Shown: piece by piece, positions 1 through 64,000 of the stretch | Layout of the letters: each line of letters opens with the position of its first letter | Position numbering within the stretch: the stretch's first letter is position 1 | Assembly: GCA_965602395.1 (NCBI GenBank) | Contig: CBFCYW010000003.1 | Span: 19,501-83,500 of the forward strand | Origin: an uncultured Chromatiales bacterium | GTDB taxonomy: Bacteria > Pseudomonadota > Gammaproteobacteria > CBFCYW01 | Length of the DNA: 64,000 nt | Direction: 5' to 3' | The notes under the pieces: model-generated | Told to the model about the DNA's origin: nothing | The model's database searches: none | Seen by the model: the letters and a program-made list of their open reading frames with translations, nothing else | Translations under genes and position numbers: made by a program

Positions 1-311
1 AGTGGAGCAGCGAAGAGCTGATCGCCCGCGGCGAGAGCGTTTACAAGACCAACTGCGCCAGCTGTCACCAGGCCCAGGGCCAGGGTATCCCGGGCGTGTT
101 CCCGGCGATCGCCGGCAGCGCAGTCGCCACCGGCGCGCTCGACGGCCATCTGGATGTCATCTACAACGGCGTCGCCGGCACCGCTATGGCGGGCTTTGGC
201 GCGCAGTTGAGCGATCTGGATATCGCCGCGGTGATCAATTACCAGCGCAATGCCTTCGGCAACAACGCCGATGGTGCCCTGCAGCCCGCCGATGTCGCGG
301 CACTGCGCTAA
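1..311 (+). CDS. coxB: cytochrome c oxidase subunit II, C-terminal cytochrome c domain (5' end lies outside window)
   Basis: Frame-3 translation ...SEELIARGESVYKTNCASCHQAQG... contains a CxxCH haem c motif; stop TAA 309-311; directly upstream of coxA. Confidence 0.8.
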   Translation, partial: WSSEELIARGESVYKTNCASCHQAQGQGIPGVFPAIAGSAVATGALDGHLDVIYNGVAGTAMAGFGAQLSDLDIAAVINYQRNAFGNNADGALQPADVAALR

Positions 312-337
312 CGCTTTAGAACAGGGGAGCAACTGAC

Positions 338-1918
338 ATGACTGCGACCACGGCAGAGCATCATGACGAGCACCACGACGAGCCGGCCAAGGGCTGGCGG
401 CGTTGGGTTTTCACCACCAACCACAAAGACATAGGTACGCTGTATCTCTGGCTCAGCCTGATCATGTTCTTCATCGGCGGGGCGATGGCGCTGATCATCC
501 GCGCCGAGCTGTTCCAGCCGGGGATGCAGATCACCGATCCCAGCTTCTTCAACCAGATGACCACCATGCACGCGCTGATCATGGTCTTCGGCGTGGTGAT
601 GCCGGCGACCGTGGGGCTGGCCAACTGGATGATCCCGATGATGATCGGCGCGCCGGACATGGCGCTGCCGCGGATGAATAACTGGTCCTTCTGGATCCTG
701 CCCTTCGCCTTTGCCATGCTCGCCAGCACGCTGTTTATGGAAGGTGGCGGGCCGGCGGCCGGCTGGACGCTGTACCCGCCGCTGGTGTTGCAGGGCGGCA
801 CCAGTTTTGCCTTCGTGATCTTCGCCATCCACTTCATGGGCATCAGCTCGGTGATGGGTTCGATCAACATCGTCGCGACCATTTTCAACATGCGCGCGCC
901 GGGTATGACCCTGCTGAAAATGCCGCTGTTCGTGTGGACCTGGCTGATTACCGCCTACCTGCTGATCGCCACCATCCCGGTGTTCGCCGGCGCGGTGACC
1001 ATGCTGCTGACCGACAAATTCTTCGGCACCAGCTTCTTCAGCGCGGCCGGTGGCGGCGATCCGGTGATGTACCAGCACATCTTCTGGTTCTTCGGCCATC
1101 CCGAGGTCTACATCCTGATCCTGCCGGCCTTCGGCATCGTCTCGGCGATCATCCCGACCTTCTCGCGCAAGCCGCTGTTCGGCTACGCATCGATGGTCTA
1201 CGCCACGGCGTCGATCGCCTTCCTGTCGTTCATCGTCTGGGCGCACCACATGTTCACCACCGGCATGCCGCTGGCGGGCGAGCTGTTCTTCATGTTCAGC
1301 ACCATGCTGATCGCGGTGCCCACCGGGGTGAAGGTGTTCAACTGGGTGGCCACCATGTGGCGCGGCTCGCTGACCTTCGAGACGCCGATGCTGTTCGCCG
1401 TGGGCTTCGTGGTGATGTTCACCATCGGCGGCCTCTCCGGGCTGATGCTGGCCATGGCGCCGATCGACTTCCAGTACCACGACACCTACTTCGTGGTGGC
1501 CCACTTCCACTACGTGCTGGTGCCGGGAGCGGTGTTCTCGATCATGGCCGCGGCCTACTACTGGCTGCCCAAGTGGACCGGATACATGTACGACGAAAAA
1601 CTCGGCAAGATCCACTTCTGGACCTCGACCGTGTTCGTCAATCTGCTGTTCTTCCCGATGCACTTCGTCGGTCTGGCGGGCATGCCGCGACGCATCCCGG
1701 ACTACAACCTGCAGTTCGCCGACTGGAACGCGGTGGCCACCATCGGTGCCTTTGGCTTCGGCTTCGCCCAGCTGATCTTCGTCTGGGTGCTGATCAAGTG
1801 CATCAAGGGTGGAGAAAAGGCCACCGACGAGGTCTGGGAAGGCGCGGATGGTCTGGAGTGGACGGTGGCCTCGCCGGCGCCCTACCACACCTTCTCCACT
1901 CCGCCTGATGTGAAATAG
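338..1918 (+). CDS. coxA: cytochrome c oxidase subunit I (aa3-type)
   Basis: 526 aa, 12-TM haem-copper oxidase signature (GHPEVY, HHMF, WAHHMF); RBS GGGAG upstream. Confidence 0.97.
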   Translation: MTATTAEHHDEHHDEPAKGWRRWVFTTNHKDIGTLYLWLSLIMFFIGGAMALIIRAELFQPGMQITDPSFFNQMTTMHALIMVFGVVMPATVGLANWMIPMMIGAPDMALPRMNNWSFWILPFAFAMLASTLFMEGGGPAAGWTLYPPLVLQGGTSFAFVIFAIHFMGISSVMGSINIVATIFNMRAPGMTLLKMPLFVWTWLITAYLLIATIPVFAGAVTMLLTDKFFGTSFFSAAGGGDPVMYQHIFWFFGHPEVYILILPAFGIVSAIIPTFSRKPLFGYASMVYATASIAFLSFIVWAHHMFTTGMPLAGELFFMFSTMLIAVPTGVKVFNWVATMWRGSLTFETPMLFAVGFVVMFTIGGLSGLMLAMAPIDFQYHDTYFVVAHFHYVLVPGAVFSIMAAAYYWLPKWTGYMYDEKLGKIHFWTSTVFVNLLFFPMHFVGLAGMPRRIPDYNLQFADWNAVATIGAFGFGFAQLIFVWVLIKCIKGGEKATDEVWEGADGLEWTVASPAPYHTFSTPPDVK

Positions 1919-1976
1919 GCAGACACCTACGGCCCGTGGCGGCGACAGTGCCGCCACAGGCGATTTCGGAGGGCAG

Positions 1977-2084
1977 ATGAACGTGGCGCTGAAATCCAAG
2001 TACCGCTTGCCGATCATCCTCGGGCTGGTGGCGCTGGGCTTTTACCTGCTTGGCATGTGGACCGTGGCGAGCAGCGGCGGATGA
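1977..2084 (+). CDS. small hydrophobic protein (35 aa, single TM) between coxA and cox11; not in supplied ORF track
   Basis: ATG 1977 preceded by GGAGGG; MNVALKSKYRLPIILGLVALGFYLLGMWTVASSGG; stop TGA overlaps the cox11 ATG (ATGA coupling). Confidence 0.35.
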   Translation: MNVALKSKYRLPIILGLVALGFYLLGMWTVASSGG

Positions 2085-2689
2085 GTGGAGAACCCACCAG
2101 TGGTGCCAATCGCCGCACGCTGTTCAAGCACCTGCTGATCGTCGTCGGCATGTTTGGCTTCGGCTACCTGATGGTGCCGATCTACGACGTGCTTTGCGAT
2201 ATCACCGGCCTCAATGGCAAGACCGGCGTGATCAGCGAGAGCGACTCCCGGCAGTTGCAGGTGGATGAGCAGCGCGAGGTGGTGGTCGAGTTCGTCTCGG
2301 TGATCAACGCCGGCGGGCAATGGGAGTTCCGCCCCGTGCAGGCGCGCATGACGGTGCGCCCGGGCAAGCTGTACACCACCAGCTACTACGCCAGAAATCT
2401 GAGCGGCAACCCGGCGGTCGGTCAGGCGGTGCCCAGCGTGGCGCCGACCGTGGCCTCGAAGTACTTCAACAAGACCGAGTGCTTCTGCTTCACTCGCCAG
2501 GTGTTCGCGGTTGGTGGCGACAAAGACATGCCGCTGACCTTCGTGATCGATCCCGGGCTGCCGCGCAGCGTGGAGACGGTGACCCTGTCGTACACCTTCT
2601 TCGACACCGGCGAGCAGCCCGATGAACAACAACCCCGAAATTCGGCAGCCGGCGCGCCGCCCGCCGCCGCGGATTCGGACAACGGCTGA
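2081..2689 (+). CDS. ctaG: cytochrome c oxidase assembly protein CtaG/Cox11 (copper insertion)
   Basis: Cox11 family (TM anchor LLIVVGMFGFGYLMVPIYD, CFCF motif); start ATG 2081 preferred over 2057 because of ATGA coupling with upstream small ORF. Confidence 0.9.
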   Translation: MSGEPTSGANRRTLFKHLLIVVGMFGFGYLMVPIYDVLCDITGLNGKTGVISESDSRQLQVDEQREVVVEFVSVINAGGQWEFRPVQARMTVRPGKLYTTSYYARNLSGNPAVGQAVPSVAPTVASKYFNKTECFCFTRQVFAVGGDKDMPLTFVIDPGLPRSVETVTLSYTFFDTGEQPDEQQPRNSAAGAPPAAADSDNG

Positions 2690-2776
2690 CAGGTCGAGAA
2701 CATCCGCCAGCCCGTGCAGATATTCAACAGCCTGCCAACAATGATCAAAAGACTGGCTTTCGAGAGGTAAGGACTA

Positions 2777-3643
2777 ATGGCTACAGCTGGCTACTACGTG
2801 CCCCATGAGGCGCGCTGGCCGATCATCGGCTCGATCGGTTTGTTCGTGTTCTTTTCCGGTTTTGCCATGTTGCTGAACCAGAACAGCGCGGGTTCGACCA
2901 CCATGCTGGTAGGCACGGCAATCGTCGTCTACATGATGTTCCGCTGGTTCGGCGAGGTGATCCGCGAGAGCGAGGGCGGTATCTACAACGGCAAGGTGGA
3001 CATCTCCTTCCGCATGGGCATGGGCTGGTTCATCTTCTCCGAGGTGATGTTCTTCGCCGCCTTCTTCGGCGCCCTGTTCTACGCCCGCGTGCTGGCGGTC
3101 AGCTGGCTCGGCGGCGATGGCGCCGGCAGTGCCGCCTCGACCAACGCCTTCCTGTGGCCGGATTTCGAAAGCACCTGGCCGACCAACGGCCCGGCCGGCA
3201 TCGGCGGCGACTATCAGGTCATGGGCGCCTGGGGGCTGCCGGCGCTGAACACGCTGATCCTGCTGATCTCCGGCGTGACCTGCACCTTCGCCCACCACGC
3301 GATCAAGGAAAATCGCCGCCAGGGCATGGTGATGTGGTTGCTGGCCACCGTGGCGCTGGGCTTTTTGTTCGTCGGTCTGCAGGCGCTGGAATACGCTCAC
3401 GCCTACGGCGACATGAACCTCACTCTGGAGACCGGCATCTACGGCTCCACCTTCTTCTTGCTCACCGGCTTCCACGGCTTCCACGTGACCATGGGCGCGG
3501 TGATGCTGCTGGTGGTGATGCTGCGCGGCATGAAGGGTCACTTCAGCGCCGACAACCACTTCGCGTTCGAGGCTGCCGCCTGGTACTGGCACTTCGTCGA
3601 TGTGGTCTGGCTGGGCTTGTTCATCTTCGTCTACCTGCTGTGA
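2777..3643 (+). CDS. coxC: cytochrome c oxidase subunit III
   Basis: 288 aa, 7-TM CoxIII family; follows cox11 as in the Pseudomonas cox cluster. Confidence 0.95.
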   Translation: MATAGYYVPHEARWPIIGSIGLFVFFSGFAMLLNQNSAGSTTMLVGTAIVVYMMFRWFGEVIRESEGGIYNGKVDISFRMGMGWFIFSEVMFFAAFFGALFYARVLAVSWLGGDGAGSAASTNAFLWPDFESTWPTNGPAGIGGDYQVMGAWGLPALNTLILLISGVTCTFAHHAIKENRRQGMVMWLLATVALGFLFVGLQALEYAHAYGDMNLTLETGIYGSTFFLLTGFHGFHVTMGAVMLLVVMLRGMKGHFSADNHFAFEAAAWYWHFVDVVWLGLFIFVYLL

Positions 3644-3675
3644 CGCGCTAGCCCGGGGCGCGCGTGCGCTACGGT

Positions 3676-3710
3676 GAAAAGGCGTTTCCCTGCGGGGAAG
3701 CGCCTTTTCC
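3676..3710. terminator. bidirectional rho-independent terminator between coxC (+) and DUF2909 gene (-)
   Basis: GAAAA-GGCGTTTCCC-tgc-GGGGAAGCGCC-TTTTCC hairpin flanked by A/T runs. Confidence 0.45.
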
Positions 3711-3746
3711 ATCTCTGCATGGCGGGCTTTGCGGCAGGGCTGTCGC

Positions 3747-3959
3747 TCAGAAGGGGCGGGGATTCGGCTCGATCAGCCCGGTGGCGATGGCCACCATGAT
3801 CAGAATGAAAGCGAACACCGACAGCGAGATGCGCACCGTCAGCGCGCGCACCGTGCGCTTGGTTTTGCCCTTGTCGGTGAACATGAAATACAGCGCCGAG
3901 AACAGGCTGACCACGATGAACAGCAGCAGGATCACGATCAGCAGCTTGACCAATAGCAT
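3747..3959 (-). CDS. twin transmembrane helix small protein (DUF2909), cox-cluster associated
   Basis: 70 aa MLLVKLLIVILLLFIVVSLFSALYFMFTDKGKTKRTVRALTVRISL...; two TM helices; matches DUF2909 consensus (SLFSGLYF..D.G..RTV.ALT.R..LS); TATAAT-like -10 about 30 nt upstream on minus strand. Confidence 0.8.
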   Translation of the reverse strand: MLLVKLLIVILLLFIVVSLFSALYFMFTDKGKTKRTVRALTVRISLSVFAFILIMVAIATGLIEPNPRPF

Positions 3960-4067
3960 GCGCGGGACTCGGTTGGCGGAGGGGGCCGGCATTATAGCGG
4001 AAGCCGGTGCTGCATCCCGCGCTGCGCGAGGTGCGCGCCGGCGAGCCGGCTGCGACCGCCGCAGGCG

Positions 4068-4847
4068 ATGAGATTGCGCTGCTGGGGACTGGAATTCCGC
4101 CCCGGGCTGTGGGCCAGCCTGGCGCTGTTCGCGGTGCTGCCGGCGCTGCTGGCACTGGGTCGCTGGCAGCTGGATCGGGCCGCTGAGAAACAGGCGTTGC
4201 TGGCCGATTTTGCCGCCGCACGCCAGGCGCCGGCGCTCGGCATCGCCGCACTCGATGGCGTGGCCGGCGGCGCTGAGCCTGATAGCGAGCCCTTGCAGTA
4301 CCGCGACCTGAGCCTGCGCGGCCAGCTCGACGGCGAGCGCCAGTTGCTGCTCGACAATCGCGTCTATCGCCACCGCGCCGGCTTTGAGGTGCTCACCCCG
4401 CTGCATCTCGCCGATGGCCGCACGCTGCTGATCAACCGCGGCTGGGTGGCGCTCGGCGCGAGTCGCGAGCAGCTGCCCGATGTCGGCTTGAGCGCTCAAG
4501 TGGCCGCTGGCGACGTCGCCGTCGAAGGTATTTTCGTGCGTCCCTCGCGAGCCTTTGCGCTCGGCGACGCGCTGGCCGGTGACCGCGGCGGCTGGCCGCG
4601 CATCGTGCAGTATTACGACTTCACCGCGCTGGCCGCACTGCTGCGCGCGGAGCTGATCCCCGGGGTGCTCTACCTGCACGCTGAGCACCCGGCGACACTG
4701 GTGCACAACTGGCGGCCATTGCCCGAGGGGCCGCAGAAACACTACAGCTACGCCACCCAGTGGTTCTCCATGGCCGGCGTGGTGCTGATCCTGTATTTCA
4801 CATTGAATACGCGACGCCTGCGTCGCGGGGAGCGCGAGAGTGACTGA
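4068..4847 (+). CDS. surf1: SURF1 family cytochrome oxidase assembly protein
   Basis: 259 aa, two terminal TM segments, SURF1-like core; cox cluster context. Confidence 0.85.
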   Translation: MRLRCWGLEFRPGLWASLALFAVLPALLALGRWQLDRAAEKQALLADFAAARQAPALGIAALDGVAGGAEPDSEPLQYRDLSLRGQLDGERQLLLDNRVYRHRAGFEVLTPLHLADGRTLLINRGWVALGASREQLPDVGLSAQVAAGDVAVEGIFVRPSRAFALGDALAGDRGGWPRIVQYYDFTALAALLRAELIPGVLYLHAEHPATLVHNWRPLPEGPQKHYSYATQWFSMAGVVLILYFTLNTRRLRRGERESD

Positions 4848-5445
4848 GGCGGCGCGAGAGCAATCTGCGACCATCGGACGGCTGAAACTATTGGCGCTGA
4901 TCGGTGCCTTCGCCGGGCCATTGCTGCTGGCCAGCATCTGGTTCGCACTGACCGATCCGCAGGGCGAGGTGGATACGCGCAACAACGGCCAGTTGATCGA
5001 ACCCGCGCATCCGCTGACGGACTTCAGCCTGCGCCTCGCCGATGGCAGTGCGTTTGCGCTCGACGACCTGCGCGGGCACTGGACGATGGTGTACTTCTCC
5101 GCCGGGGAATGCGCCGAGCAGTGCGTCCAGAACCTCTACCACATGCGCCAGGTGCGGCTGTCGCTGCACAAGCGGATGCACCGCGTGCAGCGCCTCTATA
5201 TCGGCGCTCCGCTGGGCGATGAGCTGGTCGCCGAGCACCCCGGATTGCTGATCGCCACAGACGGGCAGATGGGCGAATTGCGCGATCAGTTCGACGCCGC
5301 GGAAGCGCAGCTCGGGCCGCTGCCGCAGGCGATCTATCTGGTCGATCCGCTGGGCAACCTGATGCTGCGCTTCGATCCGGCGCTGGACCCGCGCAAGATG
5401 CTCAAGGATCTGAAGCACCTGCTGAAAGTGTCGAGAATCGGCTGA
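4840..5445 (+). CDS. SCO1/SenC-like thioredoxin-fold protein (membrane anchored)
   Basis: GTG start overlapping surf1 stop; GHWTMVYFSAGECAEQC resembles the Sco CxxxC region; C-terminal YLVDPLG motif; the conserved Cu-ligand His before YLVDP is not evident. Confidence 0.55.
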   Translation: MTEAAREQSATIGRLKLLALIGAFAGPLLLASIWFALTDPQGEVDTRNNGQLIEPAHPLTDFSLRLADGSAFALDDLRGHWTMVYFSAGECAEQCVQNLYHMRQVRLSLHKRMHRVQRLYIGAPLGDELVAEHPGLLIATDGQMGELRDQFDAAEAQLGPLPQAIYLVDPLGNLMLRFDPALDPRKMLKDLKHLLKVSRIG

Positions 5446-6443
5446 TGATCCGCCATCCGATAATCTTCCGCCTCGCCCTGGCGGCCAGTGCGCTGGCGCT
5501 GGTGGTGGTGGTGCTGGGCGCCTGGGTGCGGCTGTCCGACGCCGGCCTGGGCTGCCCCGACTGGCCGGGCTGCTACGGCCACCTCGGCGTGCCGGACGAG
5601 GCGCACGAGGTCGCCGCCGCCAACGCCGCCTACCCGCAGCGCCCGGTGGAGGCGGACAAGGCCTGGAAGGAGATGATCCACCGCTACGCGGCTTCGATTC
5701 TCGGCCTGCTGATCGCCGCCATCGCGGTGCTCGCCTGGCGCGCGCGACGCCGCGGGGAGGGCGTCGGCAAGCTGCCCTATGCGCTGTTTGCGCTGGTCGT
5801 ATTCCAGGGGCTGCTGGGCATGTGGACGGTGACCCTGCTGGTCAAGCCGATCATCGTCCTCGCCCACCTCGCTGGTGGCCTGAGTACGCTGGCGCTGCTC
5901 TGGTGGCTGGTGCTGCGCCACTCCGGCTGGGGCGACGGTCAGGTCGCAACGCGGCACCTGCGCGGTCCGGCGCTGCTGGCGCTGGGGGTGTTGCTGGTGC
6001 AGATCCTGCTCGGTGGCTGGACCAGTACCAACTACGCCGCGCTGTCCTGCCCGGATCTGCCCACCTGCCAGGGGCAGTGGTGGCCGCCGATGGATTTCGC
6101 CGACGGCTTCACCCCGTGGCGCGGGCTCGGCATCGATTACGAAGGTGGCGTGTTGGCCAACGAGTCGCGGGTGGCGATCCACGTCGCCCACCGCCTCGGC
6201 GCCATCGCTGCGGCGCTGCTGGTCGGCCTGCTGGCGCTGCTCGCCTGGCGCAGTGGCGGTGTCGCGCGACCGGTGGCGGCGCTGATCGGCGGCCTGCTGC
6301 TGCTGCAGCTGGCGCTGGGCCTGGGCAATGTGCTGCTGAGCCTGCCGCTGGGCGTGGCCACTGCGCACAATGGCGGCGCGGCGCTGCTGCTGCTGTCGCT
6401 GCTGAGCTTGCTGCACCTGCTGTATCCGGCCAAAATGCGCTGA
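5445..6443 (+). CDS. ctaA: haem A synthase (COX15/CtaA)
   Basis: 332 aa; CPDWPGC motif, multi-TM, paired His; TGATG overlap with upstream gene. Confidence 0.9.
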   Translation: MIRHPIIFRLALAASALALVVVVLGAWVRLSDAGLGCPDWPGCYGHLGVPDEAHEVAAANAAYPQRPVEADKAWKEMIHRYAASILGLLIAAIAVLAWRARRRGEGVGKLPYALFALVVFQGLLGMWTVTLLVKPIIVLAHLAGGLSTLALLWWLVLRHSGWGDGQVATRHLRGPALLALGVLLVQILLGGWTSTNYAALSCPDLPTCQGQWWPPMDFADGFTPWRGLGIDYEGGVLANESRVAIHVAHRLGAIAAALLVGLLALLAWRSGGVARPVAALIGGLLLLQLALGLGNVLLSLPLGVATAHNGGAALLLLSLLSLLHLLYPAKMR

Positions 6444-6461
6444 TTGCCTGGGGGAGAAGCC

Positions 6462-7367
6462 ATGAAAGCGACCGAAACGGCCGACGTGCCGCGTGCCATA
6501 CAGTGGCGCGAATATCTTGAGCTGACCAAGCCGAAGGTGGTGTTGCTGCTGGTGTTCACCGCCATTGTCGGCATGTTTTTGTCCACGCCGGGGATGCTGC
6601 CGCTGCAGGAATTCCTCTTCGGCACCCTCGGCATCGGCCTCGCTTCGGCCTCGGCGGCGGCGATCAACCACGTCGTCGACCGCCGCGCCGACGCCGAGAT
6701 GGCGCGCACCCGCAACCGCCCGCTGCCCAAGGGCAGCCTGTCCACCACCGAGTGCCTCACCTTCGCTCTGCTGCTCGGCGCCGTGGCGATGGCGATTCTG
6801 GTGTGGTTGGTGAATCCGCTGACCGCGGCGCTGACCTTCGCTTCGCTGATCGGCTACGCGGTGGTCTACACCATGTACCTTAAGCGCGCCACGCCGCAGA
6901 ACATCGTCATCGGCGGATTGGCCGGGGCGATGCCGCCGGTGCTCGGCTGGGCGGCGATCACCGGTGCGGTGACCGCCGAGTCGCTGCTGCTGGCGCTGAT
7001 CATCTACGTTTGGACGCCGCCGCATTTCTGGGCGCTGGCGATCCATCGCAAGGCCGAGTACGCGCGCGTCGATATCCCCATGCTGCCGGTCACCCACGGC
7101 GAGAATTTCACCCGCCTGCACGTGTTGCTGTACACCGTGCTGTTGCTGGTGGTCAGCGTGCTGCCCTATCTGATCGGCATGAGTGGCCCGCTGTATCTGG
7201 CGGTAGCGCTGCTCGCCGGCGGCGGGTTCCTGTGGCACGCGGTGCTGATGATGGATCCGCAGCGCAGCCGCCAGCCGATCAAGACCTTCGTGTTTTCCAT
7301 CAACTATCTGATGGCGTTGTTCGCCGCGCTGTTGGTCGACCACTACCTGCCGCTGCTGTTTGGCTAG
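6462..7367 (+). CDS. cyoE: protohaem IX farnesyltransferase (haem O synthase)
   Basis: UbiA-family prenyltransferase (NHVVDRRADAEMARTRNRPL); alternative upstream start at 6444. Confidence 0.9.
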   Translation: MKATETADVPRAIQWREYLELTKPKVVLLLVFTAIVGMFLSTPGMLPLQEFLFGTLGIGLASASAAAINHVVDRRADAEMARTRNRPLPKGSLSTTECLTFALLLGAVAMAILVWLVNPLTAALTFASLIGYAVVYTMYLKRATPQNIVIGGLAGAMPPVLGWAAITGAVTAESLLLALIIYVWTPPHFWALAIHRKAEYARVDIPMLPVTHGENFTRLHVLLYTVLLLVVSVLPYLIGMSGPLYLAVALLAGGGFLWHAVLMMDPQRSRQPIKTFVFSINYLMALFAALLVDHYLPLLFG

Positions 7368-7401
7368 CGAAAGGGGGCGGTGTGAGCAGGCAGGCAAACC
7401 G

Positions 7402-7430
7402 AAAAAGCCGCCCAAAGGGCGGCTTTTTCG
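7402..7430. terminator. bidirectional rho-independent terminator between cyoE (+) and rpoH (-)
   Basis: AAAAAGCCGCCC-aaa-GGGCGGCTTTTT perfect hairpin with A-run and T-run on either side. Confidence 0.85.
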
Positions 7431-7451
7431 TGGCCGTGTGTCGAGCGTGGC

Positions 7452-8312
7452 TCAGGCGCTGAGCACGCCCTTGAGCTTTTTCATCGCCGCCTTTTCGATC
7501 TGCCGGATGCGCTCGGCGGAGACGCCGTACTCGCCGGCCAGATCGTGCAGGGTCGGCTTGTGCTCGCTCAGCCAGCGACGCTGCAGAATGTCGCGGCTGC
7601 GCGGGTCGAGATCGCCCAGTGCATCGCGCAGCACACCGTGGCGGCTGGCCGTGTCGCGCTCGCTCTCGACCAGATCCGCCGGGTCGGCCTGCGGCTGCGC
7701 CAGATAGCTGGCCGGGGCGTAGACCTGTTCGTCGTCGGCGCCGGTGGGCAGATCGAAGGAGGTGTCCTGGCCGGCCAGGCGCGATTCCATCTCGTAGACC
7801 TGCTCGGTGGGCACGCCGAGGTCGTCGGCGACCGCCTGCGCCTCCTCCGCGCTGAACCAGGCCAGGCGCTGCTTGCTGCCGCGCAGCTTGAAGAACAGCT
7901 TGCGCTGGGCCTTGGTGGTGGCGACCTTGACGATCCGCCAGTTGCGCAGCACGTATTCGTGGATCTCGGCGCGAATCCAGTGCACGGCAAAGGAGATCAG
8001 GCGCACGCCGACGTCCGGATCGAAACGCTTTACCGCCTTCATCAGGCCGATATTGCCCTCCTGCACCAGATCGGCCAGCGGCAGGCCGTAGCCCTGATAG
8101 CTACGCGCGATATGTACGACAAAGCGCAGCTGCGACATCACCAGGCGGCGTGCGGCGTCGAGGTCGTTGTGCTCCTGCAGTTCGCGCGCCAAACGCTGTT
8201 CCTCGTCCGCGCTGAGTAGCGGGATCTCGGCGATCTTCTGCAGATAGCTGCCGATATCCGTGCCGGGGACGGGGAGTTGCTGCGAATTGCTCGGGACCAG
8301 TGCGTTGGACAT
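7452..8312 (-). CDS. rpoH: RNA polymerase sigma-32 heat-shock sigma factor
   Basis: 286 aa; RpoH box (QRKLFFKLR), sigma-70 regions 2 and 4; ftsYEX-rpoH synteny. Confidence 0.96.
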
Positions 8313-8447
8313 GGATGCTCCTGCTCATGCGTTGCCGGATGATTTTAGCACTCAAGGTGTTGGAGTGCTAAGCGCCTTTTTAGTTCCTTTTCGGATCGGT
8401 GACTTACCGTTTCTCCAGAAGCACTGCCAGTAGCAGTGATGGCGGGC
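8313..8447 (-). promoter_or_regulatory. rpoH upstream region (expected multiple promoters)
   Basis: 135-nt non-coding interval upstream of rpoH and downstream of ftsX; by analogy with the multi-promoter rpoH of enterics; no site mapped. Confidence 0.3.
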
Positions 8448-9425
8448 TCAGCGCGGCTCGATGTCGCGCAGGTGCCGCCCCACCGCCAGCCAGGCGCCGC
8501 CGAGACCGAGCAGCATGCCGCACAGCATCAGCGTCAGTGCGCTGTCGAGGTTTAGCCCGCTGAACTCGAAGGCGCTGCCGTAGAGCTGCGCCAGGTCGCG
8601 TGCCGGCTCGGCGATCAGCCCCAGCGCGAGGCCCACCAGCAGCACCGCCAGGGCGCCGCCGAGCAGCCCATAGATGGCGCCGCCGTAGAGAAAGGGGCGG
8701 CGCACGAAGCCATCGGTAGCGCCGATCAGCTTGACCACCACGATCTCCTCGCGGCGGCCGAGGATATCGAGGCGGATGGTATTGCCCACCACCAGCAGCA
8801 CGGCGACTCCGAGCAGCGCAGCGACGATCGCCACCGTGCGCTGGATGACGCCGATGATGGCGTGCAGCCGCTGCACCCATTGCAAATCGACCAGGGCATC
8901 GTCGACTGTTTTCAGCGCGCCGAGTTCCTCGGCCAGCGCGGCTACCGCGTCCGGCGCGGCGGTGGCCAGCGGGTGCACCACTACCACGCCCGGCAGCGGG
9001 TTCTCGCCGAGGCTGTCGAGCACCTCGCCAAAGCCGGATAGCTCGCGAAACTCGGCCAGCGCCGCATCGCGGCCAATGTGCCGGGTGCTGGCGATATCGC
9101 TGCGTGCCGCCAGCTGATCGGCGAGTGCCGCGCCCTCGGCTTCGGCCACCGCGTCGCCCAGATACAGCGAGATGCGCGCCGCGCCGTCCCAGTCACTGCC
9201 CAGCGATTGGGCGTTGTGCAGCAGGGCGAAGAAGGCCGTCGGCAGGGCCAGCGCGATGCCGATCACCGCTGCGGTGAGCAGCGTCGCCAGCGGGCTGGTG
9301 AGCAGCTTGCGCAGGCTCATCGCGCAGGCCGCGCGGTGCTGATCCAGCCAGGCGCTGACGTCCAGTTCGCCGCGCTGGCCGCTGCGCCGCTGGCCGCCGC
9401 GGCGCTGATCGCTAGCCCTGGCCAC
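8448..9425 (-). CDS. ftsX: cell division ABC transporter permease FtsX
   Basis: 4-TM FtsX family; GTG start at 9425 (GGAGGG RBS, 14-nt overlap with ftsE) preferred over track start 9482. Confidence 0.85.
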   Translation of the reverse strand: MARASDQRRGGQRRSGQRGELDVSAWLDQHRAACAMSLRKLLTSPLATLLTAAVIGIALALPTAFFALLHNAQSLGSDWDGAARISLYLGDAVAEAEGAALADQLAARSDIASTRHIGRDAALAEFRELSGFGEVLDSLGENPLPGVVVVHPLATAAPDAVAALAEELGALKTVDDALVDLQWVQRLHAIIGVIQRTVAIVAALLGVAVLLVVGNTIRLDILGRREEIVVVKLIGATDGFVRRPFLYGGAIYGLLGGALAVLLVGLALGLIAEPARDLAQLYGSAFEFSGLNLDSALTLMLCGMLLGLGGAWLAVGRHLRDIEPR

Positions 9426-10116
9426 GCTCGGTGCCCTCCGCGTGCGCTCGTTTGGCGAAGCCGTCGTGCACCAGTCGGCCATCCTGCAGCACCAGCAGCG
9501 GATGGCCGAGGCGCTCGACCAGCGACAGGTCGTGGGTCGCGATCAGCACGCTGACACCGACCTGGTTGAATTGCCGAAACAGCGACATGATCTCCACCGA
9601 CAGCGTCGGGTCGAGGTTGCCGGTGGGTTCGTCGGCGAGCAGCAGGCGCGGGCGGTTGACCACCGCGCGGGCGATGCCGACGCGTTGCTGTTCGCCGCCG
9701 GAGAGGGTCACCGGATTGGTGCGCTCCTTGTTCAGCAGGCCGACCTTGTCCAGCGCCGCGCGCACCCGGCGGCCGACTTCGCGCGGCGGGTAGCCGGCGA
9801 TCACCAGCGGCAGGGCGACGTTTTCAAAGACGCTGCGATCGAACAGCAGCTGGTGGTTCTGAAACACTATGCCCATCTGCCGGCGCAGATAGGGCACGCC
9901 GCGGCGGCCGAGCTGGCCGAGGTTCTGGCCGTCGATCAGCACCTGTCCGCGGCTGGCGCGTTCGATGCACGCGATCAGCTTGAGCAGGGTGCTCTTGCCG
10001 GCGCCGGAGTGGCCGATGAGAAAACCCATGCCGCCGACGGGCAGGTGGAAGCTGACATCTGCCAGGGCGTCACCGCCGGCGGCGTAGCGCTTGCTGACGT
10101 GATCGAAGCGAATCAT
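9412..10116 (-). CDS. ftsE: cell division ATP-binding protein FtsE
   Basis: MIRFDHVSKRY..., Walker A GHSGAGKST, ABC signature LSGGEQQR, Walker B LLADEPT. Confidence 0.95.
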   Translation of the reverse strand: MIRFDHVSKRYAAGGDALADVSFHLPVGGMGFLIGHSGAGKSTLLKLIACIERASRGQVLIDGQNLGQLGRRGVPYLRRQMGIVFQNHQLLFDRSVFENVALPLVIAGYPPREVGRRVRAALDKVGLLNKERTNPVTLSGGEQQRVGIARAVVNRPRLLLADEPTGNLDPTLSVEIMSLFRQFNQVGVSVLIATHDLSLVERLGHPLLVLQDGRLVHDGFAKRAHAEGTERGQG

Positions 10117-10200
10117 GGGCGGCGAGTCTAGCAGGCGGCCAGCGCGATGAGTGGGGCGCGGGCGACGGAATCGCGCCGCGCGTCAGCCATCTGCGCGCGT

Positions 10201-11274
10201 TTATTCGTCGGCGAGCAGGGCGGCGACGAACTCGGCGGCGTCGAAGCTGCGCAGATCCTCGACCTTTTCGCCGACGCCGATAAAGCGGATCGGCGCGTCG
10301 AGGCGGTCGGCGACGCTGAACAGGATGCCGCCCTTGGCGGTGCCGTCGAGCTTGGTCACGGCGATGCCGCTGAGGTTGACCGCGGCATCGAACTGCAAGG
10401 CCTGATTGAGGGCGTTCTGGCCGGTGCCGCCGTCGATCACCATCAGCACCTCGTGGGGTGCCTGCGGGTCGAGCTTTTTGATGACGCGGACGACCTTTTT
10501 CAGCTCCTCCATCAGGTTCGACTGGGTGTGCAGGCGGCCGGCGGTGTCGGCGATCAGCACATCGACACCGCGCGCCGTGGCCGCCTGCAGGGCGTCGTAG
10601 ATCACCGATGCGGAATCGGCGCCGGTACCCTGCGACACCACGGGCACGCCGTTGCGCTCGCCCCAGCTCTGCAACTGTTCGACGGCGGCGGCGCGGAAGG
10701 TATCTCCGGCGGCCAGCATCACCGATTTGCCGCCGTCGGACAGGCGTCGCGCCAGCTTGCCGATGGTGGTGGTCTTGCCGGCGCCGTTGACGCCGACCAC
10801 CAGCAGCACGAAGGGTGTGTCGCGATCGGCTATCTGCAGCGGCTGCTCGCGGGCTTCGAGCATCCGCACCAGGGTGTGGCGCAGCAGCTCGCGCAAGGCT
10901 CTGGCGTCGTCGACCTGCGAGCGTGAGATGCCGTCCTGCAGCGCGGCCATCACCCGCTGGGTGGTGTCCACGCCGACGTCGGCCATAATCAGCTCGCTCT
11001 CCAGCTCTTCGAGCAGCTCGTCATCGATGGCTCGCTTGCCCACCAGCAGGTCGAGCAGGCCCTCTTTGAAGCGCGAGCGCGTCTTCACCAGCTTGCGATC
11101 GAGTTCGCGTTCCCGAGTGCTGGCGGCGGTGTTATCGTCAGCGCCGGCCGGTGCCGGCGCCGGCGCCGATTCCGCAGCCGCCGGCGGCTGCGCCGGTGAC
11201 TCCGCTGGCGGGGCCGCATCCGCCGCTGGCGTGGCGGGAACTTTCTTCTTTCTGCCGAAACTGAACAAGCCCAT
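10201..11274 (-). CDS. ftsY: signal recognition particle receptor FtsY
   Basis: 358 aa from MGLFSFGRKKK; acidic N-terminal region, NG domain with GVNGAGKTTT, DTAGR, TKLDG motifs; track ORF 10201..13065 is over-extended. Confidence 0.93.
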   Translation of the reverse strand: MGLFSFGRKKKVPATPAADAAPPAESPAQPPAAAESAPAPAPAGADDNTAASTRERELDRKLVKTRSRFKEGLLDLLVGKRAIDDELLEELESELIMADVGVDTTQRVMAALQDGISRSQVDDARALRELLRHTLVRMLEAREQPLQIADRDTPFVLLVVGVNGAGKTTTIGKLARRLSDGGKSVMLAAGDTFRAAAVEQLQSWGERNGVPVVSQGTGADSASVIYDALQAATARGVDVLIADTAGRLHTQSNLMEELKKVVRVIKKLDPQAPHEVLMVIDGGTGQNALNQALQFDAAVNLSGIAVTKLDGTAKGGILFSVADRLDAPIRFIGVGEKVEDLRSFDAAEFVAALLADE

Positions 11275-11346
11275 GCGGTATCCGGTGCTGCCGTGCAAAC
11301 CGTCGTATGCTACCACCGCACAGGAAAGCAAAGGAATCCGAGCAAG

Positions 11347-12840
11347 ATGATGCGAAACAGTGAACGCAAATCGCGCCGCGCCGTGGCCTGCCGGCTGCCT
11401 GTGGCGGCGCATTCCCATCCCGCAGGGCCGCTCGCCCGCGGTGTTTGGATCGCTGCGGCGCTGCTGGCCACGCTGGCCGCGGCGCTGCTGTCGGCGGCGC
11501 CGGCGCGGGCCACCACCGAGGTCGTCGAGCACCGTCTCGACAACGGCATGCGCGTGCTGGTCGGCGTCGACCGGCGCTCGCCGGTGGTGGTCCACCAGGT
11601 CTGGTACAAGGTCGGCTCCAGCTACGAGTACGGCGGCATCAGCGGCGCCTCGCACGCCCTCGAGCACATGATGTTCAAGGGTACCGAGAACCTCGCCCCC
11701 GGCGAATTCTCGGAGATCGTGGCGCGCAACGGCGGGCGCGATAACGCCTTCACCAGCCGCGACTACACCGCTTACTTCCAGACCGTCGCCGCCGACCGCC
11801 TGCCGCTGATGATGCAGCTGGAGGCCGAGCGCATGACCGGGCTGCGGATTCTCGATGAGGAGTTCAGCCGCGAGATGGAGGTCATCAAGGAAGAGCGGCG
11901 CATGCGCACCGACGACAAGCCGCGCTCCAAGCTCTACGAGCAGTTCAACGCATTGGCCTTCGTCTCCAGTCCGTCGCGCATCCCGGTGATCGGCTGGCGC
12001 GAGGATATCGACGCCATGACCGCCGACGATCTGCGCGCCTGGTATCGGCGCTGGTACGCGCCCAACAACGCCACGCTGGTGGTGGTTGGCGATGTCGATC
12101 CCGAAGCCGTCATCGCCCTCGCCGAGCAGCACTACGGCGATCTGCCGCCGCGCGAGGTGGCGCCGCCCAAGCCGCGCCGCGAGATCCCCCAGCGTGGCGA
12201 GCGCCGCTTCAGTCTGCACGTCCCGGCCGAGCTGCCCTATCTGCTGATCGGCTTCAAAGTGCCGAGCATGGGCAGCCTGGCCGACGCCGGTAGCGGCGAA
12301 ACCGATATCGAAGCCTGGGAGCCCTACGCCCTGGATCTGCTCGCCGGGGTGCTCGACGGCGGCGAGAGTGCGCGCTTCAGCCGCCGCCTGGTGCGCGGCG
12401 CTCAGCTGGCCAGCCAGGCCGGCGCCGGCTACGACCTCTACGACCGCGGCGAGGGCCTGTTCATCATCGACGGCACGCCCGCCGCCGGCACCAGTCTCGA
12501 TGAGCTGGAGCGTGCCCTGCTGGCGCAGATCGACGAGCTGATCGAGCACGGCGTGGACGACGCCGAGCTGGATCGCGTCAAGGCGCGGATCATCGCCGAA
12601 GATGTCTACCAGCGCGATTCCATGTTCTACAGCGCCATGCGCCTGGGCATCCTCGAAACCGTCGGCCTCGGCCACCAGCGGCTCGACGAATACATCCCCG
12701 GCGTGCGCGCCGTCACCGCCGAGCAGGTGCAGGCGGTGGCACGCAAATACCTGCGCGCCGAGCGGCGCACCGTGGGCCATCTGCTGCCGCAGCAAGAGGC
12801 CGCGGCGAACGCCGCAGAGGAGGGTGCGCAACGTGGTTAA
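11347..12840 (+). CDS. M16 family zinc protease (pitrilysin-like), secreted
   Basis: Signal peptide; HALEHMMFKGT zinc motif (HxxEH); divergent from ftsY as in Pseudomonas (PA0371/PA0372-like). Confidence 0.85.
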   Translation: MMRNSERKSRRAVACRLPVAAHSHPAGPLARGVWIAAALLATLAAALLSAAPARATTEVVEHRLDNGMRVLVGVDRRSPVVVHQVWYKVGSSYEYGGISGASHALEHMMFKGTENLAPGEFSEIVARNGGRDNAFTSRDYTAYFQTVAADRLPLMMQLEAERMTGLRILDEEFSREMEVIKEERRMRTDDKPRSKLYEQFNALAFVSSPSRIPVIGWREDIDAMTADDLRAWYRRWYAPNNATLVVVGDVDPEAVIALAEQHYGDLPPREVAPPKPRREIPQRGERRFSLHVPAELPYLLIGFKVPSMGSLADAGSGETDIEAWEPYALDLLAGVLDGGESARFSRRLVRGAQLASQAGAGYDLYDRGEGLFIIDGTPAAGTSLDELERALLAQIDELIEHGVDDAELDRVKARIIAEDVYQRDSMFYSAMRLGILETVGLGHQRLDEYIPGVRAVTAEQVQAVARKYLRAERRTVGHLLPQQEAAANAAEEGAQRG

Positions 12841-14272
12841 GCATCTGCTCAAAAAAAGATTTTTCGACGTGCTGCGGCAGCGTCGCGGCGCTCGGCGCAG
12901 CGCCCCCGCAACCGCGCTGCTGAGCGCCCTGCTGGCCACGTCGCTGACCGCTGGCTGCGCGATGCAGCCGGCATCGCCGCTGGCGGGTGCCACGGCCAGC
13001 GGGGCGGCTGCCGCCGCCGGTGAGCAGCGCGAAGTGCGGCGGATTCGCCACTGGACCACCGCCAACGGCGCGCGCGTCTATTACCTGCCGGCGGCGGATC
13101 TGCCAATCGTCGATCTGCGCGTGGTCTTCGACGCCGGCAGCGCTCGCGATGGCGATCGCCCCGGCGTCGCCCGGCTGACCGCGAGCGCCCTGCGCAGCGG
13201 CGCCGCGCAGATGGACGTGGAGCAGATCGCCGCGCGTCTCGCCGCGGTCGGCGCACAGCTCAGCGTCGACGCCATGCGCGACATGGCCTGGCTGCAGCTG
13301 CGCAGCCTGTCCAGCGCCGCCGAGCTGGCGCCGGCGGTGGAGATCGCCACGGCGATTCTCGGCTCGCCGAGCTTTCCCGAGGGCGAGATCGAGCGGCTCA
13401 AGCAGCAGGGACTGATCGCCCTGCGCGAAGAGCAGCAGAACCCCGGGCAGATCGCCGAGCGCGCCTTTTTCGACGCACTGTACGGCGATCACCCCTACGC
13501 CCGGCGCCCCGACGAGGCCGACGTGCGCGCTCTCGACCGCGCCGCGGTGCGCGATTTCGCCGCCCGCCACTACGTGGCCAGCAACGCCGTGGTGGCGATC
13601 GTCGGCGACCTCGACCGCGCCGCCGCCGAGGCCCTGGCCGAGCGGGTGACCGCCGGCCTGCCGCGCGGCGAGCCGGCGCCGCCGCTGCCGCCGGTGGCCG
13701 AGCTGGACGCCTCCCGGACGCTGCGCATCCCCTTCCCTTCGCAGCAGGCGCACATCCTCATCGGTCAGCCGGGCCTGAGCCGCGGCGATCCGGACTACTT
13801 CAGCCTCTATCTCGGCAACCACGTGTTCGGCGGCAGCGGCTTCGCCTCGCGGCTGGTGGGCGAGGTGCGCGAGAAGCGCGGGCTGGCCTACAGCGTGTAC
13901 AGCTACTTTCTGCCGATGGCCGAGCGCGGCCCCTTTCAGATGGGCCTGCAGACCCGCGGCGACCAGGCCGAGGGCGCTGCCGAGCTGGTGCGCGAAGAGC
14001 TGCGCCGCTTCGTCGCCGAGGGGCCGAGCGCGGCGGAGATCGAGGCCTCGCTGCTGAACGTCACCGGCAGCTCGCCGCTGCGCACCGACAGCAACCGCAA
14101 GCTGGTCGAGTACCTGGCGCTGATCGGCTTCTACGATCTGCCGCTGGATTACCTCGACGCCTTTAACGCGCGGGTCAGCGCCGAGGATGCGGCCAGCGTG
14201 CGCGACGCCTTTCAGCGGCGCATCGACCCGGATCGGCTGATCACGGTGATCGTGGGTGGCGGCGCGGAATAG
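12833..14272 (+). CDS. M16 family peptidase, inactive-type partner subunit, lipoprotein
   Basis: GTG start after GGAGG; lipobox LTAGC; M16 C-terminal domain architecture lacking HxxEH; overlaps upstream M16 gene stop. Confidence 0.8.
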   Translation: MVKHLLKKRFFDVLRQRRGARRSAPATALLSALLATSLTAGCAMQPASPLAGATASGAAAAAGEQREVRRIRHWTTANGARVYYLPAADLPIVDLRVVFDAGSARDGDRPGVARLTASALRSGAAQMDVEQIAARLAAVGAQLSVDAMRDMAWLQLRSLSSAAELAPAVEIATAILGSPSFPEGEIERLKQQGLIALREEQQNPGQIAERAFFDALYGDHPYARRPDEADVRALDRAAVRDFAARHYVASNAVVAIVGDLDRAAAEALAERVTAGLPRGEPAPPLPPVAELDASRTLRIPFPSQQAHILIGQPGLSRGDPDYFSLYLGNHVFGGSGFASRLVGEVREKRGLAYSVYSYFLPMAERGPFQMGLQTRGDQAEGAAELVREELRRFVAEGPSAAEIEASLLNVTGSSPLRTDSNRKLVEYLALIGFYDLPLDYLDAFNARVSAEDAASVRDAFQRRIDPDRLITVIVGGGAE

Positions 14273-14330
14273 GCGCCGCGCCAGCGGGCGACTCGGTGGC
14301 CGGCCCGGTGGTCGGCCCGGCGGCCGCGCA

Positions 14331-14915
14331 GTGGATGCCACACAGCAGCGCGGCCGGGTGCGCATCATCGGCGGCGCCTGGCGCGGTCGCTGGCTGGATT
14401 TCGCCGGCGATGACAGCCTGCGCCCGAGCGGTGATCGCCTGCGCGAAACGCTGTTCAACTGGCTGCAGTTCGAACTGCCCGGCGCGCGCTGCCTCGATCT
14501 GTTTGCCGGCAGCGGCGCGCTCGGTTTCGAGGCCGCCTCGCGTGGCGCTGCCGAGGTGGTGCTGGTGGAGTCCCATCCGGCCGCGGCCGCGGCGCTGGCC
14601 GCGAGCGCTGAGCGACTCGCCGCACGGCAGCGCGTGCAGCTGGTCGCCGACGATGCGTTTGCCTATCTTGCCAGCAGCACCGGCCGCTTCGATCTGCTCT
14701 TCCTCGACCCGCCCTTCGCCTACGCCGATCTGAGCCCGCTGTTCAGCGCCTTGCAGCGCTCGGAATTGCTCGCACCGCAGGCCTGGGTCTATCTGGAGCA
14801 GGCGCGCGATAGCGCCGCCGAGGTACCTGAAGATTGGCTGCTGCAGCGCGAAAACCGCGGCGGCGGAGTGTGCGCGAGATTGTTCCGCCGACAAATATGT
14901 TGCACTGCAACATAA
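14331..14915 (+). CDS. rsmD: 16S rRNA (guanine966-N2)-methyltransferase RsmD
   Basis: RVRIIGGAWRGRWL, DLFAGSGALGFEAASRGA, DPPF motifs; start uncertain (GTG 14331 or upstream 14256). Confidence 0.8.
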   Translation: MDATQQRGRVRIIGGAWRGRWLDFAGDDSLRPSGDRLRETLFNWLQFELPGARCLDLFAGSGALGFEAASRGAAEVVLVESHPAAAAALAASAERLAARQRVQLVADDAFAYLASSTGRFDLLFLDPPFAYADLSPLFSALQRSELLAPQAWVYLEQARDSAAEVPEDWLLQRENRGGGVCARLFRRQICCTAT

Positions 14916-14957
14916 GCTCGGGCAAGCTGCACTCATTTACACTGGAGCGCGTTGCAG

Positions 14958-15443
14958 ATGACCTGCATTACGGCGGTATACCCGGGTACTTTTGACCCCA
15001 TGACCAACGGCCACATCGACGTAGCGATGCGCGCCAGCCGCATGTTTGCTCGGGTGATACTCGCCGTTGCCCGGCACCCCTCGGCAAAGACCACCTTCTT
15101 CGGTCTGGACGAGCGCGTGGCGCTGGCGCGCGAGGCCCTGAAAGGGCTGGACAATGTCACCGTCGAGCCCTTTCACGGTCTGCTCATCAAGTGCGCCCGC
15201 GAGCACAATGCGCAGGTCATCGTGCGCGGTCTGCGCGCGGTTTCCGACTTCGAATACGAGGTCCAGCTGGCCGGTCTCAACCGCCAGATGGCGCCCGAGG
15301 TGGAGACCGCCTTCATCGCCGCCAGTCAGCAGTACGCCTTTCTGTCATCCAGCATGGTGCGCGAGATTGCCGGTCTCGGCGGCGACGTTTCCGAGTTCGT
15401 CCACCCCTCGGTCAATGATGCGCTGGCGGAGCGCATCCGCTAA
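14958..15443 (+). CDS. coaD: phosphopantetheine adenylyltransferase
   Basis: AVYPGTFDPMTNGH(IDV) nucleotidyltransferase motif; 161 aa. Confidence 0.95.
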   Translation: MTCITAVYPGTFDPMTNGHIDVAMRASRMFARVILAVARHPSAKTTFFGLDERVALAREALKGLDNVTVEPFHGLLIKCAREHNAQVIVRGLRAVSDFEYEVQLAGLNRQMAPEVETAFIAASQQYAFLSSSMVREIAGLGGDVSEFVHPSVNDALAERIR

Positions 15444-15475
15444 GATTCGTAGCCAATACCCGACTCGTTTGCTGA

Positions 15476-17499
<2,024 letters not shown>

Positions 17500-17508
17500 G
17501 GATTGATT

Positions 17509-17530
17509 CGCTGCCTGAATTCAGGCAGCG
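17509..17530. terminator. perfect 22-nt palindrome (putative bidirectional terminator) between convergent ggt and LYS9-like gene
   Basis: CGCTGCCTGAATTCAGGCAGCG, 9-bp stem around AATT; no T-run, so termination is inferred from position only. Confidence 0.35.
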
Positions 17531-17584
17531 ACATCGGTTTGGCTTCGGCACGCGCAAGCGATCGCCGGATCCGCCGCGCTGGCG

Positions 17585-17620
17585 ATTTCAGGCCGGATTT
17601 CAGGCCGGGTTTCAGGCCAG
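17585..17620. repeat. 3 x 12-bp tandem direct repeat (ATTTCAGGCCGG) overlapping stop of LYS9-like gene
   Basis: atttcaggccgg atttcaggccgg gtttcaggccag read directly. Confidence 0.7.
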
Positions 17621-18766
17621 ATGATCGATCAGCGCGATCTCTTCGCCCAGCTCGCGCAGCGTGGCAAACCACTCGGCGACCAGCTGCGCATCCCCCGGTG
17701 CCGGCGACACGCCCGCGCCGATGCGCCCGGCGAGCACCGATTCCACCGCCAGGCTCACGGTGTACGAGACCAGTCGCGCCATCGCGCTGCCGCGCGCGTC
17801 GCCGCAGGCATCGATGGCATGGCTGCGGTGCCACAGTGGCTGGCCGTCGCGGCGCGCTTCCAGCTCCACGCACAGCACCACGCGATCCGGCTCGCCCTCG
17901 GCGTAGCGCTGGGTGCGCCACAGCTCGTCGCTCATCTCGGCCAGGCGCGCCTCGCCGGCCTCGCCCTGCAGTGTTTCCACCTCGGCGAAGATGTGCTGCC
18001 AGGCGTCCGACCAGCCCTCCAGCCGCAGCGTGCCGCGCACGAATTCATCCACCGGCCACTCCGGGTCGAACTGGTAGTCGGCGATGAACGGCAGCGAATC
18101 GCGGTTGGGGTAGGCCTGGAATGTCTCCTCGCCGCCGGGCAGGCGCGCGGTGTAGTCGCTGATCGCTTCCCAGGGTCGGGCGACGTCGACCACCGCGCCG
18201 CCGCGAATGCTGCGCGAGGGTGATTTCAGCGCCTTGAGCACGCCCAGCGGCGACCAGCTGAACTTGTAGCGAAAGTCGTTGGGCACCTTCGGAAAGCCGC
18301 CGCAGTAGGAGCGAAAGTGCAGGCGATTGGCGGCGTCGCAGGCGTCAGAATCGCGGTAGGCGGCGACCAGCGAGTGGGCCATCAGGTGGTCGATGCCCGG
18401 ATCGAGACCGACTTCGTTGACCAGCGCCAGCCCCTTTTCGCGAGCCTCGGCGTCCAGTTCGGACATCGCCGGAGAGATGTACGAACTGGAGACGAAATTG
18501 GCGCCCTTTTCCAGTGCCAGCCTGGCCACCGGCACATGCCAGTCGCCCGGCAGCATCGACACCAGCACATCGCCCGGCTGCACCGCGGCGGCCAGTGCGG
18601 GCATGTCGAAGGCATGCACGCTGGCCTGTGTGTCCAGCCCGGCGATGGCTGCGCGGGCCTTTTCCGGGGTGCGGTTCCACAGCGCCAGCGGCGTGTCGCC
18701 CGCGGCCAGCCGGCGGATGCCGGGGACGGTGGAGAGGCCGGTGCCCAACCAGTGAATGCTTGCCAT
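17612..18766 (-). CDS. saccharopine dehydrogenase family protein, LYS9-like (saccharopine reductase type)
   Basis: 384 aa; strong similarity pattern to fungal LYS9 (VSSSYISPA...EVGLDPGIDHL...YCGG.P......YKFSWSP.GVL.AL..PS....YPNRDS...G TLR..G); GAGGAG RBS. Confidence 0.8.
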   Translation of the reverse strand: MASIHWLGTGLSTVPGIRRLAAGDTPLALWNRTPEKARAAIAGLDTQASVHAFDMPALAAAVQPGDVLVSMLPGDWHVPVARLALEKGANFVSSSYISPAMSELDAEAREKGLALVNEVGLDPGIDHLMAHSLVAAYRDSDACDAANRLHFRSYCGGFPKVPNDFRYKFSWSPLGVLKALKSPSRSIRGGAVVDVARPWEAISDYTARLPGGEETFQAYPNRDSLPFIADYQFDPEWPVDEFVRGTLRLEGWSDAWQHIFAEVETLQGEAGEARLAEMSDELWRTQRYAEGEPDRVVLCVELEARRDGQPLWHRSHAIDACGDARGSAMARLVSYTVSLAVESVLAGRIGAGVSPAPGDAQLVAEWFATLRELGEEIALIDHLA

Positions 18767-18785
18767 GTGGTGCTCCTCGCGCGGC

Positions 18786-19883
18786 CTACAGCCCGCGGCT
18801 CTTGGCGTGGAAGACGTCCAGCGCGCCGCGCCAGACCGGGTTGTCGGGATCGCCGAGCTGGAGCAGATGCGGCAGCAGCTGGGCGCTGAAATCCTCGCTG
18901 GATTCCACCGGCAGCATCGACGGCAGATGGTCGATGGCGATCAGATCGAGTGCCGGCCCGGCCGGAGAGGCCTCGCGCAGGCGCAGGCTCGGCTCGGGGA
19001 AGCTGGTGCAGGTGCTGTACAGCGGCAGCGGGTTGTAGTCGCCGAAGGGGTCGCAGCTGACGTCGGAGATCACGCTCAGCCGGCGCGCCCCGCGGCCGTC
19101 GTCGTCGAGCAGTTCGTCGTTCAGGAACGGCGGCAGCGGCGCATTGACCAGCACGCAGTTGATGAACAGATCGTGTTCGAGGATCTCGGCGAAGGGGCCG
19201 CCTGCGGCGGTTTCGGCCATATCCCAGCGGGTCACGGCCAGCGCCAATGCCTCGGCCAGTCCGCAGGCGCCGCTGCCGACGCGGCCCAGCGCGCCGATCA
19301 CCAGCGCGTTCGGTGCGCGACCGGCGGCGGCGCTGGCCTGGGCCAGTTCGTCGCGCAGCTCGGCGAGCAGTGCGTCGCGGCTGGCGTAGGCGTGCAGCGG
19401 CGGCACCACCGGGTCGCGCCCCAGCCGCTGGCCGCACCAGGCCTTCACCGCCACCGCGGCGCCGGTAAAGCCGGCCCAGTAGCCGAAGGCGGCGACCCGG
19501 CGGCCGTTGGCATCGAGCAGGAATTCCAGATCGTAGAGCTGGCCGCCGCCGCGGACGAAACGGCGCAGCACATCCTGCCAGCCGCGCTGTTCTTTGAAGG
19601 CGTGGGCGAAGTGGATGTGGCGGTGGCGCAGCTCGCTGCCATCTTCGGGCAGCTCTTTGAGGCCGAGGATGAAGGCCTCGCGCGGCGCCTGCGGCCAGCT
19701 GCCGGCGGGCACCATCCGGCAGCCGACGGCGGCGAAGTCCTGGGCCGGGATGGCGCTCTGCGCGCTGCGCTCGACGCTCACGGTGAAGCCGGCGCGCAAC
19801 AGCTCGGCGGCGGTGGCGGGGGTGAGCGCGCTGCGCTCCTCGTGGGGCTTGCTCTCGGCGCGCAGCCAGATGTGTACGCTCAC
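18786..19883 (-). CDS. saccharopine dehydrogenase (NAD+, L-lysine-forming), LYS1-like / alanine dehydrogenase-PNT fold
   Basis: LRAE.KP.E.R.ALTP...GF...VE.S.QS....GC.MVPAGSW..APRE.FILGLKELPE......H.HIHFAH.FK.Q.GWQDVL.RF..G.G.LYDLEFL.D..GRRVAAFG matches yeast LYS1; GTG start 19883 with GGAGAA RBS (track start 19976 likely over-extended). Confidence 0.8.
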   Translation of the reverse strand: MSVHIWLRAESKPHEERSALTPATAAELLRAGFTVSVERSAQSAIPAQDFAAVGCRMVPAGSWPQAPREAFILGLKELPEDGSELRHRHIHFAHAFKEQRGWQDVLRRFVRGGGQLYDLEFLLDANGRRVAAFGYWAGFTGAAVAVKAWCGQRLGRDPVVPPLHAYASRDALLAELRDELAQASAAAGRAPNALVIGALGRVGSGACGLAEALALAVTRWDMAETAAGGPFAEILEHDLFINCVLVNAPLPPFLNDELLDDDGRGARRLSVISDVSCDPFGDYNPLPLYSTCTSFPEPSLRLREASPAGPALDLIAIDHLPSMLPVESSEDFSAQLLPHLLQLGDPDNPVWRGALDVFHAKSRGL

Positions 19884-20098
19884 TCGCTGGTTCTCCGCGG
19901 TCTTTGCACGGGTGGTCGGGGCTGTGATGGCGCTTTGGGAAGCGCAGCAGTTTTGCAGCGCTTCCTCCGCGGGCACCCATCGCAGGCGGGGACTGTACTA
20001 CAGCGCGGCCGGCTGGCGCAGGTCGCGCCGGCCGGTTTGACCCGTCGCCCGCGCGGGCGAACAATGGTCGCGGCTACACCCGGCCAGAGGAGTGCCCG

Positions 20099-21463
20099 AT
20101 GCGCGAACCCATCGGCCCCAGTTACGGCGAGTGGTGGCGCGATACCCCGGCGCGGCGCCGCTTGCGCCTGCTGCTGATGCTGCTGCCGAGCGTCGCCCTG
20201 CTGCTTTGGGCCGGCGCCGGGCAGCACTCGCAGGTGCAGCTCGGCCGCGCGCTGTTCGCCGCCCTCGGCGCCGGCGACGTGGCGGAATTTCGCGCCCTCG
20301 TGCGGCGCGGCGCGCCGCTGGCAGCCCTCGATGCCCAGGGCGACAGTCTGCTGCACGATCTGCAAGTGCGCATGCCGGCAGCACAGGCGCTGGCGCTGAG
20401 CGAGCTGCTGTTGCGCCGCGGCGCGCCGGTCGATCCCCGCGACCGCCACGGTCTGACGCCACTGCATCTGGCCGCGGATCGCGGCGACGCGGCGCTGGTC
20501 GAGCTGCTGCTGCAAAGCGGCGCCGACGCCAATCCCGACCCGCCCCCCGACGTCTCTTCCGAGTCGCACTTCGGCACGCCGCTGCACCGCGCCGCGGCCG
20601 GCGGCCACGGCCGCGTGCTGCATTTGCTGCTGGCCCAGGGCGCGGCACCGGATGCGCGCGATGCGCGCGGGCTGACGCCGTTGTTTCTCGCCGCGATGGG
20701 CAATCGCCCGGATCTGGTCTCCGCACTGGCGGCGCGCGGTGCCGGCACCGAGGTCGCCGATGCGCGCGGGCGCAGCCCGCTACACTGGGCGGCGCTGCGC
20801 GATCAGTCGGCGCTGGCCGCGGCACTGCTCGCCGCCGGCGCCGACCCGCAACGCCGCGACGCCAAGGGCAACAGCGCGCTGCACCACGCCGCTTGGCGCG
20901 GCCACCTGAACGTGGTGCAGCTGCTGCTGCGCCACGGCGCCGATGTCAATGCACGCAGCGATCAGCTCGCTATCAGCCCGCTGCACGTCGCCGCGCGCCG
21001 CGGTCATCTCGGAGTGCTGCGCGAGTTGCTGCGTGCGGGCGCCGATGTCGACGCGCTCAGCGCGCTGTACGGCACGCCGCTGCACTGGGCGGCGGAGAGC
21101 GGTCAACGCGGCGCGGCCGAGCTGTTATTGCGCGCCGGCGCCGCGGCCAGTCGACTCGATGGCCACGGCCTCAGCGCCACCGCGCGCGCCGCTCAGGGCG
21201 GCCACCGCGAGCTGGCCCGGCGACTGTTCGCGGCCGCCGCGCGGCAGCGCGACTGGTGGCCGCGGGCGGTGCTCGGACCGCGCGACGCGGGGCGGCTCGC
21301 CGGCTGCGAGCTGCCGCCGCGCATGCATCCGGCGAGCCGTGAGCTGCTCGACAGCTACGCCCAGGGCAACATGTCGGTGGCCGAGTATCGGCGCCAGTTC
21401 TCGCTGCCCAACTCGGACTATCTGCCACTGGCCGAGTGCCTGGTGGGGCTGTATCGCGATTGA
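20099..21463 (+). CDS. ankyrin repeat protein with N-terminal membrane anchor
   Basis: 454 aa; TM/signal-anchor LRLLLMLLPSVALLLWAGA; about 9 ANK repeats (G.TPLH.AA..GH...V.LLL..GAD); roughly 80-aa non-ANK C-terminus. Confidence 0.85.
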   Translation: MREPIGPSYGEWWRDTPARRRLRLLLMLLPSVALLLWAGAGQHSQVQLGRALFAALGAGDVAEFRALVRRGAPLAALDAQGDSLLHDLQVRMPAAQALALSELLLRRGAPVDPRDRHGLTPLHLAADRGDAALVELLLQSGADANPDPPPDVSSESHFGTPLHRAAAGGHGRVLHLLLAQGAAPDARDARGLTPLFLAAMGNRPDLVSALAARGAGTEVADARGRSPLHWAALRDQSALAAALLAAGADPQRRDAKGNSALHHAAWRGHLNVVQLLLRHGADVNARSDQLAISPLHVAARRGHLGVLRELLRAGADVDALSALYGTPLHWAAESGQRGAAELLLRAGAAASRLDGHGLSATARAAQGGHRELARRLFAAAARQRDWWPRAVLGPRDAGRLAGCELPPRMHPASRELLDSYAQGNMSVAEYRRQFSLPNSDYLPLAECLVGLYRD

Positions 21464-21570
21464 TACCCGCAAAGTGTACGGGCGGCGGCAAACCGTGTCG
21501 CTTTGCGGCAAAGCAGGCCGCGCCGCTGCGGGTAATCTGATCGCCATGCCAGCAACCACCGGAGAAGCCC

Positions 21571-22380
21571 ATGGCCGCGCCAGCCCCGCTCAATCAGGCC
21601 CGGATCGACGCCTTTCAGCGCGACGGTGTGGTCAGGCTTGAGGGCGTCTTTTCGCCCGCGTGGATCGAACGCCTGCGCGCCGGGCTGGAGCGCAATATCC
21701 GCGAGCCGGGACCCCATCGCCGCGAATACAGCCAGCCCGGTGCGCCGGGGCATTTCTTTGGCGATTACTGCAATTGGCAGCGGATTCCCGAGTATCGCGA
21801 CTTTTTCTTTAACTCACCCGCGGCCGGCATCGCCGCTGCGCTGATGGGTAGCCGCAAGGTCAACCTGTTTCACGAGCACGTCATCGTCAAAGAGCCGAAC
21901 ACCGCCGAGCGCACCCCCTGGCACCACGATCAGCCCTATTACTGCGTCGATGGTCGCGACAACTGCTCGCTGTGGATTCCGCTGGATCCGGTGGCGCGCG
22001 AGAGCTGTGTGGAGTTCGTCGCCGGCTCGCACCGCTGGGATCGCTGGTTCACGCCGATGAAGTTCGTCGGCGTCGAATACGAGCGCGACGAGGCCGATTA
22101 CGAGTCCGTGCCGGACATCGACAATCATCGCGCCGATTACGATCTGCGCAGCTTCGAGCTGCAGCCCGGCGACTGCATCGCCTTCCACTTTCGCACCGTG
22201 CACGGTGCGCCGGGCAACCTTTCTGCCAGCACCCGGCGGCGCGCCTTCGCCGCGCGCTTCACCGGCGATGACGCCACCTTCACCCGCCGCGCCGGCGAGA
22301 CCTCGCCGCCATTCGCGGAGGTGACGCTGGAAAACGGCGCACCGCTGGATTCGCAGACCTTCCCGCGGCTGCTCGGCTGA
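21571..22380 (+). CDS. phytanoyl-CoA dioxygenase (PhyH) family Fe(II)/2-oxoglutarate-dependent oxygenase
   Basis: 269 aa; WHHD (HxD) and second His in FRTVHGAPGN; GGAGAAG RBS. Confidence 0.75.
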   Translation: MAAPAPLNQARIDAFQRDGVVRLEGVFSPAWIERLRAGLERNIREPGPHRREYSQPGAPGHFFGDYCNWQRIPEYRDFFFNSPAAGIAAALMGSRKVNLFHEHVIVKEPNTAERTPWHHDQPYYCVDGRDNCSLWIPLDPVARESCVEFVAGSHRWDRWFTPMKFVGVEYERDEADYESVPDIDNHRADYDLRSFELQPGDCIAFHFRTVHGAPGNLSASTRRRAFAARFTGDDATFTRRAGETSPPFAEVTLENGAPLDSQTFPRLLG

Positions 22381-22517
22381 GGCCCGGGCGGCCAGCGACA
22401 GCAATGCGGCCGGCGTAGCAATGCGGGCAGTGGCGGCGCGGCTACCCAGCACGGCCAGTGTTGGTGGCCGCAGCGCTTGGCTATAGTCGTTACCTTCGCG
22501 ACAGGAGGACTGCCCAG

Positions 22518-23267
22518 ATGATCTTTCGCCAGCTCTTCGAACCCGATTCCTGCACCTGGACCTATTTGCTCGCCTGCCCGGATAGCGGTGAAACGGTGCT
22601 CATCGACCCGGTGCTGGACACCGTGCATCGAGATCTGGAGGTGTTGCAGGAGATGGGGCTGAAGCTCGGCTACGCGCTGGATACGCATATCCACGCCGAC
22701 CACCTGACTGGCTCGCGCAAACTGAAAGCACTGGCCGACTGCAAGATCGCCGGGCCGGCGATGGACCAGTTGCCCTGCACCGATGTGGGCGTCGCCGAGG
22801 GCCGGCCGCTGCGCGTCGGCGGGCTGGAACTGCAGCCGCTGTTCACCCCCGGGCACACCGACAGCCACCACGCCTATCTGATCGACAACGGCACCCAGCG
22901 CATGCTGTTCTCCGGCGACGCGCTGCTGATCGACGCCTGCGGCCGCACCGATTTCCAGTCCGGCGACGCCGGCACGCTGTACGACAGCATCACGCAGAAG
23001 ATCTTCAGCCTGCCCGACGAGACGCTGATCTACCCCGGCCACGACTACGAAGGCCGCCAGCTCAGCTCGGTGGGGCAGGAAAAGACCCGCAACCCGCGCC
23101 TGGCGGGCAAGTCGCGCGCCGAGTTCATCGCCATCATGGAAGCGCTGGATCTGCCCTATCCGCGCAAGATCGACTTCGCCGTGCCCGGCAACCGCATGTG
23201 CGGCCAGTGCCCGCCAAATGTGCCGGATGAATTGCGCGCGCCCTGCGAGATCCACGAGGTGGGCTGA
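22518..23267 (+). CDS. MBL-fold persulfide dioxygenase-like protein (ETHE1/Blh family)
   Basis: MIFRQLFEPDSCTWTYLLA N-terminus typical of ETHE1; HxHxDH (DTHIHADH); AGGAGG RBS. Confidence 0.8.
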   Translation: MIFRQLFEPDSCTWTYLLACPDSGETVLIDPVLDTVHRDLEVLQEMGLKLGYALDTHIHADHLTGSRKLKALADCKIAGPAMDQLPCTDVGVAEGRPLRVGGLELQPLFTPGHTDSHHAYLIDNGTQRMLFSGDALLIDACGRTDFQSGDAGTLYDSITQKIFSLPDETLIYPGHDYEGRQLSSVGQEKTRNPRLAGKSRAEFIAIMEALDLPYPRKIDFAVPGNRMCGQCPPNVPDELRAPCEIHEVG

Positions 23268-23310
23268 GTCGCGGTCGGCGGGCCGGTGATCGGCCGTCGC
23301 GCGGGTGCTT

Positions 23311-26082
23311 TCAGTTGTCGCGGCGCGCCCTGCGGCGCCCGCGGCGCCGCAGCAGCGCCTTCTCCGCCTCCACCAGCAGCAGCAGGCCGGCGGCCAGCGG
23401 CAGGATCAGCAGCCAGTGGCCGGCGCCCAGCGGCGCCACGCCGAACAGCGCCTGCGACAGCGGCAGGTAGGTAAAGCCCAGCTGTAGTGCCAGCAGCGCC
23501 GCCACCGCCAGCAGCGCGATGCGGTTGCCGAGCAGGCCGTCGCGGTTGAGCACCGCGCCGTACAGCCGCCGGCTGGCGAACAGGTAGGCGATCTCGCAGG
23601 CGACCAGCGCGTTGACCGCCAGCGAGCGCGCCAGCGGCAGATCGGCGCCGTCGGCCAGCGCCCAGAGGAACAGCCCGCCGCAGATCGCCACCATCAGCAG
23701 GGCGACGAACAGCAGCCGCCAGAGCAGGTGCAGATCGAGCAGCGGCTCGCGCGGGTCGCGCGGCGGGCGGGTCATGGCGCGCGGCTCGCGCGGCTCGAAG
23801 GCCAGCGCGATGGCCAGCGTCACCGCGGTGACCATGTTCACCCAGAGGATCTGCAGCGGCGTCACCGGCAGATCCACGCCGAGCAGGATCGCCAGCACCA
23901 GCGCCAGCGCCTCGCCGGCGTTGGTCGGCAGCATGAAGAGGATCGCCTTGCGCACGTTGGCGTACACCGTGCGCCCCTCGCGGACGGCGCGCACGATGCT
24001 GGCGAAGTTGTCGTCGGCGAGCACCACCTCGGCGGCCTCCACCGCCGCCTCGCTGCCCTTGCCGCCCATCGCCACGCCGATGTCGGCGCGGCGCAGCGCC
24101 GGCGCGTCGTTGACCCCGTCGCCGGTCATCGCCACCACCTCGCCGCCGGCCTGCAGGGCGCGCACCAGGCGCAGCTTGTGCTCCGGGCTGGTGCGCGCGA
24201 AGACCTCGGTGTCGCCCAGCCGCGCGGCCAGCGCGGCGTCGTCGAGGCGGTCGATGTCGCGCCCGGTGAGCGGCGCGCCGGCCAGCCCCAGCTGGGCGCC
24301 GATGGCCGCCGCGGTGCCGGCGTGGTCGCCGGTGATCATGCGCACGCGGATGCCCGCGGCGCGGCACTCGGCGACCGCCTGCAGCGCCTCCTCGCGCAGC
24401 GGGTCGATCAGCCCGACCACGCCGAGCAGGCAGGCACCGCCGGCGTCGAGTGCGCCCGCCAGGTCGCCGTCGCCGGCCTCGCCGGCGGCCGGCTCCAGCT
24501 CGGCCAGTGCCAGCAGGCGCAGGCCGCGGCCGGCGAGCGCCTCCAGCCGCGCATGCCAGGCGTCGGCGTCCAGCGGGCGGCTGCCGCCGTCGTCGCCCAG
24601 CTCGCTGGTGCAGCATGCCAGCAGCCGCTCCGGCGCGCCCTTCAGGCAAATCAGGCGATGCCCGTCGCGGCCCGGGTGCAGCGTCGCCATGTAGCGCGCC
24701 TCGGCGGAGAAGGGGATCAGCGCGCGGCGCGGGTGGGCGGCCTGCACGGCCGACTCGTCCAGCCCCAGCTTGCGCGCCAGCACCAGCAGCGCGGCCTCGG
24801 TGGGGTCGCCCTCGATGCGCCAGTGGGCGTGCTCCGCGTCCGGCGCCAGCAGGCGGGCGTCGTTGCACAGTGCGGCGCAGCGGGCGATCCGCGCCAGCGG
24901 CGCGGCGTCGCCGGCGGCGCCGTGGTCGGGCTGCAGCTCGCCGCGCGGCGCGTAGCCACCGCCGCTGAGGGAATAGTCGCCGGCGGCGGTCAGCAGGCGC
25001 TGCGCGGTCATCTCGTTGCGCGTCAGGGTGCCGGTCTTGTCGCTGCAGATGCAGCTCACCGTGCCCAGCGTCTCCACCGCCGGCAGGCGGCGCACGATGG
25101 CGCGCTGCCCGGCCATGCGCTGCACGCCGATGGCCAGCGCGATGGTGACCACCGCCGGCAGCCCCTCGGGGACCGCGGCGACGGCGATGCCGACCGCGGC
25201 GAGCAGCATCTCGCCGGCGCTGTAGTCGCGCGCCAGCAGACCGAAGGTGAACAGCGCCGCGGCCAGCGCGAGGATCGCCGCCGTCAGCCGCCGGCCGAAG
25301 CGCTCCAACTGGCGCAGTAGCGGTGTGCTCAGCGGCTCGACCTGCTCGACCAGCGCGCCGATGCGCCCCAGCTCGCTGTCTGCGCCGGTGGCCACCACCA
25401 GCCCGCGCGCCTGCCCGGCGGCCACCAGGCAGCCGGCGTAGGCCAAGCTGCTGCGCTCGGCCAGCGGCGTGTCGGCGGCCACCGCCGCGCTGGATTTGTC
25501 CACCGGCAGCGATTCGCCGCTGAGCATGGATTCGTCGAGGCGCAGGTTGTGGCTGTCGAGCAGGCGCAGGTCGGCGGGGATCCTGTCGCCGGCCTCGATC
25601 AGCACCACGTCGCCGGGCACCAGTTGCTCGGCCGGCAGGCCGCTCGGCAGGCCGTCGCGCAGGGCGCGGGCGCGCAGGGTGAGCAGGGCGCGGATGCTGT
25701 CCAGGGCGCGCTCGGCGCGGCCCTCCTGGATGAAGCCGATCAGCGCGTTGACCAGCACCACGGCGAGGATCACCGCGCTGTCCAGCCAGTGGCCGATGGC
25801 GGCGACCAGCGCCGCGGAGGCGATCAGCAGGTGGATCAGCAGGTTGTCGAACTGCGCGGCGAGGCGCCGCAGCGGGCCGCGGCGAGGCGCCTGCGGGAGG
25901 CGGTTGGCGCCGTGGCGGGCGAGGCGCGCGGCGGCTTCGGCGGCGCTCAGGCCGGCGGCGTCGGCGCGCAGTTGGCGCAGCGCCTCGGCCGTCGTCAGCG
26001 CGTGCCAGTCGCCGCCGGGCGCGGCGCTGGCGCCGCTCTCGGCTGGCTGGCGCTTGTCGTTCGCCGTCGCTGGCATCCGCAT
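23311..26082 (-). CDS. cation-transporting P-type ATPase (P2-type, Ca2+/Mg2+-ATPase-like)
   Basis: about 924 aa from MRMPATAN; TGES-like LSGES, DKTGTLT phosphorylation site, MITGDH, GDGVNDAPAL hinge; track ORF start 26169 over-extended. Confidence 0.9.
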   Translation of the reverse strand: MRMPATANDKRQPAESGASAAPGGDWHALTTAEALRQLRADAAGLSAAEAAARLARHGANRLPQAPRRGPLRRLAAQFDNLLIHLLIASAALVAAIGHWLDSAVILAVVLVNALIGFIQEGRAERALDSIRALLTLRARALRDGLPSGLPAEQLVPGDVVLIEAGDRIPADLRLLDSHNLRLDESMLSGESLPVDKSSAAVAADTPLAERSSLAYAGCLVAAGQARGLVVATGADSELGRIGALVEQVEPLSTPLLRQLERFGRRLTAAILALAAALFTFGLLARDYSAGEMLLAAVGIAVAAVPEGLPAVVTIALAIGVQRMAGQRAIVRRLPAVETLGTVSCICSDKTGTLTRNEMTAQRLLTAAGDYSLSGGGYAPRGELQPDHGAAGDAAPLARIARCAALCNDARLLAPDAEHAHWRIEGDPTEAALLVLARKLGLDESAVQAAHPRRALIPFSAEARYMATLHPGRDGHRLICLKGAPERLLACCTSELGDDGGSRPLDADAWHARLEALAGRGLRLLALAELEPAAGEAGDGDLAGALDAGGACLLGVVGLIDPLREEALQAVAECRAAGIRVRMITGDHAGTAAAIGAQLGLAGAPLTGRDIDRLDDAALAARLGDTEVFARTSPEHKLRLVRALQAGGEVVAMTGDGVNDAPALRRADIGVAMGGKGSEAAVEAAEVVLADDNFASIVRAVREGRTVYANVRKAILFMLPTNAGEALALVLAILLGVDLPVTPLQILWVNMVTAVTLAIALAFEPREPRAMTRPPRDPREPLLDLHLLWRLLFVALLMVAICGGLFLWALADGADLPLARSLAVNALVACEIAYLFASRRLYGAVLNRDGLLGNRIALLAVAALLALQLGFTYLPLSQALFGVAPLGAGHWLLILPLAAGLLLLVEAEKALLRRRGRRRARRDN

Positions 26083-26086
26083 TTCG

Positions 26087-26881
26087 TCAGCCCCAGCGGA
26101 AGGTGGCCATCGACAGAATGGCGTAGGTGACGGCGTGGTGTAACAGCTTCGCCTGCGGGCGGTGTGCAACGCTGTCCTGGGCTGCGCCGAAGGCGACCAG
26201 CAACGGCAGAAAGTGCTCCGCCGTGGGGTGGTTGCGCTGGCCCTCGGGGGCCTGCAGGTATTCGCAGATGGCCTCGGCGTTGCCGGCCTGTACGCGCTCG
26301 ATCAGCCAGCGGTCGAAGCGCTGCACGTAGTCCTCCGGCGGCGCGTCCCAGCTCTGGCCGTGGAAGTCGGCGAGGTTGTGGGTGGCGCCGCCGCTGGCGA
26401 GGATCAGCACGCCGTCATCGCGCAGCGGGCGCAGTGCGCGGCCCAGTGCCATGTGTGCCTCGGGTGAGCGCTGCGGTTGTACGGAGAGCTGCAGCACGGG
26501 GATATCCGCGCGCGGGTAAAGTAACTTCAGCGGCACCCAGGCGCCGTGGTCGAGGCCGCGCGAGCCGTCCACTTTGCAGGCCATGCCGGCGGCTTTGATC
26601 TGTCCCGCAACGTCGATCGCCAGCGATGGTTCGCCGGGCGCCGGGTAACTCATCGCGTAGAACTCGTCGGGGAAGCCGTAGAAATCGTGGATGGTTTGCG
26701 GCCGGCTGGCGCCGGAGATGGTCGGCTCGGCGGTGCACCAGTGTGCGGAGATACAGATGATCGCGCGCGGCTGTGGCCACTGCGCGGCGGCGCTGCGCAG
26801 CCAGTCACGGGTCGGACAGGGATCGGTGATCAGTGTCGGTGCGCCGTGCGACAGGAACAGGCTGGGCAGCGTCGGTTGCAT
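26087..26881 (-). CDS. ygiD: 4,5-DOPA dioxygenase extradiol (YgiD family, class III extradiol dioxygenase)
   Basis: 264 aa; LFLSHGAPT, SAHW, PTIHDFYGFP, HGAW, HNL motifs collinear with E. coli YgiD; 4-nt gap to downstream ATPase gene. Confidence 0.85.
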   Translation of the reverse strand: MQPTLPSLFLSHGAPTLITDPCPTRDWLRSAAAQWPQPRAIICISAHWCTAEPTISGASRPQTIHDFYGFPDEFYAMSYPAPGEPSLAIDVAGQIKAAGMACKVDGSRGLDHGAWVPLKLLYPRADIPVLQLSVQPQRSPEAHMALGRALRPLRDDGVLILASGGATHNLADFHGQSWDAPPEDYVQRFDRWLIERVQAGNAEAICEYLQAPEGQRNHPTAEHFLPLLVAFGAAQDSVAHRPQAKLLHHAVTYAILSMATFRWG

Positions 26882-26890
26882 ACGGGCCTC

Positions 26891-27541
26891 CTAGGGTTGC
26901 AATCGCTCGATCATCCACCGTTCGCCGGCCGCCGCACAGGTGTAGCGAAAGCGGTCGTGCAGGCGATTTTCGCGCCCCTGCCAGAACTCGAAGCTCTGCG
27001 GCCGCAGGCGGTAGCCACCCCATTGCTCCGGACGCGGCACGTCGCCCTGTGGATGGGCGCTGCGCAGCGCGGTGATGCGTGCCTCCAGCGTGGCGCGGCT
27101 GTCCACGGGCTGCGATTGGCAGGAGGTCGCCGCGGCAAAGCGGCTGCCCGCCGGTCTCTGCTGAAAATACTCATCGGCGCTGGCGGCGTCGAGAAGTTCA
27201 ACATTACCGTTGATCCGCACCTGGCGGTCGAACTCGCGCCAGTAAAAGAGCAGCGCGGCGCGCGGATTGGCGGCCAGCTCGCGACCCTTCTGGCTGCGGT
27301 AGTCGCTGTACCAGCAGAAGCCGTCGGCGTCGCAGTGCTTGAGCAGCACGGTGCGCAGCGAGGGCTGGCCGGCCGCATCGCAGGTGGCCAGGGTCATCGC
27401 GGTGGCGTCTTTCAGGCCGGCGGCGACGGCTGCTTCGAGCCAGCTGCGAAACTGCGCCAGCGGATCGTCGCGGAGCTGCGCGCGGCTGAGGCTGTGGGCG
27501 GCGTAGTCGCGACGTGCGTCGCGGTGGTCGGATTCGCTCAT
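26891..27541 (-). CDS. pdxH: pyridoxamine 5'-phosphate oxidase
   Basis: 216 aa from MSESDHRDARRDY; FMN-binding split-barrel motifs (LLFYW, RQVRI.G, HDRFRY); 9-nt gap to ygiD. Confidence 0.9.
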   Translation of the reverse strand: MSESDHRDARRDYAAHSLSRAQLRDDPLAQFRSWLEAAVAAGLKDATAMTLATCDAAGQPSLRTVLLKHCDADGFCWYSDYRSQKGRELAANPRAALLFYWREFDRQVRINGNVELLDAASADEYFQQRPAGSRFAAATSCQSQPVDSRATLEARITALRSAHPQGDVPRPEQWGGYRLRPQSFEFWQGRENRLHDRFRYTCAAAGERWMIERLQP

Positions 27542-27581
27542 GCGGCAGTGCTCCGGAGTTGCTCGGTGGCGGTGGGTCCGC

Positions 27582-27980
27582 TCATCGGTTCGATGATACT
27601 GCGGCCGCGGCGAGCAGCAACCAGGCACAGATCAGGGCCAGCCCGCCCAGCGGGGTGATCGCCCCCAGCCAGCGCGGCGCGCCGGCGGCCATCAGGTAGA
27701 GGCTGCCGGAGAACAGCAGCGTGCCCGCCACCAGCAGCCAGGCGCAGGCGCCCAGCAGGCGCGGGCTGCGCAGCGCGCCGCCGGCCGCGGCCACCGCCAC
27801 CAGCGCCACGGCGTGGATCAGGTGGTAGTGGGCCGCGGTTTCGAACCAGCCCATCTGCTGCGCGCCGAGTCGCGCTTTCAGCGCGTGCGCGCCAAAGGCG
27901 CCGAGGCCGATGGCCAGCGCCGCCAGCAGCGCGCCGAGGGCGACGAAGCGCGGCGCCGCGAAGGTTCTGGACATGCTCAT
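27582..27980 (-). CDS. DUF423 (YgdD-like) small membrane protein
   Basis: about 132 aa, four TM helices, DUF423-like pattern (GAHAL, HYHLIHA). Confidence 0.7.
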   Translation of the reverse strand: MSMSRTFAAPRFVALGALLAALAIGLGAFGAHALKARLGAQQMGWFETAAHYHLIHAVALVAVAAAGGALRSPRLLGACAWLLVAGTLLFSGSLYLMAAGAPRWLGAITPLGGLALICAWLLLAAAAVSSNR

Positions 27981-28038
27981 CTCCACTGCTGGAAAATCGC
28001 GCATCCTACATCGACAGCAGAGTAACGGGGGAAAGCGC

Positions 28039-28521
28039 ATGCCGTCCTTTGATGTGGTTTCGGAAGTCGACCGGCACGAGCTGGGCAACGCCGTCGATCA
28101 GGCCAACCGGGAAATCGCCAATCGCTACGATTTCAAAGGCTCGGGAGCGAAGATCGAACTGGCCGGCGAAGTGCTGACGCTGAGCGCGCAGAGCGAATTC
28201 CAGGTGCAGCAGATGCAGCCCATGCTCTACGAAAAGTGCGCCAAGCGCGGCATCGACGTGGCCTGCATGGATGAGAGCGAGGTCGAAGAGGTCGGCCAGG
28301 GCGCGCGCCAGCTGATCAGCGTGCGCGAAGGGCTCGACAAGGAAATGGCCAAAAAGATGGTCCGCCTGATCAAGGACAGCAAGCTCAAGGTGCAGGCTTC
28401 GGTGCAGGGTGAACAGCTGCGCGTCACCGGCAAAAAGCGCGACGATCTGCAGCAGGCGATGGCGCTGCTCAAGGGCGCCGAGCTGGGCCTGCCGCTGCAG
28501 TTTCAGAACTTCCGCGATTGA
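28039..28521 (+). CDS. yajQ: YajQ family cyclic-di-GMP-binding protein (UPF0234)
   Basis: 160 aa MPSFDVVSEVD...; YajQ family throughout. Confidence 0.9.
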   Translation: MPSFDVVSEVDRHELGNAVDQANREIANRYDFKGSGAKIELAGEVLTLSAQSEFQVQQMQPMLYEKCAKRGIDVACMDESEVEEVGQGARQLISVREGLDKEMAKKMVRLIKDSKLKVQASVQGEQLRVTGKKRDDLQQAMALLKGAELGLPLQFQNFRD

Positions 28522-28599
28522 GGCTTTCCGCCGCCGCTGATCACCATTGCCGTGGCGCGGGGCGGGAACCGGCCGTGCCGCGATTCGATGCGCGATGGC

Positions 28600-28617
28600 C
28601 GTCGGGCTGAAGCCCGA
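28600..28617. terminator. hairpin between convergent yajQ and rsmJ
   Basis: GTCGGGC-tgaa-GCCCGAC; no T-run. Confidence 0.3.
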
Positions 28618-28618
28618 C

Positions 28619-29431
28619 CTACGCCGAGCGCTGTCCCGGTGCGGCCAGCGCGCGCAGCGCGTACAGGTCGTAGCGCGTATTGGCGCTGGCGATCGCCGCG
28701 GATGGCGCCGGCCCGGCCAGCGGCGGTGCCCCCTTGGGCCGTTTGACCACCACCCGCGCCGCGCCGCAGTCGAGCGCCGCGGCGAGCAGTTCGGCGGAAT
28801 CCTGATCCGGCCCGGCCAGCCGTTGCAGCAGGCGCATCTCCTTTTTCACCGCGGCGGATTTGTCGCGCTGCGGGTACATGGGGTCGAGATAGACGCAATC
28901 CGGCGCCGCCGCCGCATCGAGGCCGCGCAGCCAGCCTGCCGCATCGGCGCCGATCAGCGCCATGCGCGCCGCGATCGGCGCGGTGGCGGCGTCGGCCGCG
29001 GCGCGCTGCAGACCGTCGGCGAGCAGCTCGGCGAGCAGCGGCTGGCGCTCGATCAGCTGCACCGCGCAGCCGAGGCTGGCGAGCACGAAGGCATCCCGGC
29101 CGAGGCCGGCGGTGGCGTCGACCACGCGCGGCGACAGGCCGCCCTTGAGGCCCAGCGCGCGCGCCAGCGGCTGGCTGCGGCCGCCGCCGAACTGGCGTCG
29201 ATGGGCGGCGCGGCCGGCGGTGAAATCGACGCTCACCGCGCCGCCGCGGCTTGGTCGCAGGGTGCGCAGCGCCAGCCGCTCGCCGACCTCCAGCAGGGCG
29301 TCGGCGGCAGCCGGATCGGTGGCCTGCCCGGCGCTGGCTGGCGCCAGTCCGAATTGCTCGGCCAGCGCCGCGGCGCGCGCGGCGAAGCGCGCTTCCAGCG
29401 GGATCACGGCGATCTGCAATGCTGCGGGCAT
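28619..29431 (-). CDS. rsmJ: 16S rRNA (guanine1516-N2)-methyltransferase RsmJ
   Basis: about 270 aa from MPAALQIAVIP; VVDATAGLGRDAFVLASLGC SAM-binding motif; YLDPMYP. Confidence 0.8.
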   Translation of the reverse strand: MPAALQIAVIPLEARFAARAAALAEQFGLAPASAGQATDPAAADALLEVGERLALRTLRPSRGGAVSVDFTAGRAAHRRQFGGGRSQPLARALGLKGGLSPRVVDATAGLGRDAFVLASLGCAVQLIERQPLLAELLADGLQRAAADAATAPIAARMALIGADAAGWLRGLDAAAAPDCVYLDPMYPQRDKSAAVKKEMRLLQRLAGPDQDSAELLAAALDCGAARVVVKRPKGAPPLAGPAPSAAIASANTRYDLYALRALAAPGQRSA

Positions 29432-29498
29432 CTGCGTGGCGGGCCTGTGGCCGGCGGGCGTTGAGCGGGCAGCCATGCTAAGCGATCCGGAGGAGTGA

Positions 29499-30059
29499 AT
29501 GAACCGAGATGAAAAGCGCCTGTTGCTGCGCGCAATCCTGAAACTGATGACCGCGGTGGCGGTGATCGTCGCTGCCGCGGTGCTGATCTCCGGGCTGTTC
29601 GGCGGCGGTGAGCGCGCACAGACCAGCCTGCGCCTGCCGCTGGATGATCTGGCCCCCGGCGAGCTGCGCCAGCTGGAGTGGGACGGCCGGCCGCTGCTGG
29701 TGCTGCACCGCGACGCGGCGATGCTGGCCGCGCTGCGCGAATCGGCACTGCGCGGCGAGCTGCGCGATGCCGACGGCGACTGGTCGCAGCAGCCCGACGG
29801 GCTGCCGGTGGCGACCCGGTCGCGGCGGCCGGAGTACTTTGTCGCGCTGGCGGTGGGTAGCGATCTGGGCTGCGCGCTGCGCTGGCTGCCGGCGGGCGGT
29901 GAGTTCCGCGGCCAGCGCTGGCCGGGCGGCTTCGCCGATACCTGTCGCGGCTCGCGCTACGATCTCGCCGGGCGGGTCTTCGACGACCAGCAGGCGCAGC
30001 GCAATCTGCGCGTGCCGGAGTACCGCATCGACGGCGCCACGCTGCTGCTCGGCGAGTAG
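29499..30059 (+). CDS. Rieske-fold protein, membrane anchored, homologous to cytochrome bc1 Rieske subunit but lacking all four [2Fe-2S] ligands
   Basis: 186 aa; TM anchor; box I GSDLGC (vs CTHLGC) and box II DTCRGSRYDLAGR (vs CPCHGSHYDxSGR); C-terminal NLRVPEY vs NLxVPPY. Confidence 0.7.
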   Translation: MNRDEKRLLLRAILKLMTAVAVIVAAAVLISGLFGGGERAQTSLRLPLDDLAPGELRQLEWDGRPLLVLHRDAAMLAALRESALRGELRDADGDWSQQPDGLPVATRSRRPEYFVALAVGSDLGCALRWLPAGGEFRGQRWPGGFADTCRGSRYDLAGRVFDDQQAQRNLRVPEYRIDGATLLLGE

Positions 30060-30092
30060 CGCGCCGTCTCGCCGCCGACTCGGCGCCGCGCC

Positions 30093-30668
30093 TCAGAGCA
30101 CCTCGCCGCCGAACTGCTCGGCGCCGGCCAGCAGCAGCTCCCACAGCGACAGCGCGAAGCCGCGCGGCAGCAGCAGGTCGTAGCCCGCAGCGTGGCGCCA
30201 CAGGGTCACCCCGGCGTGGTGAAAGGCGGTGCTGGCCAGCGCGCCCACCGGGAAGCTGGCGTCGCGCAGATCCAGCGGCAGTTGCCGGTTGAGCAGTTCC
30301 GCGGCCTGCGGCCCGCAGATGCGCAGCCGGGTGCGCGAGTGCGACTGATCGAGGGTGACCGCGCGGCTGGCGTCGCTGAAGGTCGTGGCCAGTTTGCGGT
30401 CGCCGTCGATCAGCCACCACTTCAGCGGTTCGACGCGCAGCAGCGTGCCGCGCTCGGTGATGGCCGCCCGGCAGGCGCCGGGGGCGGCGTCGATGCCCAG
30501 CTGCGCGGCCAGTTCGGCGCCGACATCGGCCAGCGTGTCCGGCCAGGCGGCGATCTGCAACAGCGACAGCCCGCGGACCTCGCTGAGGCTTACGCCGCTG
30601 TCGATATCGGCCGCGCCGAGGCGGCCGCGGGGGTAGTTCGCGCTCAGCGCGGAAGCTCGCTCAGCCAT
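30093..30668 (-). CDS. soxG: sarcosine oxidase gamma subunit
   Basis: about 191 aa from MAERASAL; immediately downstream of soxA with 8-nt overlap; SoxG-like size and composition. Confidence 0.7.
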   Translation of the reverse strand: MAERASALSANYPRGRLGAADIDSGVSLSEVRGLSLLQIAAWPDTLADVGAELAAQLGIDAAPGACRAAITERGTLLRVEPLKWWLIDGDRKLATTFSDASRAVTLDQSHSRTRLRICGPQAAELLNRQLPLDLRDASFPVGALASTAFHHAGVTLWRHAAGYDLLLPRGFALSLWELLLAGAEQFGGEVL

Positions 30669-33639
30669 GCATTCTCTCTCCGCTGGGGTCGAACATGTGC
30701 GGGGAAACCACTTCGACTTCGATGTTGCCCTTGCGCACCGGGTCGGCGGCCACCAGCGTTTTGCCGGCCCAGGCCTGGTGGCCGCCGCGGACGAAGCCGA
30801 GGCCGATCCAGTGGCCCAGCGCCGGCGAGTGGGTGACGCCGGTGATCCAGCCCTCACCGAGGCCTTCGACGCGCTCGGCGGCGCACAGGATGCTGCCCGA
30901 GTTGAAGGTTTGGCTGCGGTCTTTGGGGAAGATGCCCACCAGCCGCGGGCGATCCTCGCGCAGCAGCTCGGGGCGCTGCTGCATGACGCTGCCGATGTAG
31001 GATTTTTTCTGCGATGCCATGCCGCCGAGGCCGGCGTCTTCGATGCTCACCCGGCCGTCCAGTTCGGCGCCGGTGACGTGGCCCTTTTCGATCCGCAGCG
31101 TGCCCAGTGCTTCGAGGCCGTAGAGGCAGCCGCCGCGCGCTTCGGCCTGCGCCCAGAGCATGTCCATCATCTGCTCGGCGTGATCGGCGCCGACGTAGAC
31201 CTCGTAGGCGCGCTCACCGGAGAAGCTGATGCGCGCGATGCGGCAGGGAATGCCGCCGGTCATCATCGTCTCGCGCACGCCCATGAAGGGGAAGGCCTCG
31301 TTGTCCATCATCTGCGGATCTTCGAGGCAGGCGGCGATGCATTCGCGCGACTGCGGGCCGGCCACCGCGCAGCCGCCCCACTGGTCGGAGACCGAGCTGA
31401 CGTGGACCTTCAGATCCGGCCAGCGGGTCTGCAGCAGCTCCTCCAGCCAGACCATCACCTTGGCCGCGTTGGCGGTGGTGGTGGTCATGAAGAAGTCGTC
31501 CTCGCTGATCCGCCAGGTGGTGCCGTCGTCCATCACGATGCCGTCGTCGCGCAGCATGATGCCGTAGCGCGCCTTGCCCACCGGCAGCTTGGCGAAGGCG
31601 TTGCTGTACACGCGGTTGAGCAGGGTGGAGGCATCCGGCCCCTGAATGGCGATCTTGCCCAGGCTGCTGACGTCGCATAGGCCGACCGTCTCGCGCACCG
31701 TGGTCGCCTCGCGCACGTAGGCTTCGCCGAGGCCCTCGCCGGCGCGCGGGTAGTACCAGGGGCGGTGCCACAGCCCGGCCATGGTCATCACCCCGCCGCG
31801 GGCCAGGTTCCAGTCGTGCATCGGCGTGCGCCGCAGGCAGCGGAAGTGCTCGCCGCTGTTGCGCCCGGTGAGCGCGCCGATCGATACCGGCGTGTACGGC
31901 GGGCGGAAGGTGGTGGTGCCGACCTCGGGGATCTCGCGGCCCAGCGCGTCGGCCATCAGCGCCAGGCCGATGACATTGCCCATCTTGCCCTGATCGTTGG
32001 CCATGCCCAGCGTGGTGTAGCGCTTGAGGTGCTCGACCGAGACGAAGCCCTCGCGGTGGGCGAGGCGCACGTCGTCGGCGGTCACATCGTGCTGCGGATC
32101 GACGAAGCTCTTCAGCTTTTCGCCGTCGACGACCACTTCGTAGAGCGGCTGGATCGGCTGCTGCCAGCCGCCGCGCGCCGGCATCGCCACCACGGCTGTC
32201 GATTGGCCCAGTGCGGCGATCGCCCGCGCCGCGGCGGCGCGCCCGGACTGCTCGCAGGCGGTGGTATTCCAGATGCCCGCGGCGCTGCCGGCGACGAAGA
32301 TGTTCTCTTCGCTGTCGCCGGGCACGAAGCAGGTCAGCTCGGCATCCCACACCGGTTTGACGCCGCGGTGCGAGAGCAGGTTGACCACCGGCGACCAGCC
32401 GCCGGAGACCAGCAGCGCGTCGCAGGGCCGCGCGCCGTCGGCGCGCCAGCCGCTGCCGGCGGCGCTGGCGATCTCCACCCCCTGCACGCCCTTGGCGCCG
32501 TTGGCGCGCAGCGGCGCGCTGCCGCTGAGCAGCTCGACGCCGCTGTCGCCGAGCGTCGCGCGCAGCTCCTCGGATACTGTCTGGCGGGCGTCGAGCAGGC
32601 TCACGCTGGCGCCGGCGCGGGCCAGTTCGGCGGCGCCGGCGTAGGCCGAGTCGTTGTTGCTGGCGATTACCACGCGCTGTCCGGCGAGCACGCCGAAGCG
32701 GTTCAGGTAGCTGCGCGCCGCGGCCGCGCCCATCACCCCCGGGCGGTCGTTGTCGCCGAAGGCGATGTGTCGCTCGATGGCGCCGCTGGCGAGTACCACG
32801 GCGCGCGGCCGCAAATACCAGAAGCGCTGCCGCGGCAGCTGCGCGCCGGGGTTCGGCAGGTGGTCGGTGACGCGCTCCAGCAGGCCGGCGACGAGGTTGT
32901 CGTAGAGGCCGAAGGCGGTGGTGCGACGCAGGATGCGCACGCCGGCGGCCTCGGCTCGGGCGACCAGTTCGTCGGGGTCGGCATCGGGCTGGTTGAGGTA
33001 GTCGCCGCCGAGGGCGAAATCCTGCTCCACCAGCCACACGTCGAGGCCCGCCTCGGCGGCGCTCAGCGCGGCGTGCAGGCCGGCCGGGCCGGCGCCGACG
33101 ACCAGCAGATCGCAGAAGCCGTGGGCGTGTTCGTAGCTGTCCGGGTCCGGCGCGCGCGAGGCCTCGCCCATGCCGGCGGCCTTGCGGATGAGCTTCTCGT
33201 ACTGCATCCACAGGCCGGTGCCCCTGCCCCACTCGAAGGGCGGCAGGCCCATGAAGGTCTTGTAGTAAAAGCCGGCGGAGAAGAAGCGGCCGAACAGGCC
33301 GTTCAGTGCGTTGACGTCGAAGCGCACGCTGGGCCAGGCGTTCTGGCCGTGGGCGGCGAGGCCGTCGAACAGCTCGCAGGTGGTGGCGCGCACGTTGGGG
33401 TCGCGGCGCTCGTGGCTGCCCACGGTGACCAGTGCGCCGGATTCCTCGACCCCGGCGGACATCACCCCGCGCGGGCGGTGGTACTTGAAGCTGCGGGCGA
33501 GGATCTGCTCGCCGCTGGCCAGCAGCGCCGAGGCCAGGGTGTCGCCGGGGTGGCCCTGGTACTGGCGGTCGTCCCAGCTGAAGTCAAGCGCTTGCGTGCG
33601 GTCGATGCGACCGCCGCTGGCGAGGCGGGTGGCGCTCAT
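30661..33639 (-). CDS. soxA: sarcosine oxidase alpha subunit (heterotetrameric SoxBDAG)
   Basis: 992 aa from MSATRLASGGRIDRTQALDFSWDDRQYQGH; NAD/FAD-binding N-terminal domains plus C-terminal aminomethyltransferase (GcvT) fold; ATGA overlap with soxD stop. Confidence 0.92.
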   Translation of the reverse strand: MSATRLASGGRIDRTQALDFSWDDRQYQGHPGDTLASALLASGEQILARSFKYHRPRGVMSAGVEESGALVTVGSHERRDPNVRATTCELFDGLAAHGQNAWPSVRFDVNALNGLFGRFFSAGFYYKTFMGLPPFEWGRGTGLWMQYEKLIRKAAGMGEASRAPDPDSYEHAHGFCDLLVVGAGPAGLHAALSAAEAGLDVWLVEQDFALGGDYLNQPDADPDELVARAEAAGVRILRRTTAFGLYDNLVAGLLERVTDHLPNPGAQLPRQRFWYLRPRAVVLASGAIERHIAFGDNDRPGVMGAAAARSYLNRFGVLAGQRVVIASNNDSAYAGAAELARAGASVSLLDARQTVSEELRATLGDSGVELLSGSAPLRANGAKGVQGVEIASAAGSGWRADGARPCDALLVSGGWSPVVNLLSHRGVKPVWDAELTCFVPGDSEENIFVAGSAAGIWNTTACEQSGRAAAARAIAALGQSTAVVAMPARGGWQQPIQPLYEVVVDGEKLKSFVDPQHDVTADDVRLAHREGFVSVEHLKRYTTLGMANDQGKMGNVIGLALMADALGREIPEVGTTTFRPPYTPVSIGALTGRNSGEHFRCLRRTPMHDWNLARGGVMTMAGLWHRPWYYPRAGEGLGEAYVREATTVRETVGLCDVSSLGKIAIQGPDASTLLNRVYSNAFAKLPVGKARYGIMLRDDGIVMDDGTTWRISEDDFFMTTTTANAAKVMVWLEELLQTRWPDLKVHVSSVSDQWGGCAVAGPQSRECIAACLEDPQMMDNEAFPFMGVRETMMTGGIPCRIARISFSGERAYEVYVGADHAEQMMDMLWAQAEARGGCLYGLEALGTLRIEKGHVTGAELDGRVSIEDAGLGGMASQKKSYIGSVMQQRPELLREDRPRLVGIFPKDRSQTFNSGSILCAAERVEGLGEGWITGVTHSPALGHWIGLGFVRGGHQAWAGKTLVAADPVRKGNIEVEVVSPHMFDPSGERMHG

Positions 33640-33920
33640 CGCTGTGCCTCCAGCGCCTGTGCGATGCCGGCGTGGGCCGGGCGCACGCTGCGGATTTCGT
33701 GGCTCAGGGTGTCGCGCTCGACCAGCAGCCACAGGCGGCAGCCGCTGCTGTGCTGCCAGGTTTCGGTCTGCATGCCGCGGATGTTGTCGCGCAGGAAGAT
33801 GGCGTCGTGCCACTGTTCGGCCGGGGCGTCCAGCTCGGGGTATTCGATCGAGCCGTCGCCGCCGTAGCTGAATTCGCTGTGGTCGCGCTCGCCGCAGAAG
33901 GGACAGGGAATACGGATCAC
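33636..33920 (-). CDS. soxD: sarcosine oxidase delta subunit
   Basis: 94 aa, GTG start with GAGGA RBS: (M)IRIPCPFCGERDHSEFSYGGD...; Cys-rich zinc-ribbon-like N-terminus typical of SoxD. Confidence 0.8.
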   Translation of the reverse strand: MIRIPCPFCGERDHSEFSYGGDGSIEYPELDAPAEQWHDAIFLRDNIRGMQTETWQHSSGCRLWLLVERDTLSHEIRSVRPAHAGIAQALEAQR

Positions 33921-33931
33921 TTTGTTCGTCC

Positions 33932-35230
33932 TCAGCCGTGCAGTTTCGGGTCTGGCCCGGCGCCGCGCTCGTCGATGATCACGCCGCGCTCGAAGCGCTT
34001 CAGATCGTGGTTGGCGATCACCTCGTGGGGGCGGTCGTTGGCGATCAGGTCGGCAAAGTACCAGCCCGAGGCGGGGCTGGCCTTGAAGCCGCCGTAGTTC
34101 CAGCCGGCGTTCAGGTAGAGGTTGTCCAGCGGCGTCTTGCAGATGAACGGCGAGCCGTCCATCGACATGTCCATCACCCCCGACCAGTGGCGCAGCAGGC
34201 GCACCCGGCCGAGGCAGGGCAGGATCGACATGGCCGCTTCGGCGGTGTCCTGCACGATCGGCAGATTGCCCTTCTGCGCGTAGGACTTGTACCAGTCGAT
34301 GTCGCCGCCGAAGACCATCCCGCCCTTGTCCGACTGCGAGATGTAGAAGTGCGCGCCGCCGACGCCGAACACCACCACCTGATCGAGCAGCGGCTTGAGC
34401 GGCTCGCTGACGAAGGCCTGCAGCTTGTGCGATTCGATCGGCAGGCGGCCGAGGCCGGCCATCTGCCACAGCCGCGAGCTGTTGCCGGCGACGGCGAAGC
34501 CGATCTTTTTGCCGTCGATCGGCCCGCGCGAGGTATCCACGCCGACGATCCGCGCGCCGTCGCGGCGCACCCCGGTGACCTCGCAGTTCTGGATGATATC
34601 CACGCCCAGCGCGTCGGCGGCGCGGGCGTAGCCCCAGGCGACCGCGTCGTGGCGCGCGGTGCCGGCGCGGCGCTGCACCGCGGCGCCGATGATCGGAAAG
34701 CGCGCGTTGTTGTAGTCGAGGTGCGGGATCTCGCGCTTGAGGGTGTCCAGATCCCACAGCTCACCGTCGCTGCCGGTCAGGCGCATGCTGTTGTAGCGGC
34801 GCGCCGCGGCGTCGCGCGCGGCGGGGCTGTGGAACAGGCTGACGTGGGCGCGCTGGCTGAACATGACGTTGTAGTTCAGCTCGTGGCTGAGCTCCTCCCA
34901 GAGGCGCAGCGAGTGCTCGTAGAACTCGCGGTTGCCCGGCATCATGTAGTTGGAGCGCACGATGGTGGTGTTGCGCCCGGCGTTGCCGCCGCCCAGCCAG
35001 CCCTTTTCCAGCACCGCGACGCGGCTGATGCCGTGGTTCTTCGCCAGATAGTAGGCGGTGGCCAGGCCGTGCAGACCGGCGCCGACGATGATCGCGTCGT
35101 ACTCGGCCTGCGGCTCGGGATCGCGCCATTGCCGCGACCAGCCACGCTGGCCGGTGAAGCCGTTGCGGATCACATTCCATGCGGAAAAACGTGTCATGGG
35201 CAGTTCTTTCGTTGGCTCGTGTGTGGGCAC
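33932..35230 (-). CDS. soxB: sarcosine oxidase beta subunit
   Basis: FAD dinucleotide fold YDAIIVGAGLHGLATAYYLA; covalent-FMN His region; possible alternative start at MTRFSAW (35197). Confidence 0.9.
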   Translation of the reverse strand: MPTHEPTKELPMTRFSAWNVIRNGFTGQRGWSRQWRDPEPQAEYDAIIVGAGLHGLATAYYLAKNHGISRVAVLEKGWLGGGNAGRNTTIVRSNYMMPGNREFYEHSLRLWEELSHELNYNVMFSQRAHVSLFHSPAARDAAARRYNSMRLTGSDGELWDLDTLKREIPHLDYNNARFPIIGAAVQRRAGTARHDAVAWGYARAADALGVDIIQNCEVTGVRRDGARIVGVDTSRGPIDGKKIGFAVAGNSSRLWQMAGLGRLPIESHKLQAFVSEPLKPLLDQVVVFGVGGAHFYISQSDKGGMVFGGDIDWYKSYAQKGNLPIVQDTAEAAMSILPCLGRVRLLRHWSGVMDMSMDGSPFICKTPLDNLYLNAGWNYGGFKASPASGWYFADLIANDRPHEVIANHDLKRFERGVIIDERGAGPDPKLHG

Positions 35231-35276
35231 CCGCGGCCGCGCCGGGGGCTGAAAATCTGTCTTTTGCCGCAGCCGC

Positions 35277-35489
35277 TCAGTAGTGCGGCGGGCGCTCGTC
35301 GAGCGGCTCGCCGCCGCCCGTTGCCGCGGGGTTTTCGGCCGCCGCCGCAGCGCGCTTTTCCAGCAGCTCCAGGCGTGCGCCGAGCTGCTCGATCAGCGCG
35401 TGCTGGCGGGTGATCACCGCGTTCAGCTCATCCACCGTGTGCTCCAGCAGGGTGAGCTTGATCTCGACTTCCTCGATGCGCTGTTCCAC
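35277..35489 (-). CDS. slyX: SlyX family protein
   Basis: 70 aa coiled-coil MEQRIEEVEIKLTLLEHTVDELNAVITRQHALIEQL. Confidence 0.8.
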   Translation of the reverse strand: MEQRIEEVEIKLTLLEHTVDELNAVITRQHALIEQLGARLELLEKRAAAAAENPAATGGGEPLDERPPHY

Positions 35490-35726
35490 CGTCTGTCTCC
35501 GCCTCGCAAAGCGCCGAATTGTGCGCCGCTGCGGAGCCGCGCGCCAGACTCTGGCGGGCGTCGGTGGCGGGTGCGTGCAAGGCTTTGCGAAGCGACCCGC
35601 AAATGGCCCGAAAGCCGCGCTGGCCGGGGTGCCCGATGCGCATTCGAGGCCATGTTAGGGCGCGCCGCAGGGTGGAATTTGTACCGCGGCGACATCCGTG
35701 GCGACGCGACCGTCACCGCCGCGCGA

Positions 35727-36212
35727 TCAGCTCAGGCGGTAGCGGCGGCGCAGGTCGCGCAGGATGATGAATGCCCAGGGCCAGAGCACGATGGCGAGCA
35801 GCGAGGGCGCGTAGTAGAGGGGAATGTTGGCCGGCATGCGGCCGATGGCGCCATCGACCCACAGCACGATCGACTGCTTGAATGCCAGCAGCAGCATGAT
35901 GATCAGCCCCTGCTGGCCGAGCGGGGCGATGCGGATCTGCTGGTAGCTGCGCGCGGCGATGTAGACGATCACCGACAGCCCCAGCGCGTGCTGGCCGAGC
36001 AGTGTGCCGTGGGCCACGTCGAGCAGCAGGCCGAGCAGCCAGGCGCTGCCGATGCCGAAGGCGCGCGGGATGGCCAGCGCCCAGTAGAGGGCGACGATGC
36101 TCAGCCAGTCCGGACGGAAGGGGCGCGCCCAGGGCGGCAGCGGCAGCATCATCAGCAACAGCGCCACCAGCAGGGTCAGCGGCACGATCCAGAAATTGCG
36201 CACGTGGATCAT
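35727..36212 (-). CDS. mreD: rod shape-determining protein MreD
   Basis: 161 aa, 5 TM; overlaps mreC stop; mreBCD order. Confidence 0.85.
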   Translation of the reverse strand: MIHVRNFWIVPLTLLVALLLMMLPLPPWARPFRPDWLSIVALYWALAIPRAFGIGSAWLLGLLLDVAHGTLLGQHALGLSVIVYIAARSYQQIRIAPLGQQGLIIMLLLAFKQSIVLWVDGAIGRMPANIPLYYAPSLLAIVLWPWAFIILRDLRRRYRLS

Positions 36213-37204
36213 TGCCGGCTCTCCGCTGCGCCGTGCTCAACGCTGCCGAGCGCATCGCCATCGCCATCGCCATCGCCGATGCTGCCGGGCAGCGCCGGGG
36301 CGCTGCCGTCGGGCAGTTCTGGCGTGGGGTAGTCGGGGGCGCTGGGTATCAGCTCCGCGGGGATGTCGTCGATGGCGCCGCGGCGCGGCTCGCGCCACAC
36401 CAGCAGCACCTCGCGGGAGCGGTCGAGCAGCGCGCTGGGGCGGGCGAAAACGCGCGCGAAAGCGCGCCCGCGCGGGCGCTCGACCTCGGTCACCGTGGCC
36501 ACCGGGTAGTCGGGCGGGAAGCGCCCGCCGAGCCCCGAGCTGAGCAGCGTGTCGCCGACTTCGACATCGGCGCTGGCGGGGATGTGCAGCAGCTCGATGC
36601 GGTCCGAGCGGCCGACGCCGCGGGCGATCGCGCGCAGGCCGTTGCGCAGCACCTCCACCGGCAGGGCGTGGCTGGGGTCGGAGATCAGCAGCGCCACGGC
36701 GCTGTCGCCGGCAACCTCGATCACCTGACCCATCACCCCCAGCGCATCGACCAGTGGCTGACCGCTGTAGACGCCGTCGTCGCTGCCCTTGTCGATCACC
36801 ACCTGCTGGCGATAGGGGTCCAGATCCACCGCCAGCAGCTCGGCGACCAGTACGTCCTGCTCGACGCGCGCCGCGGCGTGCAGCAGTTCGCGCAGGCGGA
36901 CGTTCTCGTTGCTCAGGGCGTCGAAGCGCTGCTGGCGGGCGCGCAGCGACAGGTTTTCGGCGCGCAGGCGGGTGTTCTCACTGGTCAGCATGTCGCGGCT
37001 GTTGAGGTTCTCCAGCAGCCAGCTGGCGGCGTCGGCGGGCAGGTTGACCAGATACTGCACCGGGTACAGGCCCTGCAGGATCGCGGTGCGGACTGTTTTC
37101 AGGTGGTGGAAGCGGTGGTCGGTGGTCATCACCAGCAGCGATAGCACCACCAGCAGCAGCAGGCGCAGGGTGAGACCGGCGGCCTGTTGAAAGAGCGGTT
37201 GCAT
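36209..37204 (-). CDS. mreC: rod shape-determining protein MreC
   Basis: 331 aa; N-terminal TM, coiled-coil (LRARQQRFDALSNENVRLRELL) and beta-domain. Confidence 0.9.
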   Translation of the reverse strand: MQPLFQQAAGLTLRLLLLVVLSLLVMTTDHRFHHLKTVRTAILQGLYPVQYLVNLPADAASWLLENLNSRDMLTSENTRLRAENLSLRARQQRFDALSNENVRLRELLHAAARVEQDVLVAELLAVDLDPYRQQVVIDKGSDDGVYSGQPLVDALGVMGQVIEVAGDSAVALLISDPSHALPVEVLRNGLRAIARGVGRSDRIELLHIPASADVEVGDTLLSSGLGGRFPPDYPVATVTEVERPRGRAFARVFARPSALLDRSREVLLVWREPRRGAIDDIPAELIPSAPDYPTPELPDGSAPALPGSIGDGDGDGDALGSVEHGAAESRQ

Positions 37205-37228
37205 GGCAGGGGACCGCGCGCGGTCGCG

Positions 37229-38484
<1,256 letters not shown>

Positions 38485-38772
38485 ATGTCACTGCAAGACG
38501 ATCAAGTCAGAAGCATCGCTCATCTGGCGCGCCTGGCCATCGCCGACGAGGACGTGCCCGGCTACGCCGAGAGCCTGTCCAGCATTCTCGCACTGGTCGA
38601 GCAGCTCGACGCGCTGGACACCGCCGGCGTCGAACCCATGGCGCACCCGCTGCACGCCACCCAGCGGCTGCGCGAAGACGTTGTTAGTGAAGAGAATCTG
38701 CGCGAGCAGTACCAGGCCTGCGCGCCGGCGGTGGAGGATGGCCTCTATCTCGTGCCGCGCGTGATCGAGTGA
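38485..38772 (+). CDS. gatC: Asp-tRNA(Asn)/Glu-tRNA(Gln) amidotransferase subunit C
   Basis: 95 aa [19 protein letters not shown]... Confidence 0.93.
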
Positions 38773-38797
38773 GCGACCACCGGATACCCCCGCCGAC

Positions 38798-40252
38798 ATG
38801 CACCAGAAAACCCTCAGCGAGCTGGCCGCCGCGCTGGCCGATGGCAGTCTCGGCAGCGTCGAGCTGACCGAGCACTACCTGGCCCGCATCGCCGCCCACG
38901 ACGGCGAGCTCAACAGCTTTATTACCGTCACGCAGGAAAGCGCGCTGCAGGCTGCGCGCGCCGCCGACGCCGCCCGCGCCGCCGGCCGCGCCGGGCCGCT
39001 CACCGGCCTGCCGATCGCCCACAAGGACATCTTCTGCACCGAGGGCCTGCGCACCTCCTGCGGCTCGCGGATGCTCGACAACTTCGTCTCGCCCTACGAT
39101 GCACACGTCGTCAGCGCGCTGAAAAGCGCCGGCACGGTGATGCTCGGCAAGACCAATATGGACGAGTTTGCCATGGGCTCGTCGAACGAAACCAGCTTTT
39201 ACGGCGCAGTGAAAAACCCCTGGAATGCGACGCGCGTGCCCGGTGGTTCCTCCGGCGGCTCGGCCGCGGCGGTGGCTGCGCGGCTGGCTCCGGCGGCCAC
39301 CGGTACCGACACCGGCGGCTCGATCCGCCAGCCGGCGGCGCTGACCGGCATCACCGGCCTCAAGCCCACTTACGGGCGGGTCTCGCGCTACGGCATGATC
39401 GCCTTTGCGTCGAGCCTCGACCAGGGCGGGCCGATGGCGCAGAGCGCCGAGGACTGCGCCTTGCTGCTGGGCGCGATGGCCGGCTTCGACGCGCGCGACT
39501 CCACCAGCCTGCAGCGCGAGGTGCCCGACTACCGCGCCGCGCTGAACGACTCGCTGGACGGCCTGCGCATCGGCCTGCCGAAGGAGTACTTCGGCGAGGG
39601 TCTGGACGACGCCATCGCCAGCGCGGTGACCAGCGCGGTCGCCGAGCTGGAAAAGCTCGGCGCCAGCGTGGTGGAGATCTCGCTGCCCAATCAGGGCCTG
39701 GCGGTGCCGGTCTACTACGTGGTCGCCCCGGCCGAGGCCAGCGCCAACCTGTCGCGCTTCGACGGCGTGCGTTTCGGCCACCGCTGCGATGATCCCGCCG
39801 ATCTCGAAGACCTCTACAAGCGCAGCCGTGGCGAGGGCTTCGGCGCCGAGGTCAAGCGACGCATCATGGTCGGCACCTACGCGCTCTCCGCCGGCTACTA
39901 CGACGCCTACTACCTGAAGGCTCAGCAGGCCCGCCAGCTGATCAGTCGCGACTTCAGCGAAGCCTTCGAGCAGGTCGATCTGATCGCCGGCCCGGCCACC
40001 CCGAGCACCGCTTTCGGCATCGGCGAAAAGACCGACGACCCGGTCGCCATGTACCTCAACGACCTGTACACCATCGCCGCCAATCTCGCCGGCCTGCCGG
40101 GCATCTCGCTGCCCTGCGGCAGCAGCGCCGGCCTGCCGATCGGCCTGCAACTGGTCGGCCGGCACTTCGACGAAGCGCGCCTGCTCAACGTCGCGCACCG
40201 CTACCAGCAGGTCAGCGACTGGCACCGGCGGATGCCGGCGGCGTTTCAATAA
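38798..40252 (+). CDS. gatA: Asp-tRNA(Asn)/Glu-tRNA(Gln) amidotransferase subunit A
   Basis: 484 aa amidase signature [13 protein letters not shown], catalytic Ser/Lys. Confidence 0.96.
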
Positions 40253-40378
40253 GGACGAGCAGGGCGGGTTAGCGAAGCGTAAGCCGCCGGAAGCGCGCAC
40301 CTGGCGCGACAAAATTCCCCGAAAGGCGGGTTGCGCTGCGCTAACCCGCCCTACAAATTGACAGGCGAGTGTTCCGAC

Positions 40379-41818
40379 ATGCAGTGGGAAACGGTAATCG
40401 GGCTGGAAATCCACGCCCAACTGGCGACCCGATCGAAAATCTTTTCCGGTGCTTCCACCGCCTTCGGCGCGGCGCCGAACACCCAGGCCTGCGCGGTCGA
40501 TCTCGGCCTGCCCGGGGTGCTGCCGGTGCTCAATAAAGAAGCCGTGCGGATGGCGGTGAAGTTTGGCCTGGCGATCGGCGCCGAGCTGGGCCGGCGCTCG
40601 GTGTTCGCGCGCAAGAATTACTTCTACCCGGACCTGCCCAAGGGCTACCAGATCTCCCAGTTCGAGCTGCCCATCGTCGGCCGCGGCCAGATCGAGATCG
40701 CTCTCGATGACGGCGGCGCGAAAACCATCGGCGTGACCCGCGCGCATCTCGAAGAGGACGCCGGCAAGTCGCTGCACGAAGGTGTGCCCGCCGGCACCAC
40801 CGGCGTCGACCTCAACCGCGCCGGCACGCCGCTGCTGGAGATCGTCTCCGAGCCGGACCTGCGCTCGGCGAAGGAGGCGGTGGCCTACGCGCGCGCCATC
40901 CACGCGCTGGTCACCTGCCTGCAGATCTGCGACGGCAACATGCAGGAGGGCAGCTTCCGCTGCGACGCCAACGTCTCGGTGCGGCCGCGCGGCGAAGAAA
41001 AGCTCGGCACCCGCGCGGAGATCAAAAACGTCAACTCCTTCCGCTTTCTGGAACGCGCGATCAACTTCGAGATCGAGCGCCAGATCGAGCTGATCGAATC
41101 CGGCGGCAAGGTGGTGCAGGAGACCCGCCTGTACGACGCCGAGCGCGATGAGACCCGCTCGATGCGCTCGAAAGAGGAAGCCAACGACTACCGCTATTTC
41201 CCCGATCCCGACCTGCTGCCGGTGGAGATCGACGACGCGCTGATCGACGAGATCCGCGCGCAGCTGCCGGAGCTGCCGGACGAAAAGCGCCAGCGCTTCA
41301 TCGAGCAGTACGGCCTGTCCGCGGACGATGCGCGCACGCTCACCGGCGACAGCGCCACCGCGGCCTATTTTGAGGCCGTCGCGGCCAGCGCCGGGCAGCC
41401 GAAGCTGGCCGCCAACTGGGTGCTGGTGGAGCTGGGCGGGCGCTTGAACAAAGAGGGGCTGGGCATCGCCGACAGTCCGGTCGGCGCGGCCAGCCTCGGC
41501 GGCCTGCTGGCGCGGATCGCCGACAACACCATCTCCGGCAAGATCGGCAAACAGGTGTTCGACGCCATGTGGGCCGGCGAGGGCGAGGCTGACGCGATCA
41601 TCGAGGCGAAGGGACTCAAGCAGATCAGCGACAGCGGCGCGATCGAAGCGATCGTCGACGAGGTGCTGGCCAACAACCCGGATCAGATCGCCCAGTACAA
41701 GGCCGGCAAGGAAAAGCTGCTGGGCTTTTTCGTCGGCCAGGCGATGAAGGCATCCAGGGGCAAGGCCAATCCCGGGCAGTTGAATCAGATGCTCAAAGAC
41801 AAGCTGGCGAAGCTTTGA
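40379..41818 (+). CDS. gatB: Asp-tRNA(Asn)/Glu-tRNA(Gln) amidotransferase subunit B
   Basis: [15 protein letters not shown]... GatB/YqeY domains; track start 40331 over-extended. Confidence 0.96.
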
Positions 41819-41843
41819 GGCTTTGCTCGCCGCGCTGCAACAA

Positions 41844-41870
41844 GGGCCGCAAACGCGGCCCTTTTTGTTG
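41844..41870. terminator. rho-independent terminator after gatB (also 3' of convergent GNAT gene)
   Basis: GGGCCGC-aaac-GCGGCCC followed by TTTTTGTTG. Confidence 0.85.
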
Positions 41871-41897
41871 TCTGCCGTGGCGCGACTGGCGAGCGGC

Positions 41898-42445
41898 TCA
41901 CCACAGTGCCGGATCGCGCAGCGCCGCCACGCAGCCGAGTTCGACAACGCTCGCCTGCGGCTCGCGGCCGCTCAGCGATTGCGCCAGCCAGCCGATCGGC
42001 TGTTGCAGCGGGTAGGGTGGCCGGTACTTTTCCACGCTGGCGGCGGTGAAGCCGAAGCGGCCGTAGTAGGCCGGGTCGCCGTACACGAACAGCAGATCGA
42101 CACCGCGCGCGGTCAGCTCGCGCAGGCCGGATTCGATCAGCTGCGAGCCGACGCCGCGGCTCTGGCATTCCGGGTGCACCGCGAGCGGCGCCAGAATGTA
42201 GCCGCAACAGTCGCCGGGGCCGGTGTCGCCGGGGCGGTCGAGCGTCACCGGGCTGAAGGCGATATGTCCGGCCGCCGCGCCGGCGTCGATGGCGATCAGC
42301 GACAGGGTTTGCGGAGTGCCCGGCTCGTCGAGCAGTGCGTCGACGAAGGCGGCGATGGCCCGGCCCTCGCCGTCGGCGAAGGCCCGCAGGTGGATGTCGC
42401 GGATGGCGTCGCGGTCCCGGGTGGTCGTCTTGCGGATGTCGATCA
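41898..42445 (-). CDS. GNAT family N-acetyltransferase
   Basis: about 182 aa from MIDIRKTTTRDRDAIRD; acetyl-CoA binding QSRGVGSQL motif; track ORF 41898..42935 over-extended. Confidence 0.8.
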
Positions 42446-42526
42446 TCGATTGGCGATGCCTGCGGTTGCGGTGGTCGTGCGTGGCTGCCGTCCGTCCCGT
42501 CCTGTGCGGGTTGGCACCGGGCCGGC

Positions 42527-43930
42527 TCAAAGCACTTCGGTGGCGTGATCGGCCAGCCGCGAGCGCTCGCCGCGGGTCAGGGTGATGTGCCCCGAGTGCG
42601 CCCAGCCCTTGAAGCGATCGACCACGTAGGTCAGCCCGGAGGTGGTCTCGGTCAGATAGGGCGTGTCGATCTGCGCGATATTGCCCAGGCAGACCACTTT
42701 GGTGCCGGGCCCGGCGCGGGTGATCAGCGTTTTCATCTGTTTCGGCGTCAGGTTCTGGGCCTCGTCGATGATCAGGAATTTGTTGAGAAAGGTGCGCCCG
42801 CGCATGAAGTTCAGCGAGCGGATCTTGATCCGGTGCGCCAGCAGATCGCTGGTCGCCTGGCGCTCCCACTCGCCGCGATCCTGCTCCTCGCCGCTGGTGA
42901 GCACTTCCAGATTGTCCATCAGCGCGCCCATCCACGGCGTCATTTTCTCCTCTTCGGTGCCGGGCAAAAAGCCGATGTCCTCGCCCACCGGCACGGTCAC
43001 GCGGGTCATGATGATCTCCGCGTAGCGGCGCTCGTCGAGGGTCTGCGCCAGCGCCGCGGCCAGCGTCAGCAGGGTTTTGCCGGTGCCGGCCATGCCGACC
43101 AGGGTGACGAAATCGATCTGTTCATCCATCAGCAGGTTGAGGGCGAAGTTCTGCTCGATGTTGCGCGCGTTGATGCCCCACACCGAGTTGCGCTCGCGGA
43201 AGTCGCGGGCGTGCTCGATCACCGCGCTGCCGTCGCCGATCTCGCGCACCAGCGCGGCGAAGGGCGGCTCGGCGTCCAGCGCCAGGCATTGGTTGGGCAC
43301 CCAGCCGGCGGCAGCCGGGCCGCGCAGGCGGTAGTAGCTGCGGCCCTCGCTCTTCCAGCTCTGCATGGCCTTGCCGTGGCGATCCCAGAAATCCGCCGGT
43401 AGCTGCTCGAAGCCGCTGTACAGCAGATCGGCATCCTCCAGCACCTGATCGCTGTGGTAGTCCTCGGCGTGCACGCCGACCACGCTGGCCTTGATGCGCA
43501 GGTTGATGTCTTTGGAGACCAGTGTCACCGCGCACTGCGGGCGCTCGCGCATCAGCACCAGCGCGGTGTTGAGGATCGAATTGTCCGGCACGCTGCCGGG
43601 CAGATCCTGCGGCAGGCCGCTGCGATGGCTCTGGGTCTGGAAGAACAGCCGGCCGTTGCTGCGCTCATCGCCGCCGCTGCCATTGAGCAGGGTCAGCGGC
43701 AGGCCGGCGGCGAGGTCGCCGTCGCTGTGGCGGGTGAGCAGCTCGTCGATGAAGCGGCTGCTCTGGCGGGCGTTGCGGGCGACTTCGGAGAGGCCCTTTT
43801 TGCCGGCGTCGAGTTCTTCGAGCACCACCATCGGCAGGTAGATGTCGTGCTCCTGAAAGCGGAACAGCGCGCTCGGATCGTGCATCAGCACGTTGGTGTC
43901 GAGAACGAACAGGCGGGATTTTTCCTGCAT
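42527..43930 (-). CDS. PhoH2: PIN-domain + PhoH-like ATPase fusion protein (YlaK family)
   Basis: N-terminal PIN (LFVLDTNVLMHDP...EELD), C-terminal PhoH with Walker A GMAGTGKT and IIDEAQNL. Confidence 0.88.
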   Translation of the reverse strand: MQEKSRLFVLDTNVLMHDPSALFRFQEHDIYLPMVVLEELDAGKKGLSEVARNARQSSRFIDELLTRHSDGDLAAGLPLTLLNGSGGDERSNGRLFFQTQSHRSGLPQDLPGSVPDNSILNTALVLMRERPQCAVTLVSKDINLRIKASVVGVHAEDYHSDQVLEDADLLYSGFEQLPADFWDRHGKAMQSWKSEGRSYYRLRGPAAAGWVPNQCLALDAEPPFAALVREIGDGSAVIEHARDFRERNSVWGINARNIEQNFALNLLMDEQIDFVTLVGMAGTGKTLLTLAAALAQTLDERRYAEIIMTRVTVPVGEDIGFLPGTEEEKMTPWMGALMDNLEVLTSGEEQDRGEWERQATSDLLAHRIKIRSLNFMRGRTFLNKFLIIDEAQNLTPKQMKTLITRAGPGTKVVCLGNIAQIDTPYLTETTSGLTYVVDRFKGWAHSGHITLTRGERSRLADHATEVL

Positions 43931-43990
43931 GGGTTCACCGTGTCGCACCGGCGGGCGATGCCGCCGGATGGAGAGGGCTGCGGGCGCTGC

Positions 43991-44462
43991 TCAGCCGGCC
44001 AGCTCGCGGGCGGCAGCGAGCACTTCGTCGGCGTGACCGGGCACCTTCACCTTGCGCCACTCGCGGCGCAGCACGCCGCCGGCGTCGATCAGAAAGGTGC
44101 TGCGCTCGATGCCGCGCACCTGTTTGCCGTACATGTTTTTCATCCTGATGACATCGAACAGCTGGCAGGCGATCTCTTCCTTGTCCGACAGTAATTCAAA
44201 GGGCAGGGACTGCTTGGCCTTGAAGTTGTCGTGGCTTTTTACGCCGTCGCGGGAGACGCCGAGAATCACCGTGTTGGCGGCTTCGAACTGCGCGGCGAGG
44301 TCGCGGAAGTTCTGCGACTCGGTGGTGCAGCCGGGGGTGCTGTCCTTAGGGTAAAAGTACAGCACCAGCTGGCGGCCGCGCAGCTCGGCGAGGGCGATGG
44401 TCTGTCCGCCGCTGGCGGGCAGGGCGAGATCGGGGACGGGCTGGCCGACTTCGACACTCATG
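43991..44462 (-). CDS. bcp: thiol peroxidase Bcp (peroxiredoxin Q)
   Basis: 156 aa; FYPKDSTPGCT peroxidatic Cys motif; divergent from dapA as in enterics and pseudomonads. Confidence 0.93.
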
Positions 44463-44647
44463 ACTGTGCGGATCCTCTGTGGCGCGAATTCTGGCCGAGT
44501 GTACACCCGCCGCGCGGCGTCGCCAGAGCGGGGGGCGATGTGTTCGGTGCGGCGCTCGCAGCCACGGCCGCGCTGCGGTGGCGGCTCGCTTGTCACCCTC
44601 ACGGGCCGCAAGTACCATTGCGACCCGTTCCATATTGGGGTTGCAGC

Positions 44648-45532
44648 ATGTTCCAGGGCAGCATGGTCGCGATGGCCACGCCGATGCGCGCGGACGGCGC
44701 GGTCGACGAGCAGTCGCTCGCCGGACTGGTCGAGTTCCACGTCGTCAACGGCACCGACGCGATCGTCGCCGTGGGCACCACCGGCGAGTCTTCGACGCTC
44801 AGCTTTGACGAGCACGAGCACGTGGTGCGGCGCGTCATCGAGCTGGCCGCCGGGCGCCTGCCGGTGATCGCCGGCACCGGCGCCAACTCCACCGCCGAGG
44901 CGATCCGCCTGACGCGCTCGGCGAAAGCCGCCGGCGCCGATGCCTGCCTGCTGGTCACCCCCTACTACAACAAGCCGACGCAGGAAGGGCTCTATCGGCA
45001 CTTCGCCGCGCTGGCCGAGGCGGTGGATATCCCGCAGATCCTCTACAACGTCCCCGGCCGCACCGCGGTGGACATGCTGCCCGAGACCACCGAGCGCCTC
45101 GCGCACATCGACAACATCGTCGGCATCAAGGAGGCCTTCGGCACGGTCGAGCGCATCGTCGATCTGGTCGCCCGCTGCGGCCAGCGCCTGGCGGTGTACA
45201 CCGGCGACGACGCCACCGCGATGGAGAGCATCCTCGCCGGCGCCCGCGGCGACATCTCGGTGACCGCCAACGTGGTACCGCGGCAGATGCACGAGATGTG
45301 TGCCGCCGCGCTGCGCGGCGATCGCGCCGCCGCCGAGGCCATTGAGGCCGAGATCGGCGATCTGCACCGCACGCTGTTTCTCGAAGCCAACCCGATCCCG
45401 GTGAAGTGGGCACTGCAGCAGATGCGACTGATCCCCGAGGGCATTCGCCTGCCCCTGACCCCGCTGGCCGACGCCTGCCACGCCGAGCTGCGCGCCTCGC
45501 TGATCAAGTCCGGTGCGCTGCGCGATGAGTAG
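44648..45532 (+). CDS. dapA: 4-hydroxy-tetrahydrodipicolinate synthase
   Basis: MFQGSMVAMATPM...GTTGES..., Schiff-base Lys in IVGIKEA; track start 44231 over-extended. Confidence 0.95.
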   Translation: MFQGSMVAMATPMRADGAVDEQSLAGLVEFHVVNGTDAIVAVGTTGESSTLSFDEHEHVVRRVIELAAGRLPVIAGTGANSTAEAIRLTRSAKAAGADACLLVTPYYNKPTQEGLYRHFAALAEAVDIPQILYNVPGRTAVDMLPETTERLAHIDNIVGIKEAFGTVERIVDLVARCGQRLAVYTGDDATAMESILAGARGDISVTANVVPRQMHEMCAAALRGDRAAAEAIEAEIGDLHRTLFLEANPIPVKWALQQMRLIPEGIRLPLTPLADACHAELRASLIKSGALRDE

Positions 45533-46622
45533 TTTCAGCCGCGCCGCGGCGGTGGCTGCGCTGCTCGTCGCCCTGTCCGCCTGCAGCCTGCTGGAGGACG
45601 AAACCCAGGGTGGTTACCAGAGTGCGCAGCGCGTCCGCGCACTGGAGGTGCCGCCGGATCTGGCCAGCCCGGATCAGAGTGCGCAGTTCGTGATCCCCGG
45701 CGACAGCGGCGGCAAGCTGGCGCGCAACATGCTGCTGCCGGCGCTGGACAGCGTGCGCATGGTGCGCGATGGCGACATCGCCTGGCTGCGCGTCGATGCC
45801 GCGCCGGAGACCCTCTGGCCGCTGCTGCGCCGCTTCCTCGCCCAGGAGGGATTGCCGCTGGAGCGCGACGAGCCGCTCACCGGGTTGCTCGCCACGCAGT
45901 GGGTCGAGCGTCGCCCCGAGCTGCCCCAGGACGGCCTGCGCCGATTGCTCTACGGCATCACCTCCGGGCTGTTTTCCAGCCCGCTGCGCGACAGCTACGT
46001 GCTGCGCCTGGAGCGGGTGCAGAACGCCTCGCCGCAGTCGACGCGCATTTTCGTTCGCCACCGTGGCATGGAGCACGTGCGCGATGACGAGGAGAATCTG
46101 CCGCGCCGCGAGCAGGTCGACACCGTGTGGGTGCCGCGGCCGCGCGATGTCGATCTCGAAGCGCGTCTGATGCAGCGCCTGCTGGTGTTTCTCGGCCTCG
46201 ACGAACAGCGCGCCAGCGGCCTGCTCAGCGAGGCGGAGATGCGCCGCATCATCGACGTCGCCTACGTCGATCAGAACGCCAACGGCGAGGCCTTCCTGTT
46301 CGTCGGCCAGTCCGAGCTGCAAGCCTGGGGGCGGCTGGAGGAGGCGCTGGAGAGCATCGGCTTCTCGGTCACCGAGCGCACCGAAGAGTCGCTGCGCATG
46401 GAGATGGCGCGCCTGGGCAGCTTCGTGGCCGAGGACGAGCCGCAGGAAAAGGGCTTCTTCGCCCGCCTTTTCGAGGGCGATGAGGATCGCCGCGACTACC
46501 ACGCCCTGGTGCGTGCCCAGTCCGGTGGTTCGCGCATCGTGCTGCGCATGGCCGATGGTAGCGCCCTGCCGCGCGACGAGGAACTGGCCATCCTCAACGC
46601 TCTGCAGCCGCAGTTCCGCTAG
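45525..46622 (+). CDS. bamC: outer membrane protein assembly factor BamC (NlpB) lipoprotein
   Basis: lipobox LSAC; overlaps dapA stop; conserved dapA-bamC synteny. Confidence 0.8.
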   Translation: MSSFSRAAAVAALLVALSACSLLEDETQGGYQSAQRVRALEVPPDLASPDQSAQFVIPGDSGGKLARNMLLPALDSVRMVRDGDIAWLRVDAAPETLWPLLRRFLAQEGLPLERDEPLTGLLATQWVERRPELPQDGLRRLLYGITSGLFSSPLRDSYVLRLERVQNASPQSTRIFVRHRGMEHVRDDEENLPRREQVDTVWVPRPRDVDLEARLMQRLLVFLGLDEQRASGLLSEAEMRRIIDVAYVDQNANGEAFLFVGQSELQAWGRLEEALESIGFSVTERTEESLRMEMARLGSFVAEDEPQEKGFFARLFEGDEDRRDYHALVRAQSGGSRIVLRMADGSALPRDEELAILNALQPQFR

Positions 46623-46640
46623 CCCGGCGCGGCCGCGACG

Positions 46641-47411
46641 ATGGCCCTGCGCTACGCGGCACTGGCCAGCGGCAGCGGCGGCAACGCCGCGGTGCTGCGC
46701 GGCGGCGACAGCTGCCTGCTGGTCGATTGCGGGCTGACCATCAAAGAGACCGTGCGCCGCCTCGCCGCGCTGGATCTGGCGCCCGAAAACCTCGACGCGC
46801 TGCTGGTCACCCACGAGCATGGCGATCACCTCAGTGGTGTCGCGCCGCTGGCGCGGCGCTTCGGCCTGCCGGTGTACATGACCCACGGCACCGCCGCCCG
46901 CGCCCGCGATCTGAATATCCCCAGTCTGCACCTCTACCACGCCTGCGATCATTTGCGGATCGGCGATCTCGACCTGCGGCCCTTCACCGTGCCACACGAC
47001 GCCGCCGAACCCTGCCAGCTGGTCGCCGGGTACGCCGGCCGCCGCCTCGGCCTGGTCACCGATCTCGGCCACATCAGCAGCCACGTGCGCGAGGTGCTCG
47101 CCGACTGCGACGCGCTGGTGCTCGAATGCAACCACGATGCGCAGATGCTGCGCGACGGCCCGTATCCGCCGGCCTTGCAGCGTCGCGTCGGCGGCGACTG
47201 GGGGCATCTGGAGAACCGCCAGGCCGCCGCGCTGCTGGCCGGCCTCGATACGCCGCGTTTGCAGCACCTGTTGCTGGCCCATCTCTCCGCGCGCAACAAT
47301 CGCCCGCAACTGGCGCTGCAGGCGGTGCACGAAGCCATCGCCGCGGAGGTCTGTGAGCGCGTCGCAGTGCTCGACCAGCACAGCCCCGGTGAGTGGATCG
47401 AGCTGGCCTGA
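46641..47411 (+). CDS. MBL-fold metallo-hydrolase (YycJ/PhnP-like)
   Basis: HEHGDH motif, additional His/Asp ligands; 256 aa. Confidence 0.8.
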   Translation: MALRYAALASGSGGNAAVLRGGDSCLLVDCGLTIKETVRRLAALDLAPENLDALLVTHEHGDHLSGVAPLARRFGLPVYMTHGTAARARDLNIPSLHLYHACDHLRIGDLDLRPFTVPHDAAEPCQLVAGYAGRRLGLVTDLGHISSHVREVLADCDALVLECNHDAQMLRDGPYPPALQRRVGGDWGHLENRQAAALLAGLDTPRLQHLLLAHLSARNNRPQLALQAVHEAIAAEVCERVAVLDQHSPGEWIELA

Positions 47412-47526
47412 AATGGCCACTGCAGATGCCGGCCCGCAGCTTGCTGAGCCGGCAATTGCTGCCGTGACGGTAAATCCTTAAGCTAAGCGGGCCTCGATCA
47501 ACCCCCCGAGGGGAAGGAGCCCGGCT

Positions 47527-48930
47527 ATGCAGGCCCGGGTCATGGCTCACCGACTCAATGTTCGCGCCCGGCCGCATACCGATGGCCGTCGCCTTGGCGT
47601 GCTGCCGCGCGATGCGGTGATCAACCTGCTCGGCGAGCGCGGCAACTGGCGCGAGATCCGCTTCAAGGGCGCGCCGGCCTTTCTGCATGCCAGCCATCTC
47701 GAAGCCCTACCCGTAGCGCAGCCGCTGCGCGGCTTGGTGCGCGCCAGGTATCTCAACGTGCGCGCCGCGCCGTCGGCACGTGCGCGGATTATCGGCGGGC
47801 TGGTCAAAGGCGGCGTGGTGGATATCCTCGGCGAACAGGGCGAATGGCTGGAGATCGAATTCAACGGCTCCACCGCCTTCGTCCACGGCGACTACATCAG
47901 CCTCAGCCAGCCGGCGCACCGCGAGCGCGCCCGCGTCAGCGTCGATTGGCTCAACGTGCGCGCCGCCCCCAGCATTCGCGGCCAGCTGCTCGGCCAACTG
48001 CCACGCGGTGCCGAATTCGCCATCGGCGCGCGCCACGGTGGCTGGCTGGAGCTGCGCTTCAACGGCGCCACCGCCTTCGTCCACGGCGATCACGTGCAGT
48101 CATCGCCGATCGGCGAGCACTCCCCGCAGCATCCCGCCGCGCCGGAATCTGACGAACCCATCGAGCTACCGCCGCGCGCGCCTGAGCTGGATCAACCGGC
48201 CGACAGTCTCGACCGCGTGCCGCTGGCCGCCACGCGCCGATTGCAGGCTGGCGACAGCCGCCGCGAGGTCGCCGTCGCCAGTACCTGGAATCGATACGGC
48301 GGCCTGCTGGAAAAACTCTGCGATGAGCGCGCCCTCGACCCCGGCTGCGCCGTTGCCGTGCTCTGCGTGGAAAGCGCCGGCCAGGGCTTTGATCGCAACA
48401 ACCGGCAGCGCATGGTGGTGCGCTTCGAAAACCACAAATTCTGGAAGTATTGGGGGCGCGACAACGCGGCGCAGTTCCAGCGGCATTTTCGCTTTGGTAT
48501 CGAGGACGATCTCGGTCGCCTGCGGCAAACCTGGAAGCGCCACCAGTGGCGGCAAAGGAGCAACGGCCGTTGGCGCGATTTTCACGGTGATCAGGCCGCC
48601 GAATGGCAAGTGCTGGATTTCGCGCGCTCGCTGGATGACAGCGCAGCGCTGATGTCCATTAGCATGGGCGCGCCGCAGATCATGGGCTTTCACTATAAGG
48701 CGCTAGGTTTCGATACGGTTCAGGATATGTTCGAGCAGTTCAGCTCCGACATCCGCTATCACATAATCGGCCTGTTCGATTTCTTCGATAGCCGCATGAC
48801 CCAGGCGCTGCGACGGCAGGATTTTGAAACCTTTGCCGGCTACTACAACGGCAGTGGCCAGAAGCAGCGCTACGGCCGACTTATCGGCGACCATTTCAAC
48901 GCTTGGCGCCGGCTCGATGGCCGAGCCTGA
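47527..48930 (+). CDS. cytoplasmic peptidoglycan hydrolase: 3 x SH3b repeats + C-terminal N-acetylmuramidase (PF11860/DUF3380-like, TtsA/endolysin family)
   Basis: No signal peptide; three about 65-aa repeats (LNVRA.PS.......G.L..G.......G....W.EI.FNG..AFVH); C-terminus GAPQIMGFHYKALGF...FE.F......H..GLFDFF.......ALRRQDFETFAGYYNGSGQKQRYG matches the muramidase family pattern; GGAAGGAG RBS. Confidence 0.8.
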   Translation: MQARVMAHRLNVRARPHTDGRRLGVLPRDAVINLLGERGNWREIRFKGAPAFLHASHLEALPVAQPLRGLVRARYLNVRAAPSARARIIGGLVKGGVVDILGEQGEWLEIEFNGSTAFVHGDYISLSQPAHRERARVSVDWLNVRAAPSIRGQLLGQLPRGAEFAIGARHGGWLELRFNGATAFVHGDHVQSSPIGEHSPQHPAAPESDEPIELPPRAPELDQPADSLDRVPLAATRRLQAGDSRREVAVASTWNRYGGLLEKLCDERALDPGCAVAVLCVESAGQGFDRNNRQRMVVRFENHKFWKYWGRDNAAQFQRHFRFGIEDDLGRLRQTWKRHQWRQRSNGRWRDFHGDQAAEWQVLDFARSLDDSAALMSISMGAPQIMGFHYKALGFDTVQDMFEQFSSDIRYHIIGLFDFFDSRMTQALRRQDFETFAGYYNGSGQKQRYGRLIGDHFNAWRRLDGRA

Positions 48931-48975
48931 ACAAATAAGTGCGGCGGCAGCGCCGCCCGCAGGAGTCTGCAGACA

Positions 48976-49404
48976 ATGAGCATCCTTAATTTCATCGGCC
49001 AGATCTTCAAGCCGGCCACCGACTTGATCGATGACATGCACACCAGCGATGAGGAAAAGATCAAGCTGCAGGCGCAGATGAGGGTCATCGAGAACGAATT
49101 CCAGGCCAAGATGCTGGAATACGAAACCCGCTTGATGGAGAACAAGGCCTCGATCATCAACGCGGAATCCACCGGGCATTCCTGGCTGCAGAGAAACTGG
49201 CGGCCGATAACCATGCTCACCTTCCTCACCCTGGTGGTGATGGACAGCTTTGGCTGGCTCGCCAATCCTCTCGCCGACGAGGCCTGGTTACTGCTGCAGA
49301 TCGGTCTCGGTGGATATGTGGCGGGGCGGTCAATGGAGAAGATCACCGGCAAGTTCATGTCCACGCGGCGCGGGATTGATCCGGATAACGACGCCGTGGG
49401 GTGA
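48976..49404 (+). CDS. holin, GTA-type 3TM holin family-like (PF11351-like)
   Basis: 142 aa; N-terminal FKPATDLIDDMHTSDEEKIKLQAQ...ENKAS....S.G.SW...WRP pattern followed by two or three hydrophobic helices; CAGGAG RBS; 45 nt downstream of muramidase. Confidence 0.65.
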   Translation: MSILNFIGQIFKPATDLIDDMHTSDEEKIKLQAQMRVIENEFQAKMLEYETRLMENKASIINAESTGHSWLQRNWRPITMLTFLTLVVMDSFGWLANPLADEAWLLLQIGLGGYVAGRSMEKITGKFMSTRRGIDPDNDAVG

Positions 49405-49770
49405 TGCTGAGCAGCTTTGGCTGCGCGCAGCAGCCATCGCACTGGCCATCTGTGATTGTGGTGAAAAGCATCGCCGCCCAGCGCTGATTGATCGCCCGGA
49501 TTATTCGCAAGCCCTGGCCGAACAATCTTCCCGCCAAGCAGTCTGCAGAGTTTCGCGGCGCAGCTGCCGGTGCGTCCGCAAGCCGTACTCCGGGCAGCGC
49601 TTCCCGCCTATCCCGACCCCGCCTGGCGCCAGAAATAAAGCGCCCGGGCGGCCCGCGCTACAACCGCTAAAAGTATCAGGCCGCAGCAGTGCATATCTGA
49701 TCGATCGGTAATGCGGATTAAGTCTTTGTTTTTTTATAGATATACCGGTCGTTAATCCTCCGGGCGCTTG

Positions 49771-49822
49771 CGGTTTGACGACACATTGATAGCGTGTTTG
49801 CCATCAAACCGCCTTTTTGTTT
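49771..49822 (+). promoter_or_regulatory. terminator-like hairpin + T-tract located within the 5' leader immediately upstream of the DUF4382 gene RBS (candidate attenuator/riboswitch expression platform)
   Basis: GCGGTTTGA-(24 nt)-TCAAACCGC followed by CTTTTTGTTTGG, then GGAGAT RBS and ATG 49833. Confidence 0.45.
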
Positions 49823-49832
49823 GGAGATCCCG

Positions 49833-50735
49833 ATGGGAAAATTTACTGTTCTCGCCGTGTCGCTTCCTATACTGCTGGCCGCCTGTGGCGGTGGAGATGG
49901 GTATGGAAATGGCAGTTCCGGAGAAACCGGTAGCATGACACTGTCGCTGACCGATGGGCCAGTAGATACCGCAAATAAAGTGGTCGTGCGTTTTGACAGC
50001 GTTTCAATAAAGCCGGCGGATGACGAACCCATCGTTTTTACTTTTGATACGCCGAAAGACATCGACCTGCTACAGCTGACGGGCAATGCCTACGAGAACC
50101 TGCTCGATGAAGTCGAACTGCCCACCGGTGAGTACACGTGGATCCGGCTTGGCGTGGTGGCGGATCACGATGGCGTGCTGGATTCGTATATTGAACTGAG
50201 CGATGGCTCGGAAGTGGAGTTGCGCGTGCCCAGCGGCAACCAGACAGGCCTCAAGGTCAACCATAGTTTTGTCGTCTCAGCGCAGAGCAATATCGATTTC
50301 ACCATTGATTTTGATCTGCGCAAATCGGTGACCAACCCGCCCGGGCAGCCAGGTGCCCTGCTTCGCCCGACACTGCGAATGGTAGACAATCTCGAAGTGG
50401 GTAGCATTTCCGGTGAAATTGCTCCGGAGATCATCAGCGCCGAATGTGAGAATTCGGTGTCCAATGATGGTGCTGTCTATGTATTTACCGGATCGGATGT
50501 GACCCCCATCGATGTGCGCGATGAGCCGACCGACCCGGTTACCACAGCTTTTGTGGAATTCGCAGAGGATGCCTACAGCTACGAGGCCGGTTTTCTTGAA
50601 GCTGGTGATTACACCATCGCTTATACCTGTGATAACGAAGCGGATATCGCCGATCAGGATGAAGAGTTGATATTCGTTGGCCAGAGTAATGTCACGGTGG
50701 TAGCCAGGCAGAATACAGTGGCCGATTTCGACTGA
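49833..50735 (+). CDS. DUF4382 domain lipoprotein, low GC
   Basis: signal peptide + lipobox LLAAC; Gly/Ser linker; 300 aa; GC visibly lower than surrounding genes. Confidence 0.75.
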   Translation: MGKFTVLAVSLPILLAACGGGDGYGNGSSGETGSMTLSLTDGPVDTANKVVVRFDSVSIKPADDEPIVFTFDTPKDIDLLQLTGNAYENLLDEVELPTGEYTWIRLGVVADHDGVLDSYIELSDGSEVELRVPSGNQTGLKVNHSFVVSAQSNIDFTIDFDLRKSVTNPPGQPGALLRPTLRMVDNLEVGSISGEIAPEIISAECENSVSNDGAVYVFTGSDVTPIDVRDEPTDPVTTAFVEFAEDAYSYEAGFLEAGDYTIAYTCDNEADIADQDEELIFVGQSNVTVVARQNTVADFD

Positions 50736-50762
50736 CTGTCGGATATTTTTTGAATGTGCAGG

Positions 50763-50797
50763 CGGGCGGCCAATGGGCCGCCCGCTTTTTTTGTCTG
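50763..50797. terminator. strong bidirectional rho-independent terminator between DUF4382 gene (+) and cobW-like gene (-)
   Basis: GCGGGCGGCC-aatg-GGCCGCCCGC followed by TTTTTTTGT, A-rich on the other side. Confidence 0.85.
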
Positions 50798-50804
50798 CCG
50801 CCAG

Positions 50805-51704
50805 TCAGTCATTTCTGACGGCGGTTTCAATAAGCGCCCGCAGTGCCGCTTGCCGGATCTGTCCGCGCAGGCCGATGCAAACCAGTGCCGGCGACGCGCC
50901 CGCCTGCGCCGGCGATACCTGGGCGCGCCGACCCACCACCTGAATCAATAGCCGCTCTCCGGAGAGATCCTCGACAAAGCCTTTAGCGCGGACGATGCCG
51001 TAGGCGCCAGCGGCCAGTTCGGCTGCCAGTGAGTGTGCATCCAGCGGCTTATCAGCGTCGATCACGACGCTTTCGAAGGCGGCATCCGCATGTTCGGTGC
51101 GGCTCGGGGGGCGGCCACTGGCAGGTGTTCCGAGCAGGATGTCGACGGCGATCTCACCGTGCTGTGTGGCGATGATCTGCGCCTCGCTGACACCGCTTTC
51201 GAGCCAGTCTGTGACCTTGCGCAGTTCGCTGTCAGCCACCAGATCGGCCTTGCTCAGCAGCAGCAAATCGGCATCGCGCAGCTGGCGCAGGATGGTGTCG
51301 CCGAGGTATTTGTCGCCCGCGCTGCCGCGGATGGTCTCCGCGTCTGCGAGCACCACGATGCCGTTGAGCCGGAAGCCCGCCAGCAGCGAGACGCTGGCGG
51401 CGATGGCGCCGGGGATGGCGACGCCGGAGGCCTCGATGACGATCTGCTCCGGCGGCGGCTGCAGCGCGGACAATTTCATCAGCGCGCCGACCAGGTTGTC
51501 GCCGAAGGAGCAGCAGACGCAGCCGCCGGCGATGGCGATGAGTTCGTCGCCGCGGGCTTCGATCAGGTCTTCGTCGATGGGCAGCGCGCCGAATTCGTTG
51601 ACCAGCACCGCCAGTCGCCGGCCATCGGCGTGGCGCAGCAGATGGTTGACCAGGGTGGTCTTGCCGGCGCCGAGGTAGCCGCCGATGACGGTGACCGGGA
51701 TCAC
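50805..51704 (-). CDS. COG0523 (CobW/YjiA/ZigA-like) metallochaperone GTPase
   Basis: P-loop GGYLGAGKTT, metal-binding GCVCC, 299 aa; GTG start overlapping upstream amidohydrolase stop (GTGA). Confidence 0.85.
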   Translation of the reverse strand: MIPVTVIGGYLGAGKTTLVNHLLRHADGRRLAVLVNEFGALPIDEDLIEARGDELIAIAGGCVCCSFGDNLVGALMKLSALQPPPEQIVIEASGVAIPGAIAASVSLLAGFRLNGIVVLADAETIRGSAGDKYLGDTILRQLRDADLLLLSKADLVADSELRKVTDWLESGVSEAQIIATQHGEIAVDILLGTPASGRPPSRTEHADAAFESVVIDADKPLDAHSLAAELAAGAYGIVRAKGFVEDLSGERLLIQVVGRRAQVSPAQAGASPALVCIGLRGQIRQAALRALIETAVRND

Positions 51705-53344
51705 TGCTCAGCGGCGGCGAAGATCCGCCCGCCCTGCACCGTGCCCCACACCGGCACGTCCTTCAGCGCCGTGGCCTCGACCTGCGTCGGGTCTTCCTCC
51801 AGCACGGCGAAATCGGCGCGCTTGCCCACTTCGATGGAGCCCACTTCGCCGTCCAGATGCAGGGTGTAGGCGGCGCCGAGGGTGATCGCGCGCAGCGCTT
51901 CGGCGACGCTGATCCGCTCGGCCTCACCCTGGATTCGGCCGCTGTTGGTGAGCCGGTTGACCGCGCACCAGGCGGTGAACAGCGGCCCCAGCGGGGTGAC
52001 CGGCGCATCCGAGTGGATGGCCATCGGCACGCCGCTATCCAGCGCCGTGCGGCAGGCGTTCATGCGCTCGGCGCGCTCCGGGCCGACGGTCAGCCGGTAG
52101 TGCTCGTCGCCCCAGTAGTAGTGGTGGTTGGCGAACAGGTTGACGCACAGCCCCAGCGCCTTGATGCGGCGAAACTGCGCGGCGTCGGCGAGCTGGCAGT
52201 GCTGCAGGGTGAAGCGGTGGTCGGCGGCCGGATGTGCGGCGAGCGCGGCCTGGAACGTATCCAGCGCCAGATCGGTAGCCTGATCGCCGTTGGTGTGGGT
52301 GTGCACCGCGACGCCGGCCTGCAGTGCGCGTCGGTAGATCTCCGCCAGCTGCTCGGGAGCCACGTACCACAGGCCGTTGGGTGCGCCGTTGAAGTAACCC
52401 GGCCAACGCAGGCGCGCGGAAAAACCCTGGATCGAGCCGTCGGCGATGACCTTGATTCGGCCCAGGCTGAGGCGCTCGGTGGATCGCTCTCGCAGCGCCG
52501 CGGCGCTGGCCACCAGCGCTTCGGGCGTGTGCCCCATGAAGAACTTCAATGGCACCAGGCAGATCGGAAAATCATCCGCCGCGGTGACCCGGTGCATCAT
52601 TTCCACCGCCGCGTCGTCGAGGCCGGCTGCCAGATCGGTCACCGTGGTGGTGCCGCTGCGCACGCACAGGCGGGCGAAATCGCGCAGCCCGCGCTCATCG
52701 GTGTCGGTGATCGAGCCGTGCATGCCCGCGTGCGGCGCCACCGACATGTAGACCTCCGGCGATTTGAGCACGCCGATCGGCAGGCCATCGGCGCCCAGCT
52801 CGACGCCGGGGTGCTCGATGCCGCGACGCAGCATGCCGGCCAGCTCCAGCGCGCGGCTGTTGAAATTCATGATGTGCCCGGAGGCGTGCAGGATGCCGAT
52901 CGGGCGGTCGGCGGAGACCGCATCGAGATCGTGGCGGCTGAGGCCGGGCGATTGCAGGTAGATCGGGTCGAACTGAAAGCCCGCCAGCGGCGCCTGCGGG
53001 TCGTCGAGCCGCCTCTCGGCCTCGGCCAGCCGCGCGAGCAGTGCATCGCGGGTTTTGACCCCGCCCCACAGCCGCCCGCGCGGATCGACGCGGTCGAAAT
53101 AGCCGCAGTAGACGTTGCGCCACAGGGTGCCCTCCATGGCGTGCGCGTGGCCTTCGACAAAGCCCGGCATCAGGATTTTGTCGGCGAAGCGCTGATCCAG
53201 CGCAAAGTCGCCCCAGCCGCGCAGCTCTTGCAGATCGCCGACGCCGAGGATGCGCCCGTCGCGCACCGCCACGTGGCTGGCGCGGGGGCGGGCGGGATTC
53301 ATGGTCAGGATGCTGCGGGCGTGGAAGATGGTGGTGTCCGGCAT
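51701..53344 (-). CDS. metal-dependent amidohydrolase (Amidohydro_3 / YtcJ-like)
   Basis: about 547 aa from MPDTTIFHARSIL; GFVEGHAHA metal-binding HxH, C-terminal HSDAPV; track start 53461 (TTG) likely over-extended. Confidence 0.8.
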   Translation of the reverse strand: MPDTTIFHARSILTMNPARPRASHVAVRDGRILGVGDLQELRGWGDFALDQRFADKILMPGFVEGHAHAMEGTLWRNVYCGYFDRVDPRGRLWGGVKTRDALLARLAEAERRLDDPQAPLAGFQFDPIYLQSPGLSRHDLDAVSADRPIGILHASGHIMNFNSRALELAGMLRRGIEHPGVELGADGLPIGVLKSPEVYMSVAPHAGMHGSITDTDERGLRDFARLCVRSGTTTVTDLAAGLDDAAVEMMHRVTAADDFPICLVPLKFFMGHTPEALVASAAALRERSTERLSLGRIKVIADGSIQGFSARLRWPGYFNGAPNGLWYVAPEQLAEIYRRALQAGVAVHTHTNGDQATDLALDTFQAALAAHPAADHRFTLQHCQLADAAQFRRIKALGLCVNLFANHHYYWGDEHYRLTVGPERAERMNACRTALDSGVPMAIHSDAPVTPLGPLFTAWCAVNRLTNSGRIQGEAERISVAEALRAITLGAAYTLHLDGEVGSIEVGKRADFAVLEEDPTQVEATALKDVPVWGTVQGGRIFAAAEQ

Positions 53345-53447
53345 GGGTGGCTCCCGGAGATTGGCGAGTAGCGGTGCGGGGTTCGGTGGCCAAGTTAGAG
53401 CACTTGGCGGTGCGGAGGAAAGGCTTTCGCGCCCGCGCGGCCGATGG

Positions 53448-53531
53448 CCCGGATTGGACAACCCGGATTGGGCAATCCGGCTTGGGCAACCCGGCTTGGG
53501 TAACTCAGGTTGGGCAACTCAGGCCGGTTCG
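53448..53531. repeat. 6 x 14-bp tandem direct repeat (consensus CCCGGATTGGGCAA) in lysR / amidohydrolase intergenic region
   Basis: cccggattggacaa cccggattgggcaa tccggcttgggcaa cccggcttgggtaa ctcaggttgggcaa ctcaggccggttcg. Confidence 0.8.
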
Positions 53532-54427
53532 CTTTGTGCGATGTCCAGCGAGTCGAGCAGGTGGTCGAGAAAATGCTGCTTGGGGGGATGATTGCTGCTG
53601 GCCTGCCAGATCGCCACTGTCTGCAGCATCTCTTCGACGTCATCCAGCGGGATCATCGCCAGCCCCGAGCCATAGACCTGGCACATGCTCGCGGTGAGGA
53701 TGGTCACGCCCATGGCGCAGCTGACCAGGCCGAGAATGTCGGCGGTGGTGCGGCCCTGCTGGACGATCCGCGGCACGAAGCCGGCGCGGCGGCACAGCGG
53801 GATCAGGCAGGAATAGAAAATCTCCCATTCCTTCGGCGCGCCGTGGACGAAGTTTTCGCCGGCCAGCTCCGCCAGCCGGATGCCGCTGCGCCGGGCCAGC
53901 GGGTGGTCGCCGTGGGTGACGCAGACGAAGGGTTCGGAGCAGACCAGCAGTTGACGGTAGTCGGCGTGGTTGAACGGGCCGGTGGCGAAGCAGACGTCCA
54001 GCTCGCCCTCTTCGAGCTTGCGCAGCTGGCTCACCGTGACCTCGTGATTGAGCTGCAGGGCGATATCCGGCTGGCGCCGCTGGAAGGATTTGACGATGCC
54101 GGGCAGGACGTTGGCGATGGCGGCATCGGTGTAGCCGATGCGCAGGGAGCCGATCTGGCCCTGATCGACTCGCCGGGCGGTATCCACGGCCCTGTCCATG
54201 GCATTGATCACCGCGCGACAGCCGTGCAGAAAGGCGCTGCCGGCGCGGGTGATCTGTACGCTGCGGTTGGTGCGCTCGAACAGGGTCAGACCCAGTTCGG
54301 ATTCGAGATCTTTGATGGTGCGGCTGAGTGCCGGCTGGGCGATGCCGAGCTTCTCCGCCGCGCGGCGAAAATGCAGTTCTTCGGCGACCGAGATGAAGCA
54401 GCGGATATGGCGCAGGCGCAGTTTCAC
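53519..54427 (-). CDS. LysR family transcriptional regulator
   Basis: HTH (IRCFISVAEELHFRRAAEKLGIAQPALSRTIKDLE) + LysR substrate-binding domain; divergent from TRAP operon. Confidence 0.9.
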   Translation of the reverse strand: MKLRLRHIRCFISVAEELHFRRAAEKLGIAQPALSRTIKDLESELGLTLFERTNRSVQITRAGSAFLHGCRAVINAMDRAVDTARRVDQGQIGSLRIGYTDAAIANVLPGIVKSFQRRQPDIALQLNHEVTVSQLRKLEEGELDVCFATGPFNHADYRQLLVCSEPFVCVTHGDHPLARRSGIRLAELAGENFVHGAPKEWEIFYSCLIPLCRRAGFVPRIVQQGRTTADILGLVSCAMGVTILTASMCQVYGSGLAMIPLDDVEEMLQTVAIWQASSNHPPKQHFLDHLLDSLDIAQSEPA

Positions 54428-54560
54428 GATGCCGAAAAAGTATCAAATAAGAACGCACTGATATTATACACGCAATTTGAACTGTGCGAGGCTTGCTTGC
54501 GGAAAGCATTCGAAAATGCTTGATCCGCAATCCCTGACCCGTCCGACCCGGAGAAACCCA

Positions 54561-55559
54561 ATGCGACATCCCAGACTGAAAACCGCTGCGGCGTCCCTGC
54601 TGGCGCTGGTCGTTTCGACTTCCACGGCATTCGCCGCCGATGTGACCATGAACGTCGGCTTCGGCGCGCCGGAGGACTCCATCTACGGCCGCTTCGGCAA
54701 GATTTTCGAGCGTCTGGCGGAGCAATACACCGGCGGTGCGGTGGATGTGAAGCTGCGCTGCTGCAACCAGATCGCCACTGAGGATGAAGGCTTCAAGGCC
54801 ATGCAGCTGGGCACGGTCGATGGCTTTTTCATCACCGCCAACAATGTCTCGCCGCACTGGCCGCTGATGGATGTGACGGTGCTGCCGTTCATTTTCCAGA
54901 ACACCGCGCACCTGGAGCGGGTGGTCGATGGCGAGGTCGGCGACTTCATGAAGGAGCGCCTGCAGGCGGACACCAGCGTGCACCTGCTGAGCTTCGGGCC
55001 GGCGATGTATCGCGATTTTTACAACTCCAAGCGGCCGATCAACAGCATGGCCGACATGGCCGGGCTGAAGATCCGCACGCCGAAGAACGAGGTGATGCTG
55101 GCCACCTTCGAGGCCTTTGGCGCCAACCCGGTACCGCTGGCCTGGTCGGAGACCCCCACCGCGCTGCAGACCGGCACCGTGGATGGTGGCGACAACGGCA
55201 CCTCGTTCATCCGCGACATGAAATTCTACGAGTTCGAGCCGCATCTGGTGATCCTCGAACACTTCGTCGCGATGGCGCCGCTGTTCGCCTCGGATCATTT
55301 CATGAAGCGCCTCAGCGATGAGCAGCGCGAGCAGATCCAGCGCGCGGCGACCGATGCCGGCGCCGAGTTCCGCCAGCAGGTGCTCAATGAAACCGAGGAA
55401 GTGCGCAACTGGCTGGCCACCGAGGGCGGCATGGCGATGACCCGGCCGGACAAGACCGATTTCATCGCCGCGGCGAAGACCGTGCAGGATGGCTTTGCGG
55501 CGCAGCGCGGCGAGCAGTTCGTCGAGCTGGTGAAGATGATCCAGGCTGCCGCGGAGTGA
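54561..55559 (+). CDS. TRAP transporter substrate-binding protein (DctP family)
   Basis: signal peptide, DctP fold; GGAGAAA RBS; track start 54477 over-extended. Confidence 0.88.
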   Translation: MRHPRLKTAAASLLALVVSTSTAFAADVTMNVGFGAPEDSIYGRFGKIFERLAEQYTGGAVDVKLRCCNQIATEDEGFKAMQLGTVDGFFITANNVSPHWPLMDVTVLPFIFQNTAHLERVVDGEVGDFMKERLQADTSVHLLSFGPAMYRDFYNSKRPINSMADMAGLKIRTPKNEVMLATFEAFGANPVPLAWSETPTALQTGTVDGGDNGTSFIRDMKFYEFEPHLVILEHFVAMAPLFASDHFMKRLSDEQREQIQRAATDAGAEFRQQVLNETEEVRNWLATEGGMAMTRPDKTDFIAAAKTVQDGFAAQRGEQFVELVKMIQAAAE

Positions 55560-55628
55560 TCTGCCGGCTTCGCGCAGGGGGCGCTCGGCGCCCCCTGCGG
55601 CCGTTTTACGGGTGATCGGGAGAGGCCG

Positions 55629-56168
55629 ATGGCTGGCTTGAAATGGCTCGGGCGGCATCTGGAAGAACTGCTGTGCTGCACCGCGCTGGTGATCATCGCG
55701 ATCAGCGTCTTCGCGCAGGTCATCGCCCGCTACGTGTTTGAGATCGCCCTGCACTGGACCGAGGAAGTGGCCGCCATCAGCATGGTCTGGGCGGTCTACA
55801 TGGGCGCTTCGCTGTGTGTGCGCGAGCGCTTCCACATCCGCATTCTGGTGGCGGTGCAGGCGCTGCCGACGCGGCTCGGCCGCTACGTGATCTTCACCGC
55901 CGATCTGCTCTGGGCGCTGTTCAGCCTGTTCATGGTCAAGGTCAGCTGGGACTATCTGGCGGTGCTGTGGAAATTCACCACGCGCAGCCCGAGCCTGGGC
56001 ATCGATCAGTTCTATCCCCAATCGATCCTGCTGATCGGCTACGCACTGATGCTGATCCGCCTGATCCAGACCTATCTGCACTGGTACCGCGACGGCGCCA
56101 GCGGCCTGCCGGGCATGCTCGCGGAGGAGTGGGAGGAAACCACCCGGGATCGGGAGCACCAGGTATGA
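55629..56168 (+). CDS. TRAP transporter small permease (DctQ family)
   Basis: 179 aa, 4 TM. Confidence 0.85.
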   Translation: MAGLKWLGRHLEELLCCTALVIIAISVFAQVIARYVFEIALHWTEEVAAISMVWAVYMGASLCVRERFHIRILVAVQALPTRLGRYVIFTADLLWALFSLFMVKVSWDYLAVLWKFTTRSPSLGIDQFYPQSILLIGYALMLIRLIQTYLHWYRDGASGLPGMLAEEWEETTRDREHQV

Positions 56169-57454
56169 GCCCGCTGCTGATCCTCGCCATCGCCTTCGTC
56201 GTGCTGACGCTGATCGGCATCCCGCTGTTCGTCTCCGTGGGCCTGACCACGGTGCTGGCGCTGTACCTGATCGACATCCCCTACACGCTGATGGCGCAGA
56301 CCGGCTATTCCAGCCTGACGCCATTTCCGCTGCTGACCATCCCGCTGTTCGTGCTCGCCGGGCGGTTGATGGAGGTCGGCGGCATGGCCAAGCGGATGAT
56401 CGCCATCGCCACCAATCTGGTCGGTGCCTATCGCGGCTCGATGGGGCTGGTGACGGTGTTCGCCTGCATGCTGTTCGCGGCGCTGTCCGGCTCCGGACCT
56501 GCGACCACCGCGGCGATCGGCTCGGTGACCGTGCCGGCGATGCGCCGCGAGGGCTACGATGTGCCCTTCGCCGCGGCGATCACCGCCAGCGCCGGCGCGC
56601 TGGGCAGCCTGATTCCGCCCTCCAACCTGATGATCATCTACGGCCTGGTGTCGGAGACCTCGATCCCGCGGCTGTTTCTCGCCGGCCTGCTGCCCGGCCT
56701 GCTGGTGACGGCGCTGCTGATGATCACCACCTACATCGTCGCCCGCCGGCGCAACTACGGCGGCGGTGGCGAGCCCTTCACCTGGCGGCCGTTTCTGCGG
56801 GCCGCCTGGGATGGCAAATGGTCGATCGGCGCGCCGGTGCTGATTCTCGGCGGCATCTACGGCGGCGCTTTCACGCCCACCGAGGCCGCCGGCGTAGCGG
56901 TGTTCTACTCGCTGTTCGTGGGCATGTTCGTCTACCGCGAGCTGACCGTGCAGAAGGTCATCGAGGCGCTGCGCTTCACCGCGCTGCTCACCGGCATTCT
57001 GATTCTGCTGACGCCGACGCTGGCCTTCGGCCAGCTGACCGCTTTTTACGATGTGCCGGCGGCGGTGCAGGCCGGCATCACCTCGCTCACCGACAACCCG
57101 ATTCTGGTGCTGCTGCTGATCGGCGTGTTTTACATCTTCATCGGCACCTTCATGGAATCGCTGGCGCAGATCGTGCTGTTCACCGCCGTGTTCCTGCCGC
57201 TGGTGACCTCGCTGGGCGTCGATCCGGTGCTGTTCGGCGTGTTCACCGTGATCACCTGCGAAATCGGCTTCCTCACCCCGCCGCTGGGGGCGAACCTGAC
57301 CGTGGCCGCACGCATTTCCGGGATCTCCATCGAGCGCATCTCGGTCGCCGTGCTGCCCTTCATCCTCGCCTACATCATCGGCATGGTGATTCTGGTGCTG
57401 GTGCCGGAGATCACCCTGTTCCTGCCCGACTGGGCCTATGGCCCGGCCAAATAG
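56165..57454 (+). CDS. TRAP transporter large permease (DctM family)
   Basis: about 429 aa from MSPLLILAIAFVV; ATGA overlap with dctQ; 12 TM. Confidence 0.9.
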   Translation: MSPLLILAIAFVVLTLIGIPLFVSVGLTTVLALYLIDIPYTLMAQTGYSSLTPFPLLTIPLFVLAGRLMEVGGMAKRMIAIATNLVGAYRGSMGLVTVFACMLFAALSGSGPATTAAIGSVTVPAMRREGYDVPFAAAITASAGALGSLIPPSNLMIIYGLVSETSIPRLFLAGLLPGLLVTALLMITTYIVARRRNYGGGGEPFTWRPFLRAAWDGKWSIGAPVLILGGIYGGAFTPTEAAGVAVFYSLFVGMFVYRELTVQKVIEALRFTALLTGILILLTPTLAFGQLTAFYDVPAAVQAGITSLTDNPILVLLLIGVFYIFIGTFMESLAQIVLFTAVFLPLVTSLGVDPVLFGVFTVITCEIGFLTPPLGANLTVAARISGISIERISVAVLPFILAYIIGMVILVLVPEITLFLPDWAYGPAK

Positions 57455-57466
57455 GGGGCTGCCGCG

Positions 57467-59080
57467 GTGTTCGATCTGATCCTCAAAGGCGGTGAAATCC
57501 ACGACGGCAGCGGCGCCGCCGGCCTCGTCGGCGATGTGGCGATCAGCGACGGCTTGATCCGCGCGATCGGCCCGGATATCGCCACCGCCAGCGGCGCCGA
57601 CAGCGGCGCAGAAGTGCTCGATGTCTCCGGGCTGACGGTATCGCCCGGCTTCGTCGATATGCACACCCACTCGGATTTCACCCTGATCGCCGACGGCCGC
57701 GCCGAGAGCCAGGTGCACCAGGGGGTGACCACCGAAGTCATCGGCCAGTGCGGCATCAGCTGCGCGCCGGTGTGCTCGCACGAGGCCATCCGCCAGGTCG
57801 CCCCCTGGCACATCGACGGCGTAAAGCACGCCCGCTGGCGGGGCTTCGGCGAATACCTCGACGCGCTGCAGGCGAGCGATCTCGGCGTCAACGTGATGGC
57901 CTTCGTCGGCCACGGCAGCATCCACCGCGCGGTGCTCGGCGACGCGCTGCGCGCCGGCGATCAGCGCGAAGTCGCCGAGATGGCGCGGCTGGTTGAGCAA
58001 TGTATGGAAGAGGGCGCCGGCGGCTTTTCATCCGGGCTGGAGTACTTTCCCGGCAGCCTCGCCGCGCCCGAGCATCTGCTGCCCATGTGCGCCGTGGCGG
58101 CCAGCCGCGGCCGGCTGTACGCCACCCACGTGCGCAACCGCGATAGCCACTACGACCTCGGCTTCGCCGAAGCCATCGCCACCGCCCGCCAGTCCGGCGC
58201 GCGGCTGCAGATCAGCCACATCCAGCCCAAATTCGGCGCGCCGGATTACGCCATGCAGCACAGCCTGGAGATGATCGAGCTGGCCCGCCGCTACGATGTC
58301 GATATCGCCTTCGACGTGATCCCCCACGACTGGAACCACACCCTGATGGCGGCGATCCTGCCCAAATGGGCGCAGGCCGGCGGGCTGGATGACATCCGCC
58401 AGCGGCTGGCCGACCCGCAGGCGCGCGAGCGCATCAAAGCCAACCCGCAGCCCATGTGGCTGATCGTCAAAGCGCGCCGCTGGCAGGACATCGTGCTGCT
58501 CAATGCCAGCGAAAACAAAGATATCGTCGGCCTGGATTTTGCCGAGATCGGCCGCCTGCGCGGCGTCGATCCCTACGACGCGGTGCTGGATATCCTGCTT
58601 GAGGAAGGCGACAGCCTGATGAGCTGCATGTGGTCATCGCGCAGCTTCCGCGACAGCGACGTGGAGCTGTGTCTGCGGCAGCCGGAGTGCGCGGTAATCT
58701 CGGACACCGTGGCCATCGCCAACGAGGGCATCCTCAAGGATCAACTCGGCTCGCTGTCCGGCTACGGCTGGGCGGCGCGCTTTCTGCAGCACTACGTGCG
58801 CGATCGCGGCGTGCTCAGCCTGGCCGAGGCGCTGGCCAAGATCACCGCGATCCCCGCGCGGCGGCTCGGCCTGCGCGGGCGCGGCGAACTCAAGCCCGGC
58901 TACCACGCTGATATCTGCGTCTTTGATCGAGCGCAGATCGCCAGCAACGCCACCGCGCGGCAGCCGCGGCGCTACGCCTCGGGCATCGCCCACGTGCTGG
59001 TCAACGGGCATTTTTCCATGCGCGACGGCCAGCGCACCGCGGCCAATGCGGGGCGGGTGCTGCGCGAATTCGCAGCCTGA
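57467..59080 (+). CDS. N-acyl-D-amino-acid deacylase (D-aminoacylase) family amidohydrolase
   Basis: GTG start with AGGGGG RBS; MFDLILKGGEIHDGSG...GFVDMHTHSD..., 537 aa D-aminoacylase architecture. Confidence 0.8.
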   Translation: MFDLILKGGEIHDGSGAAGLVGDVAISDGLIRAIGPDIATASGADSGAEVLDVSGLTVSPGFVDMHTHSDFTLIADGRAESQVHQGVTTEVIGQCGISCAPVCSHEAIRQVAPWHIDGVKHARWRGFGEYLDALQASDLGVNVMAFVGHGSIHRAVLGDALRAGDQREVAEMARLVEQCMEEGAGGFSSGLEYFPGSLAAPEHLLPMCAVAASRGRLYATHVRNRDSHYDLGFAEAIATARQSGARLQISHIQPKFGAPDYAMQHSLEMIELARRYDVDIAFDVIPHDWNHTLMAAILPKWAQAGGLDDIRQRLADPQARERIKANPQPMWLIVKARRWQDIVLLNASENKDIVGLDFAEIGRLRGVDPYDAVLDILLEEGDSLMSCMWSSRSFRDSDVELCLRQPECAVISDTVAIANEGILKDQLGSLSGYGWAARFLQHYVRDRGVLSLAEALAKITAIPARRLGLRGRGELKPGYHADICVFDRAQIASNATARQPRRYASGIAHVLVNGHFSMRDGQRTAANAGRVLREFAA

Positions 59081-59103
59081 CGCCACCCCTGCGGCCGCCG
59101 CCG

Positions 59104-61584
59104 CTAGCCGCGCATCCGCTGCGCGCGCGGGTCGTACAGGGCGCTGAGGCTGGCTGTTGCCGGAATCCGCTGGCAGGCGACCTCGATCTCCCAGCTGCTG
59201 CCCTCGACGACGGCTGTGCTGATGTCCTCGTCGCCGTAGACGTAGCCCAGCCCCACCGAAGCGCCCAGCGTGTGGCCGTAATCGCCGGAAGTCAGATGGC
59301 CGACGATCTCCCCATCGCGCCAGATCGGCTCGTGGTGGTAGAGCATCGCCTCCGGGTCCTGCAGCAGGAATTGCACGAGACGCTTTTTCATGTGGCCGCG
59401 GGATTCCTTTTGCCGGGCGATGGCCTCGCGGCCGATCCAGTCGCCGCCGGCGTCGAGATTGCAGACGAAGCCCATGCCGGCTTCCAGCGGGGTGTCTTCG
59501 TCGCCGATGTCGTGGCCGTAGTGGACGAATTTTTTTTCCATGCGGCAGCTGTTGAGGGCGTGCAGGCCGGCCAGCTTCAGGCCGTGGGATTCGCCTTTCG
59601 CCATTAGATGGTCGAAGGCGTGGCGCGCCTGATCCACCGGCAGGTACAGCTCCCAGCCCAGCTCGCCCACGTATGAGACGCGCGTTGCGCGGCCCAGCGC
59701 GCAGCCGATTTCGACCTCGCGGTTGTCGCCGAATCGGAAAGCCCCGGCGGACAGATCCACGCCGTGCAGCGCCTCGCCGAGAAAATCGCGGCTGCCCGGC
59801 CCCATCACGCCGAGCATCGCCCAGGCATTGCTGATGTCGGTGACGAAGCAGTGGGCGTCCTCCGGGGTGTGGCGGCGCAGCCAGTCGAGGTCGCGATGGG
59901 TCACCGCGGCGCCGGAGATCACCCAGAATTCGCGCTCGCTGAGGCGGGTGATGGTCAGATCCGCCTCGATGCCGCCGCGCTCATTGAGCCAGTGGGTGTA
60001 GACGATGCGGCCCGGCTCGACATCGACATTCGCCGAGCTGATGCGGTTGAGCACCGCGCAGGCGTCGCGGCCGGCGACCAGATATTTGGAGAAGCTGGAC
60101 TGGTCGTACAGGGCGACGCCTTCGCGGCTGGCGCGGTGCTCGGCGGCGCTGTGTTCGAACCAGTTCTGCCTGCCGAAGCTGTATTCGTATTTCGGCTCCA
60201 CGCCCGGCGGCGCGAACCAGTTGGCGCGCTCCCAGCCGGCCACCTGGCCGAAGCAGGCGCCGCGCGCTTGCAGCCGTTCGTGCAGCGGCGAGTGGCGCAC
60301 GTCGCGGCTGGTTTCGAACTGGCGAAACGGGAAGTGGTTGGCGTACAGCAGGCCGAGCGATTCCTCGGCGCGCTGCTGAACGAATTGCTGCGTGCCCATG
60401 CAGGGGTACATGCGGCGGATGTCGTTGCCCCACAGATCCAGCGGCGCGTGGCCGAGCTGCATCCATTCGGCGCAGGCCTTGCCGAGGCCACCGGACATTT
60501 GAATGCCCACCGAGTTGAGCCCGGCGGCGACGAAGTAGCCGCGCAGCTCCGGCGCTTCGCCGAGGTGGAACTGATCGTCCGGGGTGAAGGATTCCGGGCC
60601 GCAGAAGAAGGTCCGCCAGCCGATATCCCGCAGCATCGGCACGCGCTGCATGGCGTCTTCGAGCACCGGCATCAGCTGCTCTTCCATGTGGCCGGGCAGC
60701 TCATCGAAGCAGAAGTCCGCCGGGATGCCCTGCTGGCCCCAGGCCACGGCCTTCTTTTCGAAGGCGCCGACCAGCAGGCTGCCGGCGTCCTCGCGGTAGT
60801 AGGCGCACTTGTCGTGATCGCGCAGCACCGGCAGATTCGGATCGATGTCGGCGTGCTTTTCGGTCACCGCGTAGTAGTGCTCGCAGGCGTGCAGCGGGAT
60901 GTTGACCCCGGCCAGCTTGCCGAACTCGCGCGCCCACAGGCCGCCGGCATTGACCACGAAATCGCACTGGATCGGGCCGTGCTCGGTCTCGACGCCGGTG
61001 ACTCTGCCGTTGCCCTTTCCATCAACAGATTGGCTCACCCCGGTGACGGTCACGCCCTCGATGCACTGCGCGCCGTGCAGCCGCGCGCCCTTGATGTAGG
61101 CCATGGTCACGTCGGTGGGGCTGGCCTTGCCGTCGTGGGCCACCCAGGTGCCGCCGAGGATGCCGTGCAGATCGATCAGCGGGAACAGCTTTTTCACCTC
61201 TTCCGGCGTCACCGTATCGACGCGGGTGACGCCGAAGGCGTTGTTCATGCTGGCGACGCGTTTCAGCTCCTGCCAGCGGTGCTCGCTGTGGGCGATCGAC
61301 AGGCTGCCCACCTGCCGAAAGCCGGTGCTCTGCCCGGTCTCGCGCTCCAGCTCGCCGAGCAGGCTCATCGAGTATTCGCACAGCCGCGCGTGGCTCTCGT
61401 TGGCGCGCATGGTGCCGATCAGCCCGGCGGCGTGCCAGGTGGTGCCGCAGGTGAACTGCTTGCGCTCCAGCAGCAGCACCTCCTGCCAGCCGAGTTTGGC
61501 CAGGTGATAGGCGATGCTGGCGCCGGTGACGCCGCCGCCGACGACCACCGCGCTGGCGCGGGACGGGATGCTCTTCTCTGCCAC
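59104..61584 (-). CDS. dimethylglycine/sarcosine dehydrogenase-family FAD oxidoreductase (DAO domain + GcvT-like C-terminal domain)
   Basis: 826 aa; VVGGGVTGASIAYHLAKLG FAD fold, covalent-FAD His region (GTTWHAAGL), C-terminal aminomethyltransferase fold. Confidence 0.85.
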   Translation of the reverse strand: MAEKSIPSRASAVVVGGGVTGASIAYHLAKLGWQEVLLLERKQFTCGTTWHAAGLIGTMRANESHARLCEYSMSLLGELERETGQSTGFRQVGSLSIAHSEHRWQELKRVASMNNAFGVTRVDTVTPEEVKKLFPLIDLHGILGGTWVAHDGKASPTDVTMAYIKGARLHGAQCIEGVTVTGVSQSVDGKGNGRVTGVETEHGPIQCDFVVNAGGLWAREFGKLAGVNIPLHACEHYYAVTEKHADIDPNLPVLRDHDKCAYYREDAGSLLVGAFEKKAVAWGQQGIPADFCFDELPGHMEEQLMPVLEDAMQRVPMLRDIGWRTFFCGPESFTPDDQFHLGEAPELRGYFVAAGLNSVGIQMSGGLGKACAEWMQLGHAPLDLWGNDIRRMYPCMGTQQFVQQRAEESLGLLYANHFPFRQFETSRDVRHSPLHERLQARGACFGQVAGWERANWFAPPGVEPKYEYSFGRQNWFEHSAAEHRASREGVALYDQSSFSKYLVAGRDACAVLNRISSANVDVEPGRIVYTHWLNERGGIEADLTITRLSEREFWVISGAAVTHRDLDWLRRHTPEDAHCFVTDISNAWAMLGVMGPGSRDFLGEALHGVDLSAGAFRFGDNREVEIGCALGRATRVSYVGELGWELYLPVDQARHAFDHLMAKGESHGLKLAGLHALNSCRMEKKFVHYGHDIGDEDTPLEAGMGFVCNLDAGGDWIGREAIARQKESRGHMKKRLVQFLLQDPEAMLYHHEPIWRDGEIVGHLTSGDYGHTLGASVGLGYVYGDEDISTAVVEGSSWEIEVACQRIPATASLSALYDPRAQRMRG

Positions 61585-61606
61585 GATCCTTCCTCCGGTA
61601 GATCTG

Positions 61607-62179
61607 TCAGTAGTTCGCGGGAGTCATGATCCAGACGACCTCGCAGGGCGCGCCGCCGGGATTGCGAAAGGCGTGCGGCGTGCCGCGCGGCAGGCGAAAG
61701 CTGTCGCCCTCGGCCAGCCGATGCCACTGGCCGTCGATGCACAGCTCGACCGCGCCGCGGCTGACGAAGCCGGACTGCTCCACATCGCGGGCGACCGGCT
61801 CGCCGCCGTCGGCGCCGGGCTCGGTGCGGGTCAGCACCATCAGCGATTCGCCCTGCAATCCGGGCGAGAGCAGCTCCTCGGTGACGCCGGTGCCGGTATA
61901 GCGCAGCCGCCGGCGATTGGCGGTGCGGACGATGAACTCGCGCTCCTCGGCCGCGGCCGGCTCGCCCTGCTGAAAGAACCAGGCGATCTGCACTTCGAGC
62001 GCCTCGGCGATTCGCGTCAGCGTGGGGATCGAGACCTCGGAGAGGCCGCGCTCGACCTGGCTGACATAGCCCACCGAGCGGCCGATGTGCTCGGCCAGTG
62101 CCGCCAGCGTCATCCGCTTGGCCTTGCGCAGATCACGGATCTGGTGGCCGACGGGCGGCTGCTCACTGGCTTCGGACAT
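61607..62179 (-). CDS. XRE-family HTH + cupin transcriptional regulator
   Basis: HTH (IRDLRKAKRMTLAALAEHIGRSVGYVSQVERG) and C-terminal cupin; start MSEASEQPP. Confidence 0.8.
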   Translation of the reverse strand: MSEASEQPPVGHQIRDLRKAKRMTLAALAEHIGRSVGYVSQVERGLSEVSIPTLTRIAEALEVQIAWFFQQGEPAAAEEREFIVRTANRRRLRYTGTGVTEELLSPGLQGESLMVLTRTEPGADGGEPVARDVEQSGFVSRGAVELCIDGQWHRLAEGDSFRLPRGTPHAFRNPGGAPCEVVWIMTPANY

Positions 62180-62416
62180 GCGTGCTCCCATGAATTTTTC
62201 GCAGATTTGCAAATCATTTGTGAAATATCAATAGCTATTTTTCACGTAGATCCGTGGCCAACCAGACCATCAACAAACCGAGCGCCGCCACCCGAGTTCG
62301 GAGCCACGGGCCGCGAGCGACTGCACGCGCGCTTGCGGCCACCCGCTTGGCCGCGCCGCGCGACGGTTTATGATTCGCGCAAAGCAAACCGTGCAAACGC
62401 ACACCGGAGCCGCCAC

Positions 62417-63925
62417 ATGTCCCTCACCTGCCTCGACCAGCTCATCGCCCGCCACGCCCGCTATCGCGCCGATCAGCCCGCGCTGGTCTGCGGCGAGCTG
62501 CGCCGGAACTACGCCGAATTCCACGCCGGGATCGAGCGCCTCGCCGCGCTGCTGCAAGCGCGCGGCGTCGGCCACGGCGATCGCGTCGCCGCGATGCTGG
62601 GCAACGGCCTGCCGCTGCTGGCGCTGTACTTTGCCTGCGCGCGGCTCGGTGCGGTGATCGTGCCGGCCAGCCCGCTACTGCGCGGGCCGGGGCTGGCGAC
62701 GCTGCTGGCGGATGCCGGCGCCAGTGCGTTGATCCACGATGCCGCGCTGGCAGCGGTTGTCGCCGAGGCGCGCGAAGCCGTCGCGCTGGCGGATCAGCGG
62801 GTGCTGTGCGTTGGCGGCGATTACGCAGCCGCACTCGCCGCCGCGCCCGCCGCACCGAGTGACCGAGCGCCGGTCGCGCCGGAGGACCTGTTCAACATCA
62901 TGTACAGCTCCGGCACCACCGGCGCGCCGAAGGGTATCGAACACAGCCATCGGGTGCGCGCCAACTACGCCATGGGCTTCGCCGCCAGCTGGCGGATGAC
63001 GCCGGAGAGCGTGGTGCTGCATTCGGGGTCGATCGTCTTCAACGGCGCGATGGTGACGCTGCTGCCGTGCTTCTACCTCGGCGCCAAATACGTGCTGTTG
63101 CCGGCCTTCGAGCCGGGCGAAGTCATCGAAGCCATCGCCCGCGAGCGGGTCACGCACACCATGCTGGTGCCGTCGCAGATCGTCGCGCTGATGGAGCACG
63201 CGGATTTTTCGCCGCAAAAACTCGGCTCGCTGCAGATGCTGCTGTCGCTCGGCGCACCGCTGCTGCGCGAGCAGAAACAGCGCCTCGACCGGCTGCTGCC
63301 GGGCCGCTTCCACGAGCTGTACGGGCTGACCGAAGGCTTCGTCACCATCCTCGACCGCGAGGATTTCGCCCGCAAGCCGGACTCGGTCGGCTGCCCGCCG
63401 CCGCTATTCGAGATGAAGATCATCGGCGAAGACGGCAGCGAGCTGCCGCCGGGGGAGATCGGTGAAATCGTCGGCCGCGGGCCGATCCTGTCCTCCGGCT
63501 ACTACGGCCGGCCGGAGCAGACCGCGCAGGCTTTTCGCGACGGCTGGCTGCACTCGGGCGATCTGGGCCGCGTCGATGAGGACGGCTATCTGTATCTGGT
63601 CGACCGGCTCAAAGACATGATCGTCTCCGGCGGCGTCAACGTGTATCCGCGCGACATCGAAGAGATCGCCGCGCAGCACCCGGTGGTGCTGGAAGTCGCC
63701 GTGTTCGGCGTGCCGGATGAGCGCTGGGGGGAGACGCCGGTGGCCGCGGTGGTGCCGCGCGCCGGGCAGGCGCCCGCGGCCGATGAGCTGCGCGAGTGGA
63801 TCAACGCGCGCGTGCAGGCGCGTTACCAGCGGGTGTCCGCGGTGCAGCTGCTCGACGACTTCCCGCGCAATGTGGCGGGGAAGATACTTAAGCGGGAGTT
63901 GGCAAGGAAAATGGCTAGTAGATAA
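62417..63925 (+). CDS. AMP-dependent acyl-CoA synthetase/ligase
   Basis: MYSSGTTGAPKG AMP-binding motif, YGLTEG, GWLHSGDLG...DRLKDMI, 502 aa; GGAG RBS; track start 61514 over-extended. Confidence 0.88.
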   Translation: MSLTCLDQLIARHARYRADQPALVCGELRRNYAEFHAGIERLAALLQARGVGHGDRVAAMLGNGLPLLALYFACARLGAVIVPASPLLRGPGLATLLADAGASALIHDAALAAVVAEAREAVALADQRVLCVGGDYAAALAAAPAAPSDRAPVAPEDLFNIMYSSGTTGAPKGIEHSHRVRANYAMGFAASWRMTPESVVLHSGSIVFNGAMVTLLPCFYLGAKYVLLPAFEPGEVIEAIARERVTHTMLVPSQIVALMEHADFSPQKLGSLQMLLSLGAPLLREQKQRLDRLLPGRFHELYGLTEGFVTILDREDFARKPDSVGCPPPLFEMKIIGEDGSELPPGEIGEIVGRGPILSSGYYGRPEQTAQAFRDGWLHSGDLGRVDEDGYLYLVDRLKDMIVSGGVNVYPRDIEEIAAQHPVVLEVAVFGVPDERWGETPVAAVVPRAGQAPAADELREWINARVQARYQRVSAVQLLDDFPRNVAGKILKRELARKMASR

Positions 63926-64000
63926 GGGTGAATGGTGACATATCGTCTTTACTGCCATTTCAAACCGTTGTCAGCTCACTAGTTGATTGCCATCTCTCCA

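What the first reader, a model, noticed from the sequence alone, without database searches (positions are those of the whole stretch)
29499..30059. Rieske bc1-type iron-sulfur protein paralogue that has lost all four [2Fe-2S] ligands but kept the disulfide cysteines
The protein aligns along its length to membrane-anchored cytochrome bc1 Rieske subunits (PetA-like N-terminal anchor, box II ...GSRYDLAGR, C-terminal NLRVPEY). But box I is GSDLGC instead of CTHLGC, and box II is DTCRGS instead of CPCHGS. Both His and both cluster-ligating Cys are replaced, while the two Cys that normally form the stabilising disulfide remain. It is not adjacent to cytochrome b/c1 genes. It sits beside the sarcosine oxidase operon, divergent from rsmJ. 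A cluster-less Rieske fold would be a structural or regulatory protein of unknown role.
Basis: seen in the sequence. Interest (0 to 1): 0.55.

Follow-up and report, generated by a model that had tools for sequence, protein, structure and literature searches.

The report
Conserved cluster-less Rieske (bc1-type) paralogue
This gene encodes a membrane-anchored copy of the respiratory Rieske iron-sulfur protein that has lost all four residues holding the iron-sulfur cluster; it belongs to a widespread, selectively maintained and so far unnamed family in Gammaproteobacteria whose function is unknown.

Summary
ORF 29499-30059 (+), 186 aa, has a strong Shine-Dalgarno site and aligns end to end with cytochrome bc1 Rieske subunits (PDB 8SMR_C and 7YR9_A, E about 1e-25). 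In a profile-profile alignment (probability 100%, E 1e-53), GSDLGC lies opposite CTHLGC and DTCRGS opposite CPCHGS. All four ligands are replaced (Cys to Gly, His to Asp, Cys to Asp, His to Arg). Both disulfide cysteines remain.

It is not a one-off or a pseudogene:
- About 110 of the best 150 representatives (50% identity clusters) in a 1.84-billion-protein library lack the full ligand set, and all keep both cysteines.
- The clade is one branch in a tree built without the ligand columns (bootstrap 68%).
- dN/dS is 0.32-0.36, lower than for the neighbouring rsmJ.
- The AlphaFold2 model (pLDDT 92.7) is a bc1-type Rieske fold.

In 21 of 22 gammaproteobacterial genomes the gene sits next to rsmJ in a housekeeping block, never near petB/petC. 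The sarcosine oxidase adjacency is specific to this lineage.

The hinge and anchor motifs of canonical subunits are not conserved. Most likely this is a redox-inert periplasmic "pseudo-Rieske" with a non-electron-transfer role. The role itself remains inferred.

The parts
29489..29495 (+). Shine-Dalgarno sequence GGAGGAG, five bases upstream of the ATG
   Evidence: Read from the sequence. The start agrees with homologues P0001 and P0002, which begin MNRDEKR/MNRNEKR.
29499..30059 (+). CDS of the ligand-less bc1-type Rieske paralogue (186 aa plus stop)
   Evidence: TIGR01416 scores 83.5 bits against a cut-off of 97.4. There is no Pfam hit. AlphaFold2 pLDDT is 92.7. The best Foldseek match is 8smr_C.
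29505..29600 (+). N-terminal basic segment (K6 R7 ... R11 ... K15) and a single transmembrane helix (residues 3-34). The charge distribution predicts N-in/C-out.
   Evidence: The AlphaFold2 model has one helix over residues 3-34. The family motif is R-x-L-x-L-R-V-L-L-K-x-M, with R11 and K15 at least 90% conserved. K6-R7 aligns with the canonical twin arginine.
29601..29639 (+). Linker in place of the canonical hinge (residues 35-47). It is poorly conserved and is the lowest-confidence part of the model.
   Evidence: Mean pLDDT for residues 31-40 is 67. Within-class identity is 0.22 in the ligand-less family and 0.59 in canonical subunits.
29856..29873 (+). Box I remnant G120-S-D122-L-G-C125 (canonical C-T-H-L-G-C). 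The ligand Cys is now Gly, the ligand His is now Asp, and the disulfide Cys is kept.
29937..29978 (+). Box II remnant D147-T-C149-R150-G-S-R-Y-D-L-A-G-R-V (canonical C-P-C-H-G-S-...). The ligand Cys is now Asp, the ligand His is now Arg, and the disulfide Cys is kept. S152 and Y154 are invariant among the 58 ligand-less sequences compared.
29988..30008 (+). Former 'Pro loop' (canonical V-P-A-P-x-N-L), here Q164-Q-A-Q-R-N-L. Both prolines are lost; A166 and N169 are kept.
   Evidence: P165 and P167 are 99-100% conserved in canonical sequences and not conserved in the family.
28619..29476 (-). rsmJ (16S rRNA m2G1516 methyltransferase family, PF04445), the conserved divergent neighbour. This is synteny; no functional link is shown.
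   Evidence: E 2.2e-82. rsmJ is adjacent in 21 of 22 ligand-less loci from species-representative genomes.

Best explanation
The gene encodes a redox-inert 'pseudo-Rieske' protein: a paralogue of the beta/gammaproteobacterial cytochrome bc1 iron-sulfur subunit (PetA) that has been kept under selection after losing its [2Fe-2S] cluster.

Shown:
- It has one N-terminal transmembrane helix and a C-terminal domain with the bc1-type Rieske fold.
- All four ligand positions are replaced in a family-specific, conserved way (Gly120, Asp122, Asp147, Arg150).
- The Pro loop is lost.
- The two cysteines that form the loop-stapling disulfide in canonical subunits are invariant.

Inferred:
- Orientation is N-in/C-out, from the positive-inside rule. 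The head domain would then face the oxidising periplasm, where Cys125-Cys149 form the disulfide.
- The emptied cluster pocket is filled by an acidic or salt-bridged polar network (Asp122-Arg150, Asp147, Ser152, Tyr154).
- The protein cannot pass electrons from quinol to cytochrome c1.
- The canonical hinge is not conserved and the anchor carries its own conserved motif, unlike that of PetA. So the protein most likely works outside the mobile-head position of bc1, as a stand-alone membrane-anchored periplasmic binding or scaffold module whose partner is not yet known.
- It is transcribed on its own from a housekeeping backbone (pdxH-DUF423-yajQ-rsmJ-X-mreBCD/gatCAB).
For: - Homology and register.
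- Fold: AlphaFold2 pLDDT 92.7, pTM 0.78. Foldseek top hits are all bc1 Rieske subunits; 7yr9_A matches at rmsd 1.8 A over 145 columns.
- Switch positions: exactly four alignment positions are at least 85% conserved in both classes yet differ between them, and they are the four ligand positions.
- Family size and conservation: 36 of 120 phmmer hits; 22 species-representative genomes; 109 ligand-less among the best 150 representatives of 50% identity clusters, all with both Cys.
- Acidic site: position 147 is acidic in 101 of 110, and the four positions have net charge -1 or -2 in 99 of 110. D122/R150 pair in 51, against G/S/A122 with D150 in 16.
- Single clade without the ligand columns: NJ bipartition, bootstrap 136/200.
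- Purifying selection: dN/dS 0.36 and 0.32, against 0.47 and 0.43 for rsmJ.
- Hinge and anchor divergence: linker identity is 0.59 within canonical, 0.22 within the family and 0.16 between them. TM identity is 0.41, 0.37 and 0.17.
- No petB/petC in the window or within 10 kb of any ligand-less locus.
- Opposite-strand neighbours on both sides in the window.
- Zn-TtPetA shows that the bc1 Rieske cluster subdomain is pre-formed without the Fe-S cluster (PMC10492824).
Against: - No experiment exists on any member.
- Model coordinates could not be read, so the Asp-Arg salt bridge and the S-S distance are inferred from the canonical structure and from covariation, not measured.
- The replacements at the ligand positions differ between subfamilies (GDDR, GGDD, E.E.Y), so there may be no single conserved site chemistry.
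- 59% of members keep a twin arginine at the canonical Tat position. That would be unexpected if no folded or cofactor-bearing state had to be exported.
- Whether the protein binds bc1 is untested. Loss of hinge conservation argues against a mobile head, but not against static binding.
Confidence: 0.6

Rival explanations
1. It is an alternative, catalytically dead subunit of the bc1 complex. It would occupy the Rieske slot of cytochrome b/c1 as a placeholder, assembly intermediate, down-regulator of Qo-site turnover, or structural element for supercomplexes. This resembles what has been proposed for 'deranged' bc1 complexes.
For: It descends from PetA and keeps the whole bitopic architecture and the core of the head domain. 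Many members keep RR at the Tat position. The window organism has an aa3 cytochrome c oxidase, so it probably has a bc1 or an equivalent complex. Degli Esposti et al. 2023 (PMC10715153) suggest a structural role for ligand-less ISP/bc1 in Acidocella.
Against: The gene is never found near petB/petC. The hinge, which is highly conserved in canonical subunits (0.59), is not conserved (0.22). The TM anchor shares only 17% identity with canonical anchors and has its own conserved motif. All three loops that dock on cytochrome b (box I, box II, Pro loop) are remodelled.
Confidence: 0.2
2. The remodelled tip is a new active or sensing site. Either the invariant Cys125/Cys149 pair is a redox-active disulfide (a thiol-disulfide exchange or redox-sensing protein), or Cys2/Asp2 (+Tyr/Ser) binds a mononuclear metal, a cation, or an unconventional cluster.
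For: The two cysteines are the only residues of the former site that are invariant in all 150 representatives. Low-potential Rieske folds do without this disulfide (established knowledge). The former site is acidic in nearly all members, and S152 and Y154, which hydrogen-bond the cluster in canonical proteins, stay invariant among the 58 ligand-less sequences compared.
Against: An arginine occupies the second His position in the main subtype, which disfavours cation or cluster binding there. The replacements vary between subfamilies. There is no CxxC-type motif and no thiol-redox gene in the neighbourhood. Retention of the disulfide is equally explained by the need to tie the two loops once the cluster is gone.
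Confidence: 0.15
3. It is a decaying pseudogene, or a mis-called or misaligned canonical Rieske gene.
For: There is no Pfam hit, and the NCBIfam score is below the cut-off.
Against: The ORF is intact with a strong SD site. dN/dS is 0.32-0.36. The family-specific motifs are conserved in more than 100 sequence clusters. The profile-profile alignment is unambiguous. The model is confident.
Confidence: 0.02

Closest known systems
Cytochrome bc1 Rieske iron-sulfur subunit PetA of Beta/Gammaproteobacteria (TIGR01416; PDB 8SMR chain C from Pseudomonas aeruginosa; 7YR9/7YRA TtPetA from Thermochromatium tepidum)
   Same: Length; the N-terminal anchor helix; the bc1-type Rieske fold including the long insertion between boxes I and II (W-P-G-G-F); the disulfide cysteines; the motifs S-R-Y/F-D-L-A-G-R-V and N-L-x-V-P. 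Identity is 32-37%.
   Different: All four cluster ligands and the Pro loop are replaced. The hinge is not conserved. The anchor motif differs. The gene is not in a petABC operon. It scores below the TIGR01416 cut-off and does not match PF00355.
'Deranged' Rieske ISP of Acidocella (Acetobacteraceae) described by Degli Esposti et al. 2023 (PMC10715153)
   Same: A bc1-type ISP that lacks three or four [2Fe-2S] ligands yet keeps the two disulfide cysteines.
   Different: That protein is the petA gene of a degenerating petABC operon in acidophilic Alphaproteobacteria, where cytochrome b has also lost haem ligands. The protein here belongs to a separate paralogue clade of Gammaproteobacteria. It sits in a non-pet, syntenic housekeeping locus, has family-specific conserved replacements and is under purifying selection.
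Zn-bound 'immature' TtPetA (PDB 7YR9; PMC10492824)
   Same: It shows that the bc1 Rieske cluster-binding subdomain holds its conformation without the Fe-S cluster. It is the best structural match of the soluble domain (rmsd 1.8 A).
   Different: It is a normal PetA with all ligands present and a metal (ZnCl2) bound by the two ligand cysteines. It is a maturation state, not an evolved cluster-free protein.
NirD-type Rieske-like domains (Pfam Rieske_2), small subunit of assimilatory nitrite reductase. From my own knowledge; not tested here beyond the negative Pfam scan.
   Same: A Rieske-like fold that often lacks the cluster ligands and serves a non-redox, structural role.
   Different: It is soluble and cytoplasmic, of the low-potential type without the disulfide, and has no membrane anchor. 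No sequence match was detected.

Membership tests
Cytochrome bc1 Rieske iron-sulfur subunit (PetA; TIGR01416 / PF00355) | Box I C-x-H and box II C-x-x-H ligands of the [2Fe-2S] cluster | tested here: not met
   G120, D122, D147 and R150 lie at the four ligand columns in the phmmer, MAFFT and hhalign alignments.
Cytochrome bc1 Rieske iron-sulfur subunit (PetA; TIGR01416 / PF00355) | Disulfide cysteines of high-potential Rieske proteins (last Cys of box I, middle Cys of box II) | tested here: met
   C125 and C149 are invariant in all sequences examined. Formation of the bond itself was not tested.
Cytochrome bc1 Rieske iron-sulfur subunit (PetA; TIGR01416 / PF00355) | Score at or above the curated HMM thresholds | tested here: not met
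   TIGR01416 scores 83.5 bits against a cut-off of 97.4. There is no Pfam family even at E<=10. All 36 ligand-less relatives have no precomputed Pfam domain.
Cytochrome bc1 Rieske iron-sulfur subunit (PetA; TIGR01416 / PF00355) | Encoded with cytochrome b and c1 (petABC/fbcFBC operon) | tested here: not met
   tblastn with petB and petC found nothing in the window or in 23 ligand-less loci.
Cytochrome bc1 Rieske iron-sulfur subunit (PetA; TIGR01416 / PF00355) | bc1-type Rieske fold with an N-terminal membrane anchor | tested here: met
   AlphaFold2 pLDDT is 92.7 with a helix over residues 3-34. The Foldseek top 50 hits are all bc1 Rieske subunits.
Cytochrome bc1 Rieske iron-sulfur subunit (PetA; TIGR01416 / PF00355) | Twin-arginine (Tat) signal-anchor R-R-x-F-L | tested here: inconclusive
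   The window protein has K6-R7 at the aligned position. 58 of 98 scorable family members keep RR, and 30 of 98 keep RRx-hydrophobic-hydrophobic.
Cytochrome bc1 Rieske iron-sulfur subunit (PetA; TIGR01416 / PF00355) | Conserved flexible hinge allowing head-domain movement | tested here: not met
   Linker identity is 0.59 within canonical sequences, 0.22 within the family and 0.16 between them. The canonical P-S-E-R-A-x-A-A-G-A-P motif is absent.
Cytochrome bc1 Rieske iron-sulfur subunit (PetA; TIGR01416 / PF00355) | Binds a [2Fe-2S] cluster (EPR g about 1.90) and transfers electrons from quinol to cytochrome c1 | not testable with these tools
   This needs purified protein. The sequence offers only 2 Cys and 1 His in total.
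Ligand-less PetA-like clade of Gammaproteobacteria (unnamed; defined here) | Motifs G-[TS]-D-x-G-C and D-x-C-R-G-S-R-Y-D-[LF]-A-G-R-V, plus Q-x-A-x-x-N-L in place of the Pro loop | tested here: met
   The window has GSDLGC, DTCRGSRYDLAGRV and QQAQRNL, which matches the main GDDR subtype (40 of 150 representatives).
Ligand-less PetA-like clade of Gammaproteobacteria (unnamed; defined here) | Location next to rsmJ in the pdxH-DUF423-yajQ-rsmJ block | tested here: met
   The window and 21 of 22 genome loci. The E-type member P0103 is an exception; it lies between lolB and ispE.
Pseudogene | Frameshifts or stops, or relaxed selection (dN/dS near 1), in this copy or its close relatives | tested here: not met
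   Relatives at 99%, 83% and 66% identity have intact ORFs. dN/dS is 0.36 and 0.32.

The most novel reading that the evidence does not exclude
The family is a previously unrecognised class of periplasmic, membrane-anchored proteins. The Rieske cluster pocket has been converted into a new functional site: an exposed, invariant Cys-Cys pair next to a conserved Asp/Asp/Arg/Ser/Tyr network. The site would be used for thiol-disulfide chemistry, cation or metal binding, or sensing. The family would have a housekeeping role in the envelope or respiratory chain of many Gammaproteobacteria, independent of electron transfer through bc1.
Probability: 0.25. Interest if true: 0.7.

Novelty: new variant of a known kind. 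Interest (0 to 1): 0.5.

Why it matters
Three reasons:
- Annotation. Members are labelled either 'ubiquinol-cytochrome c reductase iron-sulfur subunit' or 'hypothetical protein'. Metabolic reconstructions can therefore count a bc1 subunit, or a second Rieske protein, that cannot carry electrons. A dedicated HMM would fix this.
- Evolution. This is a clean natural example of a metalloprotein fold kept under selection after complete loss of its cofactor site, with conserved compensating residues (Asp/Arg and the disulfide). It is useful for understanding what stabilises the high-potential Rieske cluster subdomain.
- Biology. The gene is conserved in a housekeeping locus in phototrophic and chemolithotrophic sulfur oxidisers and marine heterotrophs (Ectothiorhodospira, Thioalkalivibrio, Granulosicoccus, Halioglobus). 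That implies an unknown role at the inner membrane or periplasm that could be tested genetically in cultivable hosts.

Tried and rejected
- Canonical PetA in the same species. I searched the 5.8-billion-protein set with a canonical Ectothiorhodospiraceae PetA, hoping to see named hits from Ectothiorhodospira mobilis, Thioalkalivibrio or Granulosicoccus. The 120 listed hits were nearly all unnamed metagenome proteins, so co-occurrence could not be tested this way. Literature only supports in general terms that these groups have bc1.
- Sarcosine oxidase link: rejected. No sox genes lie beside the 22 genome homologues. In L088 the gene is followed directly by slyX, and in L013 by mreDCB.
- Functional link to rsmJ: not supported beyond synteny. 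The genes are on opposite strands, and two different arrangements exist.
- Literature. Searches for cluster-less or Rieske-like proteins returned nothing. Searches gave only the Acidocella precedent. Searches gave nothing on this family.
- Sigma-70 promoter scan of 29200-30300: no sites. One 'terminator-like' hairpin lies inside the CDS (29816-29832) and is taken as chance.
- Rfam and tRNA scans of the window: nothing.
- The first NJ bootstrap script timed out. I re-ran it with my own NJ code.
- Model coordinates are not exposed to the script environment, so side-chain distances in the former cluster site could not be measured.

Full report
**The object**

Window 29499..30059 (+) is a 186-codon ORF. 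A GGAGGAG Shine-Dalgarno sequence ends five bases before the ATG. Third-position GC is 0.89, typical of real genes in this 68% GC window. Pfam finds nothing even at E<=10. NCBIfam finds only TIGR01416, the proteobacterial ubiquinol-cytochrome c reductase iron-sulfur subunit. That match covers almost the full length but scores 83.5 bits, below the curated cut-off of 97.4.

**Checking the observation**

- phmmer against all PDB sequences gives bc1 Rieske subunits only. The best are Thermochromatium tepidum PetA (7yr9_A, E 2.6e-25) and Pseudomonas aeruginosa bc1 (8smr_C, E 7.3e-25).
- In those alignments GSDLGC lies opposite CTHLGC and DTCRGS opposite CPCHGS.
- I built a profile of 36 relatives (A2) and a profile of 30 canonical PetA proteins (A3). 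hhalign aligns them with probability 100% and E 1e-53 in the same register.
- So the four ligands are replaced: Cys to Gly120, His to Asp122, Cys to Asp147, His to Arg150. The two disulfide cysteines (Cys125, Cys149) are kept.
- The whole protein has just two Cys and one His.

**Not a singleton, not a pseudogene**

- In a search of 5.8 billion proteins, 36 of the best 120 hits share the same ligand-less motifs, G-[TS]-D-x-G-C and D-x-C-R-G-S-R-Y-D-L-A-G-R-V. None of them has a precomputed Pfam Rieske domain. The remaining hits are canonical.
- A scan of one genome per GTDB species found 22 ligand-less loci. They come from Granulosicoccaceae, Ectothiorhodospira mobilis, Thioalkalivibrio sulfidiphilus and T. 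denitrificans, Halioglobus, and Thiotrichales and other gammaproteobacterial MAGs. All are at most 47% identical to the window protein.
- A profile search of 1.84 billion cluster representatives gave 3256 hits. Among the best 150, 109 lack the canonical ligand set and all 150 keep both cysteines. Subtypes are GDDR (40, including the window), SDDR, GGDD/GSDD/GADD, and an E-x-E-Y type.
- I compared 58 ligand-less with 142 canonical sequences. Exactly four positions are at least 85% conserved in both classes yet differ between them, and they are the four ligand positions. The canonical Pro loop (P-A-P) is also lost.
- With the four ligand columns removed, a neighbour-joining tree still places all ligand-less sequences on one side of a single branch, with bootstrap 136/200.
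- The closest relatives come from metagenome contigs at 99%, 83% and 66% identity, and all have intact ORFs. Nei-Gojobori dN/dS is 0.36 and 0.32, lower than for the adjacent bona fide gene rsmJ at 0.47 and 0.43.

The pseudogene refutation therefore also fails.

**Structure**

- AlphaFold2 with the family alignment gives mean pLDDT 92.7 and pTM 0.78.
- The model has one long N-terminal helix (residues 3-34), a lower-confidence linker, and a beta-rich domain.
- All top 50 Foldseek hits in the PDB are bc1 Rieske subunits. The soluble domain superposes on Zn-bound TtPetA at rmsd 1.8 A over 145 columns.
- The TtPetA study shows that the cluster subdomain keeps its conformation without the Fe-S cluster, and that Cys129-Cys154 form the disulfide (PMC10492824).
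- The N-terminal segment is net positive (R3, K6, R7, R11, K15 against D4, E5), and the stretch after the helix is neutral to acidic. I therefore infer an N-in/C-out orientation with a periplasmic head, which fits retention of a disulfide.

**What replaced the cluster**

- Across 110 ligand-less representatives (including the window protein), position 147 is acidic in 101.
- The four positions together carry net charge -1 or -2 in 99.
- Asp122 pairs with Arg150 in 51 sequences. Sequences with Gly/Ser/Ala at 122 tend to have Asp at 150.
- Ser152 and Tyr154, which hydrogen-bond the cluster in canonical proteins, are invariant among the 58 ligand-less sequences compared (part of this sample was selected on the SRYD motif, and some representatives differ).

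I infer that the pocket is filled by a salt-bridged polar network stapled by the disulfide.

**Is it still a bc1 subunit?**

- No petB or petC homologue occurs in the 64 kb window or within 10 kb of any ligand-less locus.
- The hinge region is strongly conserved among canonical subunits (mean pairwise identity 0.59). It is not conserved in the family (0.22) or between the classes (0.16).
- The anchor is conserved within each class (0.41 and 0.37) but not between them (0.17). The family has its own motif, R-x-L-x-L-R-V-L-L-K-x-M.
- A twin arginine at the canonical Tat position survives in 58 of 98 scorable members. The window protein has Lys-Arg there.

These data favour a protein that no longer works as the mobile head of bc1. 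They do not exclude static association.

The window does encode an aa3-type cytochrome c oxidase with its assembly genes. The organism therefore presumably has a functional quinol:cytochrome c oxidoreductase elsewhere. I could not verify co-occurrence of a canonical petA in the same genomes.

**Genomic context**

- In the window the order is P-type ATPase, LigB, pdxH, DUF423, yajQ (+), rsmJ (-), the Rieske-like gene (+), soxG-A-D-B (-), slyX, mreDCB (-), gatCAB (+).
- In 21 of 22 genome loci rsmJ is the immediate neighbour. There are two arrangements: yajQ(+) rsmJ(-) X(+) in the window, Granulosicoccaceae and Halioglobus, and yajQ(+) X(+) rsmJ(-) in Ectothiorhodospira, Thioalkalivibrio and Thiotrichales (also L085).
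- On the other side, relatives have mreB or an MreB-like gene followed by gatA, mreDCB (L013), or slyX (L088), and no sox genes.
- So the sox operon is a lineage-specific insertion, and the gene sits in an old housekeeping backbone. In the window it is flanked by opposite-strand genes, which suggests it is transcribed alone.
- One divergent E-type member lies in operon orientation between lolB and ispE.
- None of these neighbourhoods points to a specific partner.

**Comparison with what is known**

The closest family is PetA, but four defining features were tested and not met: the ligands, the HMM thresholds, the operon context and the hinge. I therefore do not file it as a Rieske iron-sulfur subunit.

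The nearest published precedent is the 'deranged' ISP of Acidocella. It lacks three or four ligands but keeps the disulfide cysteines, and it lies within a degenerating petABC operon of Alphaproteobacteria (PMC10715153). The present family differs in four ways: it is a separate paralogue clade, it is gammaproteobacterial, it is syntenic outside pet, and it is under purifying selection with conserved replacements.

NirD-type Rieske-like domains are a looser analogy, from my own knowledge. I found no description of this family in the searchable literature, though that library is incomplete. Source databases call members either 'ubiquinol-cytochrome c reductase iron-sulfur subunit' or 'hypothetical protein'.

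**Verdict**

This is a new variant of a known kind: a conserved, cluster-less, membrane-anchored derivative of the bc1 Rieske subunit.

- The best-supported mechanism is a redox-inert periplasmic Rieske-fold module acting outside the catalytic cycle of bc1 (confidence about 0.6).
- The rivals are a dead alternative bc1 subunit (0.2) and a new disulfide or metal site (0.15).
- Function remains inferred. The decisive experiments are spectroscopy and metal analysis, disulfide redox state, complexome profiling in a cultivable host, and a genome-wide co-occurrence analysis with petBC.

Interest is moderate at 0.5. It is a neat case for Rieske and bc1 specialists and for annotation, but it does not bear on a long-standing open question.

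Noticed in passing
window 338-7367 (+): A complete aa3-type cytochrome c oxidase and assembly cluster: COX1, CtaG/Cox11, COX3, SURF1, an SCO1-like gene, CtaA/Cox15 and CtaB. The organism therefore respires through cytochrome c and should have a functional bc1 or alternative complex III elsewhere.
   Followed up: partly
window 30093-35230 (-), compared with L088 and L013: The soxB-D-A-G sarcosine oxidase operon lies between the Rieske-like gene and slyX/mreDCB only in the window lineage (also L081, L086). The relative at 66% identity (L088) has slyX directly downstream, and L013 has mreDCB. So sox is a lineage-specific insertion into a conserved backbone.
   Followed up: yes
window 47527-50735 (+): GC drops to 56-63% at 48-51 kb. 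The region holds a muramidase with three SH3 domains (47527-48930) followed by a GTA-type three-TM holin (48976-49404) and a DUF4382 protein. It looks like a lysis cassette from a gene-transfer agent or a prophage remnant.
   Followed up: partly
window 20099-21463 (+): A 454-aa protein made largely of ankyrin repeats (Ank_2 E 5e-60), which is unusual for a free-living bacterium. GC here is 75%.
   Followed up: no
L082-L084, 6001-6591 (Gammaproteobacteria bacterium SG8_47 and metagenomes): A divergent ligand-less homologue (P0103, with E-I-E-Y at the ligand positions) sits in operon orientation between lolB and ispE in the hemA-prfA-prmC / lolB-ispE-prs region, not beside rsmJ. This may be a separate subfamily with a different context.
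   Followed up: partly
window 28619-29476 (-): The longest rsmJ ORF starts 22 bp from the Rieske-like ATG. Homologues suggest that the real start may be the internal Met at about 29431, as in the 277-aa call in L086. Either way the divergent intergenic region is at most about 70 bp, so both promoters must overlap coding sequence.
   Followed up: no
window 59104-61584 (-): A second glycine-betaine/sarcosine-type catabolic enzyme, a dimethylglycine/sarcosine dehydrogenase-like fusion (DAO + FAO_M + GCV_T + GCV_T_C, 826 aa). It suggests that one-carbon amine catabolism is prominent in this organism.
   Followed up: no
P0073, P0192, P0224 (protein hits): Possible intermediate forms: P0073 has CTPLGC/CPCHGS (one His lost), P0192 has C-S-C-G, and P0224 has G-H-D-R at the ligand positions. 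They may be partial-loss variants or sequencing errors.
   Followed up: no
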